A DNA stretch of 61,348 bases, filler included, from Theionarchaea archaeon (lineage in GTDB: Archaea; Methanobacteriota_B; Thermococci; Methanofastidiosales; SZ-28-30), in assembly GCA_018992565.1 (NCBI GenBank). It is 3 parts of 3 records of this genome, joined end to end, with 100 filler letters (N's around TTAATTAATTAA, not from the genome) between each part and the next. Parts side by side here need not be neighbours in the genome. Positions count along the whole stretch, not along the records: positions 41,295 to 61,348 come from JACVGW010000052.1; 2 more parts are not named here. One strand, given 5' to 3'. Both the position numbers and the translations under genes were made by a program. How positions within the stretch are numbered: the first letter of the stretch is position 1; every line of letters starts with the position of its first letter. Under the pieces are notes generated by a model. It had not been told where the DNA came from. It ran no database searches and worked only from the letters and a program-made list of their open reading frames with translations. Shown piece by piece: positions 1 to 61,348 of this stretch.

Positions 1-95
1 TCGACATGTTGCTGAAGACAAATGTTGATGTGATCCTCTTTTCTCTTCTCAGTTACCGATGAGTCATCCGCCCGGTAAGAACCACGCTGTTCCAT
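1..95 (-). CDS. fni: Type 2 isopentenyl-diphosphate isomerase, N-terminal fragment running off the window edge
   Basis: Manual translation MEQRGSYRADDSSVTEKRKEDHINICLQQHV; RKxxHIxICL is the typical IDI-2 N-terminus. Not in the ORF track. Confidence 0.8.
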   Translation of the reverse strand, partial: MEQRGSYRADDSSVTEKRKEDHINICLQQHV

Positions 96-230
96 GAAGC
101 ATCTGGCCTCTAGTCATATTTAAGAGTATCTGTTATCAGGAGATGAATCTCCAATACTATGCCGATCTTTCTCTTCTGCCACTTTTTGCACTTCTGAACG
201 AACTGGTCTATAGGGAGTGAAAGAGTGCAG

Positions 231-560
231 TTAGAAATGTCCATTGAACTCTCTTAATATCCGTCCAGCCAACAGTCCCAAATAGGGTATGTTTGTACTT
301 CCCTCAGAAAGAACTCCCAGAATATAGTCTTCAAACACGAAAACAGTGAACCGGTCTTCCGCCTGCATTACGATTTGAGTGACTTCTTTGTCTTGAATCC
401 TGAGCTGATCCACAAGGAAGAATAGCGAGGAAGAAATGAACGTAGAGTCACATTGGTTCTCGGTGATGACTCGGTCCTTCTTCACCAAGAATGAACCCTT
501 CACACCACGAACACTCCCATGGAGCTCGGCAAGCATATGATTTACATCATCTATGTTCAT
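231..560 (-). CDS. Roadblock/LC7-like protein
   Basis: 109 aa with an LxELxxSVRGVKGSFLV start and an alternating beta-strand core ending in a helix (NIPYLGLL); AGGTG RBS upstream. Confidence 0.6.
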   Translation of the reverse strand: MNIDDVNHMLAELHGSVRGVKGSFLVKKDRVITENQCDSTFISSSLFFLVDQLRIQDKEVTQIVMQAEDRFTVFVFEDYILGVLSEGSTNIPYLGLLAGRILREFNGHF

Positions 561-849
561 ACTAGCACCTATCTCCTCCTATCCTCATGCGCTTTCACCT
601 TTCCCACTTCTGGTACGTTCCTCCATAACATATAAAGGTTATTGTGAATTGTTGCGAAAACGTGTGAATTGAAGGAGGATTTTCAATTCTTGTGTTTCTC
701 GCGAAAAAAATATGGTGAAGATCGCAGTATCTAATATCAAAGCTCCGCGAATGTCGCAATACTCGGTGAGCAACCCAAAAGGTGTGAAAGTGAGTAACCA
801 CCATCAAATTCGTGAGGATTTGACAAAACCGGTATGCAAGGAAGGAATA

Positions 850-1227
850 TCAGTCCAGAACGAGATGAGATTGCGCCCTTACCATAATGACTCTGGTTCC
901 CATTTTCTTTAATGCTCCTCTCAAGATTCTGTCGTTTGTGCAAATAATACAGGGATGATCTGCTGCATAGTCCAGAAGTGATCTATCCACCGGGCCTTTG
1001 AGAGGCATGGTAGGGTATTTCTCAAGAATGAGAAGCATGACAGTCTGCCCCTCCCTGTCAGACCCAGTTAGATGCAGGTTCCTCAGTTCAGCCAGGACAT
1101 TTTCAGGCACCATAATATGGTGCTTCTCCTCAACCACCTGATGAATTTCATCAAGAGGTATCTTAAACCGATAGCAACTCAAAACAAAATTCGTATCAAT
1201 CAGTACGGGACTACTGGATGATGCCAT
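850..1227 (-). CDS. PIN-domain ribonuclease (Fcf1/Utp24-like)
   Basis: LIDTNF, VxxEL, VDxxL and TNDxxL motifs; canonical position after eif2g. Confidence 0.88.
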
Positions 1228-2428
1228 ATCCAATCAATCGCCATCGAGCACCGATTCGCCGTGAAATGGCAGCTCGCTCACCAGTATCTGCACAAATCGG
1301 AAGCTTCAACTCCATCTCTGTTTCATTCCCCGGTTTGGATACCACACCCACTGTCTTTGCTGTTCCAATATTCAACATCAGGGTCTCACCCCGCTTAATC
1401 TCAGTAATCTCCACTTCTTCCTTAGTGCCAATGGCCCGCTCCAACAAATGTACCTTTAACACCAACTGCTTCCATAAGGGGGGAAGCATTCCGGGAGCAC
1501 CTACCACAGATCCTGAGAGCGAGTCAGACTTGGTCAACGATGGGTCCAGTCTCGTTCCAATAGCCATCAACCCACCTGGAGTAGCTACATCAATTTCCGT
1601 GGTTCCTGCATGCAGACTGGCAACATCTGCCTCAAGGACCTCTTTTGCTATTCCGGGCTTGATTTCAATCTCATCTCCTACCTTGAGACGCCCACACAAC
1701 AAGGAGCCTCCTATGACTCCTCCCACCAGGTCCTCAGGCACGGTTCCTGGCTTGTTCACATCAAAAGAACGGGCAATGTACATACGTGGAGGCTTTTCAA
1801 GGTCTCGAGGGGGAGTTGGAATGTACGTCTCTATTGCCTGGATCAGTAAATCAATATTCACTGCATGCATGGCTGACACAGGTATAATAGGGGCATTTTC
1901 TGCAATTGTTCCTTTGGTAAATCTCTTGATCTGCTGGTAGTTTTCCATGACTTCCTCTCGTGATATAAGCTCAATTTTGTTCTGGACAATGACGACGTTC
2001 TTTATCTCACAGATTTCCAGCCCCATCAAGTGTTCCTTAGTCTGCGGCTGGGGACAGGGTTCGTTGGCAGCAATCACCAGGACAGCCCCATCCATAATGG
2101 CTGCACCAGATAGCATGGTCGCCATTAACGTTTCATGGCCAGGAGCATCCACAAACGAAACTCTCCTCAACACGTCAGTAGCTTTTCCACATTCGCCGCA
2201 GGTCTTTTCCACTGTATAACACTGTGGAGGAGGACACTGGGGACACTTCCTGAACGTCGTATCTGCATATCCCAGGCGGATTGTAATTCCCCTTCTCAGC
2301 TCCTCAGAATGGGTATCCGTCCAGATTCCGGAAAGAGCTTTGGTCAGCGTCGTTTTCCCATGATCGACGTGACCGATCATACCAATATTTATTTCTGACT
2401 GCTTGGGTTCTTTCGCTATCCTGATCAC
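1211..2428 (-). CDS. eif2g: Translation initiation factor aIF2 gamma subunit
   Basis: [32 protein letters not shown], zinc knuckle and RWRLIGYG. Confidence 0.98.
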
Positions 2429-3072
2429 CCCACCAGTTTCCGTGCTTCTTCAAGAAGCTTCTCTATCTGGGCGGGGGTTAACCCTGATTTCTTGGAGATT
2501 TTTTGAATATCTGCGGCAAGGAAATCCTGTACACTGGCTATGCCTGCTGCATGGAGCTGTTCTGCAGTGACTTTTCCCACCCCGTATATCTTGGTCAGGG
2601 GTATGGGCTTTGCAGATGCCTTCTCTTTTCCCTCTTTTTCGGCCTCTTTAGCCTCTGGAGGTTTTTCCTCTTTCTTTTCGACTTCTGCTACCTGCTCCTC
2701 AGGTTTCATTTCTTTCTTTTCTTCTCTCTTCTTCCCAGATTTTACAACCATTTTGGTATTTATCTGGACAGTAGTCTCAGAAACAGTATCTCCTCGCACC
2801 CTCTTCTTCCGGCGCTCTCCCGCGCGTGTGGGGATAAATCCTGGACCTCCCCGTAGCAGGACCTGCACTCTTCTGGGACCTGCAATACCTTTTCTCATGG
2901 GAAACCCGTCTTTGTCAGTTCCTCCCGTTATCTGGAGCATTCCTGATTCTCCAATGAGGGAGCCGTCGAACTGCTCGCCAATGCGTAGACCTACAAGACG
3001 GGCTGCTTCTTCTCCTTTAATTTCTTTTTGATAGGTGTTTCCACCATCAGATATGATCACCTTGAATTCCAA
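2425..3072 (-). CDS. rps6e: 30S ribosomal protein S6e with charged linker and C-terminal helix-hairpin-helix extension
   Basis: [13 protein letters not shown] and [10 protein letters not shown] motifs; TTG start at 3072 behind a GGTGA RBS. Confidence 0.93.
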
Positions 3073-3082
3073 TAGATCACCT

Positions 3083-4822
3083 CTACAGATACCAGAACTC
3101 ATTATGCTTTCTTTTGATCTGGTCTATTTCTTCCAGAGCCTGCCGTTCGTCCTCTGAAAGGTCAGATTTCAACAAGATTTTATAGTCTTCTTTTGGGAGA
3201 TCACTATATAAAACTTCCTCCTCAGAAATCTGTCTCCCTACCGTAGGTCCTTCAATAGAGACTGCTACCTGCTCACCTTTCTGAACTTTGGAGAGAAATT
3301 CATCTTTGCTCTTAATGCTCTTTATGGTTCCCACTTTTTTTCCTTCAGCTGTTATCACATCATACTTGGGCTTGAGAGTTCCCAGCAGAATCTCTACTCC
3401 CACGATAGCAGGTTTGGTGGTTCTGAATATATATTCAGGGAGAATCTTGAACTTGCAGGGAAAGATCAACTCCTGCCTCTTTCTGGTCATTTCCCTGAGT
3501 TTCTCCTGTTCCACCCACTGAGCATATCCTTCAGTGAGCCGGTAAATGACGTCATCTTCAAAAATCTTTATTCTGTTGTCCTCTGCCACTCTCCGGGCTT
3601 CTTCAGTGACTTTCGTATTAAAGGCAAAAATAACTCCCAGGTAGTAGTCCTCTTTCCTCACGGATAGTGCTTCCATAACATCTGTTTTCCCCACTTCTCC
3701 CACGTCTGCTTTCCTGATGGCTACAGAATCCTTGAGCTCAGACACGAGTGCTTCCAGTGTTCCCAGTGTATCAGCACGGATGACTACTCCCAGGGCTTCT
3801 TTTTCTATACGGATTTTTTGAATCTCTTCTCGTATTTTCTGTCTGTTTTCAGGAGTATCAATATAGAGGGGTGCACCAGCCAAGGCCCTTTCCAGAGCAG
3901 GTGCTGAAATTTTCACCCCGCATGCAGCAGATACTGAATCCAGGTACTGGAATCGCTGGCGGGGATCCCGTATCTCATCCAGAGGCATGGGTTTCAAGAG
4001 TGCCCTCACTTTGGTGAAAATGAGGTCCTCCATCCCACCCAGGACAATAGCATCTCCCTTGTTCAGGGTGCCGTCATACAGAATGACATCAATGGTTGTT
4101 CCCATTCCTACTTCTTCTTTGACTTCGAGGATAGTTCCCTTTGCCTCTCCCGTCAGGTCTAGAGCAAGCTTCTTCTCCAGGAACCGCTGGGCCAGCCCAG
4201 CAATGAGCATCAAGATTTCTGAAACGCCCACCCCATTCTTGGCTGAAATGGGGACGATAGCCACTCTCTCAGTGAAGTCCTTGATCCTGTCAAACCTGTC
4301 TGCTTCATATCCATTGAGAGAAAGGTCCCCAATGAGTGACCACATTTTCTCTTCCAATTCCTGCAGCACGAAATCTGCCTGATCTTTTACTGATTTGACA
4401 AAGGAAACGTTACTTCCCTTCCAGCCCAGGCGATCTATCTTGTTTGCAGCTACCACAAAGGGAGTCTTGAGTCGCTTGAGAATAGCAATAGACTCTAATG
4501 TCTGGGGCTGGAACCCGTCATTGACATCTACAATCAAGACTGCCAGGTCAGCCAAGGAACCTCCTCTGGTCCTCAAGTTGACAAAAGCCCTGTGTCCAGG
4601 AGTGTCAATGAAGAGGAGACCAGGGATGGTGATTTTCCAGGTTTTGAGGACGTCCCCACAAATCCCCTGAACTACTTCAATAGGCACTTCAGTGGCTCCA
4701 ATGTGCTGGGTAATCCCCCCAGATTCTCTTCGGGCCACTGCACTCTTCCTGATATAATCTAGTAACGTGGTTTTTCCGTGGTCTACGTGACCAAGCACCG
4801 AAATGATAGGCTGGCGAATCAT
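3083..4822 (-). CDS. infB: Translation initiation factor aIF5B/IF-2
   Basis: [39 protein letters not shown]. Confidence 0.98.
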   Translation of the reverse strand: MIRQPIISVLGHVDHGKTTLLDYIRKSAVARRESGGITQHIGATEVPIEVVQGICGDVLKTWKITIPGLLFIDTPGHRAFVNLRTRGGSLADLAVLIVDVNDGFQPQTLESIAILKRLKTPFVVAANKIDRLGWKGSNVSFVKSVKDQADFVLQELEEKMWSLIGDLSLNGYEADRFDRIKDFTERVAIVPISAKNGVGVSEILMLIAGLAQRFLEKKLALDLTGEAKGTILEVKEEVGMGTTIDVILYDGTLNKGDAIVLGGMEDLIFTKVRALLKPMPLDEIRDPRQRFQYLDSVSAACGVKISAPALERALAGAPLYIDTPENRQKIREEIQKIRIEKEALGVVIRADTLGTLEALVSELKDSVAIRKADVGEVGKTDVMEALSVRKEDYYLGVIFAFNTKVTEEARRVAEDNRIKIFEDDVIYRLTEGYAQWVEQEKLREMTRKRQELIFPCKFKILPEYIFRTTKPAIVGVEILLGTLKPKYDVITAEGKKVGTIKSIKSKDEFLSKVQKGEQVAVSIEGPTVGRQISEEEVLYSDLPKEDYKILLKSDLSEDERQALEEIDQIKRKHNEFWYL

Positions 4823-4864
4823 AGGCTCACCGTAAGATTGGCATGAAGCTAACACCTGAATCTG

Positions 4865-5443
4865 TTACCCGAGTATGATTGATTCATCCGCCCTTTGGTA
4901 GATATACAGCTCTTCTTCTTTGAACCAAAGCGTGATTTCGTATCGAGCTTCTTCGGAGTCTCCTGAAGCGTGAATAAGGTTTCGAATTGGTCTACATTTT
5001 TCATTGGCAAGATCTGGAGAGTCGCAGGCGAAATCGCCCCGTATTGTTCCAGGGTTAGCACTTATGGGCAAGGTATTGCCCACGAGCCTTCTCACATTTT
5101 GTATGGCGTGATTCCCTTCCCACACCATGCAGATCACGGGGCCGGAAGAAATAAAGTCCATAAGCCACCCTTTGACGATCTTTCCTATCTCCAATGCAGA
5201 GGTTGTTCCCAGATGCGTCTTGGGATCAAGTCCGAGTTCCGCATATGAGTTCAACGTTTTTTCCCCTACAATGGTGAGCCAGCTGTCTGTTGAGGGGTAG
5301 TGGCTTTTCACCATTTCTCTTGTGGGATGGACCATCTTCAATCCCACCAACTTGAGACCAGCACGTTCAAACCGAGAAATAATTTCCCCAACAAGTCCTC
5401 GCTGTACTCCATCAGGTTTTATCATGCAGAATGTGCGTTCCAT
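4865..5443 (-). CDS. ndk: Nucleoside diphosphate kinase
   Basis: MERTFCMIKPDGVQRGLVG, PGTIRGDF, NLIHAS. Confidence 0.96.
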   Translation of the reverse strand: MERTFCMIKPDGVQRGLVGEIISRFERAGLKLVGLKMVHPTREMVKSHYPSTDSWLTIVGEKTLNSYAELGLDPKTHLGTTSALEIGKIVKGWLMDFISSGPVICMVWEGNHAIQNVRRLVGNTLPISANPGTIRGDFACDSPDLANEKCRPIRNLIHASGDSEEARYEITLWFKEEELYIYQRADESIILG

Positions 5444-5447
5444 GCTA

Positions 5448-5618
5448 TCACTCTGTCTGCTCCTGCCTGGCCCACTTAACCTTGCGTGATTTTCTCCCCA
5501 AGTTAACCATGTTTTTCTCACACTTGCCTGAACAGAAGTACAGGACTGCGCCATCTTTCTTCACATACATCTTGCCGGTTCCTTTTTCAATGTCCTTCCC
5601 ACAGAAGCTGCATTTCAC
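5448..5618 (-). CDS. rpl24e: 50S ribosomal protein L24e
   Basis: CSFCG...GTGKMYV...FCSGKC; GTG start behind a GGTGA RBS. Confidence 0.96.
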
Positions 5619-5631
5619 TTTCTCACCTTCT

Positions 5632-5847
5632 TCATCTAGGCACCTTGATTTCCTTGGCTTCGCGTTCAGTTTCCATGAGAACCAGGACATCTCCCACCTG
5701 GATAGGCCCTTTCACGTTACGAGTTCTCACTCCTCCTTTATCTGGGCCTTCCAGAATCTTGCATTTGACCTGAAAGATATCTCCAGTCGCACCAGTCCGT
5801 GTTCTGACTTCTACAACCTCTGCGGGAGTACCAAGCTTCTCGTCCAT
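5632..5847 (-). CDS. rps28e: 30S ribosomal protein S28e
   Basis: RTGATG, RNVKGP, ETEREA. Confidence 0.96.
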
Positions 5848-5870
5848 GGATATCACCTTCACCTTCTTGA

Positions 5871-6236
5871 CTAGCTGGTCAGTTCCTTTATCTGGCCGGC
5901 TAGGGCTTTCACTTCTTTCTTGGCTTTTCCTGCCTGAACGATGGCACAGGACGCAGTTCCCACATCCAGACCACTGGCTGTGCCAAGATCAGACTTCTTG
6001 GGTACATATACATAAGGTATCTTCTTTTCCTCACAGAGCACGGGAAGATGCGCCACGATTTCCTCGGGAGTCACATCTTCAGCAATAAAGACGATTTTCG
6101 CCACACCGCGTTCTATAGCTTTGGTGGTCTCATTGGTGCCTTTGGTTACCTTTCCTGTGTCTCGTGAGAGTTCAAGTGCTTCATAAGCCTTTTCCACGAC
6201 TTCTTTTGGTACGTTAAATTTGACATAACTAGGCAT
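5871..6236 (-). CDS. rpl7ae: 50S ribosomal protein L7Ae
   Basis: [27 protein letters not shown]. Confidence 0.98.
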
Positions 6237-6244
6237 AAAATCAC

Positions 6245-6294
6245 CTCATCCATCATGAACAAGTCTTGACTTGTTTCTGTCAGTAGATGATGAG
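6245..6294 (-). promoter_or_regulatory. Kink-turn-containing 5' leader of rpl7ae (L7Ae autoregulatory element)
   Basis: mRNA reads CUCAUCAUCUACUGA-CA-GA-AACAAGU-CAAG-ACUUGUU-CAU-GA-UG-GAUGAG: 7-bp stem, 3-nt bulge and tandem GA pairs. The closing stem covers part of the GAGGUGA RBS. TATA box at ~6308-6315. Confidence 0.8.
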
Positions 6295-6440
6295 AACGGA
6301 CTACGCCTTATAAATCTTTTGTCAGTAAAATGTCAACCTGTTTTTACACCTGTGTGGGGTTCTTCAGGATGTCTGGTAAATATCGCAGAAATTGGTGGAT
6401 CATGATGCTGGAATCCTGAGTAAAAACAGCGACATGAATT

Positions 6441-7370
6441 TCACTTCGGGTTCAAGAGCTTTTCTGCAGCTGTATAGCAGTCTGTCTCTCTTTCCAATAT
6501 TAGATCAACTAGATTGTCAAATTCATTAGTTTTTTTGGCCTTCTCGAGCACTTCCTTGACAATAAGCTGATTCAAAACTTCCAGAAGTTCCATCTCAATC
6601 TTAAGTCTCCTTTTCTCCTCAAAAAGACCTTCTTTTCTCAGATATCCAATGTGCGCCTGGATAGCCTCGGCCAGTTCCTCAATACCTACCCCCATGTTGG
6701 CCACTGTCCTCACCACCGGGGGGCGCCAGCCCTTGTCCGAATTGAAATCCAGCATCATTTCCAGTTCCATTACTGCTTTATCCACATAATCCAGGTCTGC
6801 CTTGTTGACTACAAAAATATCTCCAATCTCCAGAATACCTGCTTTTATAGCCTGGATATCATCTCCAAGACTGGGCATAGTAACCACCAGTACGGTATCT
6901 GCAGCCTTTATAATATCTATCTCATCCTGTCCGGTTCCCACTGTCTCCACGAGAATGATATCTTTGCCAAATGCATCCAGAATCTTGATGACATCTTTCG
7001 TGGTGAGTGCCAACCCCCCCATGTGACCCCGTGTGCCCATACTCCTGATAAATACTCCCGGGTCTGTAGCTCTCTCCTGCATCCTGATCCTGTCTCCCAG
7101 GAGGGCACCACCTGTAAAGGGCGAAGAAGGGTCAACTGCAATGACTCCTACCGTCTCTCCCTGCTCCCGGTAGTATTGGGTGAGTTTATCCACCAGGCTG
7201 GACTTTCCAGCTCCCGGGGGACCTGTAACCCCAATGACATGCGCGTTCCCTGTATAAGGATACACCTCCCTGAGCGCTTGCTTCGCTTCCGGGGCTTCGT
7301 TTTCCACCAGCGTAATGAGGCGAGCACAAGCTCTTCTGTCTCCTGCCAGGAGTCGATCTACCAGTTCCAT
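6441..7370 (-). CDS. meaB: Methylmalonyl-CoA mutase-associated GTPase MeaB
   Basis: GPPGAGKSS, AVDPSSPFTGGALLGDRIRM, ETVGTGQ, NKAD. Confidence 0.95.
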   Translation of the reverse strand: MELVDRLLAGDRRACARLITLVENEAPEAKQALREVYPYTGNAHVIGVTGPPGAGKSSLVDKLTQYYREQGETVGVIAVDPSSPFTGGALLGDRIRMQERATDPGVFIRSMGTRGHMGGLALTTKDVIKILDAFGKDIILVETVGTGQDEIDIIKAADTVLVVTMPSLGDDIQAIKAGILEIGDIFVVNKADLDYVDKAVMELEMMLDFNSDKGWRPPVVRTVANMGVGIEELAEAIQAHIGYLRKEGLFEEKRRLKIEMELLEVLNQLIVKEVLEKAKKTNEFDNLVDLILERETDCYTAAEKLLNPK

Positions 7371-7371
7371 A

Positions 7372-7764
7372 CTATGCACTTACATGAGATTGAATAAACG
7401 TGACGATTTCTTGGGTTGAAGTCCCGGGGCCAAAGACACCTCCTACTCCCATTCGTCGTAGTGTAGCAGCATCTTCATCAGGAATGATACCTCCAACTGC
7501 CACCAGTATATCTCCAGCCTGATTTCTCTTCAGTAACTCAACAACCTTGGGGACCAATGTCATGTGGGCTCCAGAGAGAATAGAGAGTCCAACGCAGTCT
7601 ACATCTTCCTGGAGGGCAGTCTCCACGATCTGCTCCGCGGTCTGCCTCAACCCGGTGTAGATGACTTCCATTCCAGCATCTCTCAGAGCTCTGGCCACTA
7701 CTTTTGCGCCTCGATCATGACCGTCTAATCCCGGTTTTGCCACAAGCACGCGAATCTTCCTCAT
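7372..7764 (-). CDS. Methylmalonyl-CoA mutase small (cobalamin-binding) subunit
   Basis: [27 protein letters not shown]. Confidence 0.95.
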
Positions 7765-7893
7765 TGAAGTCACCGTGTCTACTTTTGATTAGAGCTTATA
7801 AATATATGTGGTATTCAAAAGGATGGACAATACCTGTGAGGACTTCAACGCAATCTATTTAATGGAAGACTCCCCGGATAATGTGGTGACACT

Positions 7894-8517
7894 ATGTGGA
7901 AATACTACCACGATCCATACATAAAAAAGCTGGAAACTGCAGTAAAAGAAGTGAATGAGAATCAGGTCGTTCTGGAAGACACAGTTTTCTACCCTACAGG
8001 AGGGGGACAGCCCCATGATAGAGGGACCATATCCAATCAGACGATACTGGATGTTTTCGAGCAGGGAGGAAATGTTGTGCATGTTCTGGACCAGGCTCCC
8101 GTTTCTCCTGGGGATGCAGTAACATGTATGCTGGACTGGGACTACCGGTATGCTGTTATGCGCATGCATTCTGCTCTCCACCTTCTCTTTGACGTGGCGG
8201 GAGAGCTGTATGGTATATCTGAGAGCGCAGGTTCAAATGTGGAGGCGGAGAAGAGCAGACTGGATTTAGTGTATGATGATGTGCTGGATGAAGGAAAGCG
8301 AGCTGCACTGGAAAAGCAATTTGCAGCTGCAGTTGATGAGGATAGACCCATTACAGTATGGTGGGAAGGTGAGAAACGGTTAGTGCAGATTGAGGGGTTT
8401 GATCCCATGCCCTGCGGTGGACTGCACACAAAGTCAACTAGAGAGATTGGCCATCTTTCAAAGCTGAAACGAAAAAATGTGGGTAAGGGAAAAGAGCGAG
8501 TGGAGGTGTTTTTGTGA
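7894..8517 (+). CDS. Alanyl-tRNA editing protein AlaX
   Basis: FYPTGGGQPHDRG, RMHSALH (HxxxH), PCGGLH (CxxxH). Confidence 0.92.
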   Translation: MWKYYHDPYIKKLETAVKEVNENQVVLEDTVFYPTGGGQPHDRGTISNQTILDVFEQGGNVVHVLDQAPVSPGDAVTCMLDWDYRYAVMRMHSALHLLFDVAGELYGISESAGSNVEAEKSRLDLVYDDVLDEGKRAALEKQFAAAVDEDRPITVWWEGEKRLVQIEGFDPMPCGGLHTKSTREIGHLSKLKRKNVGKGKERVEVFL

Positions 8518-8648
8518 AGGTTGACATCACGTTGTTGATAGTGGCTATTATTCTGGCTCTTGTAGTATTCTATGTTATTCGATGCGCCTGGCCGCTGCTG
8601 GTGGTTCTGGTACTTGCATACATCATTTACAAGTGGCTGGAAAAATGA
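8514..8648 (+). CDS. Small membrane protein, 44 aa
   Basis: MKVDITLLIVAIILALVVFYVIRCAWPLLVVLVLAYIIYKWLEK; GGAGGTG RBS; GTGA overlap with alaX and ATGA overlap with ipk. Not in the ORF track. Confidence 0.75.
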   Translation: MKVDITLLIVAIILALVVFYVIRCAWPLLVVLVLAYIIYKWLEK

Positions 8649-9397
8649 TTATTGTCAAGCTGGGTGGCTCTGCAGTCACAGACAAGAGCAAGGACTTCAC
8701 GCCGCGTCTGGAGGTAATTGAGAATGCTGCCAAGCAGATCAGCAGCATTAGTGAGCAAATACTCCTGGTTCATGGAGGAGGGAGTTATGGGCACCCCCTG
8801 GCAAGGGAGTACAGCCTGCATGAAGGATTTTCTCATAGTAGTCAATTGTCTGGTGTCTCTCAAACTCGGTATTCTATGACCCAGCTAAACCAAATTATTC
8901 TTTCAATTCTATTACGGCACGGGGTAAAGGCAGTATCTGTACAGCCATCAGCATGCTTTGTCTGCACTAACAAGCGAATTTCTCACAGATTCCTGGAGCC
9001 CATTGAAGGGTTGCTAACCCTGGGCTGTACTCCGGTGTTGTACGGAGATGTGGTCACAGATCAGGAAATGGGGTTCTGCATTCTCTCAGGAGACCAGATT
9101 GTCTCGCACCTGGCTGGAGCCCTCAGTCCCAGAAAAGTAATCTTTGGGCTGGAAGTGGATGGACTGTACACTGAAGATCCCAGAAATGAGAGTGCTCGCC
9201 TTGTGAAGGATATTACATTTGCTGATTTGAAGTCAATATCTGCAGGAGAAGTGGGGGACGTCACCAAGGGAATGAAAGGAAAACTCCAGGAGATAACTGA
9301 GATTTGTGGAATTGAAGTTGACCTGATCAATCTAATGGGCGAAGAAACCCTGGTCAAAGCTGTTTCAGGTGAGGTGGACGGAACCAGAATCCATTAG
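8645..9397 (+). CDS. ipk: Isopentenyl phosphate kinase
   Basis: IIVKLGGSAVTDK, HGGGSYGH, GDV, ILSGD, DVTKGMKGK. Confidence 0.92.
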   Translation: MIIVKLGGSAVTDKSKDFTPRLEVIENAAKQISSISEQILLVHGGGSYGHPLAREYSLHEGFSHSSQLSGVSQTRYSMTQLNQIILSILLRHGVKAVSVQPSACFVCTNKRISHRFLEPIEGLLTLGCTPVLYGDVVTDQEMGFCILSGDQIVSHLAGALSPRKVIFGLEVDGLYTEDPRNESARLVKDITFADLKSISAGEVGDVTKGMKGKLQEITEICGIEVDLINLMGEETLVKAVSGEVDGTRIH

Positions 9398-9398
9398 T

Positions 9399-10070
9399 AT
9401 GGAACAGATCCATGAGCACGGTGCCGTATCACGGATATCACAGATTATCAAGCTGCTCTCAAAGGAATATCCTAACGCTGTCATAACCTTGGACTACCAG
9501 AACCCTGTACAACTCCTGGTTGCGACTATTCTGTCAGCTCAATCTACTGATGAAGGTGTGAACAGAATAACTCCCGAGCTCTTCAGGAAGTATAAAACCT
9601 GTGAGGACTTTGCCAAAGCTGATCCTCAGACTCTCCAGCACTACATCAGACCTATTGGATTGTACAGAAACAAAGCGTTCTTCATCATTAACGCGTGTAG
9701 TGAGATCATAAAGACACACAATGGTGACGTTCCTGATACCATGGAAGCATTGACTGCTCTCCCCGGTGTGGGAAGAAAAACAGCCAATGTCATTCTCTCG
9801 AATGCCTTTGGCAAGAAAGAAGGTATCATTGTGGACACTCATGTGAACCGGTTGTCCAGGAGACTTGGACTAACTTCGAAAGAGAATCCCCCGGAAATTG
9901 AGAAAGATCTCATGCAAATTGTCCCACAGGATGAATGGCTTCATTTTGCCAATCTACTCCTCTACCATGGAAGAGCCAGATGCCATGCTCAGAGTCCCGA
10001 ATGCGCATCTTGTGTCATACAGGGACTGTGTCCTTCAAGACGGGATATCCAACCTGTATTGTCTCATTAG
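9399..10070 (+). CDS. nth: Endonuclease III
   Basis: LLVATILSAQSTD, HhH motif LPGVGRKTANV, VDTHV, C-terminal 4Fe-4S cysteine cluster. Confidence 0.96.
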   Translation: MEQIHEHGAVSRISQIIKLLSKEYPNAVITLDYQNPVQLLVATILSAQSTDEGVNRITPELFRKYKTCEDFAKADPQTLQHYIRPIGLYRNKAFFIINACSEIIKTHNGDVPDTMEALTALPGVGRKTANVILSNAFGKKEGIIVDTHVNRLSRRLGLTSKENPPEIEKDLMQIVPQDEWLHFANLLLYHGRARCHAQSPECASCVIQGLCPSRRDIQPVLSH

Positions 10071-10351
10071 CACCAGCCACTGGTTAAGATCTCCGGTTCG
10101 CCATTAGCAACACACAAAACTCTCTCCACTGGTCTGAACAGTACATAACTGTGCATGACTCTCTGTGATTTTTCATCTTCTTGTGAATTTCTCAAAAGGA
10201 CCAACAACATGAACCTCATCTTTACCCTTGTCTTTTTTGATGAGGTTTTAGCTGGTTCACAGTGGAAGCTTGCAGTTGTCAGCAAAATCAGAAGCACAGC
10301 TTTAATCTATAGTAATTAGAGCCTCATTTTTGATCTTCTTTAGCCTCCTCA

Positions 10352-10371
10352 ACCGAAAAGTTTAAAAAGGG
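10352..10371 (+). promoter_or_regulatory. BRE/TATA promoter of the histone gene
   Basis: ACCGAAAAG-TTTAAAAAGG about 90 nt upstream of the GGAGGTG RBS and ATG. Confidence 0.6.
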
Positions 10372-10449
10372 TTAGAGGACAGATGATTATAAAAATGATT
10401 CAAAACCTGAATCTGATCACAAAATAAAGCTCAAAGAGGAGGTGCTATC

Positions 10450-10647
10450 ATGGCATTGTCTCACAGGCCCATTGACAGAATTATGCGGAAGGCCGGTGCA
10501 GAGAGAGTCTCTGAGGCCGCCGCTAAGGCACTCGCTAGCATACTTGAAGAAGAAGCAATCGAAATCTCAAAACTAGCTGTAGAATATGCTCAGCACGCTG
10601 GACGCAAGACAGTGAAAGCTGAGGACGTCAAGCTGGCACTAAGATAG
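10450..10647 (+). CDS. Archaeal histone (HMf family)
   Basis: [15 protein letters not shown]...[15 protein letters not shown]. Confidence 0.97.
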
Positions 10648-10659
10648 ATGAACAACCAT

Positions 10660-10690
10660 TCACTTTCTTTTCTTTTTCCTGAATTTTAAT
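10660..10690 (+). terminator. Oligo(T) terminator tract
   Basis: CTTTCTTTTCTTTTTCC directly after the histone stop codon. Confidence 0.5.
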
Positions 10691-10791
10691 TCTCCTTCCA
10701 GTCAGCCTACATGGTCTCTTTACATTTTAATTCCCTTCTGGAACCAACATGCAACCCAAACCAATAAGTATGAGAAAAAGAACTCACTACT

Positions 10792-11736
10792 ATGATAGTT
10801 TTTGGTCCTGTACCTTCCCGGCGATTAGGGCAAAGCCTGGGGATAAATACCATCCCACCCAAGATCTGCACCTACTCGTGTATATATTGCCAACTGGGAC
10901 AAACCAGCAGTCTGCGGGTTCACCGGAGCCAATTTTACCCACCTGAAAATATTTTGAAAGAAGCCAGAGCTAGAATATGCAACGTTCACAAAAACATAGA
11001 TTTCATAACGATAGTCCCGGATGGAGAACCCACTCTGGACAAAGCCCTGGGTACTCTCGTTGACGTTTTGCGTGAATTCGGAATCAAGATTGCAGTCATA
11101 ACGAATGCCTCTCTCCTGTGGAATCCAGAAGTTCAAGAGGACCTTAGAAGGGCTGACTGGGTTTCGGTGAAAATCGATGCTGTCACTGATAAGGTGTGGC
11201 GGGCTGTGAACAGGCCTCACCCATCACTGGACATAGACACAGTACTTCAAGGTATCAGAGATTTCTCCAAGTCATACAAAGGTGAATTAACAACAGAGAC
11301 CATGCTTATCAAGTCCATAAATGATTCATTGCCCGAATTAGAGAAAATCCGTGACTTTATTGACAGCGTAACCCCTTCGAAAAGCTATATTGCCATGCCT
11401 ACAAGGCCTCCTGCTGAACCATGGGCCACTTCACCTTCTGAAGAAAGAATAACTGCAGCCTACCAAGTTTTCTCTGAAAAATTGGGCGCTGTAGAGTACC
11501 TGATAGGATATGAAGGTAATGAGTTTGCTTTCACTGGAAATATTAGAGAGGACCTGCTAGGTATTATGTCAGTTCATCCTATGCAAGAAGAAGGAGTGAG
11601 GGCACTGCTCTCAAGAGCGGGCGCACACTGGGACACAGTGAATGACCTGCTGGAGACAGGAGTCCTCAAAGAAGTGGTGTATCGTGGTAAGAAATTCTAT
11701 ATGAGAACACTCCCAGATGCACTCCACGGTCAGTGA
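10792..11736 (+). CDS. Radical SAM protein (COG0731-like)
   Basis: FGPVPSRRLGQSLGIN, CTYSCIYC, DGEPTL, ITNASL. Confidence 0.9.
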   Translation: MIVFGPVPSRRLGQSLGINTIPPKICTYSCIYCQLGQTSSLRVHRSQFYPPENILKEARARICNVHKNIDFITIVPDGEPTLDKALGTLVDVLREFGIKIAVITNASLLWNPEVQEDLRRADWVSVKIDAVTDKVWRAVNRPHPSLDIDTVLQGIRDFSKSYKGELTTETMLIKSINDSLPELEKIRDFIDSVTPSKSYIAMPTRPPAEPWATSPSEERITAAYQVFSEKLGAVEYLIGYEGNEFAFTGNIREDLLGIMSVHPMQEEGVRALLSRAGAHWDTVNDLLETGVLKEVVYRGKKFYMRTLPDALHGQ

Positions 11737-11836
11737 ACCTGCAGAGTAGTGTTCATGCACTCCCTTTTCGCTCATTATCACTCACCCTCTGTCCCAAATA
11801 CTCTTAAGCATTCCATACCATGAGAACTGTGATATC

Positions 11837-12298
11837 ATGACTGAAGAACACTATACTAGAAACGAATTCCACAAGAAGATGGCAGTGGATCTCTTCAATC
11901 TGGTGTGGTCACTTATGGATAAGAAGGAGCGGACCACAGAAGAAGATGATAAAATGGTGCATGCTGCCCATGCTTCCCGGTATCACTGGGGCGAAATAGG
12001 TACACCTGTTGAAATCGAGAGAGGAGAATGGCAGATTTCACGGGTATATTCAGTTCTCAATAGACCAGATGCTGCCCTGTACCATGGCAAGAGATGTCTG
12101 GAAATCTGCCAAGAGAATAATATTGGAGACTTTGACATGGCATTTGCTCATGAAGCTGTGGCACGTTCATACGCACTCCTGGGCAGAAAGGGAGAACGTG
12201 AAACTCATCTCGCGCTGGCAAGAGAGGCTGGAGAGCAAATCACAGAGGAAGGAGATAGAACGTACTTCTTCTCCGAGCTTGATACAATTCCTGAGTAG
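11837..12298 (+). CDS. Conserved all-helical hypothetical protein
   Basis: 153-aa ORF with coherent helical pattern (AVDLFN...HAAHASRYHW...EWQISRVY); function unknown. Confidence 0.75.
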   Translation: MTEEHYTRNEFHKKMAVDLFNLVWSLMDKKERTTEEDDKMVHAAHASRYHWGEIGTPVEIERGEWQISRVYSVLNRPDAALYHGKRCLEICQENNIGDFDMAFAHEAVARSYALLGRKGERETHLALAREAGEQITEEGDRTYFFSELDTIPE

Positions 12299-12396
12299 GA
12301 ACCTGTATGGTCTCCCCTGTACTACCTCGCATATTCATCTCATCTGCAGTGCCCTGTTCACCAGTATCAATCCTGACAACTGCTGTGTTGATTTCA

Positions 12397-12783
12397 CTAT
12401 GTGAGGGACTCCACGTACGCAGTGTACTCCTTGGCAGACATGAGCTTCTCGATTTCTTTCTTATCTGCTATGTCAACCTTGCATATCCATGCTGCATATG
12501 AATCCTGATTTATTGACTCCGGGGAATCAGTCAACGCATTGTTAACCTCTACCACGATACCTGAAACAGGTGCATATATGTCTGATACTGCCTTAACTGA
12601 TTCAATTTCGCAGAGTTTTCCTCCCTGAGTAACCTTGCCGGGTTTTGGGAGTTCTATGTACGCAATATCTCCCAGCTCCTCTGCAGCATAGTGGGACAAT
12701 CCCACCGTTCCGGTACCATCTTCTACTTTCAGCCATTCATGCTCTTTTGTATAATATAATCCTTCCTTGATTTTGTATTTCAT
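12397..12783 (-). CDS. gcvH: Glycine cleavage system H protein
   Basis: YYTKEHEW, LGDIAYIELP, lipoyl motif IESVKAVSDIYAPVSG. Confidence 0.96.
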   Translation of the reverse strand: MKYKIKEGLYYTKEHEWLKVEDGTGTVGLSHYAAEELGDIAYIELPKPGKVTQGGKLCEIESVKAVSDIYAPVSGIVVEVNNALTDSPESINQDSYAAWICKVDIADKKEIEKLMSAKEYTAYVESLT

Positions 12784-12786
12784 GAG

Positions 12787-13923
12787 TCACACCTCTCTGA
12801 ATGCTCCATATTTCTTGGGGTCATAAAAAGGTGGCGTCACCACAGTTGCTTTTTTGGGCTCTCCCCGTATGATAATCTCCACTGATTCTCCTGGTTTGCC
12901 TTCAGAGCTGTATCCAATGGCAATTCCTTTGCCTGTAATCACTGACTGCGTGCCGCTGGTTACTTCCCCAATGGAAATTCCATCCTTTGCGATGGTGTAT
13001 CCTTCTCTGGGGATTCCCCTCTCTGCCAGCTCCAGGTAGATGAGGTGCCTGTCGATTCCCTCTTTCTTCTGGATTTCCAGTGCCTCCTTTCCAATGAAAT
13101 CCTTTTCCCACTTGATGGGAGAGAACTCCCACAGGTGAAATCCTGCATCTAGAGGCGTATATTCATCATAGGGCTGGGAAAGCACCTGTTTCTCCAGAGT
13201 CTCATGGCCGTATAACGTGTACCCAGCTTCAATCCTGGTAGTATCTCTGGTTGCCAGACCACACGGTACAGCTCCAAGCTCCAGCAGGTCCTTCCACAGT
13301 GCCAGGGGATCAATCTCCACAAAGAGTTCAAATCCATTTTCTCCTGTGTAACCAGACTTGGATAAGAGAATTGGTTCTCCCTTGTACTCTGTTTCCCTGC
13401 ACTGGAACCACCATAAGTCCTGAATATTGATGGAGAACAACTGCTCCGCAAGAGCATGGGCTCCTGGACCCTGCACTGAGAGCAGAGAAATGTCAAAAGT
13501 CTTGTTGACTATCGTCACATCCAGATCTCCAGCCAGTGAAGCGGCTCCTTTCAAGGTCATCAACCAGGAATAGAGTTTTTCCATGGCCACCGCATCGCAT
13601 ACGATCATGTACTTGTCGCCACGGTTATAAATCAGCCCTTCGTCCTTTATCCCACCCCTTTCATTGAGGAAAATAGTATAGGTGGCAGATATGGGAGGAG
13701 GAACAGATACATCAGCCGTTGCCACATACTGTAGGAATTCGAGGGCATCATCTCCTCCTACATAGATTTCGGTCATATGAGAGACATCAAACAATCCCAC
13801 GTTATTTCTCACTGCCAGGTGCTCATCCTTTACTGAAGAATACCATAAGGGCATGTGCCAGCCTGCGTACTCGCCCAGTTTGGCATGTGCTTTGTGCCAG
13901 TCATAAAGCTTCAGCTTCTTCAT
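12787..13923 (-). CDS. gcvT: Glycine cleavage system aminomethyltransferase
   Basis: YAGWHMPLWY, GLFDVSHM, SGYTGENGFE, GLATRDTTRIEAGY. Confidence 0.95.
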   Translation of the reverse strand: MKKLKLYDWHKAHAKLGEYAGWHMPLWYSSVKDEHLAVRNNVGLFDVSHMTEIYVGGDDALEFLQYVATADVSVPPPISATYTIFLNERGGIKDEGLIYNRGDKYMIVCDAVAMEKLYSWLMTLKGAASLAGDLDVTIVNKTFDISLLSVQGPGAHALAEQLFSINIQDLWWFQCRETEYKGEPILLSKSGYTGENGFELFVEIDPLALWKDLLELGAVPCGLATRDTTRIEAGYTLYGHETLEKQVLSQPYDEYTPLDAGFHLWEFSPIKWEKDFIGKEALEIQKKEGIDRHLIYLELAERGIPREGYTIAKDGISIGEVTSGTQSVITGKGIAIGYSSEGKPGESVEIIIRGEPKKATVVTPPFYDPKKYGAFREV

Positions 13924-13973
13924 ACTAGTGATTACTGACACATTCTTTTAAGGGTTTGCAGGTCCAGAATCGG

Positions 13974-15203
13974 TCACAGCAGCAAATCAAGTACTCTGAG
14001 GAATAAACTTACATCAGTCACTATGCCGAATGCCTGAAAAGAACCCCTGTCAACTAACTTCGTCACAGCAGCAGGATTTATGTCCACACAGATTGTCCTT
14101 ACATAGCTGGGGAGCACATTCCCCACTGCAATTGAGTGCAACATACTGGCCAGCATCAGGACCAGATCAACGTCTTCCAGTAACTCGATGTATCGTTCTT
14201 GGGCAGTCCGCATGTCTGTGATAACGTCTGGAATTGGCCCATCGTCTCTTATGGATCCTGCAAGGGCATATGGAACATCATTTTTCAAACATTCAAAGAA
14301 AATTCCAGAGGTGAGCAGACCCTTTTCAAACAGCCCTCTCAACCCACCGTATGTATTGATGTAATTGATGGCCGCCATGTGGTGCCTGTGTCCTCCTTCA
14401 ACACTCTTACCTGATTCTAGAGAAACACCCAGGGAAGTGCCAAACAACATGGTCTCTACATCATGGACTGCGAGAGCATTTCCAGAAAGGAGACCATCGA
14501 CATACCCCTTTCTTATTAGACTGGCCAGATGGACAGAGCCCCCTGTGTGAATTACAGCAGGACCTGGAACAACACATATTCTTCCGCCTGATGATTTTGC
14601 TTCTCTCATGATAGTGGCTGCCTGTCTGACGAAGACAGTAATATTCCTTTCAGAGCTCACCATAGAATTCATAAAATCGAAGACAGATCTCTTTCGGGAC
14701 TTCTCCATGGGCATGACATGTATGCCTCTGGTTCCCACCACAACACAATCGTCTTTCTTGACGTAACGGAGTTTCCTGCAGGAGGCCTTTTTGAAATCGG
14801 GCGAAACTACAATAACACTGTCCATCATTTGCCTTTCTACCTCTATCCATGTTCCTTCCATTTTTATCGCTGTTCTATGGTTTGTAGTGGAATAGAACCT
14901 CTCCGGCACCACACAATCTGCAGGGGCTCTCTCCACCAGGACATTCTCGTCTTCAACAAAGGCTCCGAGCTGGGTTAACTCACCCATTATCTGGTCCATA
15001 TGCGCGTTATCTCGGGCAAAGACTGTCAGTGTTGTGACAGAAGGGTCTATGTTTGTCCTACCAATATCAAACTGCTCAAACCTGAACTTGCCTTCCAGAC
15101 TCACGATTCTGTCCAATACAGAAGACATTATGTCTGAATCCACAAGATGGCCCTGCAATCTGACAGTTTTCTCGACAGAAGAAAGATTATTCTCATCCAT
15201 CAT
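13974..15203 (-). CDS. TIGR00300 / LOR-SDH family protein (probable ornithine cyclodeaminase)
   Basis: GHLVDS, FYSTTNH, GPAVIHTG, GNALAVHD, LAGSIRDDGP, MLHSIAVGN. Confidence 0.88.
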   Translation of the reverse strand: MMDENNLSSVEKTVRLQGHLVDSDIMSSVLDRIVSLEGKFRFEQFDIGRTNIDPSVTTLTVFARDNAHMDQIMGELTQLGAFVEDENVLVERAPADCVVPERFYSTTNHRTAIKMEGTWIEVERQMMDSVIVVSPDFKKASCRKLRYVKKDDCVVVGTRGIHVMPMEKSRKRSVFDFMNSMVSSERNITVFVRQAATIMREAKSSGGRICVVPGPAVIHTGGSVHLASLIRKGYVDGLLSGNALAVHDVETMLFGTSLGVSLESGKSVEGGHRHHMAAINYINTYGGLRGLFEKGLLTSGIFFECLKNDVPYALAGSIRDDGPIPDVITDMRTAQERYIELLEDVDLVLMLASMLHSIAVGNVLPSYVRTICVDINPAAVTKLVDRGSFQAFGIVTDVSLFLRVLDLLL

Positions 15204-15434
15204 CCATGTCAAGAAGATGAGTACCTTAAATAGATATCCACCGCATAGTTGATCATGGATTCAGTTATGAATGAGTGAAGATCTGTTTCTGCCCACAAGA
15301 AAGCTACAACTGCACTCCAGTCAGCACATCTATGGGGAGCAGTGGCACCCACAGGACAGCGATTTTTAGAATGGGACAGTCTATCGGCCCTTTTCCAGGC
15401 AAGTGTTTATAAATACATGATTCACATCGCGGTC

Positions 15435-16310
15435 ATGTCTTTCCCCATTATTGATGGTCACATGCACCTTGCAACAGATTCTATGGCAAAGAAGTGGGCT
15501 CGATCTGAACAGGAGGAGTCTATCATAAGAAAGAGAAGAGAGCACTTCAAGATCCCCGGTTATGAACTCTATCCTCTCCAGAAGACGGCAGAATTATGGA
15601 AGGCAGAATTTGATAAGTACAACATATCAAAGGGCGTCTTCCTTACGTATGAGCCTCACAATGAAGATTTGCTTTCCTTTGTAAAAGATAGTCAGTTTAT
15701 CGGGTTTACCAGTGTGGATCCCACCATTGAGCATGCTCCTGCTATGGTAGAAGAAGACATTAAGGCAGGGCTGAAAGGGCTGAAACTCTACCCTGTGAAT
15801 AGAGGATTTTCTGTCTCAGACAAACGCTGTTACCCCGTATACGAAACAGCACAAACCCTGGGGATACCAATCACACTCCATTTTGGAGTCTCTATTGGAT
15901 ATTTCAGTGATTTGCGATATGGAAATCCCATTGATTTACACCCTGTTGCAAGAGACTTTCCCGACATTACGTTCATCCTTGCTCATTTTGGATGTGGCTT
16001 TCTGCGGGAGTCTTTGTTTCTGAGCTACCAATGTCAGAACATCTATTTTGACACCTCAAGTTCCAACAGATGGATAGAGTATCTACCCTACGAGATCACC
16101 TTACGAGAAGTCTTTAAGAAGTGTTTGAAGGTTTTGGGGCCAGATAGGCTCATATTTGGAACAGATTCCAATTTCTTCCCCAGAGGATACCGATACAATA
16201 TAGTAGAAGAGCAAAAACTCATTCTGGACTCTCTTCAGGTGAAGGAAAAGGAGCAGGCAAAGATTTTTGGAGAGAACATGGCGAGACTTCTCAATGTCAG
16301 GTTAGACTAA
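15435..16310 (+). CDS. Amidohydrolase family 2 protein
   Basis: IIDGHMH, GLKLYP, ILAHFG, FGTDS; TTTATAAA box about 25 nt upstream. Confidence 0.88.
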   Translation: MSFPIIDGHMHLATDSMAKKWARSEQEESIIRKRREHFKIPGYELYPLQKTAELWKAEFDKYNISKGVFLTYEPHNEDLLSFVKDSQFIGFTSVDPTIEHAPAMVEEDIKAGLKGLKLYPVNRGFSVSDKRCYPVYETAQTLGIPITLHFGVSIGYFSDLRYGNPIDLHPVARDFPDITFILAHFGCGFLRESLFLSYQCQNIYFDTSSSNRWIEYLPYEITLREVFKKCLKVLGPDRLIFGTDSNFFPRGYRYNIVEEQKLILDSLQVKEKEQAKIFGENMARLLNVRLD

Positions 16311-16999
16311 TGGTGTCTATCTACCTGGGAAACCTCTTGAGAGCGCAATTCATAGAACGTGTGAACAGATTCGTATGCACAGTCCTCTTGGATGGCAACA
16401 TAAGAGAAGTCCATCTTCACGATCCAGGACGCCTGAAAGAGCTTCTGGTGAAAGGAGTCCCTGTTCTGCTGCGTGAAGAACCTGGACCTCACAGGAGAAC
16501 GCACTATGACATGGTTATCATATACAAGAATTCCACTCCTGTGTGCTGCGATTCCCGCGTTCCAAACCAGCTGACGAAGAGAGCACTTCAAGACAGGGCA
16601 CTACCCGAGTTACCTGGATATCACAAGATTATCCCCGAGTATTCCTTCCAGGACTCACGACTTGATTTCTGCCTCGACAACAGAATTCTCATAGAAGTGA
16701 AAGGAGTCTCTCTGGTGAGAGATGACAGAGCGCTCTTTCCTGATGCTCCCACCAGCAGGGGCAGACGCCACCTGGAAACCCTCATCTCTGCCACACACCA
16801 GGGATATACCTGCTACGTTCTTTTTCTGGTACAGAGACCCGATGCCAGCACGTTCTCACCTAACAGAGCAACTGACCCTCAATTCGCTGTCACCCTGCAA
16901 AAAGCAGCCCAGGAAGGTGTCAACCTTCTTGTATACACGTCAACCCTGCAGGGAACCCACATCCACCTGAAGGAAAAGATCACTTCCATTATTCTGTAA
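16310..16999 (+). CDS. sfsA: SfsA family nuclease
   Basis: RVNRF, HLHDPGRL, SRLDF, IEVKGV, FPDAPTSRGRRHL. Confidence 0.93.
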   Translation: MVSIYLGNLLRAQFIERVNRFVCTVLLDGNIREVHLHDPGRLKELLVKGVPVLLREEPGPHRRTHYDMVIIYKNSTPVCCDSRVPNQLTKRALQDRALPELPGYHKIIPEYSFQDSRLDFCLDNRILIEVKGVSLVRDDRALFPDAPTSRGRRHLETLISATHQGYTCYVLFLVQRPDASTFSPNRATDPQFAVTLQKAAQEGVNLLVYTSTLQGTHIHLKEKITSIIL

Positions 17000-17060
17000 C
17001 CTGGCCGCCACCCATAACATTTATAAGTGGATATATTAGCATATAATAATAGGTGAATAC

Positions 17061-18095
17061 ATGAATGGAATGACCTTGCTGGAAGCAGGAGCCCTCGAAC
17101 TCCTGGAATATCTACAGGCACATGTTGTAACCTGTCTGGTGCCTGCCTTCTTTATTGCTGGAGCAATAGCTGTATTTATCTCCAAACAGTCAGTTCTCAC
17201 ATATTTTGGAGCGCAGGCCAAGAAGTACGTATCCTATCCCGTGGCTTCTGTTTCTGGGTGCATTCTGGCTGCCTGCTCCTGTACAGTTATTCCCCTGTTT
17301 GCGGGGATTTACAGAAGAGGTGCTGGGATTGGCCCTGCCACAGCGTTCCTGTACTCAGGACCGGCTATCAATATCCTTGCTATCGTTTTTACAGCCCGTG
17401 TACTGGGATTTGAAGTTGGGCTGGTCAGGGCTGTCCTGGCAATTGTGATGGCGGTGGTCATTGGGCTAATCATGGCTTTTCTGTATCAAAAAGAAGACAG
17501 AGGTTCTCACCCCCAAAGCAGAGTGTATTCTGAGCCTGAAAATGCGAAATACAAGACGTGGGTGTTCTTTGTAGATCTGGTGCTCATTCTGGTGGTTGGA
17601 GCTTCAACTCTGCGAGGTGTAATAAAGTGGCCTGTTGTCATGGGGTTACTACTGGTCCTTGGCTATGTTATCATCAAATGGCAGAATCACTCAGACACCA
17701 AGCTCTGGCTGACTGAAACCTGGCAGCTCTCCAAGCTGATTGTACCGTATTTGCTGGTAGGTGTGGTTGCAGCCGGAATCATCAAACAGGTGCTGCCTCC
17801 CGCCTATGTGTCTCGGTTCGTTGGAGGAAACTCAGTATCGGCAAATGTAACTGCCTCTGTCGCGGGAGCATTAATGTATTTCGCGACGCTCACTGAAGTC
17901 CCTATTGTAGAGTCTCTCATGTCTTTAGGAATGGGCAAAGGACCACAACTGGCGTTGTTGTTAGCAGGGCCTGCTCTCTCCCTGCCCAATATGCTGGCTA
18001 TCAGACAGGTTCTGGGAACGCAGAAAACGCTCACGTACGTAGGGCTGGTAATCATATGTGCCAGTCTCTCAGGGATACTTTACGGGGGGATCTAA
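17061..18095 (+). CDS. DUF318/ArsP-family permease
   Basis: CLVPAFFIAGAI, CSCTVIPLF, FLYSGPAIN, YFATLTEVP, GPALSLP. Confidence 0.88.
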   Translation: MNGMTLLEAGALELLEYLQAHVVTCLVPAFFIAGAIAVFISKQSVLTYFGAQAKKYVSYPVASVSGCILAACSCTVIPLFAGIYRRGAGIGPATAFLYSGPAINILAIVFTARVLGFEVGLVRAVLAIVMAVVIGLIMAFLYQKEDRGSHPQSRVYSEPENAKYKTWVFFVDLVLILVVGASTLRGVIKWPVVMGLLLVLGYVIIKWQNHSDTKLWLTETWQLSKLIVPYLLVGVVAAGIIKQVLPPAYVSRFVGGNSVSANVTASVAGALMYFATLTEVPIVESLMSLGMGKGPQLALLLAGPALSLPNMLAIRQVLGTQKTLTYVGLVIICASLSGILYGGI

Positions 18096-18097
18096 CG

Positions 18098-18385
18098 ATG
18101 TGGCACAACATTCCAAGAGAAAGGATACCGTGGTTTCCCACAGTTGATGAAGAAAAATGTACTGGGTGCAGAACGTGCTTTGAGTTCTGTCCACATTCTG
18201 TCTATGAGATGAAAGGTGATGCAGTTCATGTCAGTCACCCATACCAGTGTGTAGTGGGCTGTTCAAACTGCCAGGCACTGTGTCCTCAAGGTGCCATTTC
18301 GTTTCCTGATATTAGAGAGGTGAGAACTCTCATTGCCGGGCTGAGAAAAGATGAGCCCCCAGAGGAAGATACACCTAGGAGGTGA
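18098..18385 (+). CDS. 4Fe-4S dicluster ferredoxin-like protein
   Basis: CTGCRTCFEFCP and CVVGCSNCQALCP. Confidence 0.88.
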   Translation: MWHNIPRERIPWFPTVDEEKCTGCRTCFEFCPHSVYEMKGDAVHVSHPYQCVVGCSNCQALCPQGAISFPDIREVRTLIAGLRKDEPPEEDTPRR

Positions 18386-18389
18386 TACA

Positions 18390-18656
18390 ATGAAAATCAT
18401 TATTCGTGTATTCGGTCCTGAGCCTGGGTGCGCCAAGTGTAAAGGTGCAGAGAAGGTGGCAACTGAAGTAGCACATAAATTCGAGGGTGTGACTGTGAAG
18501 AAGTGTGACGTATTCTCAGACGAGGCTGAAGAATTCGGTGTTATGATGACTCCTACTGTAATGGTCAACGATATCACAGTCGAGGTTGGGAGAATACCTT
18601 CTGCAGGAAAATTGGAAACTATTGTAAGAGAAGTACTGGGAGGTGACACAAAGTGA
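18390..18656 (+). CDS. Small thioredoxin-like redox protein (MTH895 type)
   Basis: GCAKC, GVMMTP, GRIPS; GGAGGTGA RBS. Confidence 0.88.
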   Translation: MKIIIRVFGPEPGCAKCKGAEKVATEVAHKFEGVTVKKCDVFSDEAEEFGVMMTPTVMVNDITVEVGRIPSAGKLETIVREVLGGDTK

Positions 18657-19087
18657 GACATAACTTTGTCCTGCTCTTGATCGTGGTGGTGTTCAGTCTA
18701 TGCATACATGACAGTCCACAGACTGCACCCTCCGGCGCATTGACCGATGTAACACAAGAGAACCAGATTCTGGTAGTCCATTTTCACAGAGTAGCCCAGT
18801 GTACCTGCTGCATAAATGTAGGTGAGTGGGCGGAGGAGACTGTCAGAGAGTTTTTCCCAAGAGAGTTCGAATCCGGGACAATCCAATATCTGGATGTCTG
18901 CGTTGAAGACAATCCAGAGCTGGCCAGCAAGTACAATGCGTATGGCGCTTCGCTATACATCAACATAGTAAAAGAAGGTCGCGACAACATCACTGAAACC
19001 ATGGATGTGTGGCAGTATTGTTTCGATCATGACAACTATGTCAGGGTGATGAAAACAGTGCTTGAGACTGCATTGGAGCAGTTGTGA
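18653..19087 (+). CDS. Secreted or lipoprotein thioredoxin-fold protein (ArsF-like)
   Basis: Signal peptide with Cys; VVHFHRVAQCTCC motif; LASKYNAYGASL. Confidence 0.7.
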   Translation: MRHNFVLLLIVVVFSLCIHDSPQTAPSGALTDVTQENQILVVHFHRVAQCTCCINVGEWAEETVREFFPREFESGTIQYLDVCVEDNPELASKYNAYGASLYINIVKEGRDNITETMDVWQYCFDHDNYVRVMKTVLETALEQL

Positions 19088-19473
19088 ATCGAGGAGGTTG
19101 TTTCTTGCTTGACTGGACACAATCTGTAACCCAGGTTCCATTTATCACTGCCTTCATGCTAGGGTTAGTGACGGCAGTAAGCCCTTGTGCACTGGCTGCC
19201 AATGTATCGGGAGTAGCTTTCATTTCTCGCACCATGATGCTGCCCAGGTATGCGGTTGTGGTGGGACTGCTCATCAGCCTGGGGAGAATTAGCACGTTCA
19301 TGATCATTGGGGGGGTGATGATTGCTACAGGGCACACCATTGGCAGAATTGCATTGCTTTCTCAGACTGCAGGCAGTCTCTTGCTGGGATGTATGCTCAT
19401 ACTTGTGGGAGCACTGTTCCTGAATGTGATATCAGTCGCCCGAGACCTAGGAGGGAACGTCCTTGCTGGCCTC
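19084..19473 (+). CDS. CcdA/ArsG-like membrane protein, 3' end lost in gap
   Basis: AFMLGLVTAVSPCALAAN, GRI, hydrophobic helices. Confidence 0.75.
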
Positions 19474-19573
19474 NNNNNNNNNNNNNNNNNNNNNNNNNNN
19501 NNNNNNNNNNNNNNNNNNNNNNNNNNNNNNNNNNNNNNNNNNNNNNNNNNNNNNNNNNNNNNNNNNNNNNNNN

Positions 19574-20535
19574 AGCCCAAACAACAGAGTTGCTGTGGCA
19601 ATGGCAACTTCAAAGTGGTTTGAAGCACCTATCATTGCGGAGGGGGCTGCATCATGGTAGGACAGATTCAACAAACGGGCCAACACAAAGTATCCAAGAC
19701 TGAAGATAGTCACTGTTTGCACAAACAGAGGAACAGCAATCCAGAGAATGGTTAGAGGGTTTTCTACAATCACTTCTCCCTTGAAGGCGAATAATAACAC
19801 CAGTGTGGCCAGAAGCGCAATGATGCTGATGGGAGTGAGCAGATGCAGAAATCTCTCAGTGAACCACAGTATCCCCTTGGACTTGATAATCTGTTTTCGG
19901 GAGAAGTAACCTGCAGCCAGCGGTAGTGCCACGTAGAAGGTGACAGAAAGGACAATCGTCTGCCAGGGAATTGGCATTGCATTGATCCCCAGGAGGAACC
20001 CTCCAAGGGGGGCATACAGCACCAGCATAGTCAGAGAGTTGATGGCTACCATTACCAGCGTTAGCCCATCATTTCCCCTGGCCAGATAGCTCCACATGAG
20101 AACCATAGCAGTACAGGGAGCAATGCCCAGGAGAATTGCGCCAGAAATGTAGCTTCTCCACAATTCCACTTCCTGTCCTGTCTTCACTATCTCAGTACCG
20201 GGAATGAATCCCTTAAACACAACTCCCAGGAAGAAAGAAGCAATCACGTACATGGTGAAGGGCTTGATGGCCCAGTTAATGAATAGGGTGAGTCCTACTG
20301 GTTTGGGGGTTTTGGCAGCTCTCACCACTTCTGCAAAATCTATTTTTACCATGATAGGGTACATCATGAAGAAGAGACATACTGCGATCGGCACCGACAC
20401 CTGGTATATTGAGAATGAATCCAGTGCAACTGCCACTCCAGGTGCCACCTTTCCCAGCATGATGCCTCCCCCTATGCAACCCAAGACCCACACTGTCAGG
20501 TATTTCTCAAAGATTGAAAGTCTTTTTTCTATCAT
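19574..20535 (-). CDS. acr3: ACR3 arsenite efflux transporter, 3' end lost in gap
   Basis: [45 protein letters not shown]. Confidence 0.94.
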
Positions 20536-20666
20536 CCTCTACCTCCTCAACCCCATGGTTGTTATCCATCATGATATTGACAAATATATAATGATGTATT
20601 TATATACTTATTGATTGAGTAAAACCATGCAGGTAGGTTTAAATATAAGTCATCACTAATATTATT

Positions 20667-20960
20667 ATGCATCTTAAGCTCAAGATTCTGAAGGCATTGA
20701 GTGATGAAACCCGGTTGAATATTCTTGAATTCTTGCGGGATGGGGAGAAGTGTGTCTGTGAGATTGTTCCTTACATTGGCACGTCTCAGTCTAATGTTTC
20801 GCAGCATCTGAGAATTCTCAAAGACGCAAACGTGCTGACGGACAGGAAAGAAGGTAAGTCCATCTACTATTCTGTTGTGGACGAAGATATCTACCAATGC
20901 CTGGATGATCTGGAAGGAATTGCAGAGAATGCGGTAAAACGCCTGCTTGAAATCTACTGA
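20667..20960 (+). CDS. arsR: ArsR/SmtB family repressor, divergent from acr3
   Basis: KALSDETRL, metal site EKCVCEI, SQSNVSQHL. Confidence 0.9.
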   Translation: MHLKLKILKALSDETRLNILEFLRDGEKCVCEIVPYIGTSQSNVSQHLRILKDANVLTDRKEGKSIYYSVVDEDIYQCLDDLEGIAENAVKRLLEIY

Positions 20961-20981
20961 AGACCTTTCCTGATGACATGA

Positions 20982-21081
20982 NNNNNNNNNNNNNNNNNNN
21001 NNNNNNNNNNNNNNNNNNNNNNNNNTTAATTAATTAANNNNNNNNNNNNNNNNNNNNNNNNNNNNNNNNNNNNNNNNNNNN
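20982..21081. other. Assembly gap with artificial TTAATTAATTAA linker
   Basis: N run with an all-frame stop linker in its centre. Confidence 0.95.
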
Positions 21082-22067
21082 GGTGTTGTTTCCATGACAC
21101 CTGTCTTCATGGTGAAAGGACAGACTGCTATGCAGGTGGCACAATCTCCCCCGTTTTCACACCAGTACGCATAGCATTTCTCAGCATTGACAGGCCACTT
21201 AAGAACCCCTGGATTATTAGACCTACACACAGGTTCAAAGGTGGGCTCCTCTTCAACGGAAATAGCTTCCACTTCGCAGGCTTCCGCACATTTCCTGCAG
21301 GTCCTGCAAAACTGCTGAACTCCCAGATCAAGAGGTTCATCACATGCCAAATCCATGTCAGTGAATATCTTGCAGATACGTACCCTGGAGCCCAGCTGGG
21401 GAGTAATAAGCAATCCATGCCTTCCCAGTTCTCCCAACCCGGAATCCACAGCCAGTGGGATACTGAGGGCTGTATCATTGCCCATTTGAATTGCTTTATA
21501 TCCCAGGTTTCTCACAAATTCACCCATACAGGCGATCAAGAAGGCCATTCTGGAATAGGTTAACCCAACCACAGCGGACGATGTCAGAGCAGGACTGGTC
21601 CCAATACCCAGAGGGTCCATTTCAATAGCCATCACCACAGCATGAGTCATACCATCAGGTATCTGTATGGGAGTCCCTTCTCGATCGTGAGAGTACACCC
21701 AGCGGTGGTCGATTCTGGTTACTCCCACGAGAGAGGCGCCATAGAATCGGGCTGCTTTCTTCACCACAGCAGTCAGAGGTTCTGACCCTGGATCATAGTG
21801 TCCCATTTCATGAACCTCCGGTTTTGCATCAGGAGGGAGGAGACGTTCCCAGGAGAAAGCTCCCGCATACGTTTCATATACTGTCCATGCTGCCTCATAT
21901 AATGCGACATCTACCTGCGAATATCCTGGCTTTCCCTCTTTGATAATTTCTGGAATATGTTCCTCCAGGGTGTGTCCGTAACACGAACACTGGGGATCTG
22001 ATAAGGCACGTGCAAAGATCATATTCCTTCCGTCGAAGCGTGAATACTGGGAGCCTACTGTATACAT
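21082..22067 (-). CDS. Reductive dehalogenase-like (RdhA/QueG family) cobalamin/2x4Fe-4S protein, 3' end in gap
   Basis: KKAARFYGASLVGV, IPLAVDSGLGELGRHGLLITP, FCRTCRKCAEAC, CATCIAVCPF. Confidence 0.82.
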
Positions 22068-22181
22068 AGAGATGGTCTTTGATTCTCCGTTAAAAAGGTT
22101 CTGCACCAGAGGTCCCTCTGGTTACTCACGGCGCGGAGAAAAGGTTAAAAGCACAGACCTCTTCATGTTACCAGTGATACC

Positions 22182-22496
22182 ATGATTGTAGTGAATACTG
22201 AAACAATTCCCGGCAGAGAAATTGCTGAAGTGCTTGGGTTGGTTCGAGGAAACACCATCAGAGCCAAGCACCTAGGAAAAGATATCATGGCAGGGCTCCG
22301 AAACATTGTAGGAGGAGAACTCCTGGAATACACTGAGATGATTTCTGAATCTCGGGAAGAAGCACTAAACAGGATGATCACAGAGGCTGAGAAACTGAAG
22401 GCTGATGCTATAGTCAATGTCCGATTCACCACCTCACAGGTGGCCTCTTCTGCTGCAGAGATTCTGGCTTACGGTACTGCTGTCAGGTTGAAATAA
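22182..22496 (+). CDS. YbjQ/UPF0145 family protein
   Basis: LGLVRG, GGEL, ADAIVNVRF, AYGTAV. Confidence 0.93.
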   Translation: MIVVNTETIPGREIAEVLGLVRGNTIRAKHLGKDIMAGLRNIVGGELLEYTEMISESREEALNRMITEAEKLKADAIVNVRFTTSQVASSAAEILAYGTAVRLK

Positions 22497-22514
22497 CCGC
22501 GGAGAGGTGGGTTA

Positions 22515-22763
22515 ATGAACATTTTCGGAAAGGCAGGATTCGCTTTGGTTGTGCTGGGCGGGTTGATCTTCGCTGGGCTTATTATATATGGGATTGTAGA
22601 GGTGCTTTTTCAGTTTTTCGTTCAGGGACCCCTCCCTCTTTCTGCCAAACTTGTACTAGTCGGGATTACTGCATTTGTCCTGGGAATCATTCTCATGCTC
22701 CTGTCTGCTGCATATGATCGGTATAGAACTGTGAAAACAGAAGAAGTCCACGAAAAAGTCTGA
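22515..22763 (+). CDS. Small two-helix membrane protein
   Basis: Two hydrophobic segments; GAGGTGG RBS; follows ybjQ. Confidence 0.7.
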   Translation: MNIFGKAGFALVVLGGLIFAGLIIYGIVEVLFQFFVQGPLPLSAKLVLVGITAFVLGIILMLLSAAYDRYRTVKTEEVHEKV

Positions 22764-22887
22764 TCATCACCTTTTGGCCTTTGGGCCTCTTTCTTCATTT
22801 TATTGTCACTGCTTGATTCTCTATTTCCTTCCTTATAGTGCCTTATCCATGATGGTCAGTTTTCTTCCCTCTTCTGTTTCTATTGCC

Positions 22888-22924
22888 ACCGAAAGCTTTA
22901 TATGCTATCGATTATCAATAATGT
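22888..22924 (+). promoter_or_regulatory. BRE/TATA plus conserved downstream box (copy 1 of 3)
   Basis: ACCGAAAGCTTTATATGCTATCGATTATCAATAATGT; 31/37 identical to 46531-46567. Confidence 0.75.
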
Positions 22925-22967
22925 ATAGAGATAATGGCATCAAGCCTAACTTCAAGGAGGTTACATT

Positions 22968-25430
22968 ATGAAGAAAAACCAGACGAACCACAAGAGAGTA
23001 ACCTACTCGCTTTCATTGATAGCACTACTCCTGGTTTCAGGAGTCACGGTGGCATCAGAGTCCGAACTGGATGATCTGCCAGCACTCGTACTGCTGGACG
23101 GAGAAGGCCAAGAGATTCACGCTGTCTGTGATATGATCAGGGATCTTGACGGGGAAGTCATGCATGTATTTCCACCGGAGGTCATTATCGGGAAGTTCTC
23201 TGTGGAGGCAGAAGAGACATTGATTGAAGATTCCAGTATTTCTGTGTACAGAGGGCCAGTAGATATTGAAGATAAGGAGTGGCCCGAGAGTGTGCTGTAT
23301 CCAGTGATTGCATGGAACTACAACTACATGGGATTGTCAGTGGACGCAGGGTTAAATGAGCCCCCCTTGTCTCCAGAACCTCCTCCAGATGATTGTGAAC
23401 TCCTTCCTGACGTTTCATCCTATCTTATGCCCTCTCAGTATGAAGGTGCACTTCCCTATGGAGCAGGATTTCAGGACACCTCAGCGTATATGGTAGGAAC
23501 AGTGGCTGTCAGTGTCTTGTTCCTGGAGAGCAATGGGACAATTGACGAGGAGACAGAGACGTGGACAGAAGAGGAGAAAGTCAACGTGGTCTCAGAGATC
23601 CAGAATGGATTGAACTGGCTGCTCATGCAGGAACCTGCAGCTCATGTGTCTTTTGTGTATGAGTGGCATTTCAATGTACCTGTGGGTTATGAACCAATAA
23701 CGAGACCCCACACTGATGATGACTTGTGGGAAGAGCAGGCCATGCACCACCTGGGATATGGAAGCCCATACTATCTGGTCAATGAGTACACATACCTCAA
23801 TGATCTGCGGAACACGTATGAATCAGACTGGGCATTCATCATTTTCGTGGTGGATGATTCAGAAGATGAAGACAATGCGTTTGCAGATGGATACTTTGCC
23901 TACTCCTTCCTGGGTGGGCCCCGCATGGTTGTCACGTATTCCAACTCCATCTGGGGTATTGCCAACCTGGACTCGGTAGTAGCACATGAGACCTGTCATC
24001 TCTTCTGGGCTTTAGACCAGACATGTGCAAGCGAGGTAGAACAAAGTGAACAATCAGGGTATCTTGCTGGAGAAACTACGAACTCGGAGTGGAATGGTAC
24101 AGCCTGTACTTCTACTGCATCTTCTCTCATGAAAGGAGAACGGATGCTTGACACGCAGATCGAAGTCAGCGCCAGAAAACAACTGGGCTGGAGTGATAGC
24201 GATTCCGATGGAATCCTGGATGTCCTGGATACAGTGCCAACTGTCACACTGATCCAACAGGATGCATCCTGGACAGGGACAGCCAAAGAATCTCCACTGC
24301 CTAACCAGAATCCTTTTGCAGCAGAGAACAGTATCAGCCTGAACACCATTACTGATGTCCAGTACAGAGTTGATCAGGGAGAGTGGGTATCAGCTACTCC
24401 ACAAGACAGCAGCTTTGACGAACCTGAAGAGGCTTTCACTCTTGATTTCATTGTAACTGATCTGGCTGAAGGAGATCACACAGTAGAAATCAAGGCTCAA
24501 AACACTGTGGGAAATTGGAGTCACACAGAGTCGGTGACCTTTACCATTGAAGAACCAGACGATGATGAGCAACCAGTGGGTGACAGCCAGACAGACGATG
24601 GAATAGGTGATACAGAGTCCTCCGAAGACGATGATCAGCCCCTTCAGTGTGAAATCTCAACGAACCTATCAGAAGCTGAACCTGAGGATACGATAACAGT
24701 CACCATGACCGTGACAAACACGGGTGAATCGTGTGCTGAATCAGTGGTACCAACACTTGTAGCTCCCGATGCTGTGACGTTGGTCTCTGGCCCAGAGCCT
24801 GAAACTCTAGCTATTCCCGGAGGAGAGTCAGCAACCTTTGTCTGGGAATANNNNNNNNNNNNNNNNNNNNNNNNNNNNNNNNNNNNNNNNNNNNNNNNNN
24901 NNNNNNNNNNNNNNNNNNNNNNNNNNNNNNNNNNNNNNNNNNNNNNNNNNGCACAGGGCGTGGATTCCAGCACAGGCGATGTTCTGACTGTTCCTGAACA
25001 GAAATCCAACACGCTGACTATTACTGAGGCACAACAGAGCTCAGACGACCAGGACCAGAGTGATCAAGATCAAGACCAGGACCAGAGTGATCAAGACCAG
25101 GACCAGAGTGATCAAGATCAAGACCAGGACCAGAGTGATCAAGACCAGGATTCTCAGTCAGAGTCACCCATCAGTTCCGAATGCACCAAGGTAGAGAGGA
25201 CTATCCAGAAGGTCAAGGATCTACTGAAAGAAGCCAGAACAGAGCTTGAAGAGAAGAAGAAGCAGAACTGGGATGTGAGGCTCTGTGAGAAAATCCTCAG
25301 AGAAGCAGAGATGTACGCAGACCAAGCAGAACTGTACTTCAAAATGGGGAAGTGCAAGGAAGCATCTACCAAAGCAATACAGGCCCTAATGAAAGTTTAT
25401 GAGGTTCTCAGCTGCTTAAATGGACTATAA
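22968..25430 (+). CDS. Secreted multidomain zinc-metallopeptidase-like protein (interrupted by N gap)
   Basis: Signal peptide, AHETCHLFWALD (HExxH), Ig-like domains, DQ-rich linker and helical C-terminal domain. Continuity across 24851-24950 is assumed. Confidence 0.72.
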   Translation: MKKNQTNHKRVTYSLSLIALLLVSGVTVASESELDDLPALVLLDGEGQEIHAVCDMIRDLDGEVMHVFPPEVIIGKFSVEAEETLIEDSSISVYRGPVDIEDKEWPESVLYPVIAWNYNYMGLSVDAGLNEPPLSPEPPPDDCELLPDVSSYLMPSQYEGALPYGAGFQDTSAYMVGTVAVSVLFLESNGTIDEETETWTEEEKVNVVSEIQNGLNWLLMQEPAAHVSFVYEWHFNVPVGYEPITRPHTDDDLWEEQAMHHLGYGSPYYLVNEYTYLNDLRNTYESDWAFIIFVVDDSEDEDNAFADGYFAYSFLGGPRMVVTYSNSIWGIANLDSVVAHETCHLFWALDQTCASEVEQSEQSGYLAGETTNSEWNGTACTSTASSLMKGERMLDTQIEVSARKQLGWSDSDSDGILDVLDTVPTVTLIQQDASWTGTAKESPLPNQNPFAAENSISLNTITDVQYRVDQGEWVSATPQDSSFDEPEEAFTLDFIVTDLAEGDHTVEIKAQNTVGNWSHTESVTFTIEEPDDDEQPVGDSQTDDGIGDTESSEDDDQPLQCEISTNLSEAEPEDTITVTMTVTNTGESCAESVVPTLVAPDAVTLVSGPEPETLAIPGGESATFVWEXXXXXXXXXXXXXXXXXXXXXXXXXXXXXXXXXXAQGVDSSTGDVLTVPEQKSNTLTITEAQQSSDDQDQSDQDQDQDQSDQDQDQSDQDQDQDQSDQDQDSQSESPISSECTKVERTIQKVKDLLKEARTELEEKKKQNWDVRLCEKILREAEMYADQAELYFKMGKCKEASTKAIQALMKVYEVLSCLNGL
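25047..25148 (+). repeat. In-frame tandem repeat encoding an SDQ(DQ)n linker
   Basis: Alternating 27- and 21-bp units GACCAGGACCAGAGTGATCAA(GATCAA), i.e. a 48-bp unit twice. Confidence 0.9.
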
Positions 25431-25432
25431 GT

Positions 25433-25475
25433 AGCTTCTTTTCCTTTTAATTTTCTTTTCATCACTTTTTTTAAC
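25433..25475 (+). terminator. Oligo(T) terminator tract
   Basis: Several T5-T7 runs directly after the stop codon. Confidence 0.55.
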
Positions 25476-25658
25476 TTGAATTTCTTCTCTCTTCTATGAG
25501 AACGCCAGTTTCACCTGCCACAATGCAGGCCATCATTCTGAAACTCGGTGGATAATTTAGTCTTTCCTTAGGGTGATTCAGAGAAAGAAAGAGAGGTCCC
25601 TCAGGGTTCCTGGCCAAGGTCAAAGGGTTTATAAGGATATGGAAAGAAAAATCCAGGC

Positions 25659-26372
25659 ATGAACAGCAATGTCATTGAGGTGTGCGGTCTCTCAAAATCC
25701 TATGGTGCTATCAAGGCTGTCCAGAACCTTACTCTTGCTGTGAAAAAGGGGGAATTTTTTGGATTCTTGGGACCGAACGGAGCAGGAAAGACTACCACCA
25801 TAAAGATGCTTACAGGACAGGTGCAACCTGATTCGGGAGAGGCTCATGTCCTGGGGATTGATGTTACCCATCATATTGAAGTGAAGAAAGCAGTAGGGAT
25901 AGTCCCTGAGGTGGTCATGCTTCCCAGTTTCCTCACCGTTACAGAGTACCTGGAATTCGTGTGCAGTGTGAGACAGGTTGATGAGAGCCAGGCCGCTTTC
26001 TGGCTGGATTTTGTGGAACTCAATGAGAGCGAGAACGTGTTATGCAAGGACTTGAGTCAGGGAATGAAGCAGAAACTCTCATTTGCGGCAGCATTTATTC
26101 ACAGCCCGCTGCTGGCATTTTTGGATGAACCCTTTGCTGATGTTGATCCTCTGATGCAGAAGAAGTTGAGGACATTTCTCAATGAATATGTAGGAGGGGG
26201 AGGAACAGTCTTCTTGTCCACACATATACTGGAAATGGCAGAAAAACTGTGCTCGAGAATTGCTGTTCTCTCAAAGGGGACAGTACTCACATCTGGAACT
26301 CTTCACGAGTTACTGCACGAAGGTTCCACATTGGAAGATGTATTCTTCAACCTGGTGAGGACTCATGGTTGA
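25659..26372 (+). CDS. ABC transporter ATP-binding protein
   Basis: GPNGAGKTT, LSQGMKQK, LDEP, LSTH. Confidence 0.95.
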   Translation: MNSNVIEVCGLSKSYGAIKAVQNLTLAVKKGEFFGFLGPNGAGKTTTIKMLTGQVQPDSGEAHVLGIDVTHHIEVKKAVGIVPEVVMLPSFLTVTEYLEFVCSVRQVDESQAAFWLDFVELNESENVLCKDLSQGMKQKLSFAAAFIHSPLLAFLDEPFADVDPLMQKKLRTFLNEYVGGGGTVFLSTHILEMAEKLCSRIAVLSKGTVLTSGTLHELLHEGSTLEDVFFNLVRTHG

Positions 26373-27732
26373 ATCTCTGTTATCTCTCAATTTGAAAGAA
26401 GAATGGCGGATGCTTACCAGTTACTTCAGTTCAAGGAACTTGTTTTTCGCTTTTCCTGCAGTTCTGGTGGTTATTGGGGTTCTCATGGGACGGCTGCTCC
26501 CCCTGTTCAGAGAAGCTTTTGAGATGTCTGAACTGGTGGTGGCTTTTCATCTCCTCATGGCCGTGTACGGGCTCTTTGTAGGTGCCTTTGGGTTCTTTGC
26601 AGATGAAGTGGCTAATACCTGGTTTAAGGATGGTCATTTGTTGATTCACATGCATACGATTTTACCCATATCATTCCGGAAGCTTTTAGCCTGGTTTTAC
26701 ATAAAAGATATTGTTTACTATCTCTTCCTGACTATTATACCTTTGTTCCTGGGGCTATTCCTGTCATTCAGTGTTTCTTTGGGTGTATTCGCCCGCCTCT
26801 TTGGTTCATCGCTTCTTTCTTTCCTGGTCGGGGTTTCAGTGAGTTTTCTTGTTTCGTCCTTATATGTGCGCAGCAGACTTTCTCTTGCCGGCATTCTTGT
26901 TGCAGGAGCACTGATAGCTGGAACAGGAGCTATAGAGGAGTTTCCTCCACTGGTTTCCTTCGTCTCCAGAGACTGGGGTGCAGCCCTCTTGTCAGCGGGA
27001 ATTTTTATAGTTCTGTCTGCACTGTCCCTGGTCATTACCAAACCCGTGCAGAGGGCAAGAAGGAAGTCCTTCGCCAAGACTGACTTGTTTCACCAGATGA
27101 ATCCTGTCCTGGCAAAAGAGATCATTGATGTCAGGAGGAGTGGTACCTGGCAGATTATTGCTACATCCTACTTATTCCCCCTGGTTTTCATGTACGGAAT
27201 CTTCTATTTCTCAGGGCGATTGTTCCAATTTCATATTGATATTCCCCTGGTATTCTACGCGGGATTCATAGGGTATTTGAGTACTCTGGTGTACAGCTGG
27301 CTGAACAACATTGATCCTCCTTCATCCTTCAGTACGTTCCCTATTACGGCTTCTACTGTGATCAAGAAGAAGATTACACTGTTTCTGCTGTTCTCCTTCA
27401 GTGTCGCAACAGTATATCTGGTTGTCCTTGGGTACATACTGGATGCATTGTCTCTTGTGCCGCTATCTCTTGTGATCATGAGCTCCACGTCATTCTATGT
27501 TGCAGCAGTCACGGCGTGGCTGTGTGGGCTGTATCCCAATACAAGGCTCTTTGATGGGGCTGTTCTCGCCAGGTACCTGGTTTTGATCCTTCCTGTACTC
27601 CTGGTGATGAGTATCCTCTCATTAATGGGACGTTCCTTGTGGTTGCTGGCCATTTCAGGTGTCACACTGGTGGCTGCAGTATTACTGTATGAACGGCTGG
27701 ATATGAAATATGAGAACGATCCATTGGGGTAG
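26365..27732 (+). CDS. ABC-type exporter permease
   Basis: About 12 hydrophobic segments in two halves; overlaps the ABC ATPase gene. Confidence 0.8.
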   Translation: MVESLLSLNLKEEWRMLTSYFSSRNLFFAFPAVLVVIGVLMGRLLPLFREAFEMSELVVAFHLLMAVYGLFVGAFGFFADEVANTWFKDGHLLIHMHTILPISFRKLLAWFYIKDIVYYLFLTIIPLFLGLFLSFSVSLGVFARLFGSSLLSFLVGVSVSFLVSSLYVRSRLSLAGILVAGALIAGTGAIEEFPPLVSFVSRDWGAALLSAGIFIVLSALSLVITKPVQRARRKSFAKTDLFHQMNPVLAKEIIDVRRSGTWQIIATSYLFPLVFMYGIFYFSGRLFQFHIDIPLVFYAGFIGYLSTLVYSWLNNIDPPSSFSTFPITASTVIKKKITLFLLFSFSVATVYLVVLGYILDALSLVPLSLVIMSSTSFYVAAVTAWLCGLYPNTRLFDGAVLARYLVLILPVLLVMSILSLMGRSLWLLAISGVTLVAAVLLYERLDMKYENDPLG

Positions 27733-27847
27733 TATTGACGTGCTCGGGCTCTGTAGCGTACCTGCCTCTAGAGTGGTGGTATGGTCTCTCATTAGGACTG
27801 GACCGGGGCAGGCAAAGATTCTTAAATGGGCGGGTTAACGTTCTGGT

Positions 27848-28999
27848 GTGAAAAAGAACTACTTCTTATTGCTCAGTGTCATTGGTGCATGTGCAATCTT
27901 CTCTTCTACCATGTCCAAGAACCCAGTCCTGCCTTTATTTGCAGATTTTCTGGGAGCATCAAAAGAATACATAGGTATTATTTCGGCAGCTTCCACCATT
28001 CCTGGCATCTTGATCAGTATGCCTGCGGGAATCCTTTCTGATATATATGGAAGGAGACGTATGCTCTATGTTGCCCTCTTTGTCTTTGCTTCTGCACCCT
28101 TCATGTATCTCCTGGTGAGTGAGCTGTGGCAACTGGCTGTGATACGGTTCTATCATGGAATAGCCACAGCGATTTTCGGTCCTGTAGCCATGGCAGCAGT
28201 TGCTGAACGATACAGTGGGGAACGAGCTGCCCGCCTGGGGCTCTTCTCTTCTGCCACCATGGTGGGGAGGATGATGGCTCCTGCTATTGGTGGATTCCTG
28301 CTCACTTTTGGGAGCTTCTCCAGCGTTTACATAGCCTGTGCTGCCGGGGGATTGATTGCTCTCATACTGGGCACCTTCCTGGAAGATACCCCCTCCCATG
28401 CTCCCCAGACCGTACAGAAGGACTACAGGGCTGTCCTGGCAAATAAACACATTATGATGACTACAACTGTTGAGGCATGCCAGTACTTCACATTCGGAGG
28501 GCTTGAAACGTTTCTCCCCCTGTTTGCCCTCTCGGTTGGAGTTGCTCCCTCTTACATCGGAATCATTTTCACCTTTCAGCTGATAGTCACCCTGCTCACC
28601 AAACCGGTAATGGGAAAGCTTTCTGACTCTGTGGGCAGAATTCCGTCCATCAGCCTGGGCATACTCCTGGGGGCCATTTCCCTGCTTCTCCTTCCGTATG
28701 GCCACCACTGGCTGGTCCTGGGAGCCATAACTTCAGTATATGGTCTCGGCCTGGCTACTGTCACTGCTTCCACCTCAGCATTGGTTTCAGATCTGTCACA
28801 GGGTGCATATGGATCTGCTCTCGGCATTCTCAGTATGATTATGGATGTGGGACAGGCTTCAGGTCCGATTATCACCGGGATTCTCATAGCAGTGCTGAGC
28901 TATAGGGCAGCTTTCACCAGTCTAGCCTGTTTGCTCATAGGTATCGGGCTCTTCTTCATTATAGTTCTCGGGAGAAAAGGACAGACGCAGGAGCGTTAG
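27848..28999 (+). CDS. MFS transporter
   Basis: GILSDIYGRR and GKLSDSVGR motif A repeats; about 12 TM segments. Confidence 0.93.
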   Translation: MKKNYFLLLSVIGACAIFSSTMSKNPVLPLFADFLGASKEYIGIISAASTIPGILISMPAGILSDIYGRRRMLYVALFVFASAPFMYLLVSELWQLAVIRFYHGIATAIFGPVAMAAVAERYSGERAARLGLFSSATMVGRMMAPAIGGFLLTFGSFSSVYIACAAGGLIALILGTFLEDTPSHAPQTVQKDYRAVLANKHIMMTTTVEACQYFTFGGLETFLPLFALSVGVAPSYIGIIFTFQLIVTLLTKPVMGKLSDSVGRIPSISLGILLGAISLLLLPYGHHWLVLGAITSVYGLGLATVTASTSALVSDLSQGAYGSALGILSMIMDVGQASGPIITGILIAVLSYRAAFTSLACLLIGIGLFFIIVLGRKGQTQER

Positions 29000-29030
29000 C
29001 TTTATAAATTCGGCTTCAGTTCTCACATGG

Positions 29031-29669
29031 ATGCATAAAGGAGACTTTGTCACTCTTGACTACACTGCCAGAATAAAAGAGACACATCAGGTAGTGGATA
29101 CAACATCAAAAGAAGTGGCAGAAACGGAAGGCATTCACACCCCAAATGCGTCATATGGTCCAGTCACTATTATCCTGGGGGAAGGTCATGTCATCCCCGG
29201 GCTGGAGGAAGCGCTTCTGAACATGGAAGTTGGGGAAGAGCGAGAAGTGGACATCCCCCCTGAACAGGCTTTTGGCAAGAGAAATCGCTCTTTAATAACC
29301 ACTGTTCCTCTCAGAGAGTTTAGAAGGCATGGAGTGACACCGCAAGCAGGTATGCGCATAGAAATTAACGAGAAGTGGGCAACTGTGAGAAGTGTCTCCT
29401 CAGGAAGAGTATCCCTGGATTTCAACCATCCCTTGTCAGGGAAAATACTCACCTACACTGTCGAACTTCTCAAGAGAGTGGAGGACACAGGAGAACAGAT
29501 TGAGGCAATCATCAAGCTTCTCGGTATAAGGGGAAGAGTGGTTGCAGATGGAGAAGTCTATTCAATTAAACTTGACAGTGCTTCCAGAGGAAAAGAGTAC
29601 AACCAAGAGGAGCTGGTGAAGCAGAAAGTTGAAAAGTACGCACCTCAAGCCCACATTGCCTTTTCATAG
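29031..29669 (+). CDS. FKBP-type peptidyl-prolyl isomerase (SlyD-like, long archaeal type)
   Basis: GDFVTLDYT, IPGLEEAL, PPEQAFG, DFNHPLSG. Confidence 0.92.
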   Translation: MHKGDFVTLDYTARIKETHQVVDTTSKEVAETEGIHTPNASYGPVTIILGEGHVIPGLEEALLNMEVGEEREVDIPPEQAFGKRNRSLITTVPLREFRRHGVTPQAGMRIEINEKWATVRSVSSGRVSLDFNHPLSGKILTYTVELLKRVEDTGEQIEAIIKLLGIRGRVVADGEVYSIKLDSASRGKEYNQEELVKQKVEKYAPQAHIAFS

Positions 29670-30287
29670 CGTGAAATAGAGATCTCTCACTTTTTTCACT
29701 TCATCCTCCGGTAACTCTCCAGGCCTCCCCAATACAGAAGCGAGTATGTGAATGCGGGCGGCGATTTCCGTGATGGCTGCTGCTTTATAGGCCTTTTCGA
29801 GAGTGGTTCCCACAGCCAGAACACCATGGTTCTGCAGCAGACATGCTCTCCTGGTTTTCAGCGCATTCAGAGCTACTTCTCCCAGCTCTTTGGTGCCTGG
29901 TGGTCTGTATGGCGCAACATGTATAGATCCTCCCACGTGTGCTGCCACTTCCACCATCTCTACAGGGATTTCCTGGTTAGCCACGGAGAATGCACTGGCT
30001 GAGAGCGAATGGGTATGTACAATCCCCATGATGTCAGGTCTCTCCCTGTACACTAGTGTGTGCATGGGAGTCTCTGAAGAAGGAATGCGGCCCTTCTGTG
30101 TGGGAGTACCATCAATATCAATAGTCACGATGTCTTTTACAGAGAGCTCTTCATAATCCACACCGCTGGGTGTTATTGCTATCATTCCAGATGCGTCTCT
30201 ACAGGAGACATTCCCCAGAGATGCGATAACCAACCTGGTTGAGTAGATCCGTTTCGATATGGTCAAGACCTGTGTTCGTGTGTCCAT
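29664..30287 (-). CDS. Class II aldolase/adducin family protein (FucA-like)
   Basis: GNVS, ITPSG, PSSETPMH, HTHS, LQNHG. Confidence 0.9.
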   Translation of the reverse strand: MDTRTQVLTISKRIYSTRLVIASLGNVSCRDASGMIAITPSGVDYEELSVKDIVTIDIDGTPTQKGRIPSSETPMHTLVYRERPDIMGIVHTHSLSASAFSVANQEIPVEMVEVAAHVGGSIHVAPYRPPGTKELGEVALNALKTRRACLLQNHGVLAVGTTLEKAYKAAAITEIAARIHILASVLGRPGELPEDEVKKVRDLYFTL

Positions 30288-30459
30288 AGTCTTCCTGTTT
30301 GAGGGTGTATAAGAAGGTGTGGGTACTCTAAGGAGCTCCTCTTGGGGAGTAGATGACACCCTGTCAGGAACTGTAGGTCATGACTGTACGGGTTATTATT
30401 TTTCCTGCGCTCTTGGCAAATTCCTATAATAGGGTAGGAGGAGTACAGAGTGTGATAAC

Positions 30460-30564
30460 ATGTATCAATGTTCAGAGTGTAATTTCACCATAGATGCAGC
30501 ACATCTCTGTCCAGATTGCTATGAGGCCTGCCCTGTATGTGGGGGCGAGATGGAACACAAGTGA
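30460..30564 (+). CDS. 34-aa cysteine-rich metal-binding microprotein
   Basis: MYQCSECNFTIDAAHLCPDCYEACPVCGGEMEHK; three CxxC motifs; GTGA RBS-like sequence and TATAAT upstream. Not in the ORF track. Confidence 0.72.
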   Translation: MYQCSECNFTIDAAHLCPDCYEACPVCGGEMEHK

Positions 30565-30673
30565 CTGTTCCAGGAGTGTGCAGGTCTACTGCCCCGTTTA
30601 CCAGCACAACAGAAGGACTTATAAACGAAGACAGGAAGTAATGACATCTTTCTAGGTTGGTAGAGCTGATCAC

Positions 30674-30889
30674 ATGGAAGAAGTCGGAAAAGTAGTCTCT
30701 CGTTTCAATCGATTCCTGGTATGCAGGGCTGGGAAGAAAGCCAAATTCCTGCTGGGACAGACAGTATATTCAGAGCAGAAAAAACCAGTGGGGATCGTGG
30801 TAGACATTTTTGGACCTGTTGAGAGACCATATCTCAAGGTGTTGAAGAGGAATGGAGAACATGCTACCACTCTCTACAGAAAGGGATAG
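30674..30889 (+). CDS. gar1: H/ACA RNP protein Gar1
   Basis: VGIVVDIFGPVERPY motif; CTTATAAA promoter upstream. Confidence 0.85.
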   Translation: MEEVGKVVSRFNRFLVCRAGKKAKFLLGQTVYSEQKKPVGIVVDIFGPVERPYLKVLKRNGEHATTLYRKG

Positions 30890-30981
30890 TCTGCTTTTCT
30901 TGATGGAGTAGCACTCTCCGCGATGACCTGCATCCATCAAAAGGTATATTAAGGGGAACTGGTTTGTAGGGTAAGGAGAGG

Positions 30982-33900
30982 ATGGTGACCGTGACGAGCT
31001 CTGAGAATTCAAGAAATGAACGGAGAAAGCATGTACTTTCTTCTCTGAATGCTGCACTTGTAGCATTTCAAAGGGCAGTAGATTCTAGAGATATTTGTAC
31101 TGCAATTTCTCATGAATTGGGAAAGATGGGAGTTCCCAGTGTTGTCTTGGGAATTGATCCTCTCAGAGAGAATTTACAGCTTCACGATATTCAACTGCCG
31201 TCATTGCCTGCGGAAACGAATTTGGAAATTGCAGGAGTCCCGGTCAAAGGTACGAAATTCAAGAGAGATACGCTTTTCCAGATAGAATTTTCAGAAGAGG
31301 GTGCTGTTACCCAGTGTGATTTTGGATATCTGGCACGTGGGCTGGGAGTGTCTTCCGACCTCTGCGTAACCTCTATTCCTGGAACAGGTATTATGATTCC
31401 CCTCGTAAATCAGGGTTTTGTGCTTGTTCTGGGACTTGATGACGTCACAGAAAGAGAGATTGCTTGGTTTTCTGTTTTCAGAGATGTCCTGGAGGCTTCC
31501 ATTCACATAAGAAATCAACTGAAAGAAGTTGAAGAGCAGAAAGATTTCTCCGAGAGAATCATACGAGAGGTGCAGGAGGGTATACTCCTTGAAAATACTC
31601 AAGGCAAAATCATGTTTGTCAATCCCAAGCTCCTGCAAATGCTGGACTATACTGCAGATGAACTGATCGGCAAGCATTATTCCTACATCGCCAGTTCTCA
31701 GAGTCTACCTGTAGCAGAAGCGGAAACCAAGAAGAGACCACAGGGAGTAAAAAGTCAATATGAGGCAGGATTGCAGCGGAAAGATAGGTCCATAATCCCA
31801 GTCATTGTTAGCGCTACTCCTCTCTTTGAGAACGGAAAGTATACAGGAAATCTTACTGTTTTCACAGATCAGACCACCCAGAAAAAGGCAGAAGAGGAAA
31901 TACGAAGTCTGAAGGAGTTCAGTGAGAATATCATTCAATCCCTACATGATGCTCTGCTCATTGAAGACGAAAAGGGTGTTATTACCTTTGTCAATCCGAC
32001 AGTGGAACAGCTGTTGGAAATCCCAGAAAAAGAGATAGTAGGTCATCACTGGAGCGAATTCATAGCTCCTGATTATCTTGAGAAAGTGAGAACAGAAACC
32101 TCCAGGGGAAAAAAAGGTGTAAGTGGACAGTACGAAGCTGCTCTTATTACAAGGAGTGGGAAAGTCACGCCTGTCATGGTGGGAGCGACCCCTCTTTTCG
32201 ACAATAAGACGTTCAAAGGGATCATATCAGTGTACATGGATTTGACAGTGATGAAGGAGAAGGAGAATGAAATAAGGAAGAGGAATGAAGATCTCAGGCT
32301 TTTGTCCAGGATAAACCATGCGCTGAATACCGGTCAGGATCTCAGCACTATACTGGATTTGGCAGTCCAGGAGATTCAGAAGATTTTTGATTCTGACGCT
32401 GCTTCTATCATGTTTATTGAGGAGGATGGGAAAGCCAGGTTGTCTCAGCATGCTATTTCGCCTGCAGTTCGTCACATGCTCAAGCTGGAAGAAAAACCTC
32501 AAGAGATCGTATTCAATCTTGATAGGGGAAGTCTGGTTGAGAAGTCAGCAAAGAAGAAGAGAGGGTTTCTGGTACAGGAAGAATCTCTCAGAGAGATACT
32601 CGGAGGTGTACTTACTCCGGATATGACAGCCAGCATTCGGGAGAGGACTCTGATGAAATCAGCAGTCATACTTCCTCTGGCCGTGGAAGATGAGGTTTTC
32701 GGTGTGATGATCCTGGGATCCCGGCAGGTTCTGGGGCAGGATGATTTTCACAGGATAGAGTCTCTTTCCAAGCACCTGGCAGTGGCTATTCATCATGCAC
32801 GTCTTGATGACATCGTCAAGAGAGCCTCTATGGAGTTGCAGTCCCATTTGAAAGAACAGACAACACTGCGAGAGCTCGCAGAGAGGCTGTATACAACTCA
32901 AACTGAAAGAGAGGTACTGGAGATTGTGGGGGAGCAGCTGCTCCAGCTCGGTCATGAATATCTTGCTGTACTCACCCGGGAAGACGATACCACGGCTCGA
33001 CTGGCATATTCTCAACCTGAGAACCTGGTGAAGAGGGTGGAAAAGAGAATGGAGCAGCTCACAGGGAGCAGGTCTCAGCTCGACAGGATTGATTTTACTG
33101 ACAGGGCTCTTTTCAAAGAAAGTGCTCACAGACGAGCTGCCATTGTCACACAGAATATTCCTCTACATGATGAAAAGGAAGTCTGTACCCTATCCATGGA
33201 GGAGCTCATGGAAGTGTGGCTTGGAACTTCACAGTATCATGAGCTGGAAGACCTGGCTGTTTTGCAGTCAGCCATCTGTATTCCTCTGTGCATAGCAGGA
33301 GAGTGCAGGGGAGCTTTCGTGGTGGGAAGTCTTCAGATTCTGACCCACCATGATTTCGTCATTCTGGAAACAGTAGGGCGAATGGTGGGAGAGGCTCTTG
33401 AAAGACTCACCTACTCAGAGGCTCTTGAGAAGAAATCGCAGGAATTGAAGACTACAAATGAACAGCTCAGTTTGCTGCAGGAGATAAATAATGCTCTGAA
33501 TTCTACCATGGATCTTGGAGAGATCTTCAGGATACTGGTGAAAGGAATGAGCTCTGTTTTCGGATATACATCTCCTTCTGTCTATCTGCTGAGCGAAGAC
33601 AGGACCTATCTTCTGGTAAAGGAATTTGATATTAGCTACAAATTGCTGGAAGGGATTACGAGGCTGGTAGGATTCAGCCCGGAGAAGTATAAGATCCCAC
33701 TGTTTGAGGGGAGCCAGCTAAAGAAAGTAATTGATGAGAATTGTCCCTTGATTACCAGCGATATCACTGGATTTCTTAAGGACTACACTGACAAGGAGTC
33801 TCTGCGCAGACTGGCCGGGGCTTTGTATAGAATGGGAAATGTGAACTGGGTTGCAGCCTTCCCCTTGACTGCTGGCGAAGAACCAGTGGGCATGATGGTG

Positions 33901-34698
33901 ATGGGAAGCAAGAAAAAGATAGAACAGAGCGATATCAACGCTATTAGTGGATTCCTGGATCAGGCAGTATTGGCCATTCACAAGGCTCGATTGTATGAGC
34001 AGTTGAAAGAAGCGAATCAGATGAAATCAGACTTCATTGATCTTGCCTCACATGAACTGAAGACACCTCTCACGTCTATCAAGCTGTACCTTGAAATGAT
34101 ACGAATGGGGCGTTATGGACAACTCACTCCTGAACTGGAGGAGAAAATTCACCTCATTCAGGCCAGTTCAAACAGGCTTGGAGAAATAATCGATAACACG
34201 CTCCTGTCTTCCAGAAAAGGAAAGAAAGACCTGGACATAGAAAGAATCTCTCTCAGCGAGCTGATACAGGATGTTATCAGTCAGCTTCGCCCATCATGGG
34301 AGTCAAAGAAACAGAAAATTGAGGTTCGGGGTCCATATAAACTTCCACCAGTCAAAGCAGACAAGACAGCAATGTGGAAAGTCATGGCAGCGTTGTTGGA
34401 AAATGCCATAAAATACTCTCCAGAAGAGTCCAGGATTACAGCAAAGATTTACGACCACACAGACAGTGTGGAAGTGGCTATCATGGATGAAGGCATTGGC
34501 ATCAAGCAGGAGGACCAGGAGAAGATTTTTCAACCATTTGTCATTGTTGCCTCTGAGAGTGAGTACAAACGTGTCGAAGAGAGAACTGGATTGGGACTCT
34601 TCATAGCCAAGGATATTATAGAACAACATGGGGGGAAGATCTGGGTTGAGAGCGTGTTTGGACTGGGAAGTACCTTTCACTTTACATTACCCAAGTAG
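30982..34698 (+). CDS. Cytoplasmic PAS/GAF sensor histidine kinase
   Basis: Two PAS repeats, several GAF-like segments, H-box ASHELKTPLTSI, ENAIKY, DEGIGI, GLGL, GSTF. Confidence 0.93.
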   Translation: MVTVTSSENSRNERRKHVLSSLNAALVAFQRAVDSRDICTAISHELGKMGVPSVVLGIDPLRENLQLHDIQLPSLPAETNLEIAGVPVKGTKFKRDTLFQIEFSEEGAVTQCDFGYLARGLGVSSDLCVTSIPGTGIMIPLVNQGFVLVLGLDDVTEREIAWFSVFRDVLEASIHIRNQLKEVEEQKDFSERIIREVQEGILLENTQGKIMFVNPKLLQMLDYTADELIGKHYSYIASSQSLPVAEAETKKRPQGVKSQYEAGLQRKDRSIIPVIVSATPLFENGKYTGNLTVFTDQTTQKKAEEEIRSLKEFSENIIQSLHDALLIEDEKGVITFVNPTVEQLLEIPEKEIVGHHWSEFIAPDYLEKVRTETSRGKKGVSGQYEAALITRSGKVTPVMVGATPLFDNKTFKGIISVYMDLTVMKEKENEIRKRNEDLRLLSRINHALNTGQDLSTILDLAVQEIQKIFDSDAASIMFIEEDGKARLSQHAISPAVRHMLKLEEKPQEIVFNLDRGSLVEKSAKKKRGFLVQEESLREILGGVLTPDMTASIRERTLMKSAVILPLAVEDEVFGVMILGSRQVLGQDDFHRIESLSKHLAVAIHHARLDDIVKRASMELQSHLKEQTTLRELAERLYTTQTEREVLEIVGEQLLQLGHEYLAVLTREDDTTARLAYSQPENLVKRVEKRMEQLTGSRSQLDRIDFTDRALFKESAHRRAAIVTQNIPLHDEKEVCTLSMEELMEVWLGTSQYHELEDLAVLQSAICIPLCIAGECRGAFVVGSLQILTHHDFVILETVGRMVGEALERLTYSEALEKKSQELKTTNEQLSLLQEINNALNSTMDLGEIFRILVKGMSSVFGYTSPSVYLLSEDRTYLLVKEFDISYKLLEGITRLVGFSPEKYKIPLFEGSQLKKVIDENCPLITSDITGFLKDYTDKESLRRLAGALYRMGNVNWVAAFPLTAGEEPVGMMVMGSKKKIEQSDINAISGFLDQAVLAIHKARLYEQLKEANQMKSDFIDLASHELKTPLTSIKLYLEMIRMGRYGQLTPELEEKIHLIQASSNRLGEIIDNTLLSSRKGKKDLDIERISLSELIQDVISQLRPSWESKKQKIEVRGPYKLPPVKADKTAMWKVMAALLENAIKYSPEESRITAKIYDHTDSVEVAIMDEGIGIKQEDQEKIFQPFVIVASESEYKRVEERTGLGLFIAKDIIEQHGGKIWVESVFGLGSTFHFTLPK

Positions 34699-34841
34699 GT
34701 CCAGACTGGAGTGATTGTACCGGGCGTCTACAAGAGATGTGTTCAGGATTTCTCTCCACTTACCAACTCAGTTTTCTGATTACCAGTTACTGGTTACTAA
34801 AACCTTATAAACCATGAAAGGAAAGTCACTCAGGTGAGTAC

Positions 34842-36416
34842 GTGATATTCTGGGCAGACAAAACTGCAGAAAAGATAATCAGAAGTGAAAAAGAGCTATA
34901 CAGAACTGAATGTGGACTTGGTGCATCAGGCATTCCTCACGTGGGTTCTGTTGGAGATGGGATTAGATCATATGCTGTTACTCTGGCCCTGAAAGACAGG
35001 GGTGTAGACAGTGAATTCGTAGCCTTTTCAGATGACAGGGATGGATTGAGAAAAGTACCCCTGGGATTCCCTGCTTTCCTTGAAGAATATATTGGTCGCC
35101 CTGTTTCCATGATTCCAGATCCTTTTGAGTGCCACACGAGCTATGGAGAACACATGTCCTCCCTGTTAGTTGATGCACTGGATAAGGTTGGTGTCAGGTT
35201 CACCTTTCAGAGTGGGAATACCGCATACAAGGAAGGAATTATGGATGAGGTAGTCGTGGAAGCCCTGAACCACTGGAAGGAGGCAGGAACCATCATCTTC
35301 GAGATGACAGGACAGAAAAAGTATCTCGAGCAGCTGCCTTTCAATGTCATCTGTTCAGAATGTGGGAAGATCTATACAACCCGGGCGTATGAATGGATCC
35401 CGGAGAAGAAGAAGATAGCATATGTGTGTGATCAGGAATTCAAAGGAGCAGATTCCAGGACGGGGAAAGAAGTAGCAGTCGCCGGGTGTGGTCACCAGGG
35501 TGAAGCCTCTATCAGGGATGGAAAGCTCACCTGGAAAGTAGAATTTGCTGCCCGCTGGAAAGCACTGGATATCAGTTTTGAGGCTTTTGGCAAGGATATT
35601 CTGGATTCTGTTCGCGTGAATGATCGTATTGCCAAAGATATCTTTCATATACATCCTCCTGTTCATGCCTTTTATGAGTTATTTGTGGAGCGTGGAGGAG
35701 GTCGCATCTCCAAGAGCAGAGGTAATGTGTTCACTCCACAGGTGTGGCTTTCATACGGCTCTCCGGAAAGCCTCCGCCTCCTCATGCTGAAACGGCTGGC
35801 GACGACGCGGGTGGTGGATGTGGAAGAAATCCCCAAGTTCATGAATGAAGTTGACTACCTGAAAAAAGTTTTCTTTGGAAGAGAGAAGATCAAGAATGAG
35901 AGGGAGAGCCAGCATCTCCGTCGATTATATGAATACGTGACATTCCTCAGTCCCGGGGATCGGACGGGACTTCTCATAGACTACTACACGCTGGTCCAAC
36001 TGGCACGAATGCTGCCCCGAACGGTAGAAAACAGGGTCACCCTATTCAGGGACATTCTCATACGCTCTGGATTGATTGAGGAGGAATTCTCAGATGAGGA
36101 ATTGAGGCAGCGGATCGAATATGCCACAGAATGGGTAGAAGAGGTGGAAGAAACTGAAAAGGAGGAACTCTCCTTCAGTGAAACAGAAAAGGTGGCTCTC
36201 AGGAATCTGGCTGACAAGCTACCTGGATACACTGATGGGGAGCAGATCCAGGAGCTGATCTTTCTCACTGCTCAGCAACATCAGGTGAAACCAGGAAGAT
36301 TCTTTCAGATGTTGTACAAGGTTGTCATCGGAACGGATCGAGGACCCCGGGCTGGAACGTTGATAAGTGGGGTTGGTCCAGAACGGGTTGCGGAAATGAT
36401 AATGAACGTGACATAG
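34842..36416 (+). CDS. lysS: Lysine--tRNA ligase, class I
   Basis: FWAD, GASGIPHVGS, DDRDGLRKVP, FGKD, ISKSRGN, GPRAG. Confidence 0.95.
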   Translation: MIFWADKTAEKIIRSEKELYRTECGLGASGIPHVGSVGDGIRSYAVTLALKDRGVDSEFVAFSDDRDGLRKVPLGFPAFLEEYIGRPVSMIPDPFECHTSYGEHMSSLLVDALDKVGVRFTFQSGNTAYKEGIMDEVVVEALNHWKEAGTIIFEMTGQKKYLEQLPFNVICSECGKIYTTRAYEWIPEKKKIAYVCDQEFKGADSRTGKEVAVAGCGHQGEASIRDGKLTWKVEFAARWKALDISFEAFGKDILDSVRVNDRIAKDIFHIHPPVHAFYELFVERGGGRISKSRGNVFTPQVWLSYGSPESLRLLMLKRLATTRVVDVEEIPKFMNEVDYLKKVFFGREKIKNERESQHLRRLYEYVTFLSPGDRTGLLIDYYTLVQLARMLPRTVENRVTLFRDILIRSGLIEEEFSDEELRQRIEYATEWVEEVEETEKEELSFSETEKVALRNLADKLPGYTDGEQIQELIFLTAQQHQVKPGRFFQMLYKVVIGTDRGPRAGTLISGVGPERVAEMIMNVT

Positions 36417-36417
36417 T

Positions 36418-37260
36418 CTATTCAGAGTGGCCATCGTGAAGGCTGAATAGTTCCTTTCTTCTGGCTTCCAGCAGGGTGTTGGGATGTCCCAGGTACTCTG
36501 CTGCAGTCTTCACTTTTGGGATTTTCCATACCTCAGGAACCTGTTCCCTGTACGTGAGGTCTCTCACATGGTGGTGATCCAGGATGACTTCTCCCGAATG
36601 GTCTGCGATTCCCAGTATGTTGGATTGAGCCTTCTGTATCTGTTCGGGGCTCATGAGATATGCAGGAGGTCCACTCATGATCACCAGATCTGGAGATTCC
36701 TCTCTGATAAAGTCTACTCCAGAGATCCCCTGGGTATCTGATGCATGAAGTATCTTTCTCTCTCCTTCTACAACTATCATGATTACAGGTATCTTCTCCG
36801 CAGCTCCGTGAGGAACGGGTTGAGAGAATGTTATTTTTAAGTCCCCAAAGGAAAAGGAGAGCCTATCTGCAGGAGTGAAAGAGCAGTGATTCAGGAAGGA
36901 AAGAGCTCTTTTTTTCTGCATGTAGTTCAATCCAGACAGACTTTTTCCCAGGATGTCTTTTCCCTGGTGGAATCTGCTGGCCATCTGCTGCGTGACGGAC
37001 CCATATAACCCTGCAGCAAAAGGAGTATGGTGGTCATTGTGCCAGTGGGATATGGTAATAATATGGGCTTTTGTGCTGTATTCATTTAATAATTTTCTCT
37101 TTTCTGTCAATTGCTCCAGTTCTCGTTGGTGAGGAGGTAGTCCAAATCGATGAGGTGCAAGACTCACCCCGGGATCTATGAGTATGTTACAGTCCCCTTG
37201 TATGAAGCAGCACATGCTCCGCACACCCATGGAATCAAAAGCCAGAGGAATAACTCTCAT
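36418..37260 (-). CDS. Metallo-beta-lactamase-fold hydrolase (UPF0282-like)
   Basis: AFDSMGVRSM, IDPGVSLAP, ISHWHNDH, HASDTQG, LDHH. Confidence 0.88.
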   Translation of the reverse strand: MRVIPLAFDSMGVRSMCCFIQGDCNILIDPGVSLAPHRFGLPPHQRELEQLTEKRKLLNEYSTKAHIITISHWHNDHHTPFAAGLYGSVTQQMASRFHQGKDILGKSLSGLNYMQKKRALSFLNHCSFTPADRLSFSFGDLKITFSQPVPHGAAEKIPVIMIVVEGERKILHASDTQGISGVDFIREESPDLVIMSGPPAYLMSPEQIQKAQSNILGIADHSGEVILDHHHVRDLTYREQVPEVWKIPKVKTAAEYLGHPNTLLEARRKELFSLHDGHSE

Positions 37261-37381
37261 ATCACTATCAGGCATTTGTCATTGAAAAAGCTCACGCTCA
37301 GCAGCATTAATCCTCCAGAGCAAAATCCTCTCACTCATGATACGCGAAAAAGGAGAAAAAGGAAAAGAGAGAGACTACCAT

Positions 37382-38266
37382 TTACAGTTCGATGGGGCAA
37401 TACAGGTCCAGGATCAGGTTATCATCAGAAGCACCTGGTTCATGCGCCTTTTCCAGGCACTGGTGACTACCATAGTGATACTTGCTGGATTTGACCCATT
37501 CTGTGACTTTTTTCCAGGACTCCAGGTACCCCTGTTCCTTGAAGAACTCTGATTCCAGTTCTTCTTTCAGGTTGCAGGTCGTAACAGCGTACAGTCCTCC
37601 TTCTATCTGTTTGATCTTTACAGGGCCTTCTGGTTTCACATCAGACCCCACCCGTATCCAGAATTCATATCCATACTCTTTGCTTCCAGGGGAGGGGTTT
37701 GGATTGTTGAACCCATATACCGGATGCTCTTCGAGATCTTCCAGAAGCCCCCTGGGCTCTGCCCATGCCCGCATCTTCTCCCATGCATCATGTTCGGGAG
37801 TCTCACTGATGACCTGAACACTGGCCACATGCATGGGTTCAAGGGTGACAATCTTAACGTTATATTCCTCCATAGTATGAACCTCCTTGGTGTGTATCTT
37901 CTGGATGTAGTCTGCTCGTTTCGCTGCTTCCACTTCTTTTCTCCGTCTGGAGTGAGAATACGTCCTGCCCACAACGTTCAGCAGTTCTCTGCCATCGCTA
38001 CTCAGATCATAACGGCCTCTTCCAGTTCGAAGAACCAGGCCAGATTCTACGAGGAGCCCGAGATGATGTGCAAGGGCTGTCTTTCCCAGCCCTGTGGTTT
38101 GTCTTAACTCCTCAAATGTGCCCTGGCCTTCAATCAGTGCTGCAACCAGACACAGTCGCTTCTCATGAGAGAGAGCACCCAACATGAGAACAATGTCTTC
38201 ACAGGATTCTGTCAGCATCCTACCCAGACTGGGAGCTGAGCTATTCACATCCATGGTACAATACAT
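37382..38266 (-). CDS. ArsR-type wHTH fused to a GyrI-like effector-binding domain
   Basis: ALSHEKRL...KTALAHHL N-terminal domain; GFNNP, YGYEFWI, GGLYAV, DLYCPI C-terminal domain. Confidence 0.85.
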   Translation of the reverse strand: MYCTMDVNSSAPSLGRMLTESCEDIVLMLGALSHEKRLCLVAALIEGQGTFEELRQTTGLGKTALAHHLGLLVESGLVLRTGRGRYDLSSDGRELLNVVGRTYSHSRRRKEVEAAKRADYIQKIHTKEVHTMEEYNVKIVTLEPMHVASVQVISETPEHDAWEKMRAWAEPRGLLEDLEEHPVYGFNNPNPSPGSKEYGYEFWIRVGSDVKPEGPVKIKQIEGGLYAVTTCNLKEELESEFFKEQGYLESWKKVTEWVKSSKYHYGSHQCLEKAHEPGASDDNLILDLYCPIEL

Positions 38267-38464
38267 CTTCTTTCCTTTATAAACGTTTCGATTATTTTGA
38301 ACATTAGTTCTGTTTTCACTGAACAGAGCGTGATGTACTGCTCTGCTTCCACTGTGTGAAGGGAACCTTTCTGAACAAGGTTGCGTGCACCAAGGTGTGC
38401 TGGACTTCTTCAGAGGAGATTTTCTTACACAAGTGTTTTTAAAGGATCAAATAGAAAAACGAGT

Positions 38465-39787
38465 ATGCCACTTGATAATCTGGGAAAGGCCATCAATGCT
38501 GCTCTGAGAAAACTGACTCGTGGAGTTGTGGACGAGGAATTGGTCAAGGAAATATGCAGGGACATTCAGAGAGCTCTCCTCCAGGCAGATGTAAATGTAA
38601 AACTGGTATTTGAGCTCACCACACGAATTGAAGAACGAGCCCTCAAGGAAAAACTCCCCCCCGGGATTTCCAGAGCTGAGCACGTAACAAAGATTGTCTA
38701 TGATGAGATTACCGGTGTTTTGGGAGAGAAAAAAGAGAAGATTCAGGTTTCTGCTCATCCAACAAAGCTGCTCTTGGTGGGTATCCAGGGTTCCGGGAAG
38801 ACCACAACCTGTGGGAAGCTTGGTAGGTTCTTCCAGAAGAGAGGGTTTAAAGTGGGTATTGTATGTACTGACACCTACAGACCGGGTGCATTTGAGCAAT
38901 TGAAGCAGTTCTCCACAGTGGATGTCTTTGGAGATCCTGAAGGAAAGGATGCTATCAAGCTGGCAAAAGACGGGGTGAAATACTTCACTGACAGGAAAAC
39001 AGATTTGATTATTGTAGATACTGCGGGAAGACATAAAGAAGAAGCTGACCTCATTGAGGAAATGAAGCGAATATCCAAAGTTGTTGACCCTCAAGAGGTC
39101 ATTCTGGTCATTGATGGTACTATTGGCCAGCAGGCCCATCAGCAGGCAGAAGCGTTCATGCAGGCAACAGATATTGGATCAATCATCATCACCAAGCTGG
39201 ATGGTTCAGCGAAAGGTGGTGGCGCACTCTCTGCTGTCCATGCAACAGGAGCCCCCATTAAGATGATTGGAGAGGGAGAGAAAATAGACGCACTGGAGGA
39301 ATTCGATCCCAAGCGGTATGTAGCTCGCCTCCTAGGACTGGGTGACATAGAATCTCTGCTCTCTAAAGTAAAAGAAGCCACTGAACACCATGAAATGACT
39401 GAAAAGGATGCTATGAAATTCATGACCGGGAAGTTCAACCTCAAAGACATGTACCAGCAACTGGAAATGGTTACGTCCATGGGTCCGCTCCAGCAGATCA
39501 TGAAGATGATCCCGGGACTTGGAATGAATGTGCCCTCTGATATGATTGAAATGTCGGAGGAACGACTCAAGAAATTCAAGGTTATCATGGATTCAATGAC
39601 GAGAGATGAATTGGAGACTCCCAAGAAGATTCACTTCTCCAACATAAAAAGAATTGCGAGGGGCTCAGGAACAAGCTCCAAGGAGGTCAAAGGACTCCTG
39701 GACCAGTATAACATGATGAAGAAGCTATTCAAGCAGTTCGGGAAGAGAGGAAAGAAACTCAGACTTCCCAAAGGCTTCCAGATGTGA
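38465..39787 (+). CDS. srp54: Signal recognition particle protein SRP54
   Basis: [39 protein letters not shown], Met-rich M domain. Confidence 0.97.
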
Positions 39788-39949
39788 TCCAGCGTGCTGT
39801 ACCCATTCTCTCCACTCTCATTTTCAATCGTTCTTGGACATAGTTATTAATTTACTATGTAATGAATCTATGTTGTTAATCAATAATCCTAATCAACAAT
39901 GCAAACATTTATAAGGAGTGAATGCAATATAATATTTGACGGTGTTGGA

Positions 39950-40375
39950 ATGAAAAAGCTCAGCGAAGTACTTGGAGACAAACTCTCGAAAGAAAAAGGG
40001 CACGCGGAGGAATACTACGAGGATACAGACACCGGTGGCCTTTCCATGTCTCGAGGGTTCAGAGATGTAGATGCTGTCAACTATGAAGAGGACATCCTTT
40101 CAGACGAGTTCTTAGAGTACGGTGTCACCTACGTGAAGCCCGTTAAGCTGAGAAGTCTGGCTGATGTGCAGAAAGTGAACCAGGAACTCAATGAAGGGAA
40201 CATTGTACTGGGCGACATCACTCCTCTGCTCAATAGAGACCCTCAGGAGCTGAAGAGGGCCGTAGATCAGCTGAAAGGAATTTGCAGAGGAATTGGCGGC
40301 GACATTATAGGAATCGGGGAGAGTAAGATTCTGGTGACTCCTACCAATATCCGAATATATAGAAGTAAAGAGTAG
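39950..40375 (+). CDS. sepF: Cell division protein SepF
   Basis: ELNEGNIVLGDI, LKRAVDQLK, GGDI, ILVTP; conserved adjacency to ZPR1. Confidence 0.88.
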   Translation: MKKLSEVLGDKLSKEKGHAEEYYEDTDTGGLSMSRGFRDVDAVNYEEDILSDEFLEYGVTYVKPVKLRSLADVQKVNQELNEGNIVLGDITPLLNRDPQELKRAVDQLKGICRGIGGDIIGIGESKILVTPTNIRIYRSKE

Positions 40376-40380
40376 ATTGT

Positions 40381-40866
40381 ATGGAATGTCCCTCATGTGG
40401 CGGTGCGCTCACTCTGATTACTGAAACATATGAAATTCCTTATTTTGGTATGGTACTTCAATCTACGTTTATATGTTCCTGTGGATACCGATTTGTGGAC
40501 ATCTTTCCGTTTGAGGAGAAGATTCCCATGCGGTATACCTTACCTGTGGGCAGAGATGCATTGTGCGTCCGGGTAGTGAAGTCGTCTACATGTGTAATAG
40601 AGATACCGGAATTGGGCGTTAGAGTGGAGCCTGGTCCTGCGTCTGAGGGTATAGTTACCAATATTGAAGGTATTCTGCGACGGGTAGAAAGTGCTTTGAA
40701 GACTGCTATTCAGTGGGGTGATCCAGATCAAAAAAGGAAGGGAAAGAAGATATTGAAGAACCTGTGGGACGTGTTAGAGGGTAATGGCGTCGTAACGGTG
40801 ATTCTTGAGGATCCAAGAGGATTCAGTTGTATTGTTTCTGAAAAAGCAGTTGCTGATACCCTTTGA
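40381..40866 (+). CDS. ZPR1 zinc finger protein
   Basis: CPSC, IPYFG, CSCGY, IPELG, EPGP, NIEG. Confidence 0.92.
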   Translation: MECPSCGGALTLITETYEIPYFGMVLQSTFICSCGYRFVDIFPFEEKIPMRYTLPVGRDALCVRVVKSSTCVIEIPELGVRVEPGPASEGIVTNIEGILRRVESALKTAIQWGDPDQKRKGKKILKNLWDVLEGNGVVTVILEDPRGFSCIVSEKAVADTL

Positions 40867-40883
40867 ATTCTCATTGGAAAGAG

Positions 40884-40982
40884 TTAGCGACCTGCGAACT
40901 TTCCTCTTTTCCCTGCCATCCCCTCAATAATCAGTATCAATAATATTTGCATGTGGACTATTAATGGTGTCCTTTTTCTCAT
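40884..40982 (-). CDS. Putative 32-aa basic/hydrophobic micropeptide
   Basis: MRKRTPLIVHMQILLILIIEGMAGKRGKFAGR; AGGTGA RBS 6 nt before the ATG and a consensus promoter at 40997-41033. Confidence 0.5.
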   Translation of the reverse strand: MRKRTPLIVHMQILLILIIEGMAGKRGKFAGR

Positions 40983-40996
40983 ATCATTTCACCTAT

Positions 40997-41033
40997 TCAT
41001 TATTGCTAATCAACACTATATAAAGTTTTCGGT
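40997..41033 (-). promoter_or_regulatory. BRE/TATA plus conserved downstream box (copy 2 of 3)
   Basis: Reverse complement ACCGAAAACTTTATATAGTGTTGATTAGCAATAATGA; 34/37 identical to 46531-46567. Confidence 0.8.
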
Positions 41034-41096
41034 GAACATAGATAAGCGTGATCTTTATCCGTAACGTTTATATAGGGAGGATGAGAAGAATTGTTA

Positions 41097-41194
41097 ATGG
41101 AAACTGATACAGAGAAGTTGATATTGGATTTCCTTAAGAAACAACCCATGGGGGCTACAGTTACAGATATTGCAAACAGACTCAATATGTCAAG
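41097..41194 (+). CDS. Winged-helix/HTH protein, N-terminal fragment cut by gap
   Basis: METDTEKLILDFLKKQPMGATVTDIANRLNMS; TTTATATA box about 25 nt upstream. Confidence 0.7.
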
Positions 41195-41294
41195 NNNNNN
41201 NNNNNNNNNNNNNNNNNNNNNNNNNNNNNNNNNNNNNNTTAATTAATTAANNNNNNNNNNNNNNNNNNNNNNNNNNNNNNNNNNNNNNNNNNNN
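41195..41294. other. Assembly gap with artificial TTAATTAATTAA linker
   Basis: N run with an all-frame stop linker in its centre. Confidence 0.95.
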
Positions 41295-41341
41295 AGAAAT
41301 ATTTAAATATTATGCCGACGTCACGTACAATGGTGATACAA

Positions 41342-41548
41342 ATGAGAAGCCGAAAGATTCTTGCGGCTGTGCTGGTGGGGCTGCTACTGGTAAGTGCACT
41401 CGGACCAGTGGTAGCTTTTGGTGAAGATAGCGACTCATTGGACTACTCAACATGTACTTATCAAGACTGGATTGAGTGGCTCTTGCAGTACATGGTATGG
41501 ATCTTAAATGGTCGACCAAATGGACCGCCAGTTCCCAATTGTGGATAG
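41342..41548 (+). CDS. Small secreted protein, 68 aa
   Basis: GGTGA RBS; signal peptide MRSRKILAAVLVGLLLVSALGPVVA; two Cys in the mature part. Confidence 0.7.
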   Translation: MRSRKILAAVLVGLLLVSALGPVVAFGEDSDSLDYSTCTYQDWIEWLLQYMVWILNGRPNGPPVPNCG

Positions 41549-41741
41549 CATACCATAGCCTATCCAGATGGTGGTTGAAAGACAAATCCGTTTTAGGGAC
41601 ATAGCATGTCCCCTTTTTCTTTTTTACAACTGCATGGCAGCAAATCCAACAGAGGTTTGGCTTTGGCAGGACATTTCTCTGGTCAAGAGCAGATCCTACC
41701 ACAATGTTTTTAAGACCTGCAGAGACAACCCCATCATGAAT

Positions 41742-42515
41742 ATGAGAACGAACAAGGGTTATGCAGCTGTTGCAATAATCATAGTTGTCTCTTTAGCTGG
41801 CATTTACTATCTGGAATTCTACAAAAAGGTGGAAATGGGAGACACTGTTTATGTGAATTATACCGGAAGCCTGGATACTGGAGAGATCTTTGACACCACA
41901 CTTGAAGAGGTAGCAATGGATGATTCCCAGGCCAAGGTGTGGTGGTTCAAACTGAGAACTGGCTATGAACCCCTGAAAATTGCCATAGGAAAAGGAAATG
42001 TGCTTCCCGATTTCGAAATGGCCTTGATTGGCATGAGGGAAGGGCAGAAAAAAGAGATTACTATCTCTCCCGAAAGAGCAGCAGGAGCTAAGGATTCTGC
42101 AAAAATCAAGGAAATACCTCTGATTCAAACCTTGAACAAAGAAGAAGATATGACTATCGAGAACTTCAAGACAAATTTCCGTCAGGATCCCCAGGTAGAT
42201 GGGATATACCAGTTCCAAGGGATTCCTGTAATGGTGACAGAAATCACTGAGGAGATGGTGCACTTTGTCCTGCAGTTTCAGGTGGGACAAGAGATCTACA
42301 TTTCGCTGGGGAACGCTTTAGTAACTGGTGAAACCGAAACGGAGTTTGAGATAACTCTGACTCCCACGTTAGGCGATGTGATTTATACAGTTGTTGGAGA
42401 AGGACGGGTCATTGAAGTCGGAGAAGACGCCATGCTGGTGGATTTCAACGCAGTACTGGCAGGCGAAACGCTCCACTACACAATCTGGGTAGTGAGAATA
42501 GAAAAAGCTGAATAG
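41742..42515 (+). CDS. Membrane-anchored FKBP-type peptidyl-prolyl isomerase
   Basis: N-terminal TM segment, GDTVYVNYTG, FDTT, DFNAVLAGETL, enlarged insert-in-flap region. Confidence 0.85.
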   Translation: MRTNKGYAAVAIIIVVSLAGIYYLEFYKKVEMGDTVYVNYTGSLDTGEIFDTTLEEVAMDDSQAKVWWFKLRTGYEPLKIAIGKGNVLPDFEMALIGMREGQKKEITISPERAAGAKDSAKIKEIPLIQTLNKEEDMTIENFKTNFRQDPQVDGIYQFQGIPVMVTEITEEMVHFVLQFQVGQEIYISLGNALVTGETETEFEITLTPTLGDVIYTVVGEGRVIEVGEDAMLVDFNAVLAGETLHYTIWVVRIEKAE

Positions 42516-42516
42516 C

Positions 42517-42681
42517 TCATTCGTCCCGGTTTTGTTCAGGGAAAACCTCCAGCATCACTGGACTCTCAAACCCACACTCTTCACATACATAAGAAGACTG
42601 AGGAATAATGCCCATGAGGAATGTCGTCCTCTTGAGCCGCGTGCTCCCGCAATTCAAACAGACTAAAACGCCCTTCTTCAT
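42517..42681 (-). CDS. 54-aa zinc-ribbon protein
   Basis: MKKGVLVCLNCGSTRL...YVCEECGFESP; ATGA overlap with the mbf1 stop. Not in the ORF track. Confidence 0.75.
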   Translation of the reverse strand: MKKGVLVCLNCGSTRLKRTTFLMGIIPQSSYVCEECGFESPVMLEVFPEQNRDE

Positions 42682-43130
42682 GATTTCCTCTTTTTTATCC
42701 TTATTATGTCGCCAATAGTCAATTCATCAGAATACCTTCTCGTGTGTACAATCTCTGGTTCGGACATTTTTTCCACAAGTGTAATGTCTAGAGCATTTTC
42801 TAATTTTCGGGCAAGTTTACGGGAAGGTCTCATGTGACCTGTTTCCACTCTGTGAATGACTGATTCTTTCTCATTGATTGTTCTGGCCAATTCTTTCTGG
42901 GTTAACCCCTTATTTTCTCTTCCTCTTCTCACAACATCAGGATATTCATCTACTACTTCATAATCTTCTTTCCTGGGATGGAAGGCGAGTTTTCGATCAG
43001 ATTGCATTGGTTTTTTCTGCACTTCAGTACCATAGCGAACACAATTGTGACAAACAGTCAACCGCGCACTTTCCACAAAAATTTCTCTACCTTTCCCTTT
43101 TATTGGCCTTCCACATATTTCACACATCAT
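42678..43130 (-). CDS. mbf1: Archaeal multiprotein bridging factor aMBF1
   Basis: CEICG...VCHNC zinc ribbon plus HTH LTQKELA; TIGDI; divergent from pan. Confidence 0.93.
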   Translation of the reverse strand: MMCEICGRPIKGKGREIFVESARLTVCHNCVRYGTEVQKKPMQSDRKLAFHPRKEDYEVVDEYPDVVRRGRENKGLTQKELARTINEKESVIHRVETGHMRPSRKLARKLENALDITLVEKMSEPEIVHTRRYSDELTIGDIIRIKKRKS

Positions 43131-43253
43131 TATTTTAGGCTGGACTCGGACCACTCTTAAAGTTTTCGCTAATCGACGCCACTAACCAAAAGATTTATAA
43201 AGGGTTGCAATAATATTAGTAGATAATGCTTTTACATAAAAGGGAGGAAATTC

Positions 43254-44459
43254 ATGTCATACCAGGCCAAGTATGATGAAGGAGGCCGACGCGAAGCAGA
43301 CCGCGTCGACGCAGAAAGCTATTTGCAAAACCTCCAGAGGCGAATAAAGAGTCTGGAACTGCAGAAACGTAATACGGAAACCGAATTGGTCCGGCTACAG
43401 CGAGAGAACAGGGAACTGCGGAAAGAGCTGGATCGTCTCCGGTCTCCTCCATTGATTACTGCAGTAGTAGAGGATGTTCTGGTGGATGGAAGAGCAGTGG
43501 TGAAAAGCTCTTCAGGCCCCAATTACGTGGTTAATGTCTCGCATTTTGTCAACACCAACGATATCGTTGTGGGGAGCAGGGTAGCCATGAACCAAAGAAC
43601 ACTTTCCATCCTTGAAGTGCTGCCCTTTTCCAGAGATCAAGCAGTTTCCAGCATGGAAATTGTGAAAAGACCTGCTGTCTCCTACAAGGACATTGGAGGA
43701 TTGGACTTGCAGATAGCTGAGATCAAAGAGACTGTTGAACTGCCTCTAAAGCACCCCGAGCTTTTCGAACGAGTGGGCATTGAACCTCCCTCAGGTGTTC
43801 TGCTGTATGGTCCTCCAGGAAATGGAAAAACCCAGCTTGCCAAAGCAGTGGCCAGTGAAACTGAGTCTACCTTCATCAAGGTAGTGGGGTCTGAATTCGT
43901 TCGCAAATTCATTGGAGAAGGTGCTCGAATTGTCAGGGAAGTCTTCCAGCTTGCCAGGGAAAAGGGCCCCAGCATAGTTTTCATTGATGAAATTGACGCT
44001 ATTGGATCGCGAAGAATCGATTCAGAAGTATCTGGAGACAGGGAAGTACATCGGACTATGATGCAGCTGCTCTCAGAAATGGATGGGTTTGATCCCTCAG
44101 GAAACGTCAAGATTCTCGCTGCTACCAACAGGCCAGACATACTGGATCCTGCCCTCTTGCGTCCGGGTCGGTTTGACCGGCTCATCGAGGTCCCCCTTCC
44201 TGATAAGAAGGGTCGCGTGAATGTTCTAACGATCCACACTCGTAATATGAACCTCAAGAATGTGGAACTGGAAGATGTTGCAGAACGGTCAGAAAATGCA
44301 TCTGGAGCTGACCTCAAAGCCATCTGTACAGAAGCAGGAATGTTTGCAATTCGAGAAAGCCGGGATTACATCGAAGAAGCTGACTTCTTCAGTGCGTGCA
44401 ACAAGGTCTTGGGATCCTACGAAGAAAAAGATTCAGAGTCAGGACTCATCTACGGATGA
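43254..44459 (+). CDS. pan: Proteasome-activating nucleotidase
   Basis: N-terminal coiled coil, OB domain, [21 protein letters not shown]-terminal HbYX motif (IYG). Confidence 0.96.
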
Positions 44460-44820
44460 ATTTCACCATAGGCCCTTTCTACAAAGCATATTCTCTTTCT
44501 TCAATAATATTAACGAGAGGAAAAAGGGAAGGAGGAAGAATGCGACGTACTTCTATTGATAACAACCATAATATAGAGTCATCCGTAGAGATCGTTGTAT
44601 ACATCATGAACTAATACGATTGCAGAAGTATTAAGGGATTCCTATTACCTGTCAAAGAGAATCTGCTTCACCTCCAAGTCCTTACATATGTACATGGCCA
44701 GTTTTCTTCATAAAGTATCCAAAAGTCAGACATTATTGTTTACAAACGTAAACGAACAAGAGAATTGCTGTTTCATGGCTTGATAAAGGAGAGTCTTCCA
44801 TTCTAAGTACATGAAGAATG

Positions 44821-44836
44821 CGAAAACCTTATATTA
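44821..44836 (+). promoter_or_regulatory. BRE/TATA promoter for the sRNA-mer transcript
   Basis: CGAAAAC-CTTATATT about 25 nt upstream of box C. Confidence 0.65.
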
Positions 44837-44854
44837 GGAGTGATGCAAGAGATG

Positions 44855-44917
44855 CCAGATGATGATACCGACAGCGTCTGACCCTACGGGATGATGACAG
44901 ATGGGCGGTCTGATACA
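44855..44917 (+). ncRNA. C/D-box methylation guide sRNA (D guide predicts 16S rRNA Cm1402, E. coli numbering)
   Basis: C ATGATGA 44859-65, 12-nt guide, D' CTGA 44878-81, CCC-TAC-GGG stem, C' ATGATGA 44891-97, 12-nt guide CAGATGGGCGGT, D CTGA 44910-13. Ends are approximate. Confidence 0.92.
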
Positions 44918-44932
44918 ACCAGGTGATCAAAG

Positions 44933-45922
44933 ATGAAATTTGGTATTGAGTTTAGCCCTGAGAAACCTACCTATGAAGTGGCATACTATTCTCGAGATGC
45001 CGAAGATGCGGGATTTCATCATGTGTGGATAACTGACCACTACAATAACAGGAACATCTACAGTACCATGACAGATATTGCCTACCGCACCAACAGGATC
45101 CTGATTGGATCTGCCGTTACTAACCCTTACGTATCCAGTCCTGTATGGACAGCCAGTGCTATATTCACTATTGATGAAATCTCTGGAGGGAGAGCAGTCT
45201 TTGGTATAGGGGCGGGGGACAAGATGACTCTCAATGCTATTGGAATTAAATGGGAGAGACCTCTTGCTGCAGTAAAAGAAGCAGTGGAGATCTTCCGTGA
45301 GCTGAACGAAACAAAGAAATGCAAGTACAACGGAACCTTTTTCAACGTTCCCAATGCCAGAGTTAAGAAGAACCCTTCTCACAGAATTCCGGTATATGTT
45401 GGAGCCCAAGGTCCCAAGATGCTCCAGATGTCAGCTGCTCTAGCAGACGGGGTCCTGGTCAATGCATCTCATCCCAGAGACTTTGATCCTGCAGTCAAGG
45501 CATTGAAAGAAGGGGCTGCACAGGCAGGAAGAACGTTCTCAGAGCTTGATGTTGCAGCCTATACCAGCTTCTCAATAGACGAGAAACAGGACAAGGCTAT
45601 CAAGAAGGCCAGAATTGTAGCGGGCGCAATTGCCGTGGGTTCTCCTGACTTCGTGCTGGAACGACACGGTATCGAACCCGAGACAAAAGAAGCAATCAGA
45701 GAAATGGTGGCTAGCCAGGATTTTAAAACCATGAAAGAGGGCGGCGTGCCTGACCATGTGGTAGAAGCATTCAGCATTGCAGGAACGCCTGAGGACTGTG
45801 TCGAGAAAATAGACGCCTTGGGGAAGGCTGGAGTAACTCAGATTGTCACAGGAATGCCTCTGGGTAAATCAAAGACGGATGCCATTAAGCTCATCAAGAA
45901 GGAGGTAATTCCCCACTTCTGA
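44933..45922 (+). CDS. mer: F420-dependent methylene-H4MPT reductase
   Basis: MKFGIEF, WITDHYNNRN, VTNPY, GAQGPKML, NASHPRDF, DVAAYTSFSID. Confidence 0.92.
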   Translation: MKFGIEFSPEKPTYEVAYYSRDAEDAGFHHVWITDHYNNRNIYSTMTDIAYRTNRILIGSAVTNPYVSSPVWTASAIFTIDEISGGRAVFGIGAGDKMTLNAIGIKWERPLAAVKEAVEIFRELNETKKCKYNGTFFNVPNARVKKNPSHRIPVYVGAQGPKMLQMSAALADGVLVNASHPRDFDPAVKALKEGAAQAGRTFSELDVAAYTSFSIDEKQDKAIKKARIVAGAIAVGSPDFVLERHGIEPETKEAIREMVASQDFKTMKEGGVPDHVVEAFSIAGTPEDCVEKIDALGKAGVTQIVTGMPLGKSKTDAIKLIKKEVIPHF

Positions 45923-45924
45923 AC

Positions 45925-46455
45925 ATGGAATGTTTTACTTGTAAGATCACAGCCGCTGTAGACAAGTCGTATCCGCTCCGCGAAGCTGTATTCGGGGAGA
46001 GCTCTGGACGATGCCGGTGGCACGCCTGGGATAATGATGCCATATTTGTGTGCAGCGTATGCAAAAAGCCGAAATTCTTTGAGCAGGTTGCCTGGTGCAG
46101 GAAAAAAGACCTGCTCATATGTACTGAATGTGCCCCATCCCATACAGTAGAGGATCAATTTTGGTTCTGGAAGACGTACACCTGTATTACCTGTCCTCAT
46201 TGTGGAGAACGCCATCCTACACTTAACCGCCAGGAATACCTGGGTGAACATCCCTGGCAGGCCAATCCATTTTGTTGCCCCCAGTTCCCTATCTGGTACC
46301 CAGACGGACGATTGCTCGAAAAAGAGAATCTGAAGCAAGAAAAGGCAGGTATTCTGTGTCCTCACTGCAAGGCGCGGCTTTCCATAGCAGAACCTGGCAC
46401 CTACCGGTGTCCTCACTGTCACCAGATTCTCACAGTGCGAAAGAAGTCGCACTGA
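45925..46455 (+). CDS. Multi-zinc-finger protein of unknown function
   Basis: Six CxxC pairs plus further Cys/His in 176 aa; starts 2 nt after mer. Confidence 0.75.
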   Translation: MECFTCKITAAVDKSYPLREAVFGESSGRCRWHAWDNDAIFVCSVCKKPKFFEQVAWCRKKDLLICTECAPSHTVEDQFWFWKTYTCITCPHCGERHPTLNRQEYLGEHPWQANPFCCPQFPIWYPDGRLLEKENLKQEKAGILCPHCKARLSIAEPGTYRCPHCHQILTVRKKSH

Positions 46456-46497
46456 TCCGTTCCTTCCCTCATGATAAGGGTTTTTCTCTGATAATCT

Positions 46498-46511
46498 ACT
46501 ATGAGGATAGT
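46498..46511. promoter_or_regulatory. Palindromic operator ACTAT-N4-ATAGT
   Basis: CTACTAT-GAGG-ATAGTTG about 20 nt upstream of the BRE; the same core occurs at 56730, 61107, 61161 and 61194. Confidence 0.65.
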
Positions 46512-46530
46512 TGGTAGTACCTCCTTTCTT

Positions 46531-46567
46531 ACCGAAAGATTTATATAGTATTGATTAGCAATAATGA
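46531..46567 (+). promoter_or_regulatory. BRE/TATA plus conserved downstream box (copy 3 of 3)
   Basis: ACCGAAAGATTTATATAGTATTGATTAGCAATAATGA ending 3 nt before the ATG at 46571 (probably a leaderless transcript). Confidence 0.8.
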
Positions 46568-46570
46568 TCT

Positions 46571-46948
46571 ATGAGGTTGAAGAGGAACATTGGTGATGCA
46601 AAGTACGAAACGACATTTCTCCTCAGACCCGTAGATGGTGTTGGAGAAAGCATGAAAGCAGTGCTCAAGTGCATCTTCTGGAGAAAACCCGAGCTTTCAG
46701 AACCTGCTTTGGAATTCCTTGAGTTTATCAAGGAGAAAAAGGGCGTTGATGATAGTCTGTGGGAGACTTTCTGCCAAGATACATCCATCACCCGGGGTCA
46801 GTATGACAGCATAATCAAGAAGCTGAGAGGCTCTGGATTGATCTACAAGAGAGACAGTACCTGGATGCTTTCCGATGACTTCATGGAGTTCCTTCAGACT
46901 GTGCTTCAGATAGCAGAACACTGGAAGATCGAGGGTGAGTATCAATGA
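46571..46948 (+). CDS. Winged-helix-like protein
   Basis: ITRGQYDSIIKKLRGSGLIYKR..W.LS pattern; ATGA overlap with the giant surface protein gene. Confidence 0.65.
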   Translation: MRLKRNIGDAKYETTFLLRPVDGVGESMKAVLKCIFWRKPELSEPALEFLEFIKEKKGVDDSLWETFCQDTSITRGQYDSIIKKLRGSGLIYKRDSTWMLSDDFMEFLQTVLQIAEHWKIEGEYQ

Positions 46949-49900
46949 AAAAAGCTATCCCTCTGCTGCTGCTGGTGCTTCTAGCTGCTGCACAGGTGAA
47001 TTCGCAGCAAGATACCAGTGTTCCCCAGTATCTTGACTTTGATGATCAAATTCTGATAATGAGAGAATCTCTCCGTCAGGACAGGATTGAAATGATTCGT
47101 TCAGAACGGTTTGAGCCCAATGAGTGGTTTGCTGACGTCTATGCACCCACCGGTCTTGATTACTTCTTCCAGGCCCCTGCAGGAAATGTCATGCAGAATC
47201 CTTCGGCCACCTTCTATGGAAGGCAAATCCTCCTTGGCCCCAATTCCTTGTATATGATAATAATCTACGATTTTGAGCATGATTCAATAATTGAAGCTGG
47301 AGAATGGAAAGACATTAATGGAAACTTCATTGCAGAGGACGAAGAATGGTTCGACGAGAATACAGACAATATCAGAGACTTCGGAGAATGGACAGATTTC
47401 AATGGAAATGGAATTGTAAACCTCGGGGAACTTGCTGACGTAAATGGAAATGGAGTCTTCGATATTGGTGAATGGCATGAAGGAAAGAACACAGATGGAG
47501 ACCCCACAAACAACCTGCCGGGGGAATACAATGGAGCTGTTGATCCCAATGAATGGATTGGGATGAACCTTGATCGATCTATCACAAAGAAGCTGGCCCT
47601 GAAAATTTATAAGAGAGTTTACACGGCAACCTCCCCCATATGGAAGGAGATGGATTATGAGAAATATATCTATCCCACATATCCTGAAAGAGTGGTCCAG
47701 CATCCAGCATTGAGATCCATGACTGCTCTCACTGACAATCAGAAACTGGTATTACTTTTGAGACTTGAAGACTGCGAGCGCTGTGAGATAGTGGGGGATG
47801 TCGCTTGGTATGAGGATGAATTCGCACGGATCGTATTCAACTTCCAGGGATTTACCAGAGAAACACTGCACACTACCCTTCCCCGCTGTGAAGGATGCTA
47901 TCAGGCCATTGTATCTCATTACGCTGAACTCCAGATCTATATCCACGAAAAGTATGAATTGCTGTACGAAGATTTTTATCTGCATTCTGTGGAGCCCAGA
48001 GGACTTCCTGACAATCCCGACGGGACAACCGGATACTACTATACCCCAGGGGACGAGATGAATCGAGCGGACAGGTATGAAAGGAGAATTCGTTCTCTTG
48101 TGAGTTTCGATCCATATTATCTCATCATTCGAGACAATAACGAAATGGTGCTCTATGAGACGCTCTATGGAAAAGCCCTGATAGTCCCCTACGACAGCAA
48201 AGAAGAGGAGTATGGTTCCCATATATACGAACGTAAATATCCGGACGGCACAGAGAAGGACATCCGGATAGAAGTAATCCATGTTTATCAGATCGAGACA
48301 ATATTCTGTGAACAGGTGCTGGTAGCCCGGCTGCTCATTGATGAAGACATCGAGGCCTACAACACGTCAAGTATTGACCCTGATGAGAAGGTATTCACCG
48401 TATTTTATTATGCCTGCGATAACCACTTTGAGAACAATGTCATCTTCCCGGAAGAATACGATAGAGGTCTCTCTGACTTTGGTATCATTGTAGAGAAGAT
48501 CGAGTTGGAAGAGGAAAAGGTCTGGTTGAAATTCGTGAGAGAAGTGGAATCTGAGAGAATTCCTAACCCAGCAGCATTCCTTTTTGGAACTCAAGATTAC
48601 CAGATAGTGTTTGATGAACTGGACCGGGATAGGCCCCTGGGAATGTGTGATTACTATGACAAACAGGAAAGGAATATTCCACGTTTTGAAAAGATACTGG
48701 TAGATGTGTCTCTGCCGTACCGGTTCCTGCTGAATAATGCAGTCCTGAAATATGAAGATCTGAAGGGAAATCCCAACGAACTTGCTTCTTATGAGGAACA
48801 GCCCTGGGAAATGAGTGAATGGAACACAGAAGTGACCATTCTGCAGCTGAAAAAGATAGCTTATAACCCCAATGCTGCGGACTACACGGGGCTGGGTTAT
48901 GACGATGTTCCTTTGTACAACTTTCCTCTGAATCCAGCTCCAGGGTTGGTGCAGGTAGGCACTGACCTACTGCCCAATTTTCAGATTTCTGATGAGGATT
49001 TCTCTGGAACCTGTGTTCCCGGAGACACCATTACGTTCTACATTGAGGTGTACAATGGATCCGGCGGTCCTCTCTCAGTGCAGGTGCAGGATGATGTGCC
49101 TGGGGGAGTCTATACAACCCCGGCAATGATTCCAGCGCCAGGCACTATCCCGAATGACACAAATGGAAGTGGGATTTTAGGAGATGCTGGAGACTTGGTT
49201 GTGTGGAACATCCCCAACCTCCCTCCAGGGTATACCTTACTGTCATACGATGTTGTAGTTGTTTCTGACGGGACTATTGGCTTTGGAGGAAATATCACAA
49301 ATGATTGGTGCGTTGCATACTACTTTGAAAGCGGAATTCCCAGGACAGCTTCTGCCCATGCGATTCAAATACTTGTTCAATCTGCCCAAATCGTAAAAGA
49401 GCCTTTCGCAGACGTGGCATGCACCATTCCAGCTCCCACTGTTCTCCCAGGAAGTAGGCTGTATTACAGGCTTACTGTCTACGATACAGTCGTGGACCCA
49501 TTGAGCCTCTATCATCCGCAGATTATCGAGGTTTCCGACGCCATACCTAGTCCCACCGTTAATCCCCAATACCATGTCTCATTTCCTGGACTGACCCCTC
49601 AACCAATAGTACAAGACATTGTCTTGTGGCAGGGGCTGAATGCATTGGGATCAGGTGGTTCCATGACAGGAGTTTACAGTGTTTTTGTCCCTGCAGGATC
49701 TGCAGGAACTATCACAAATGATGCAACAGTCACCTACATTGTCCCCTTCCCACCTCCTGGAGCAACCACAGTGACAGCAGTGAGTAATCAGACAGAAACA
49801 TGGATTGTAACACAGTTGTCGCAGATAACGGAACCACTGGAACCCTGCCTCTTCATGAGCATTAGCAAAGAAGGTCCTGCATCACAGGCAGGTGGGACTA

Positions 49901-52900
49901 TACGATATGAGATCAATGTAGCCAACAGAGGATCTGGACCCTATGCAGATGCTTTCAACATCGTAATCATTGATAAGATACCACAATTTGCATCCGGCCC
50001 GGTTAATATTCTGTCCACCAATCCACTTGTGACCTGGACTACCCATGATACTGATGGTGATCTCGTAGATGACGTTATTGTGTGGAAGCTCGACCAGCTT
50101 TCAGCGGGTGCGGATTTTAAGTTGACATTTGAAATCAATATCCAAACCACCGAAGTCCCTTACAACTGCTACATGATCAAAGTGTTCACCTATGATCTAT
50201 ACAAGCAGGAAGAAGATCGATATCTGGGAATGGGAGGCATTTCCAGGGTCGATGACTATAAGATCTCTCCCACTGACATGACTGAGGTAATCAAAGATTC
50301 GGTATTCACCCAGGTCATGAAAGGGGCTGAAAAGCTTGAAAACTATTTGATACGAGTCTTTGAGAGCAGGATCTACAGTAAGGAGTTTTTCTTCCAGTTT
50401 GTGGAGTTCAATGAAAAGGAAAGATCTGCACGATTCAAGATGTTTGATCGCGTGAAATCCGATCTGGACATGAATGTCTACTGGGGAGTTCTGGAACAGT
50501 CCACCCTGGAGACTGGCTCTGCTCAGATTTATTCTGATGATACCTTCCTGGCTCACGTCTTGCTGAGAAACGATGGAACAGGGACTATTTCTGACATCTC
50601 CTATGAGCTGGACGCTCCCGATCTCTCTCCTGTAGATATGACCTGGGAGTATAATATTGAGCAATACCTGGATCTGGATATCGGCCCGGATGAACAAGCA
50701 GGGCTCGTCTTTCTTATGAAAGCGCCCCAGGTATCTCACGAGACGACCTTTCCACTGAAGGTAAAGATAACGTATACTGATGAAAGGGGCACCAGAAGTG
50801 ACACCAAGACTGCATATCTTAATGTCCTTGCCCAGAGACGAGCCAACGTCCAGATAAAGAAGAGCATTCTTGAAGGAAAATCAGTGGTAAAAGAGACAGG
50901 AAAAGAAGTGGCTGACCTGCGAGTCGGGGAAGAGCGGACTATTGTGGCATATATCCAGAACCTGTCAGAAGATGAAATCGAACAGGTCCACTTCATAGAC
51001 CAGATTCCAGAAGGGCTGGAAGTGATTGAAGGAGATGCAGAATGGATGGGAGCGCTCAAAGCAGGAGAAACAGTAAAAGTAACTTATAAGATCAAGGTAA
51101 AACAGATTGGAATATATCAGTTCAGAGGAAAGACCTTCTACAAAGATGAAAAAGACCACGTATATGAGGGGATCAGCAACATTACTGAAATCAGGGTAAT
51201 AACAGCTCCCGGACCCAAATTAAATCGAGAAGTTGACACCATCATCGTATCCAAAGGAGACGTCATGACAGTAGTCATCAGAGTGGAAAATGACACTTCC
51301 ACTACTCTGGAAAAAATCCAGGTGGTTGACATCGTACCAGAAGGATTTCAAGTGGAATCTCTGGAAACCAAGGGGCTAGAAGAAGACAATGGAGCAATTC
51401 GGTTCTATATCGATGATCTAAAGCCGAACAAGTACGTTCTCATAGAATACACGCTGAGAGCAGGCGATAAGGCCGGAAAATTCGTACATAAAGGAGTGAG
51501 GCTGGCATATGAAAATGGGGATGGTCTCAAGGAGGAAATATTGACTGAAGACAAGGAATTGCTTATTCCGGAGACCGAAACACCCAACATCTCAATGAGT
51601 TATGCCCTACGAAGAAAGATAGATTCAGATGGCGAATATGTCACAGCGGTACTCACCCTGTCGAATTCCGGCGGGATCGCAGCCAAAGATATAAAGGTAG
51701 TCACTCCGCTCCTGGAAGGAACAGCGTTCGTGGAAGCATCCACCAACTACCTGGAGGAAAATGGGATAATGCAGTTCACGGTGGACGAAATCGAGGCAGG
51801 AGAAGACTTCACTGTCAAGTACACCTTCAAAGTTCCACACTTCAGCGCGGACAGAACCTATGCTCTGGATTATGATGTCCTGTACTCTGACGACTTTGAC
51901 AGAGAATACGCAGGACAACTGGAAGGGGAGCTTGAAGTACGAGCTCAAAAGCCCCTCTTAAGAGTCACTAAAGTCATAGAAAAGAATGCAGTCAAGCTGA
52001 ACTTCTCGGTGAGGGTGGCTGTGAATATAATAAATGAAGGGGAAATTGCAGCGGATACCCAGGTCAGCGACCCGCTGCCTGAAGGGATGGTTCTCCTATC
52101 AGGTACCAACGCATGGGAAGGCAGGCTGGAACCAGGAGAGTCTGCTCAGATCATGTATGAAATTCTGTGCACCCGGGTGGGAACGTATGCACTCCCCCAA
52201 GCTGCTGCCAGTTACCATGATAGGTGGCAGATCGATTATGTTGCAGAATCTGATCCTGCGAATCTGCTCATACGAGGAATACTGATCGAAAAGGGCGCAG
52301 ATGTTACTTCCCTGAAGATAGGAGAGGTAGCCGTTGTGACAGTGACAGTCACCAATACATATGACGAGCGGGCAACCAACGTGGTGGTAGAGGACATGAT
52401 CTCTGAGGAACTCACCCTGGTGGAAGGAAACCCTGGTTGGAATATTGGGGTCCTGAACCCTGGTGAATCAGTGACCTTCACCTATTCTCTCAAACCCACA
52501 AAAGCGGGCACCTTCAGTCTGGGGCCTGCCAGAGCCACCTTCATCGATGTATATAATGACAAACATGAGTCCACTTCAGGTTCAGTGACTATTCAAGTAG
52601 AAGAAATGGTGCCTCCAGAAACGAAACCTCCCACCTCGACTCCTCCTGAAGAAAAAGAAGAAGGAATGGGACGAAAAGTAGTTGAATCCTTCGATATTGC
52701 CATGATTCTGTGGATAGTGCTCATACTGTTCATCTCCATGGTTGTTGCATTCCTGCTGATAGAAAGGCGGAGAACGGAAGAAGAGGAGTACTATGAGTCG
52801 GAGGAAGTTCCCTCTCCACCCCGTGAAGCTGTGTACAAGAGAGGAGAAGAAGAAAAAAAGGCTCTCCCTACACCAGAGGAGCGTGCAGAAGCGGAAGAAG

Positions 52901-53623
52901 AAATAACGCCACTGGATGTTCTGAAAAGAAGGCGAGCAACTATAGAAGAAAAGCGAGAAAAAGTGGGCAAGGTTGCTGAAACCAGAGATGTGCATGAACT
53001 CCTGGGGAAAGAAGAAAGAGAAGCCAAGATGGCCCCCGAGGAATTCGAGTTTGGTAGAGGAGCTGAAGAATTCGAGTTTGGTAGAGGAGCTGAAGANNNN
53101 NNNNNNNNNNNNNNNNNNNNNNNNNNNNNNNNNNNNNNNNNNNNNNNNNNNNNNNNNNNNNNNNNNNNNNNNNNNNNNNNNNNNNNNNNNNNNNNNACTC
53201 CTGGGGAAAGAAGAAAGAGAAGCCAAGATGGCCCCCGAGGAATTCGAGTTTGGTAGAGGAGCTGAAGAATTCGAGTTTGGTAGAGGAGCTGAAGAGTCAA
53301 AGGGCAAGACACAGCTTGTGGATGAACTGGGTCTCGAAGACCTGTTCGTTGAAGAACAGTCAGGAACCCCCGAAACCCGTCCATCAGAATTTACTGATGT
53401 CCGTGACATTCTCAGAATGCCAAAAGAAAGAGAAGAGCCCAGCCCAAAAGAGGAACCTTCAAACTGGAAATCAGAAGAACCAAGCCATGAGTTCCTTGAC
53501 ATTCATGAGATCATAAAGGGACCTAAAAAGGAAAAAGAAGAGAAAAAGCCGGCCACAGTGAACCATGAGGAAGAAGATGATGAGGATTTTGATCCCCGAG
53601 ATATACTGAAGAAGACAGATTGA
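46945..53623 (+). CDS. Giant single-pass cell-surface protein (DxNGNG repeats, DUF11/BatD-like Ig repeats, TM helix, acidic cytoplasmic tail); about 2160 aa once the gap duplication is removed
   Basis: Signal peptide; DxNGNG..DxGE repeats; many V.N.G...V.D.IP.G repeats; TM segment IAMILWIVLILFISMVVAFLLI. The frame resumes after the gap and runs to the stop at 53623. Confidence 0.85.
52998..53295 (+). repeat. 99-bp duplication flanking the N gap, containing 27-bp EEFEFGRGA tandem units
   Basis: 52998-53096 is identical to 53197-53295. Confidence 0.9.
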
Positions 53624-53785
53624 TGCATATCATGTGGCAGCTTTCGAAAGAAGTCCCTGTGTTTGACCAATTTGGTTCTTGCGATAGTAAATCTTGAAGG
53701 CTTCTGGCCAAGTTCTGCGAAGTGCACCAGGATGTATCAAAGCGAAAAAGGAAACCTTTTTATTGCCCTACTGCAGGTTCACTAT

Positions 53786-54532
53786 ATGCAGTATTTCAAG
53801 ACTGGAATCAAGGGGTTTGATATCATCATGGACAAAGGTCTTCCTGATAGGACCACTATTATTCTTCACGGACCCCCTGGTACTGGAATCCGTGTTTTCG
53901 GTCAGCAGTTCGTCTATTCTGGACTTCAACTGGGAGCCCATTGTATCTATTTCACTTCAGAAAGATCAAGCGGAGAGATAATAGACGATATGAAGTTCTA
54001 TGAATGGGATGTTGAAAAGTACGTTGAAAAGAAGCAGCTCACCTTCATTGATGCTTATACTACGAGATATGAAAAGAGCTATTCTCAGGATCTAGATATC
54101 TTCAAAGAGCTGGTGTGGGATGTGGGTGCGTCCAATCAGTTGCGCCTGGCGTTGGGTAAACACCTGGAACAAATGGCTGGTCAGAAAGGAACTGAAGTAC
54201 GCTGCATGATTGATTCTCTGTCATCACTATTTCGTACGGAAAACCCTGAGGACGTCATCGATCTTTTTGAGATTATTCAAATGGATGCTAAAAAATACGG
54301 AGGAATATACTTATTCATACTGGATAAGGGAGTCCATGATGAACGACTGGTAAACACCTTGCTGTATCTGGCAGATGGGATCTTTGACTTCAGTACTAGA
54401 GAACGAGGCTCAGAACTTGAACATGTGATGCGAGTCCAGAAACTGAAAAACATGATCTTCTCCACTAAATTGATTCCCTACATTATCAGCAAGGAAGGAG
54501 TTGTAGTGGAGACCACAGAGCGGATCATCTAG
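53786..54532 (+). CDS. KaiC/RAD55-like RecA-fold protein with degenerate Walker A
   Basis: KTGIKGFD, GPPGTGIR (no Lys), FIDAY, IDSLS, YLADGIF, RVQK. Confidence 0.85.
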   Translation: MQYFKTGIKGFDIIMDKGLPDRTTIILHGPPGTGIRVFGQQFVYSGLQLGAHCIYFTSERSSGEIIDDMKFYEWDVEKYVEKKQLTFIDAYTTRYEKSYSQDLDIFKELVWDVGASNQLRLALGKHLEQMAGQKGTEVRCMIDSLSSLFRTENPEDVIDLFEIIQMDAKKYGGIYLFILDKGVHDERLVNTLLYLADGIFDFSTRERGSELEHVMRVQKLKNMIFSTKLIPYIISKEGVVVETTERII

Positions 54533-54565
54533 CCTCTTATTGAAAAGGCCAGTGGAGATCAGTTG

Positions 54566-55639
54566 ATGCCGATGAATGTCATTATTGTTGGAGGTGGGGT
54601 TGCTGGATGCTATGTCGGACAACTACTCAGGAAAAAAGGATTTACACCTCTCGTGCTGGAAGAACATTCTGAAATTGGCAGGCCAGTGCAGTGTTCTGGA
54701 TTGATAGGGAGGGAAACAGTCGACAGTGCAAAAGTTCCTTTTCCACGTCATGTCATTTTGAGACGCATTGACGGGGCTACCTTCTATCTAGGTGAGAATC
54801 ACTTCACCATTGAGCGAGATAATGCAGCGTATGTTGTGGATAGGGGCCTCCTTGATAAGCACTTTTCTCAAGGATTATGCATAAATTGCGGCGAAAAAGT
54901 GATTTCACTCGAAAATGGAACTCAAATCACTGTGACGACCACAAAAGACCAGTATACCTGTGATAGGCTCTTGGGGTGTGATGGCCCGTTTTCTGTGGTC
55001 CGAAAGGAGGCAGGGTTCTCTCTGAATCCTTCGTTCTATCCTGCAGCTCAGTACATAGTCAGACTGGCTCCTGAGGATGATTTCGTACATCTTCATGTTC
55101 ACCCTCCCTTCTTCTTCTGGCTCATACCTGAGACAGAAGAGACAATGCGCGTAGGATACATCGGTCCCCAGCCTGTCAGTCACCTTAATAGGTTCATGGA
55201 GCGCAAGGAAATCAGGGGGAAGATACTGGAGAGGCAGGCAGGACTCATTCCACTGGGGTATGGTGAAATAGTACGGAAGAGAATCGCTCTCATTGGTGAT
55301 TCAGCCTGCCAAGTAAAGCCCCTGACAGGAGGCGGAATATATTACAGTATGAAGGCTTCAGAAATGGCTGCCCAGTGCCTTGAGGATCTCAGAGACTACG
55401 AGAAAGCATGGAAAAAGAATTTCGGTACCGAAATTAAGATTTGTTTAAGAATTAGAAAAATCTATGAAACTATGAGTAGGAAAAATCTCACAAGGGTCTT
55501 CAATGTTTTTAGAGAAAATACTTCAATCATTGAAACTGTAGCAGATTTCGAGAGGCATTCATCAATCATCAAGGAGTTTGCCACAAACCCCATCATGTTC
55601 AGGCTCGTAGGATCTGCAGTCCGGGAACTGCTACGGTAG
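54566..55639 (+). CDS. Geranylgeranyl reductase family flavoprotein
   Basis: IVGGGVAG, GRPVQCSG, GCDG, WLIP, GDSACQVKPLTGGGI. Confidence 0.88.
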   Translation: MPMNVIIVGGGVAGCYVGQLLRKKGFTPLVLEEHSEIGRPVQCSGLIGRETVDSAKVPFPRHVILRRIDGATFYLGENHFTIERDNAAYVVDRGLLDKHFSQGLCINCGEKVISLENGTQITVTTTKDQYTCDRLLGCDGPFSVVRKEAGFSLNPSFYPAAQYIVRLAPEDDFVHLHVHPPFFFWLIPETEETMRVGYIGPQPVSHLNRFMERKEIRGKILERQAGLIPLGYGEIVRKRIALIGDSACQVKPLTGGGIYYSMKASEMAAQCLEDLRDYEKAWKKNFGTEIKICLRIRKIYETMSRKNLTRVFNVFRENTSIIETVADFERHSSIIKEFATNPIMFRLVGSAVRELLR

Positions 55640-55834
55640 CCAGTCATCCAATAATACAGTATGCGGTGGATAACCTTGACTCTCTGTCGGCGATGCATAC
55701 ATCAGGTGTGCTCAGGTATTGCACTATCCGACTCTTACCCCCTGCATTTGTACCGCCGTTACAAAGCCTCATCTCTGATGGTCAGGGATGAAGCATGGGA
55801 AAAAGCTTTTATACAGCAGAAACCAAAAGACGTC

Positions 55835-56266
55835 ATGCGGAAGTTTTCGGATGAAGAGCTTTTGGAGTTTCATCGGAAAGGGCTGACAGACAGGGAGATC
55901 AGCGAGAAACTGGGTGTGACTCAGGCGGCTGTCAACTATCGCCGTGAAAAATTGGGCCTGGAAAACAACTACAAGCCCATCACGTTTTCAGACCAGCAGC
56001 TGCTCACCCTGTACAATCAAGGCTTGAATGATAGGGAAATCAGTGAAACTCTGGGCGTAACACAGGCTGCTGTAAATTACAGAAGAGGGAGACTAGGACT
56101 GGCGTCCAATTATATACCCGAAAGGATTTTCCTGACTTTGTATGAGAAAGGGCTGTCCAGCGAAGAAATCGCTCATGAGCTGGATGCTCCACTTCCAGCA
56201 ATTCTGCATAGGATGAAGAAACTCGAGATCGTTTCAGAACATGGGGTAGCTGAGGCTGAGGTCTGA
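55835..56266 (+). CDS. Protein with three tandem HTH repeats
   Basis: GLTDREISEKLGVTQAAVNYRR, GLNDREISETLGVTQAAVNYRR, GLSSEEIAHEL; TTTTATA box upstream. Confidence 0.85.
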   Translation: MRKFSDEELLEFHRKGLTDREISEKLGVTQAAVNYRREKLGLENNYKPITFSDQQLLTLYNQGLNDREISETLGVTQAAVNYRRGRLGLASNYIPERIFLTLYEKGLSSEEIAHELDAPLPAILHRMKKLEIVSEHGVAEAEV

Positions 56267-56339
56267 TTCCAGAACCTATCTGTTCACCATCCACGTATTC
56301 TTAGCTGCAACTTGTATTCTTCAAAATCATTAAACATTG

Positions 56340-56369
56340 ACCGAAAGACTTATATAGGATTATTGTTAA
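56340..56369 (+). promoter_or_regulatory. BRE/TATA of the RHH gene with an inverted CAATAAT box
   Basis: ACCGAAAGACTTATATAGG followed by ATTATTGTTAA, whose reverse complement TTAACAATAAT matches TTAGCAATAAT at 10/11. Confidence 0.6.
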
Positions 56370-56399
56370 AGGTGTCAAAACAAGTAAAGGTGGAAACCT

Positions 56400-56570
56400 A
56401 TGAAAAATATCACTTTCAAGAACATACCAGACAATCTCTACTTCAAGGTAGTTGAATGGAAGGGAAAGTTGCGCTGTGCCACATGGCAGGACTTCCTTGA
56501 GAAGGTCATTTTCGTTCTGGAAGAATCCGAAAGTACCACGGTGGTAGAACAGGCATCAGAAAGAGCATGA
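56400..56570 (+). CDS. 56-aa ribbon-helix-helix protein
   Basis: MKNITFKNIPDNLYFKVVEWKGKLRCATWQDFLEKVIFVLEESESTTVVEQASERA; beta strand-IPD-helix-helix pattern; own promoter and AGGTGG RBS. Not in the ORF track. Confidence 0.78.
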   Translation: MKNITFKNIPDNLYFKVVEWKGKLRCATWQDFLEKVIFVLEESESTTVVEQASERA

Positions 56571-56726
56571 CATGCTGGGAGGCACTGCCTGTCACCTTCA
56601 TAACGTTGCGACGACTTCTCACGTGAGCATGAAGCTTTCTTACGAATCCGATCGTAATTTTGGATTTGACCAGCAAATGTCCCTTTATCTTCACAAAGGA
56701 AACCCCACATGAAGATTTTGATTAAA

Positions 56727-56834
56727 GTAACTACTTTGATAGTAGTAAACAGAAAAACAATGAAAAAGAAATCTTTCTTTTTATCCTCAATAATGACCTT
56801 ATATGGCTTCCTTAAACGAAAAGTATATAAAGGG
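56727..56834 (+). promoter_or_regulatory. Operator plus promoter module of the 1379-aa surface protein
   Basis: ACTAC-TTTG-ATAGT (56730), GACCTTATAT (56795), CGAAAAGTATATAAAGGG (56817); collinear with 61191-61298. Confidence 0.75.
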
Positions 56835-56941
56835 ATAGATGTATAAGAATTAAAACCTTCAATTAGACGAATGTTCCAAAAGATGGCATGAGAAAAGTTC
56901 TCTGACCATCTGGGATCAAGTCTGACAAAGGAGGAAAGGAT

Positions 56942-59900
56942 ATGGCAACCACAAAAAGAAAAGTCAACGGTCTTCTCATATGCGTGCTTCTAGCAGGAAG
57001 CATGATCATACTGAACTCGAGAGAAGTAGCAGCTCAGAGTATTGGAGGTACTGTATACGAAGACTCCAATATGAATGGTGTCTTTGATGCAGGTGAGAGT
57101 CCCCTTACGGGTGGAACAGTTTTTCTCGATCATCCTGCTGGAACCTCCGTCCCCATTGGCGGAGGTGGTGTCTACAATCTAGCCACTTCTATGGGATACC
57201 ATTGGGTAACAGTACGCATCCCGGGTTACAAGCAAGTAACTAAGAATGTCAATGTGACAGGTGCCATGACGGTGAACTTTGGAATGGTGCCTTTTGAGTC
57301 CGTAACAGGAAGAGCAGTGAAGACAGATGGCACTGGTGTCGTAGGTATGCACGTAGAAGTCTATGATCAGACATTCACCTTTGTGATGGAAGCATACACT
57401 GATGCTTTTGGGAATTACTGCATCCATGGGTTGCCTCCAGGCATCTACAACTTGCGCATTCAAAAGGCGGAATACTTCGACCAGTGGAAATATAATATCA
57501 GAGTGGATGGAATCACCGTCAGTGGTACGCAGTACAACTGGCACACTACATCCAACATCGATTTCACCAACCTGAGTTACGACCACGGAATGGTCTTCGG
57601 AACTGTGAACAGCGGAGGAAATCCTTTGCCTGGAGCAGTGGTGGAAGTTCCTGGCCTTGGGTTGAGTACTACCACAGATGCTTTCGGGAACTACAATATC
57701 CACAACATTCCCGCGGGCTGGTTCTACATTGTGGCAAAGAAGACGGGGTACCAGACTGGCGTTGAACTGGTCTGCGTCACTAATGGGACTACTGGTCCCA
57801 CAGGGCCCACTGGCTTTAATCTTGTTACAGCCACTGGATTGCCCATCATTGAAGGATCAGCTACCGATGGGCAGCAGGCTATTGAGAATGCACTGGTGGA
57901 AATACCCGGTCTCGGATGGTCATATGGAACTGGACTGGAGATCTACACGGATAAGGCGGGGTTCTACATCTTCGCTGATTATGCTGCCAGTAATTCATAC
58001 ACTACCCATCCTCTAACAGCAGGGAAATTCAACATTGTGGTTCGCAATGAAGCAGGAAGCGTTACTGATGAAAGCGATAATCACCACAAGACCAATGCTC
58101 GCATTGTTGTAGCCCAGATGGGGCGAGTAACGGTAGCTGATTTCAGGCTGGAAGAGAACTATGGCATCAAATTCGGGCGCGTGATCAACACAGATGGAAT
58201 TGGTGTTGAAGGAGCTACTGTTTATGTCCCCTACTCTCCGTACAAGACGGTGACAGATAGTAATGGGGTCTTCGCCATGAAGCTGCCTTCTGAAACCTAC
58301 TCTGAGAACTGTGACTCAGTAATACTGCCCTACCAGACCAACAGAGGATTCGACGAAATGACCTACTGTGGTATGACAGATACCTTCCAGACAAGCTGTA
58401 CTGGGACTCCTCCAGACTGCCATCGAATGCATAAGGCCCGTTACCTCATCAAAGCTGAAAAGGCATCGTATGTCGTAACGCTGGAATATTATATACCCGT
58501 TCCTGGAGGACCAGGACTTGCCAATCCTCCTGATCCTTGTGAGTTGTGTGAAAACGGCATCATTCTCAACCATAGGGCAGGAATTCTCAAAGGACAGGTA
58601 TATGATGCGGGTGGAATGCCTGTTACCAATGGATTTGTATTTGTTGCAGGACGTGATGTGCCCCTGCTAGCTAACGGGTACTTCGAGGCCCATGATATAC
58701 CGCCGGGAATCTACACTGCGGCAGTGATTGATCCTACCAGGACAATTCTCGGCACAGAGACAGGGATTTATGTCTATCCCGACCAGATTACCTATCAGAT
58801 TATCAACCTCAGTGCTACCCCCACTACGCACTTCATATCAGGATTCATCTACAGCAACAAGGTGATACCTGATGGTGCTGGAAACATGATTCCTGACACC
58901 AATGGATACTCAGCAGGTGCATCTTTCGATCCGGGAGAAGGAATTTACGGAGTAAAAGTGGAGACTACTGCAAATTCCAGTTACTATGCAGTGACCGACA
59001 GCCATGGATTCTACTGTATCACAGGAATTGATACAACAATAACAGCCACCACGATCGTAGCTGTAAAGACTGGATATATTACTATTGCCAATCCCTCAGT
59101 GACTCCCACTTCTGTCCTTGTACTCTTTCCTGGATTTGCTGGAACTTCCGGGGCCACTGTATCTCCTATGAGCAAATTCAGAGGCACTCTATCAGGCAGG
59201 GTGACCAATGAATCTGGAAGAGACGTATCCGGCGCCATAGTCAGCATCTGGGAACCTGCAGAGATCATGGATGAAACCGACACAAATGGATTCTACATCT
59301 TTGATGATGTGGAATATGGCTCGTACCTGGTCAAGGTGTGCGGCGGAGGAACATGCGGTATTGACTATCAGGTAGCTTTCAGCCAGGGTTCCTACGCGCC
59401 TGTGACTGTCAATGGAAATGTGACCAAAGACATTACCATGGAGAAAATGAGAGGCAGAGTGGAGGGAATAGTGGATGACGGTGCCAATCCCCTGGTGGAT
59501 GTTGCCGTAAGAGTATCTGGAATGTATGCTGCCTCCACAGACAGTGCAGGGTACTACACTGTATTGAATGTTCCTTCAGGTACACACACAGCCTATGCCT
59601 ATGCCTATGGATACATCCTGCAGAAGCACAACAATACAGACCAGAGCATCGGTATCGTCGGAGGACAGATAGCTACAGCAAACTTCTCATTGGCTGCTGG
59701 AATTATGAGCACTGGATGGGCAGATGGGTACATAACCCTTGAGCTCACTGATGGATTCTGCAATATCGTGGCCAGACTTAACCCATCCTATGATTTCTCC
59801 ACTACAGACAGTGAGGGATACTATCTCATTACCAACATTAACAGTGGTACCCAGTATTACGTACATGGTGAACGTGCCAACTATGAAGTCTCAGCGGCAG

Positions 59901-61081
59901 GTCCCTTCGCAGTGAGCGCGGGGACGGGAACACGTGTAAGTGTCATTCATCTCAGACGGTGCACAGGTACCATCGATGGATACCTCACAGATTCCCAGAG
60001 TGGAGCGCCTATAGTAGGAGCCACAGTCAAGCTTTCTGACATGAACAGGAACAATGAGGTTTCCCTGTGGTCCCCCGGTGTCAATTACTACACTGACTAC
60101 AACAGAACCCAGATATACCAGACTACAACCGACTCTCTTGGGTACTATCAATTCACCTATGTCCCATGGAACGACGCGAATACCTCCGGATTGAACAAGA
60201 CATGGGCATGGAGCGTGGTAGTCATCAAGACGGGATATGCCGTGGGCACCAGCAATGCCGCAGTTGTATGTGGATCCACGAGTACCGTGAGCTTTACAGT
60301 TGATCCATTGTGTGGAGTTTCGGGCACAGTGGCCTTTGATATCTTGTGTGCCGCCACAGCTACGGTGACTGCTACTCAAATTGCTGGTGGAGAAGAAGGA
60401 CTCACTGAGTTTGGCTGGTCCACCAATGGTGTAGCCACAGTAACCACCAATGGAGGTACGTACTACATCGGCCATCTGCATCCTGGAGCCTTCGATGTGA
60501 CAGCAGCCGCAGGTAGCTGTTCCATGAGCAGTCCGTCTACACCTTACACGGGAGCCAACGCGGTGCCTCTGAACTACAGGAAGACGACACCTAATATTGA
60601 CTTCGGATTTGGTCTTATTAGTTCATCAAGTCCGGTGTCTGGATCATCTGGATCTGGTGCAGGAACTGGCTCTAGTTCGGATTCCAGCGGTAGCTCAGGT
60701 TCTGAATCTGGTGATCAAGGATCTGAAGGTGAAGGAAGCCAAGACAGTGGATCAGGGAGCTCTGGTAGTGGAACCACCACGACTCCTTCGCAGGGTCAAT
60801 CTCAGACTCAAGAGACTGAAAGAGGAACCTACTATAACAGACTGCTCAAAGAGGTTGCAGGAAATGTCATCATACAGGCAAGAGCTCTAAGAAACAAAGT
60901 CTACGAAATGCTGGAACCTGTAGATACCATCCCAGAGAACATAAAACAGATGCTAATACTGGCAGATTCCAACCTAGAGAATGCAGAGACGGCCCTTACC
61001 CAGGAGAACTACATAGACGTCCTCAAATTCGCACAAATAGCCATCAATTACTACGAGAAGATCCTTCAAGAACTCACTTAA
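56942..61081 (+). CDS. Secreted surface protein with about 12 carboxypeptidase-regulatory-like (prealbumin-fold) repeats, Ser/Gly linker and helical C-terminal domain
   Basis: Signal peptide; recurring G.V.D..G..V.GA.V...TD..G.Y.I; SG-rich linker at ~60620-60810; no C-terminal TM segment. Confidence 0.88.
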   Translation: MATTKRKVNGLLICVLLAGSMIILNSREVAAQSIGGTVYEDSNMNGVFDAGESPLTGGTVFLDHPAGTSVPIGGGGVYNLATSMGYHWVTVRIPGYKQVTKNVNVTGAMTVNFGMVPFESVTGRAVKTDGTGVVGMHVEVYDQTFTFVMEAYTDAFGNYCIHGLPPGIYNLRIQKAEYFDQWKYNIRVDGITVSGTQYNWHTTSNIDFTNLSYDHGMVFGTVNSGGNPLPGAVVEVPGLGLSTTTDAFGNYNIHNIPAGWFYIVAKKTGYQTGVELVCVTNGTTGPTGPTGFNLVTATGLPIIEGSATDGQQAIENALVEIPGLGWSYGTGLEIYTDKAGFYIFADYAASNSYTTHPLTAGKFNIVVRNEAGSVTDESDNHHKTNARIVVAQMGRVTVADFRLEENYGIKFGRVINTDGIGVEGATVYVPYSPYKTVTDSNGVFAMKLPSETYSENCDSVILPYQTNRGFDEMTYCGMTDTFQTSCTGTPPDCHRMHKARYLIKAEKASYVVTLEYYIPVPGGPGLANPPDPCELCENGIILNHRAGILKGQVYDAGGMPVTNGFVFVAGRDVPLLANGYFEAHDIPPGIYTAAVIDPTRTILGTETGIYVYPDQITYQIINLSATPTTHFISGFIYSNKVIPDGAGNMIPDTNGYSAGASFDPGEGIYGVKVETTANSSYYAVTDSHGFYCITGIDTTITATTIVAVKTGYITIANPSVTPTSVLVLFPGFAGTSGATVSPMSKFRGTLSGRVTNESGRDVSGAIVSIWEPAEIMDETDTNGFYIFDDVEYGSYLVKVCGGGTCGIDYQVAFSQGSYAPVTVNGNVTKDITMEKMRGRVEGIVDDGANPLVDVAVRVSGMYAASTDSAGYYTVLNVPSGTHTAYAYAYGYILQKHNNTDQSIGIVGGQIATANFSLAAGIMSTGWADGYITLELTDGFCNIVARLNPSYDFSTTDSEGYYLITNINSGTQYYVHGERANYEVSAAGPFAVSAGTGTRVSVIHLRRCTGTIDGYLTDSQSGAPIVGATVKLSDMNRNNEVSLWSPGVNYYTDYNRTQIYQTTTDSLGYYQFTYVPWNDANTSGLNKTWAWSVVVIKTGYAVGTSNAAVVCGSTSTVSFTVDPLCGVSGTVAFDILCAATATVTATQIAGGEEGLTEFGWSTNGVATVTTNGGTYYIGHLHPGAFDVTAAAGSCSMSSPSTPYTGANAVPLNYRKTTPNIDFGFGLISSSSPVSGSSGSGAGTGSSSDSSGSSGSESGDQGSEGEGSQDSGSGSSGSGTTTTPSQGQSQTQETERGTYYNRLLKEVAGNVIIQARALRNKVYEMLEPVDTIPENIKQMLILADSNLENAETALTQENYIDVLKFAQIAINYYEKILQELT

Positions 61082-61101
61082 CTTCTTCTTTTTTCCTTTT
61101 T
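61082..61101 (+). terminator. Oligo(T) terminator tract
   Basis: CTTCTTCTTTTTTCCTTTTT directly after the stop codon. Confidence 0.55.
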
Positions 61102-61103
61102 GA

Positions 61104-61298
61104 ACTACTATCGTAATAGTAATTTTAACATGCTCCCTGCACAGAATAGCAATTTATCTTACTACTCAAATAGTACCTTTTTGAGAAAAAGCAACTATCA
61201 TAATAGTAGTATTACAGAAATAGACCCTAGAAGAATATTTATTCATATCCAAAATAAAGACCTTATATAGGATGAATGACCGAAAAGTATTTAAAGGG
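61104..61298 (+). promoter_or_regulatory. Three ACTAY-N4-ATAGT operators and promoter for a gene beyond the window
   Basis: Cores at 61107, 61161 and 61194; GACCTTATAT at 61259; CGAAAAGTATTTAAAGGG at 61281. Confidence 0.75.
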
Positions 61299-61348
61299 TA
61301 ATAATCATAAGCATTTAGCAATGAATCAGAACTCAAATCCAAAATAAT

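Follow-up and report, generated by a model that had tools for sequence, protein, structure and literature searches.

A gene for a giant surface protein with a long intracellular tail, set between a small winged-helix (wHTH) gene and a KaiC-like gene, raises the question of whether the three form a module reaching from the cell surface to the interior. They lie within a 61,348-nt stretch of DNA from an uncultured theionarchaeon of sediments, the whole of which we call the window. The features discussed here are the following.

46490..46517, +, upstream conserved element, 17-44 bp upstream of the BRE/TATA box, in Theionarchaea-type loci only
46531..46547, +, BRE/TATA box of the operon promoter, ACCGAAAGATTTATATA
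46551..46567, +, 17-nt promoter-proximal element, TTGATTAGCAATAATGA, between TATA box and start codon
46571..46948, +, small winged-helix protein, 125 aa, AF_0843-like family
46945..53096, +, giant, putatively type I surface protein, pre-gap part, aa 1-2050
46945..47007, +, Sec-type signal peptide, aa 1-21, by inspection
47311..47472, +, three EF-hand-like 12-residue loops interleaved with GEW, aa 123-176
48982..50124, +, first Ig-like domain run, ~aa 680-1060, by AF2, Pfam and Foldseek
50842..52614, +, DUF11 (CLIPPER)-type Ig stalk, ~aa 1300-1890, by Pfam
52696..52764, +, single transmembrane (TM) helix, ~aa 1918-1940
52765..53096, +, predicted cytoplasmic tail, pre-gap part, with islands LPTPEERAEA, TPLDVLKRRR and RDVHELL plus EEFEFGRGA repeats
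53097..53196, no strand, 100-N gap from scaffolding, artefactual; the two contig ends share 99 nt around a 27-nt tandem repeat
53197..53623, +, post-gap tail to the stop codon; 53198-53296 duplicates 52998-53096
within 53197..53623, +, post-gap tail islands ELGLEDLF, FTDVRDILR, LDIHEIIKGPKK and C-terminal DFDPRDILKK
53786..54532, +, single-domain KaiC-family pseudo-ATPase, 248 aa, P-loop at 53870-53893 reading GPPGTGIR

The frame of the giant gene is interrupted in the window by 100 N at 53097-53196. The window consists of concatenated MAG contigs, and none of the public contigs compared bridges the gap; they likewise break, at 53070 and 53266. The part after the gap, together with the KaiC-like gene, might thus have come from another locus. 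However, the 99 nt preceding the gap are the same as the 99 nt following it, with no comparable flank overlap at the window's other two 100-N gaps. In addition, P0004, a near-identical protein from another record (listed at 100% identity, with one tail residue differing from the window), is encoded on a 38.5-kb contig, is continuous over 2159 aa and reads straight through the gap position, where it carries the 9-aa repeat exactly twice. Because the flanks repeat and P0004 reads through, we conclude that the gap is a scaffolding artefact, and because P0004 is continuous, the size of ~2160 aa proposed by an earlier, sequence-only reading of this DNA is correct. Five other Theionarchaea-type loci are also continuous and have the same gene order. 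With P0004 and the ortholog gene order, an origin of the post-gap part at another locus is effectively refuted, and we consider the chance of such an assembly artefact negligible; what follows the gap is part of the same gene.

Pfam, inspection and pattern matching bear out the ectodomain of that reading, with its signal peptide, DxNGNG/GEW repeats, Ig/DUF11 stalk and one TM helix. The N-terminus is signal-peptide-like by inspection (MKK, a hydrophobic run, then QVNS/QQ), and 19 of 21 orthologs have a signal peptide, while the remaining two are truncated at the N-terminus. A 12-residue EF-hand pattern can be fitted at aa 123, 151 and 165, with GEW occurring three times, and from their sequence these loops are probably Ca2+ sites. 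The block is well conserved across orthologs (majority-residue fraction 0.86) and absent from sister-family proteins, whose alignment begins at ~aa 265. The head as a whole is poorly modelled (pLDDT ~25 over aa 1-630) and matches no Pfam adhesive domain. The first Ig run is modelled by AF2 at pLDDT 70-90, has a DUF7927 match and, in Foldseek, matches the Ig stalks of adhesins and integrin alpha legs. DUF11 is matched in 5 stretches (E 6.6e-39, best at aa 1781-1856), and further Pfam matches include DUF7927, BatD, CARDB and others. The stalk is followed by a Pro/Thr/Glu-rich membrane-proximal linker, and the ERRRTEEE directly after the TM helix fits the positive-inside rule. We infer a type I topology for the protein.

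A protein of this build could instead be the S-layer protein of the lineage, colossal and Ig-rich, with lattice, stalk and anchor in one chain. The tail would then be structural, serving for example as a spacer, a membrane or cytoskeleton anchor, or an assembly or sorting signal, and the KaiC-like and wHTH genes would be non-interacting neighbours. The giant protein is indeed single-copy, Ig-rich and TM-anchored, and besides its gene the DUF11 matches of the genome are confined to three frames of 170-826 aa. Ectodomain blocks have majority-residue fractions of 0.69-0.86 across orthologs, and the head (0.82-0.86) is conserved like the stalk, unlike that of many variable adhesins. Conservation of the promoter is very strong, and its cassette recurs across the genome. 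Near-identical DNA is found in 18 runs from 6 studies, in sediment-type samples, and seven short contigs from two metatranscriptome libraries (six identical to the window, one with 3 differences) fall only in the giant gene, a weak hint of its transcription and a weak point for an S-layer role. There is also a precedent in the 292-kDa S-layer protein of Pyrobaculum (bioRxiv 10.64898/2026.08.21.746120). However, the tails of the colossal S-layer proteins described there are short, basic and end in Lys, whereas the tail here is 220 aa, acidic and carries conserved islands. Moreover, the gene order with wHTH and pseudo-KaiC is kept across families at 26-30% protein identity, and a lattice role of the giant protein is conjectural. 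We regard an S-layer protein with a purely structural tail as possible but on balance doubtful.

The preferred reading is a stalked surface protein whose tail has cytoplasmic partners. At 218-220 aa, 25% Glu and a net charge of -26, the tail agrees with the charged intracellular tail of over 200 aa described earlier. Orthologs retain it throughout: in 21/21 full-length Theionarchaea-type proteins (201-278 aa; 62-87% identity over the full-length alignment), in 6/6 sister-family proteins (157-163 aa) and in the distant L042/P0027 type (300-303 aa). Its mean majority-residue fraction is 0.60, below that of the ectodomain blocks, with islands at 0.95 or more (ERRRTEEE, LP.PEER, TPLD, LEDLF.EE, FTDVR.IL, DI.E.IKG and F.PRD.LKK), several of which persist in the 33%-identical P0027. 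Judged by ortholog retention and these islands, the tail is under selection; its composition suggests that it is largely disordered, and the short islands would most likely be docking sites for cytoplasmic partners. A motif defined post hoc, D[IVL][RHK][EDQ][ILVFM][ILVMF], occurs 1-3 times per tail versus 0.00-0.01 in shuffles. Because the strict motif is absent from 6/6 sister-family tails and hhalign detects no similarity between the tails of the two families (probability 0.1%), a common docking code for pseudo-KaiC is unsupported.

The gene that follows on the same strand does encode a KaiC-like protein without the Walker A lysine, as had been proposed (PF06745, E 2.6e-34). The P-loop Lys is missing in all ten pseudo-KaiC orthologs, whereas 3/3 canonical paralogs have GTGKT, and from this pattern we consider the protein a pseudo-enzyme under selection. 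Its nearest solved chains are PH0284, SSO2452 and PH0186. In the Theionarchaea-type lineage its gene lies 162-466 nt from the giant gene and may be transcribed from a promoter of its own. Elsewhere, too, such genes are common: we count about 19 KaiC-family matches in the genome, and at least two more paralogs without Walker A in different contexts, so that adjacency to one is less telling.

On the other side of the giant gene, the TGA of the wHTH gene (46571-46948) overlaps the giant-gene ATG as ATGA at 46945-46948, just as first described, and a Shine-Dalgarno-like stretch, GAGGGTGA, precedes that ATG. Pfam gives the wHTH protein only a sub-threshold GMT-wHTH match (E 0.05). Its model, from a 54-sequence alignment, reaches pLDDT 90.6, with three helices and a beta-hairpin wing, and with a further long helix at the C-terminus; the Foldseek top rows, at weak E of 0.03-0.1, are mostly winged-helix regulators, besides a few winged-helix domains from methyltransferases, from a helicase and from a replisome entry. 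DNA binding by the protein is plausible. Two recurring elements had been placed in the promoter, and the pair that we find there is the BRE/TATA box and the 17-nt element. The former (46534-46547) has 7 matches in the window versus 0.32 expected (up to 2 mismatches), is nearly invariant among 9 aligned loci, the single differing position being in L042, and is kept in sister-family loci as ACCGAAAGATTTAAATA. Because the ATG is only ~24 nt downstream of it, the operon transcript is probably leaderless. The 17-nt element has 4 matches versus 0.27 expected (window, up to 3 mismatches), including an exact second copy at 40997-41013 (-); genome-wide there are 6 sites versus 0 for the reversed control, and the element is part of a promoter cassette reused at ~6 genome sites. 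The element at 46490..46517, which occurs once in the window (up to 3 mismatches) and is largely kept in 8/8 f1-type loci and not in L042, is a possible regulator site.

This arrangement could accommodate a membrane-tethered transcription switch, in which the tail would hold the co-translated wHTH protein at the membrane, much as an anti-sigma factor would, until the ectodomain senses attachment or Ca2+ and the protein is set free. In 20/21 assessable loci the giant gene comes after the wHTH gene, which makes the two the most invariant pair of the module; their start/stop overlap is present in all lineages, and upstream of the promoter there is a conserved sequence that could be an operator. 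The tails nevertheless differ completely between the two families while the wHTH protein stays 50% identical, which argues against a conserved tail-wHTH interface and makes such a switch very improbable.

Synteny among relatives holds for the downstream pair as well, with pseudo-KaiC following the giant gene in 10/11 assessable loci. The exceptions are L039, which has the wHTH gene without a giant gene, and the L042 type, which has the most motif-rich tail and, in place of a KaiC-like gene within 2.7 kb after the giant gene, an AbiEi/AbiEii pair. The giant proteins of the two families are only 26-30% identical and the gene order is kept across both, which would be hard to explain unless the genes were functionally linked. 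Pseudo-KaiC orthologs and the wHTH gene are found in the same two families (f1 and f2), and neither is found in 17 f3 and 7 f4 genomes; these genomes are kin, and the pattern of co-occurrence represents perhaps two evolutionary events.

In the sister family, all five complete loci have DUF7266, PilB, two TadC and three pilin-like genes followed by the module (wHTH, giant, coiled-coil, pseudo-KaiC, KaiC) on one strand. The last four genes overlap or abut, the final KaiC is of the active type, and the module there makes up the distal end of an operon for a type IV pilus. The L042 type likewise has TadC and pilin-like genes within 10 kb. The giant protein might accordingly be a type IV pilus accessory, an adhesin or envelope anchor whose tail contacts the motor complex, with pseudo-KaiC, and in the sister family also KaiC and the coiled-coil protein, acting on the PilB-type ATPase. 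ArlH and ArlX act in an analogous way on the archaellum motor ATPase. KaiC-family proteins also associate with archaeal type IV pilus (T4P) loci (PMC4858521). Against this, the PilB/TadC/prepilin-peptidase core of the present genome is on a separate contig, C142, where none of the wHTH, giant and pseudo-KaiC genes adjoins it; two queries with pilin-like genes of the sister family found none in this genome, which is 88% complete; and housekeeping genes lie upstream in 6/6 Theionarchaea-type loci that are complete as far as the gene after the giant gene (the window and five others), namely PAN and a luciferase-like oxidoreductase, or at least the latter. We therefore consider a pilus accessory unlikely.

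To the reading that the giant protein is the lineage's major stalked envelope protein or adhesin, with a tail that docks cytoplasmic partners and pseudo-KaiC as prime candidate, we give an even chance. The locus would be an envelope module specific to the Theionarchaea and a single sister family, in which a strong, conserved, probably leaderless promoter drives the small winged-helix protein and translation of the giant gene is coupled to it. The product would be a fibrillar adhesin or S-layer-like protein, most likely the major stalked surface protein, with an extracellular head bearing, in the Theionarchaea lineage, three EF-hand-like, probably Ca2+-binding loops. The stalk that carries the head would consist of some ten Ig-like domains of the DUF11/CnaA type, followed by a Pro/Thr-rich linker, one TM helix and the acidic cytoplasmic tail. 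We propose that the islands of this tail dock the co-inherited pseudo-KaiC, which, its nucleotide-binding residues lost, would act as an adaptor between attachment at the surface and the regulatory circuits of KaiC type found with type IV pili and archaella in archaea, with the winged-helix protein as the transcriptional arm. Co-inheritance of the three genes suggests, without proving, this link from the cell surface to the interior; pseudo-KaiC as the bound partner and the adhesive function are presumptive. Adhesion-receptor-like is a fair description of the architecture, and the docking tail and trans-envelope signalling of the sequence-only reading stay conjectural. That reading had named three outcomes that would refute it (orthologs without the tail, lost synteny, a post-gap segment from another locus); each was checked and none refuted it.

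The module is akin to several known kinds of system: DUF11 adhesins, colossal S-layer proteins and KaiC-type regulators. Fibrillar adhesins, those of archaea among them, use DUF11 as a CnaA-like domain of the stalk (PMC12617251). The giant protein shares with these a signal peptide, an N-terminal non-repeat head, a tandem DUF11/DUF7927-type CnaA-like Ig stalk and a C-terminal cell anchor; it differs in that the head has no Pfam adhesive-domain match and the anchor is a plain TM helix with a conserved acidic tail, not a sortase or archaeosortase signal. The Pyrobaculum protein (PySLP; Thermoproteota) contains 19 Ig-like domains and ends with a TM helix in its C-terminal part; at 292 kDa it is of a similar size class, and like the giant protein it could combine distal region, Ig stalk and TM anchor in one polypeptide (bioRxiv 10.64898/2026.08.21.746120). 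It belongs to a different phylum and is likened by architecture, not by homology, and in contrast to its short, basic, Lys-ending tail the tail here ends in Asp. Integrin alpha offers an analogy in its Ca2+-loop head, Ig-like legs, single TM helix and tail with docking motifs. Integrin alpha ectodomains are the top Foldseek matches of the aa 1-1150 model (E ~1e-12), with TM-scores of only 0.10-0.12 for a poor model (pLDDT 47), but the three loops here all fall within 54 residues and Pfam finds no FG-GAP or beta-propeller family in the giant protein; the matches most likely reflect tandem Ig domains in the model, and we claim no homology.

Among regulators, the wHTH protein resembles the AF_0843 family (PF27297, an ESM Atlas label only) in size (about 110-140 aa), winged-helix fold and Atlas feature score (0.96), and a profile search from it recovers 74 representatives at E of 1e-3 or less; unlike that family at large, its close orthologs (50% identity or more) occur only beside giant-protein genes, in this order. 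Pseudo-KaiC shares the single-domain KaiC/RecA fold of ArlH/FlaH, CirA and arCOG01171-01175, a family whose ATPases recur as predicted regulators in archaeal T4P loci (PMC4858521), and KaiC-like CirA represses archaellum genes (PMC10983859). As with T4P-linked KaiC regulators, the sister-family pseudo-KaiC is in a T4P operon beside an active KaiC. Unlike in ArlH and CirA, the P-loop Lys/Thr is replaced in the pseudo-KaiC orthologs, so ATP-dependent behaviour of their kind is unlikely; and unlike archaellum KaiC regulators, pseudo-KaiC is not in an archaellum cluster and lies always downstream of a giant surface-protein gene. Set beside these systems, the long conserved intracellular tail of this giant stalked surface protein is unusual.

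The module comprises a winged-helix (wHTH) gene, a giant surface-protein gene and a KaiC-like gene, and its architecture and synteny are solid. Its parts are these:

46531-46567 (+): promoter cassette, a BRE/TATA box (46531-46547) followed by a 17-nt element (46551-46567)
46571-46948: wHTH gene, 125 aa
46945 onward: giant gene
53786-54532, same strand: KaiC-like gene without the P-loop lysine (pseudo-KaiC)

The locus sits on the last piece of the window, 41295-61348, which is contig G000:C137 of the organism's own genome (20,054 bp). The window is a pseudo-molecule assembled from three or more MAG contigs. Linkers of the form N44-TTAATTAATTAA-N44, a six-frame stop, part the contigs at 20982-21081 and 41195-41294, so that SepF (39899-40375), across a linker, is without physical linkage to the giant-gene locus. 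The genes near the locus are archaeal (SRP54, SepF, the PAN proteasomal ATPase and class I LysRS), and close homologs of the giant protein come from records such as 'Theionarchaea archaeon' and 'Candidatus Methanofastidiosia archaeon'.

Scaffold gaps appear in the window as three 100-N runs, and the giant frame is open to 53096, followed by 100 N. The sequence-only reading had taken the segments on both sides of this gap as one gene for a protein of ~2160 aa, and had named an origin of the post-gap part in another locus as a ground for refutation. The 99 nt leading into the gap recur exactly as the first 99 nt beyond it, the same 27-nt tandem repeat lies in both flanks, and no such overlap was found at the other 100-N gaps of the window, from which we conclude that the gap joins unmerged overlapping contig ends. 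The giant gene is also uninterrupted in five other Theionarchaea-type loci, and the database protein P0004, from a 38.5-kb contig, is a continuous, near-identical giant protein of 2159 aa (listed at 100% identity, with one tail residue differing from the window). Together, P0004 and the flank overlap place the post-gap segment in the same gene, and an assembly artefact is effectively excluded. None of the public contigs aligned across the gap spans it; they end at 53070 and 53266, at the 27-nt repeat. That repeat (53041-53096 and 53240-53295) encodes EEFEFGRGA, with copies and unit varying among orthologs (~2-4), and this EEFEFG-type repeat of variable copy number caused the break in the assembly; the public contigs stop at it as well.

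All of the elements first described in the giant protein (signal peptide, EF-type loops with GEW, Ig stalk, one TM helix and a tail of >200 aa) were recovered. The N-terminus is signal-peptide-like by eye. Three loops at aa 123, 151 and 165, each adjoined by GEW, fit the 12-residue EF-hand pattern D-x-[DN]-x-[DN]-[GF]-x-h-x-x-x-[DE]. In Pfam, DUF11 (PF01345) matches in five stretches (E 6.6e-39, 133 bits, cut-off 24.6); DUF7927, DUF7507 and DUF7619 match below their cut-offs only, and there is no match in aa 1-700. A Pro/Thr/Glu-rich linker leads to a single hydrophobic TM helix at about aa 1918-1940, immediately followed by ERRRTEEE; inspection by eye revealed neither a PGF-CTERM nor a sortase motif. 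We infer an N-out, C-in topology from the signal peptide together with the cluster of Arg residues that follows the helix. An AF2 model of aa 1-1150, built on a 12-row alignment, reached a mean pLDDT of 47 (~25 over aa 1-630), and a homology of this model to integrin alpha (Foldseek E 1e-12) was dropped given a TM score of 0.10-0.12 at that pLDDT.

The usual view of archaeal surface proteins is of passive molecules that face outward and end a few residues past their membrane anchor. The giant protein continues for 218-220 residues beyond its helix in a tail that is 25% Glu, has a net charge of -26 and ends ...KKTD. Retention of the tail by orthologs had been predicted, and it held throughout: among 24 giant-protein homologs, 21 are full-length Theionarchaea-type proteins (2148-2214 aa; identity 63-88% by BLASTP and 62-87% by full-length alignment), and all 21 have a tail, of 201-278 aa. 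The full TM helix is present in 20 of these, the hydrophobic segment of P0008 being shortened, and the signal peptide in 19, since P0008 and P0024 begin late, which probably reflects gene-call or assembly problems. The tail is less conserved than the ectodomain (mean majority-residue fraction 0.60 versus 0.69-0.86 for ectodomain blocks) and contains islands conserved at ≥0.95, namely ERRRTEEE, LP.PEER, TPLD, LEDLF.EE, FTDVR.IL, DI.E.IKG and, at the very C-terminus, F.PRD.LKK, separated by variable acidic linkers and the EEFEFG-type repeat in varying copy number. The pattern D[IVL][RHK][EDQ][ILVFM][ILVMF] occurs one to three times per tail versus 0.00-0.01 in shuffles, a post hoc comparison, as the motif was defined after the sequence had been seen, so that the real evidence is its conservation among orthologs.

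Long tails extend beyond the Theionarchaea type. Proteins of the P0027/locus L042 type (33% identical, 2436-2441 aa) have a tail of 300-303 aa with similar motifs, and giants of the sister family (1824-1855 aa, 26-30% identical, without the EF-loop block) have charged tails of 157-163 aa that are alike among themselves (74% mean column identity). The strict motif occurs in none of six sister-family tails, and the tail profiles of the two families show no similarity by profile-profile comparison (probability 0.1%), on which a shared tail domain was rejected. The long tail is thus a conserved architecture whose sequence is lineage-specific. The idea of the tail as a cassette on shorter proteins was likewise set aside; of five matches, four are likely same-family fragments on short contigs, and the fifth, P0102, is the post-gap piece of the window's own gene, identical to the query. 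A loose resemblance of the island ELGLEDLF (53300-53330) to the FtsZ C-terminal 'GID' motif (PMC8178401) was retained as speculation alone. The two FtsZ proteins of the own genome (L077 and L078) end ...LDLGIEFL and ...YLGIDEVEYGR, and by analogy with other archaea their C-terminal peptides would bind SepF; because the Gly varies among tail orthologs, the FtsZ-like island is a weak, speculative lead.

The downstream gene, with a likely start at 53786, had been called KaiC-like but without the Walker A lysine, and the family match agrees (PF06745, E 2.6e-34, 119 bits, cut-off 26.6; P-loop GPPGTGIR). Its nearest solved relatives are single-domain archaeal proteins: PH0284 (E 1.3e-20), SSO2452 and PH0186. 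The P-loop Lys/Thr is absent from all 10 orthologs (GPPGTG[IV]R in six, GPPGSG[VF]S in four) versus G.GTGKT in 3/3 canonical KaiC paralogs of the same alignment, while the Walker B aspartate D143 of the hhhhDS motif is invariant. Orthologs share 78-95% identity inside the Theionarchaea type and 43-45% with their counterparts in the sister family, and the sequences indicate a conserved pseudo-ATPase, not a decaying gene. The own genome has about 19 KaiC-family matches, and at least two further paralogs (L079, G000:C8:55077-55799, and L080, G000:C129:4185-4919; 39% and 33% identical) have Walker A motifs without lysine (GSGAE and GCGFE) in contexts unrelated to the giant-gene locus. Catalytically dead KaiC proteins thus form a small family in this genome.

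The three-gene synteny was examined in 22 loci collected with the wHTH profile, 10 of them from a set of 185,579 species genomes and 12 from metagenomes, and annotated by tblastn; some come from near-identical organisms, so that the counts overstate independence. The two types of locus read as follows:

Theionarchaea type: PAN, luciferase-like oxidoreductase, Zn-ribbon protein, wHTH, giant, pseudo-KaiC, FAD oxidoreductase, triple-HTH protein
Sister family, first half: DUF7266, PilB-type ATPase, two TadC/T2SSF, three pilin-like genes
Sister family, then: wHTH, giant, coiled-coil (~140 aa), pseudo-KaiC, canonical KaiC, metallo-beta-lactamase-fold protein

The proposed order stood, with one exception to each half. 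The wHTH gene directly precedes the giant gene in 20 of the 21 assessable loci (L035 breaks off within the wHTH gene), and a same-strand pseudo-KaiC gene follows in 10 of the 11 loci long enough to show it (5/5 Theionarchaea-type and 5/5 sister-family), the miss being L042. The exception in the first half, L039 (2813-5675), is a metagenome contig with a wHTH gene (84% identical), copies of an HTH_24-type gene on both sides and no giant gene, and represents either a rearranged locus or a chimeric contig. In L042, an AbiEi/AbiEii-type toxin-antitoxin pair (18008-19443) occupies the pseudo-KaiC position. Downstream in the window, a 201-aa ORF (55661-56266) comprises three tandem HTH units with the string LGVTQAAVNYRR; it is kept in those Theionarchaea-type loci that extend to this point, and translation probably starts at an internal codon (relatives have 143-149 aa).

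In the sister family, all the genes of this order lie on one strand, with the last ones overlapping or abutting, and the module makes up the distal half of a type IV pilus operon. Its coiled-coil gene (~140 aa; L016 7819-8250 (-), also in L034, L044, L046 and L047) overlaps both the giant and the pseudo-KaiC genes. The coiled-coil gene is absent from the Theionarchaea type, where the tail is 60 aa longer than in the sister family. The pilus setting invites the interpretation that the giant protein serves type IV pili as an accessory, with its tail in contact with the motor, and L042 likewise has TadC, pilin-like genes (DUF7266 and DUF7289) and three Big_1 proteins ≤10 kb upstream. In the own genome, the core genes for PilB, TadC and prepilin peptidase are on a different contig, which lacks the module, a search of the genome (88% complete) for the sister-family pilin-like genes gave no match, and the 20-kb contig holds no archaellum genes (arl/fla cluster). 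We regard a pilus accessory as improbable.

The distribution of the module genes was traced in related genomes. Strong wHTH matches occur in 3/3 genomes of genus g1 of f1, the family with Theionarchaea-type loci (own genome included), and in 6/6 of the sister family f2; they occur in 0/17 of f3 and 0/7 of f4, both of the same order, and not in the relative genome G003, and Thermococcaceae-like genomes gave weak helix-turn-helix matches only. Pseudo-KaiC orthologs (E ≤1e-70) follow the same pattern, with 3/3 in f1 (own genome excluded), 6/6 in f2, 0/17 in f3, 0/7 in f4 and 0/7 in f5. The pseudo-KaiC gene of G003 lies 43 bases from where its contig starts, and the genes upstream of it are therefore missing from the assembly. 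This co-occurrence is among kin and reflects perhaps two events.

The wHTH gene overlaps the giant gene as the sequence-only reading had it, its TGA sharing an ATGA with the giant start at 46945 just downstream of the Shine-Dalgarno-like GAGGGTGA. Nothing in the protein exceeds a Pfam threshold. In the ESM Atlas it adjoins clusters of the 'AF_0843 family' (PF27297; score 0.96), a label assigned by feature similarity, and a profile of eight orthologs found 74 representatives at E ≤1e-3 among 1.84 billion cluster representatives; nearly all of the 74 have lengths of 100-140 aa. The AF2 model (54-row alignment, pLDDT 90.6) has three helices (40-56, 61-71 and 75-88), a beta-hairpin wing (91-100) and a long C-terminal helix. 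The best Foldseek rows, with probabilities of 0.94-0.99 at E values of only 0.03-0.1, are mostly winged-helix regulators (Pyrococcus ArsR-like, MarR/HpaR, ST1889 and Sso10a), alongside a few winged-helix domains from methyltransferases, a helicase and a replisome entry; TrmB is weakly matched by 8 of 54 family members. Model, Foldseek rows and TrmB matches make the wHTH-like label right at the level of fold, and from that modelled fold the protein would be expected to bind DNA. Its coupling to the giant gene could also mean that the giant protein sequesters the winged-helix protein in an anti-sigma-like manner, which we hold to be very improbable.

The claim that the promoter carries recurring cis-elements was upheld: the BRE/TATA box has 7 matches in the window versus 0.32 expected, and the 17-nt element between TATA and ATG has 4 versus 0.27, with six sites genome-wide versus none for a reversed control. 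Between about -50 and the ATG, the sequence hardly varies among eight Theionarchaea-type loci and L042, whose proteins diverge down to ~65% identity. The cassette sites are these:

Window 46531-46567 (+): upstream of the wHTH gene
Window 40997-41033 (-): cassette site
Window 22891-22924 (+): cassette site
G000 C151:9163-9179: cassette site
G000 C6:9608-9624: cassette site
G000 C127:3638-3654: cassette site

At the five other places, the cassette lies once upstream of a signal-peptide protein of >499 aa and once upstream of a 32-aa ORF, and two have only short ORFs (55-80 aa) of doubtful reality; an Rfam scan of the other sites found no family. At L052, the 17-nt element has no matching BRE/TATA box upstream. 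The cassette looks like a strong shared promoter, and its sites may form a regulon or mark RNAs, so far unannotated, that a strong promoter drives. Another element (46490-46517), unique in the window, is conserved only in Theionarchaea-type loci, at a position where archaeal activators usually bind. Two further large secreted proteins are also encoded in the window, one of 1379 aa (56942-61081, six CarboxypepD_reg) and one of 820 aa (22968-25430, no Pfam match). Neither has a C-terminal TM helix, and the 820-aa gene bears a 3-mismatch version of the cassette. A C-terminal likeness between them noted by eye was dropped when BLASTP gave no alignment.

The locus leaves traces in public data. Near-identical DNA occurs in 18 runs from six studies (marine sediment, estuary, mangrove and 'soil' metagenomes), some of which may be the source of the assembly. 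Two metatranscriptome libraries yielded seven short contigs (114-234 nt) that all fall within the giant gene; of these, six match the window exactly and one has 3 differences over the fitting part. As DNA carry-over is possible, these are a weak hint of transcription, and because they cover 5 and 3 of 30 bins, the uncovered parts are uninformative.

For the mechanism, our inference begins with the tail, whose conserved islands in a fast-evolving linker of disorder-like composition resemble docking motifs, suggesting a docking platform. Pseudo-KaiC is the obvious candidate for a partner or adaptor because it is predicted not to bind nucleotide and lies beside the giant gene in two families, and because the sister family pairs it with an active KaiC and a coiled-coil protein in a pilus operon. 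Against this, tail sequences are unrelated between the two families, no KaiC gene is adjacent in L042, where the tail is rich in motifs, and in the Theionarchaea type a spacer of 162-466 nt permits separate transcription. Complex prediction for pseudo-KaiC, the wHTH protein and the tail (aa 1941-2159), with alignments, scored 0.00 in two runs and is neutral on binding. On balance, we believe and doubt in equal measure that pseudo-KaiC docks on the tail.

If the tail is a docking platform, it would offer a testable handle on surface-to-cytoplasm coupling (attachment, lattice state) in archaea, and it would bear on the role of their many catalytically dead KaiC paralogs and on KaiC-type 'hubs' connecting to pili, in an organism that is uncultured yet widespread (coastal and sediment samples, six studies). 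A bolder proposal, which we consider clearly unlikely, is an archaeal integrin-like, two-way trans-envelope receptor. Its ectodomain would sense attachment or Ca2+ and thereby change the occupancy of a multivalent, short-motif tail; the occupants would be the pseudo-KaiC adaptor, with active KaiC, or a cytoskeletal or division protein; and occupancy would switch both the activity of type IV pili and, by way of the winged-helix protein, transcription of an envelope regulon under the shared cassette. If true, this would be the first prokaryotic giant adhesin or S-layer protein to signal through a long cytoplasmic tail. The likeness to integrin alpha does not extend to its head, a seven-bladed FG-GAP propeller, whereas the giant protein has no FG-GAP/VCBS family in Pfam and three EF-like loops within aa 123-176 only.

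No description of the wHTH/giant/pseudo-KaiC module came up in the literature searched; an earlier mention at arCOG level is possible. Among known systems, the KaiC family provides recurrent predicted regulators in archaeal T4P loci (PMC4858521), and the KaiC-like CirA represses archaellum genes (PMC10983859). The KaiC homolog ArlH interacts with the archaellum motor ATPase ArlI, and FlaH with FlaX and FlaI in the motor. ArlH/FlaH is encoded in an arl/fla cluster and its binding to ArlI requires bound ATP, whereas pseudo-KaiC has neither such a cluster on its 20-kb contig nor the P-loop lysine. For the giant protein itself, DUF11 is described in PMC12617251 as 'CLIPPER', a CnaA-like isopeptide-bond domain of fibrillar adhesin stalks in bacteria and archaea, and the giant protein resembles these adhesins in its tandem DUF11 Ig stalk, secretion signal and surface anchor. 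In the 'colossal' S-layer proteins (2026), a single polypeptide carries the lattice region, the Ig stalk and the TM anchor, and its tail is short and basic (bioRxiv 10.64898/2026.08.21.746120). Outside the membrane, the giant protein fits both, and it could be a plain S-layer protein with a structural tail, which would extend the 'colossal' Ig-rich S-layer architecture to a euryarchaeal lineage. Inside, it differs from both; the PySLP-like tail is short, highly basic and ends in Lys, whereas the tail here is long, acidic and ends KKTD. We find the plain S-layer explanation rather unlikely. A tail of 160-300 aa on a giant stalked envelope protein occurs in three diverged lineages, and we rate the DUF11-stalked giants as known and, as new, the unprecedented long conserved tail with its dedicated pseudo-KaiC/wHTH pair.
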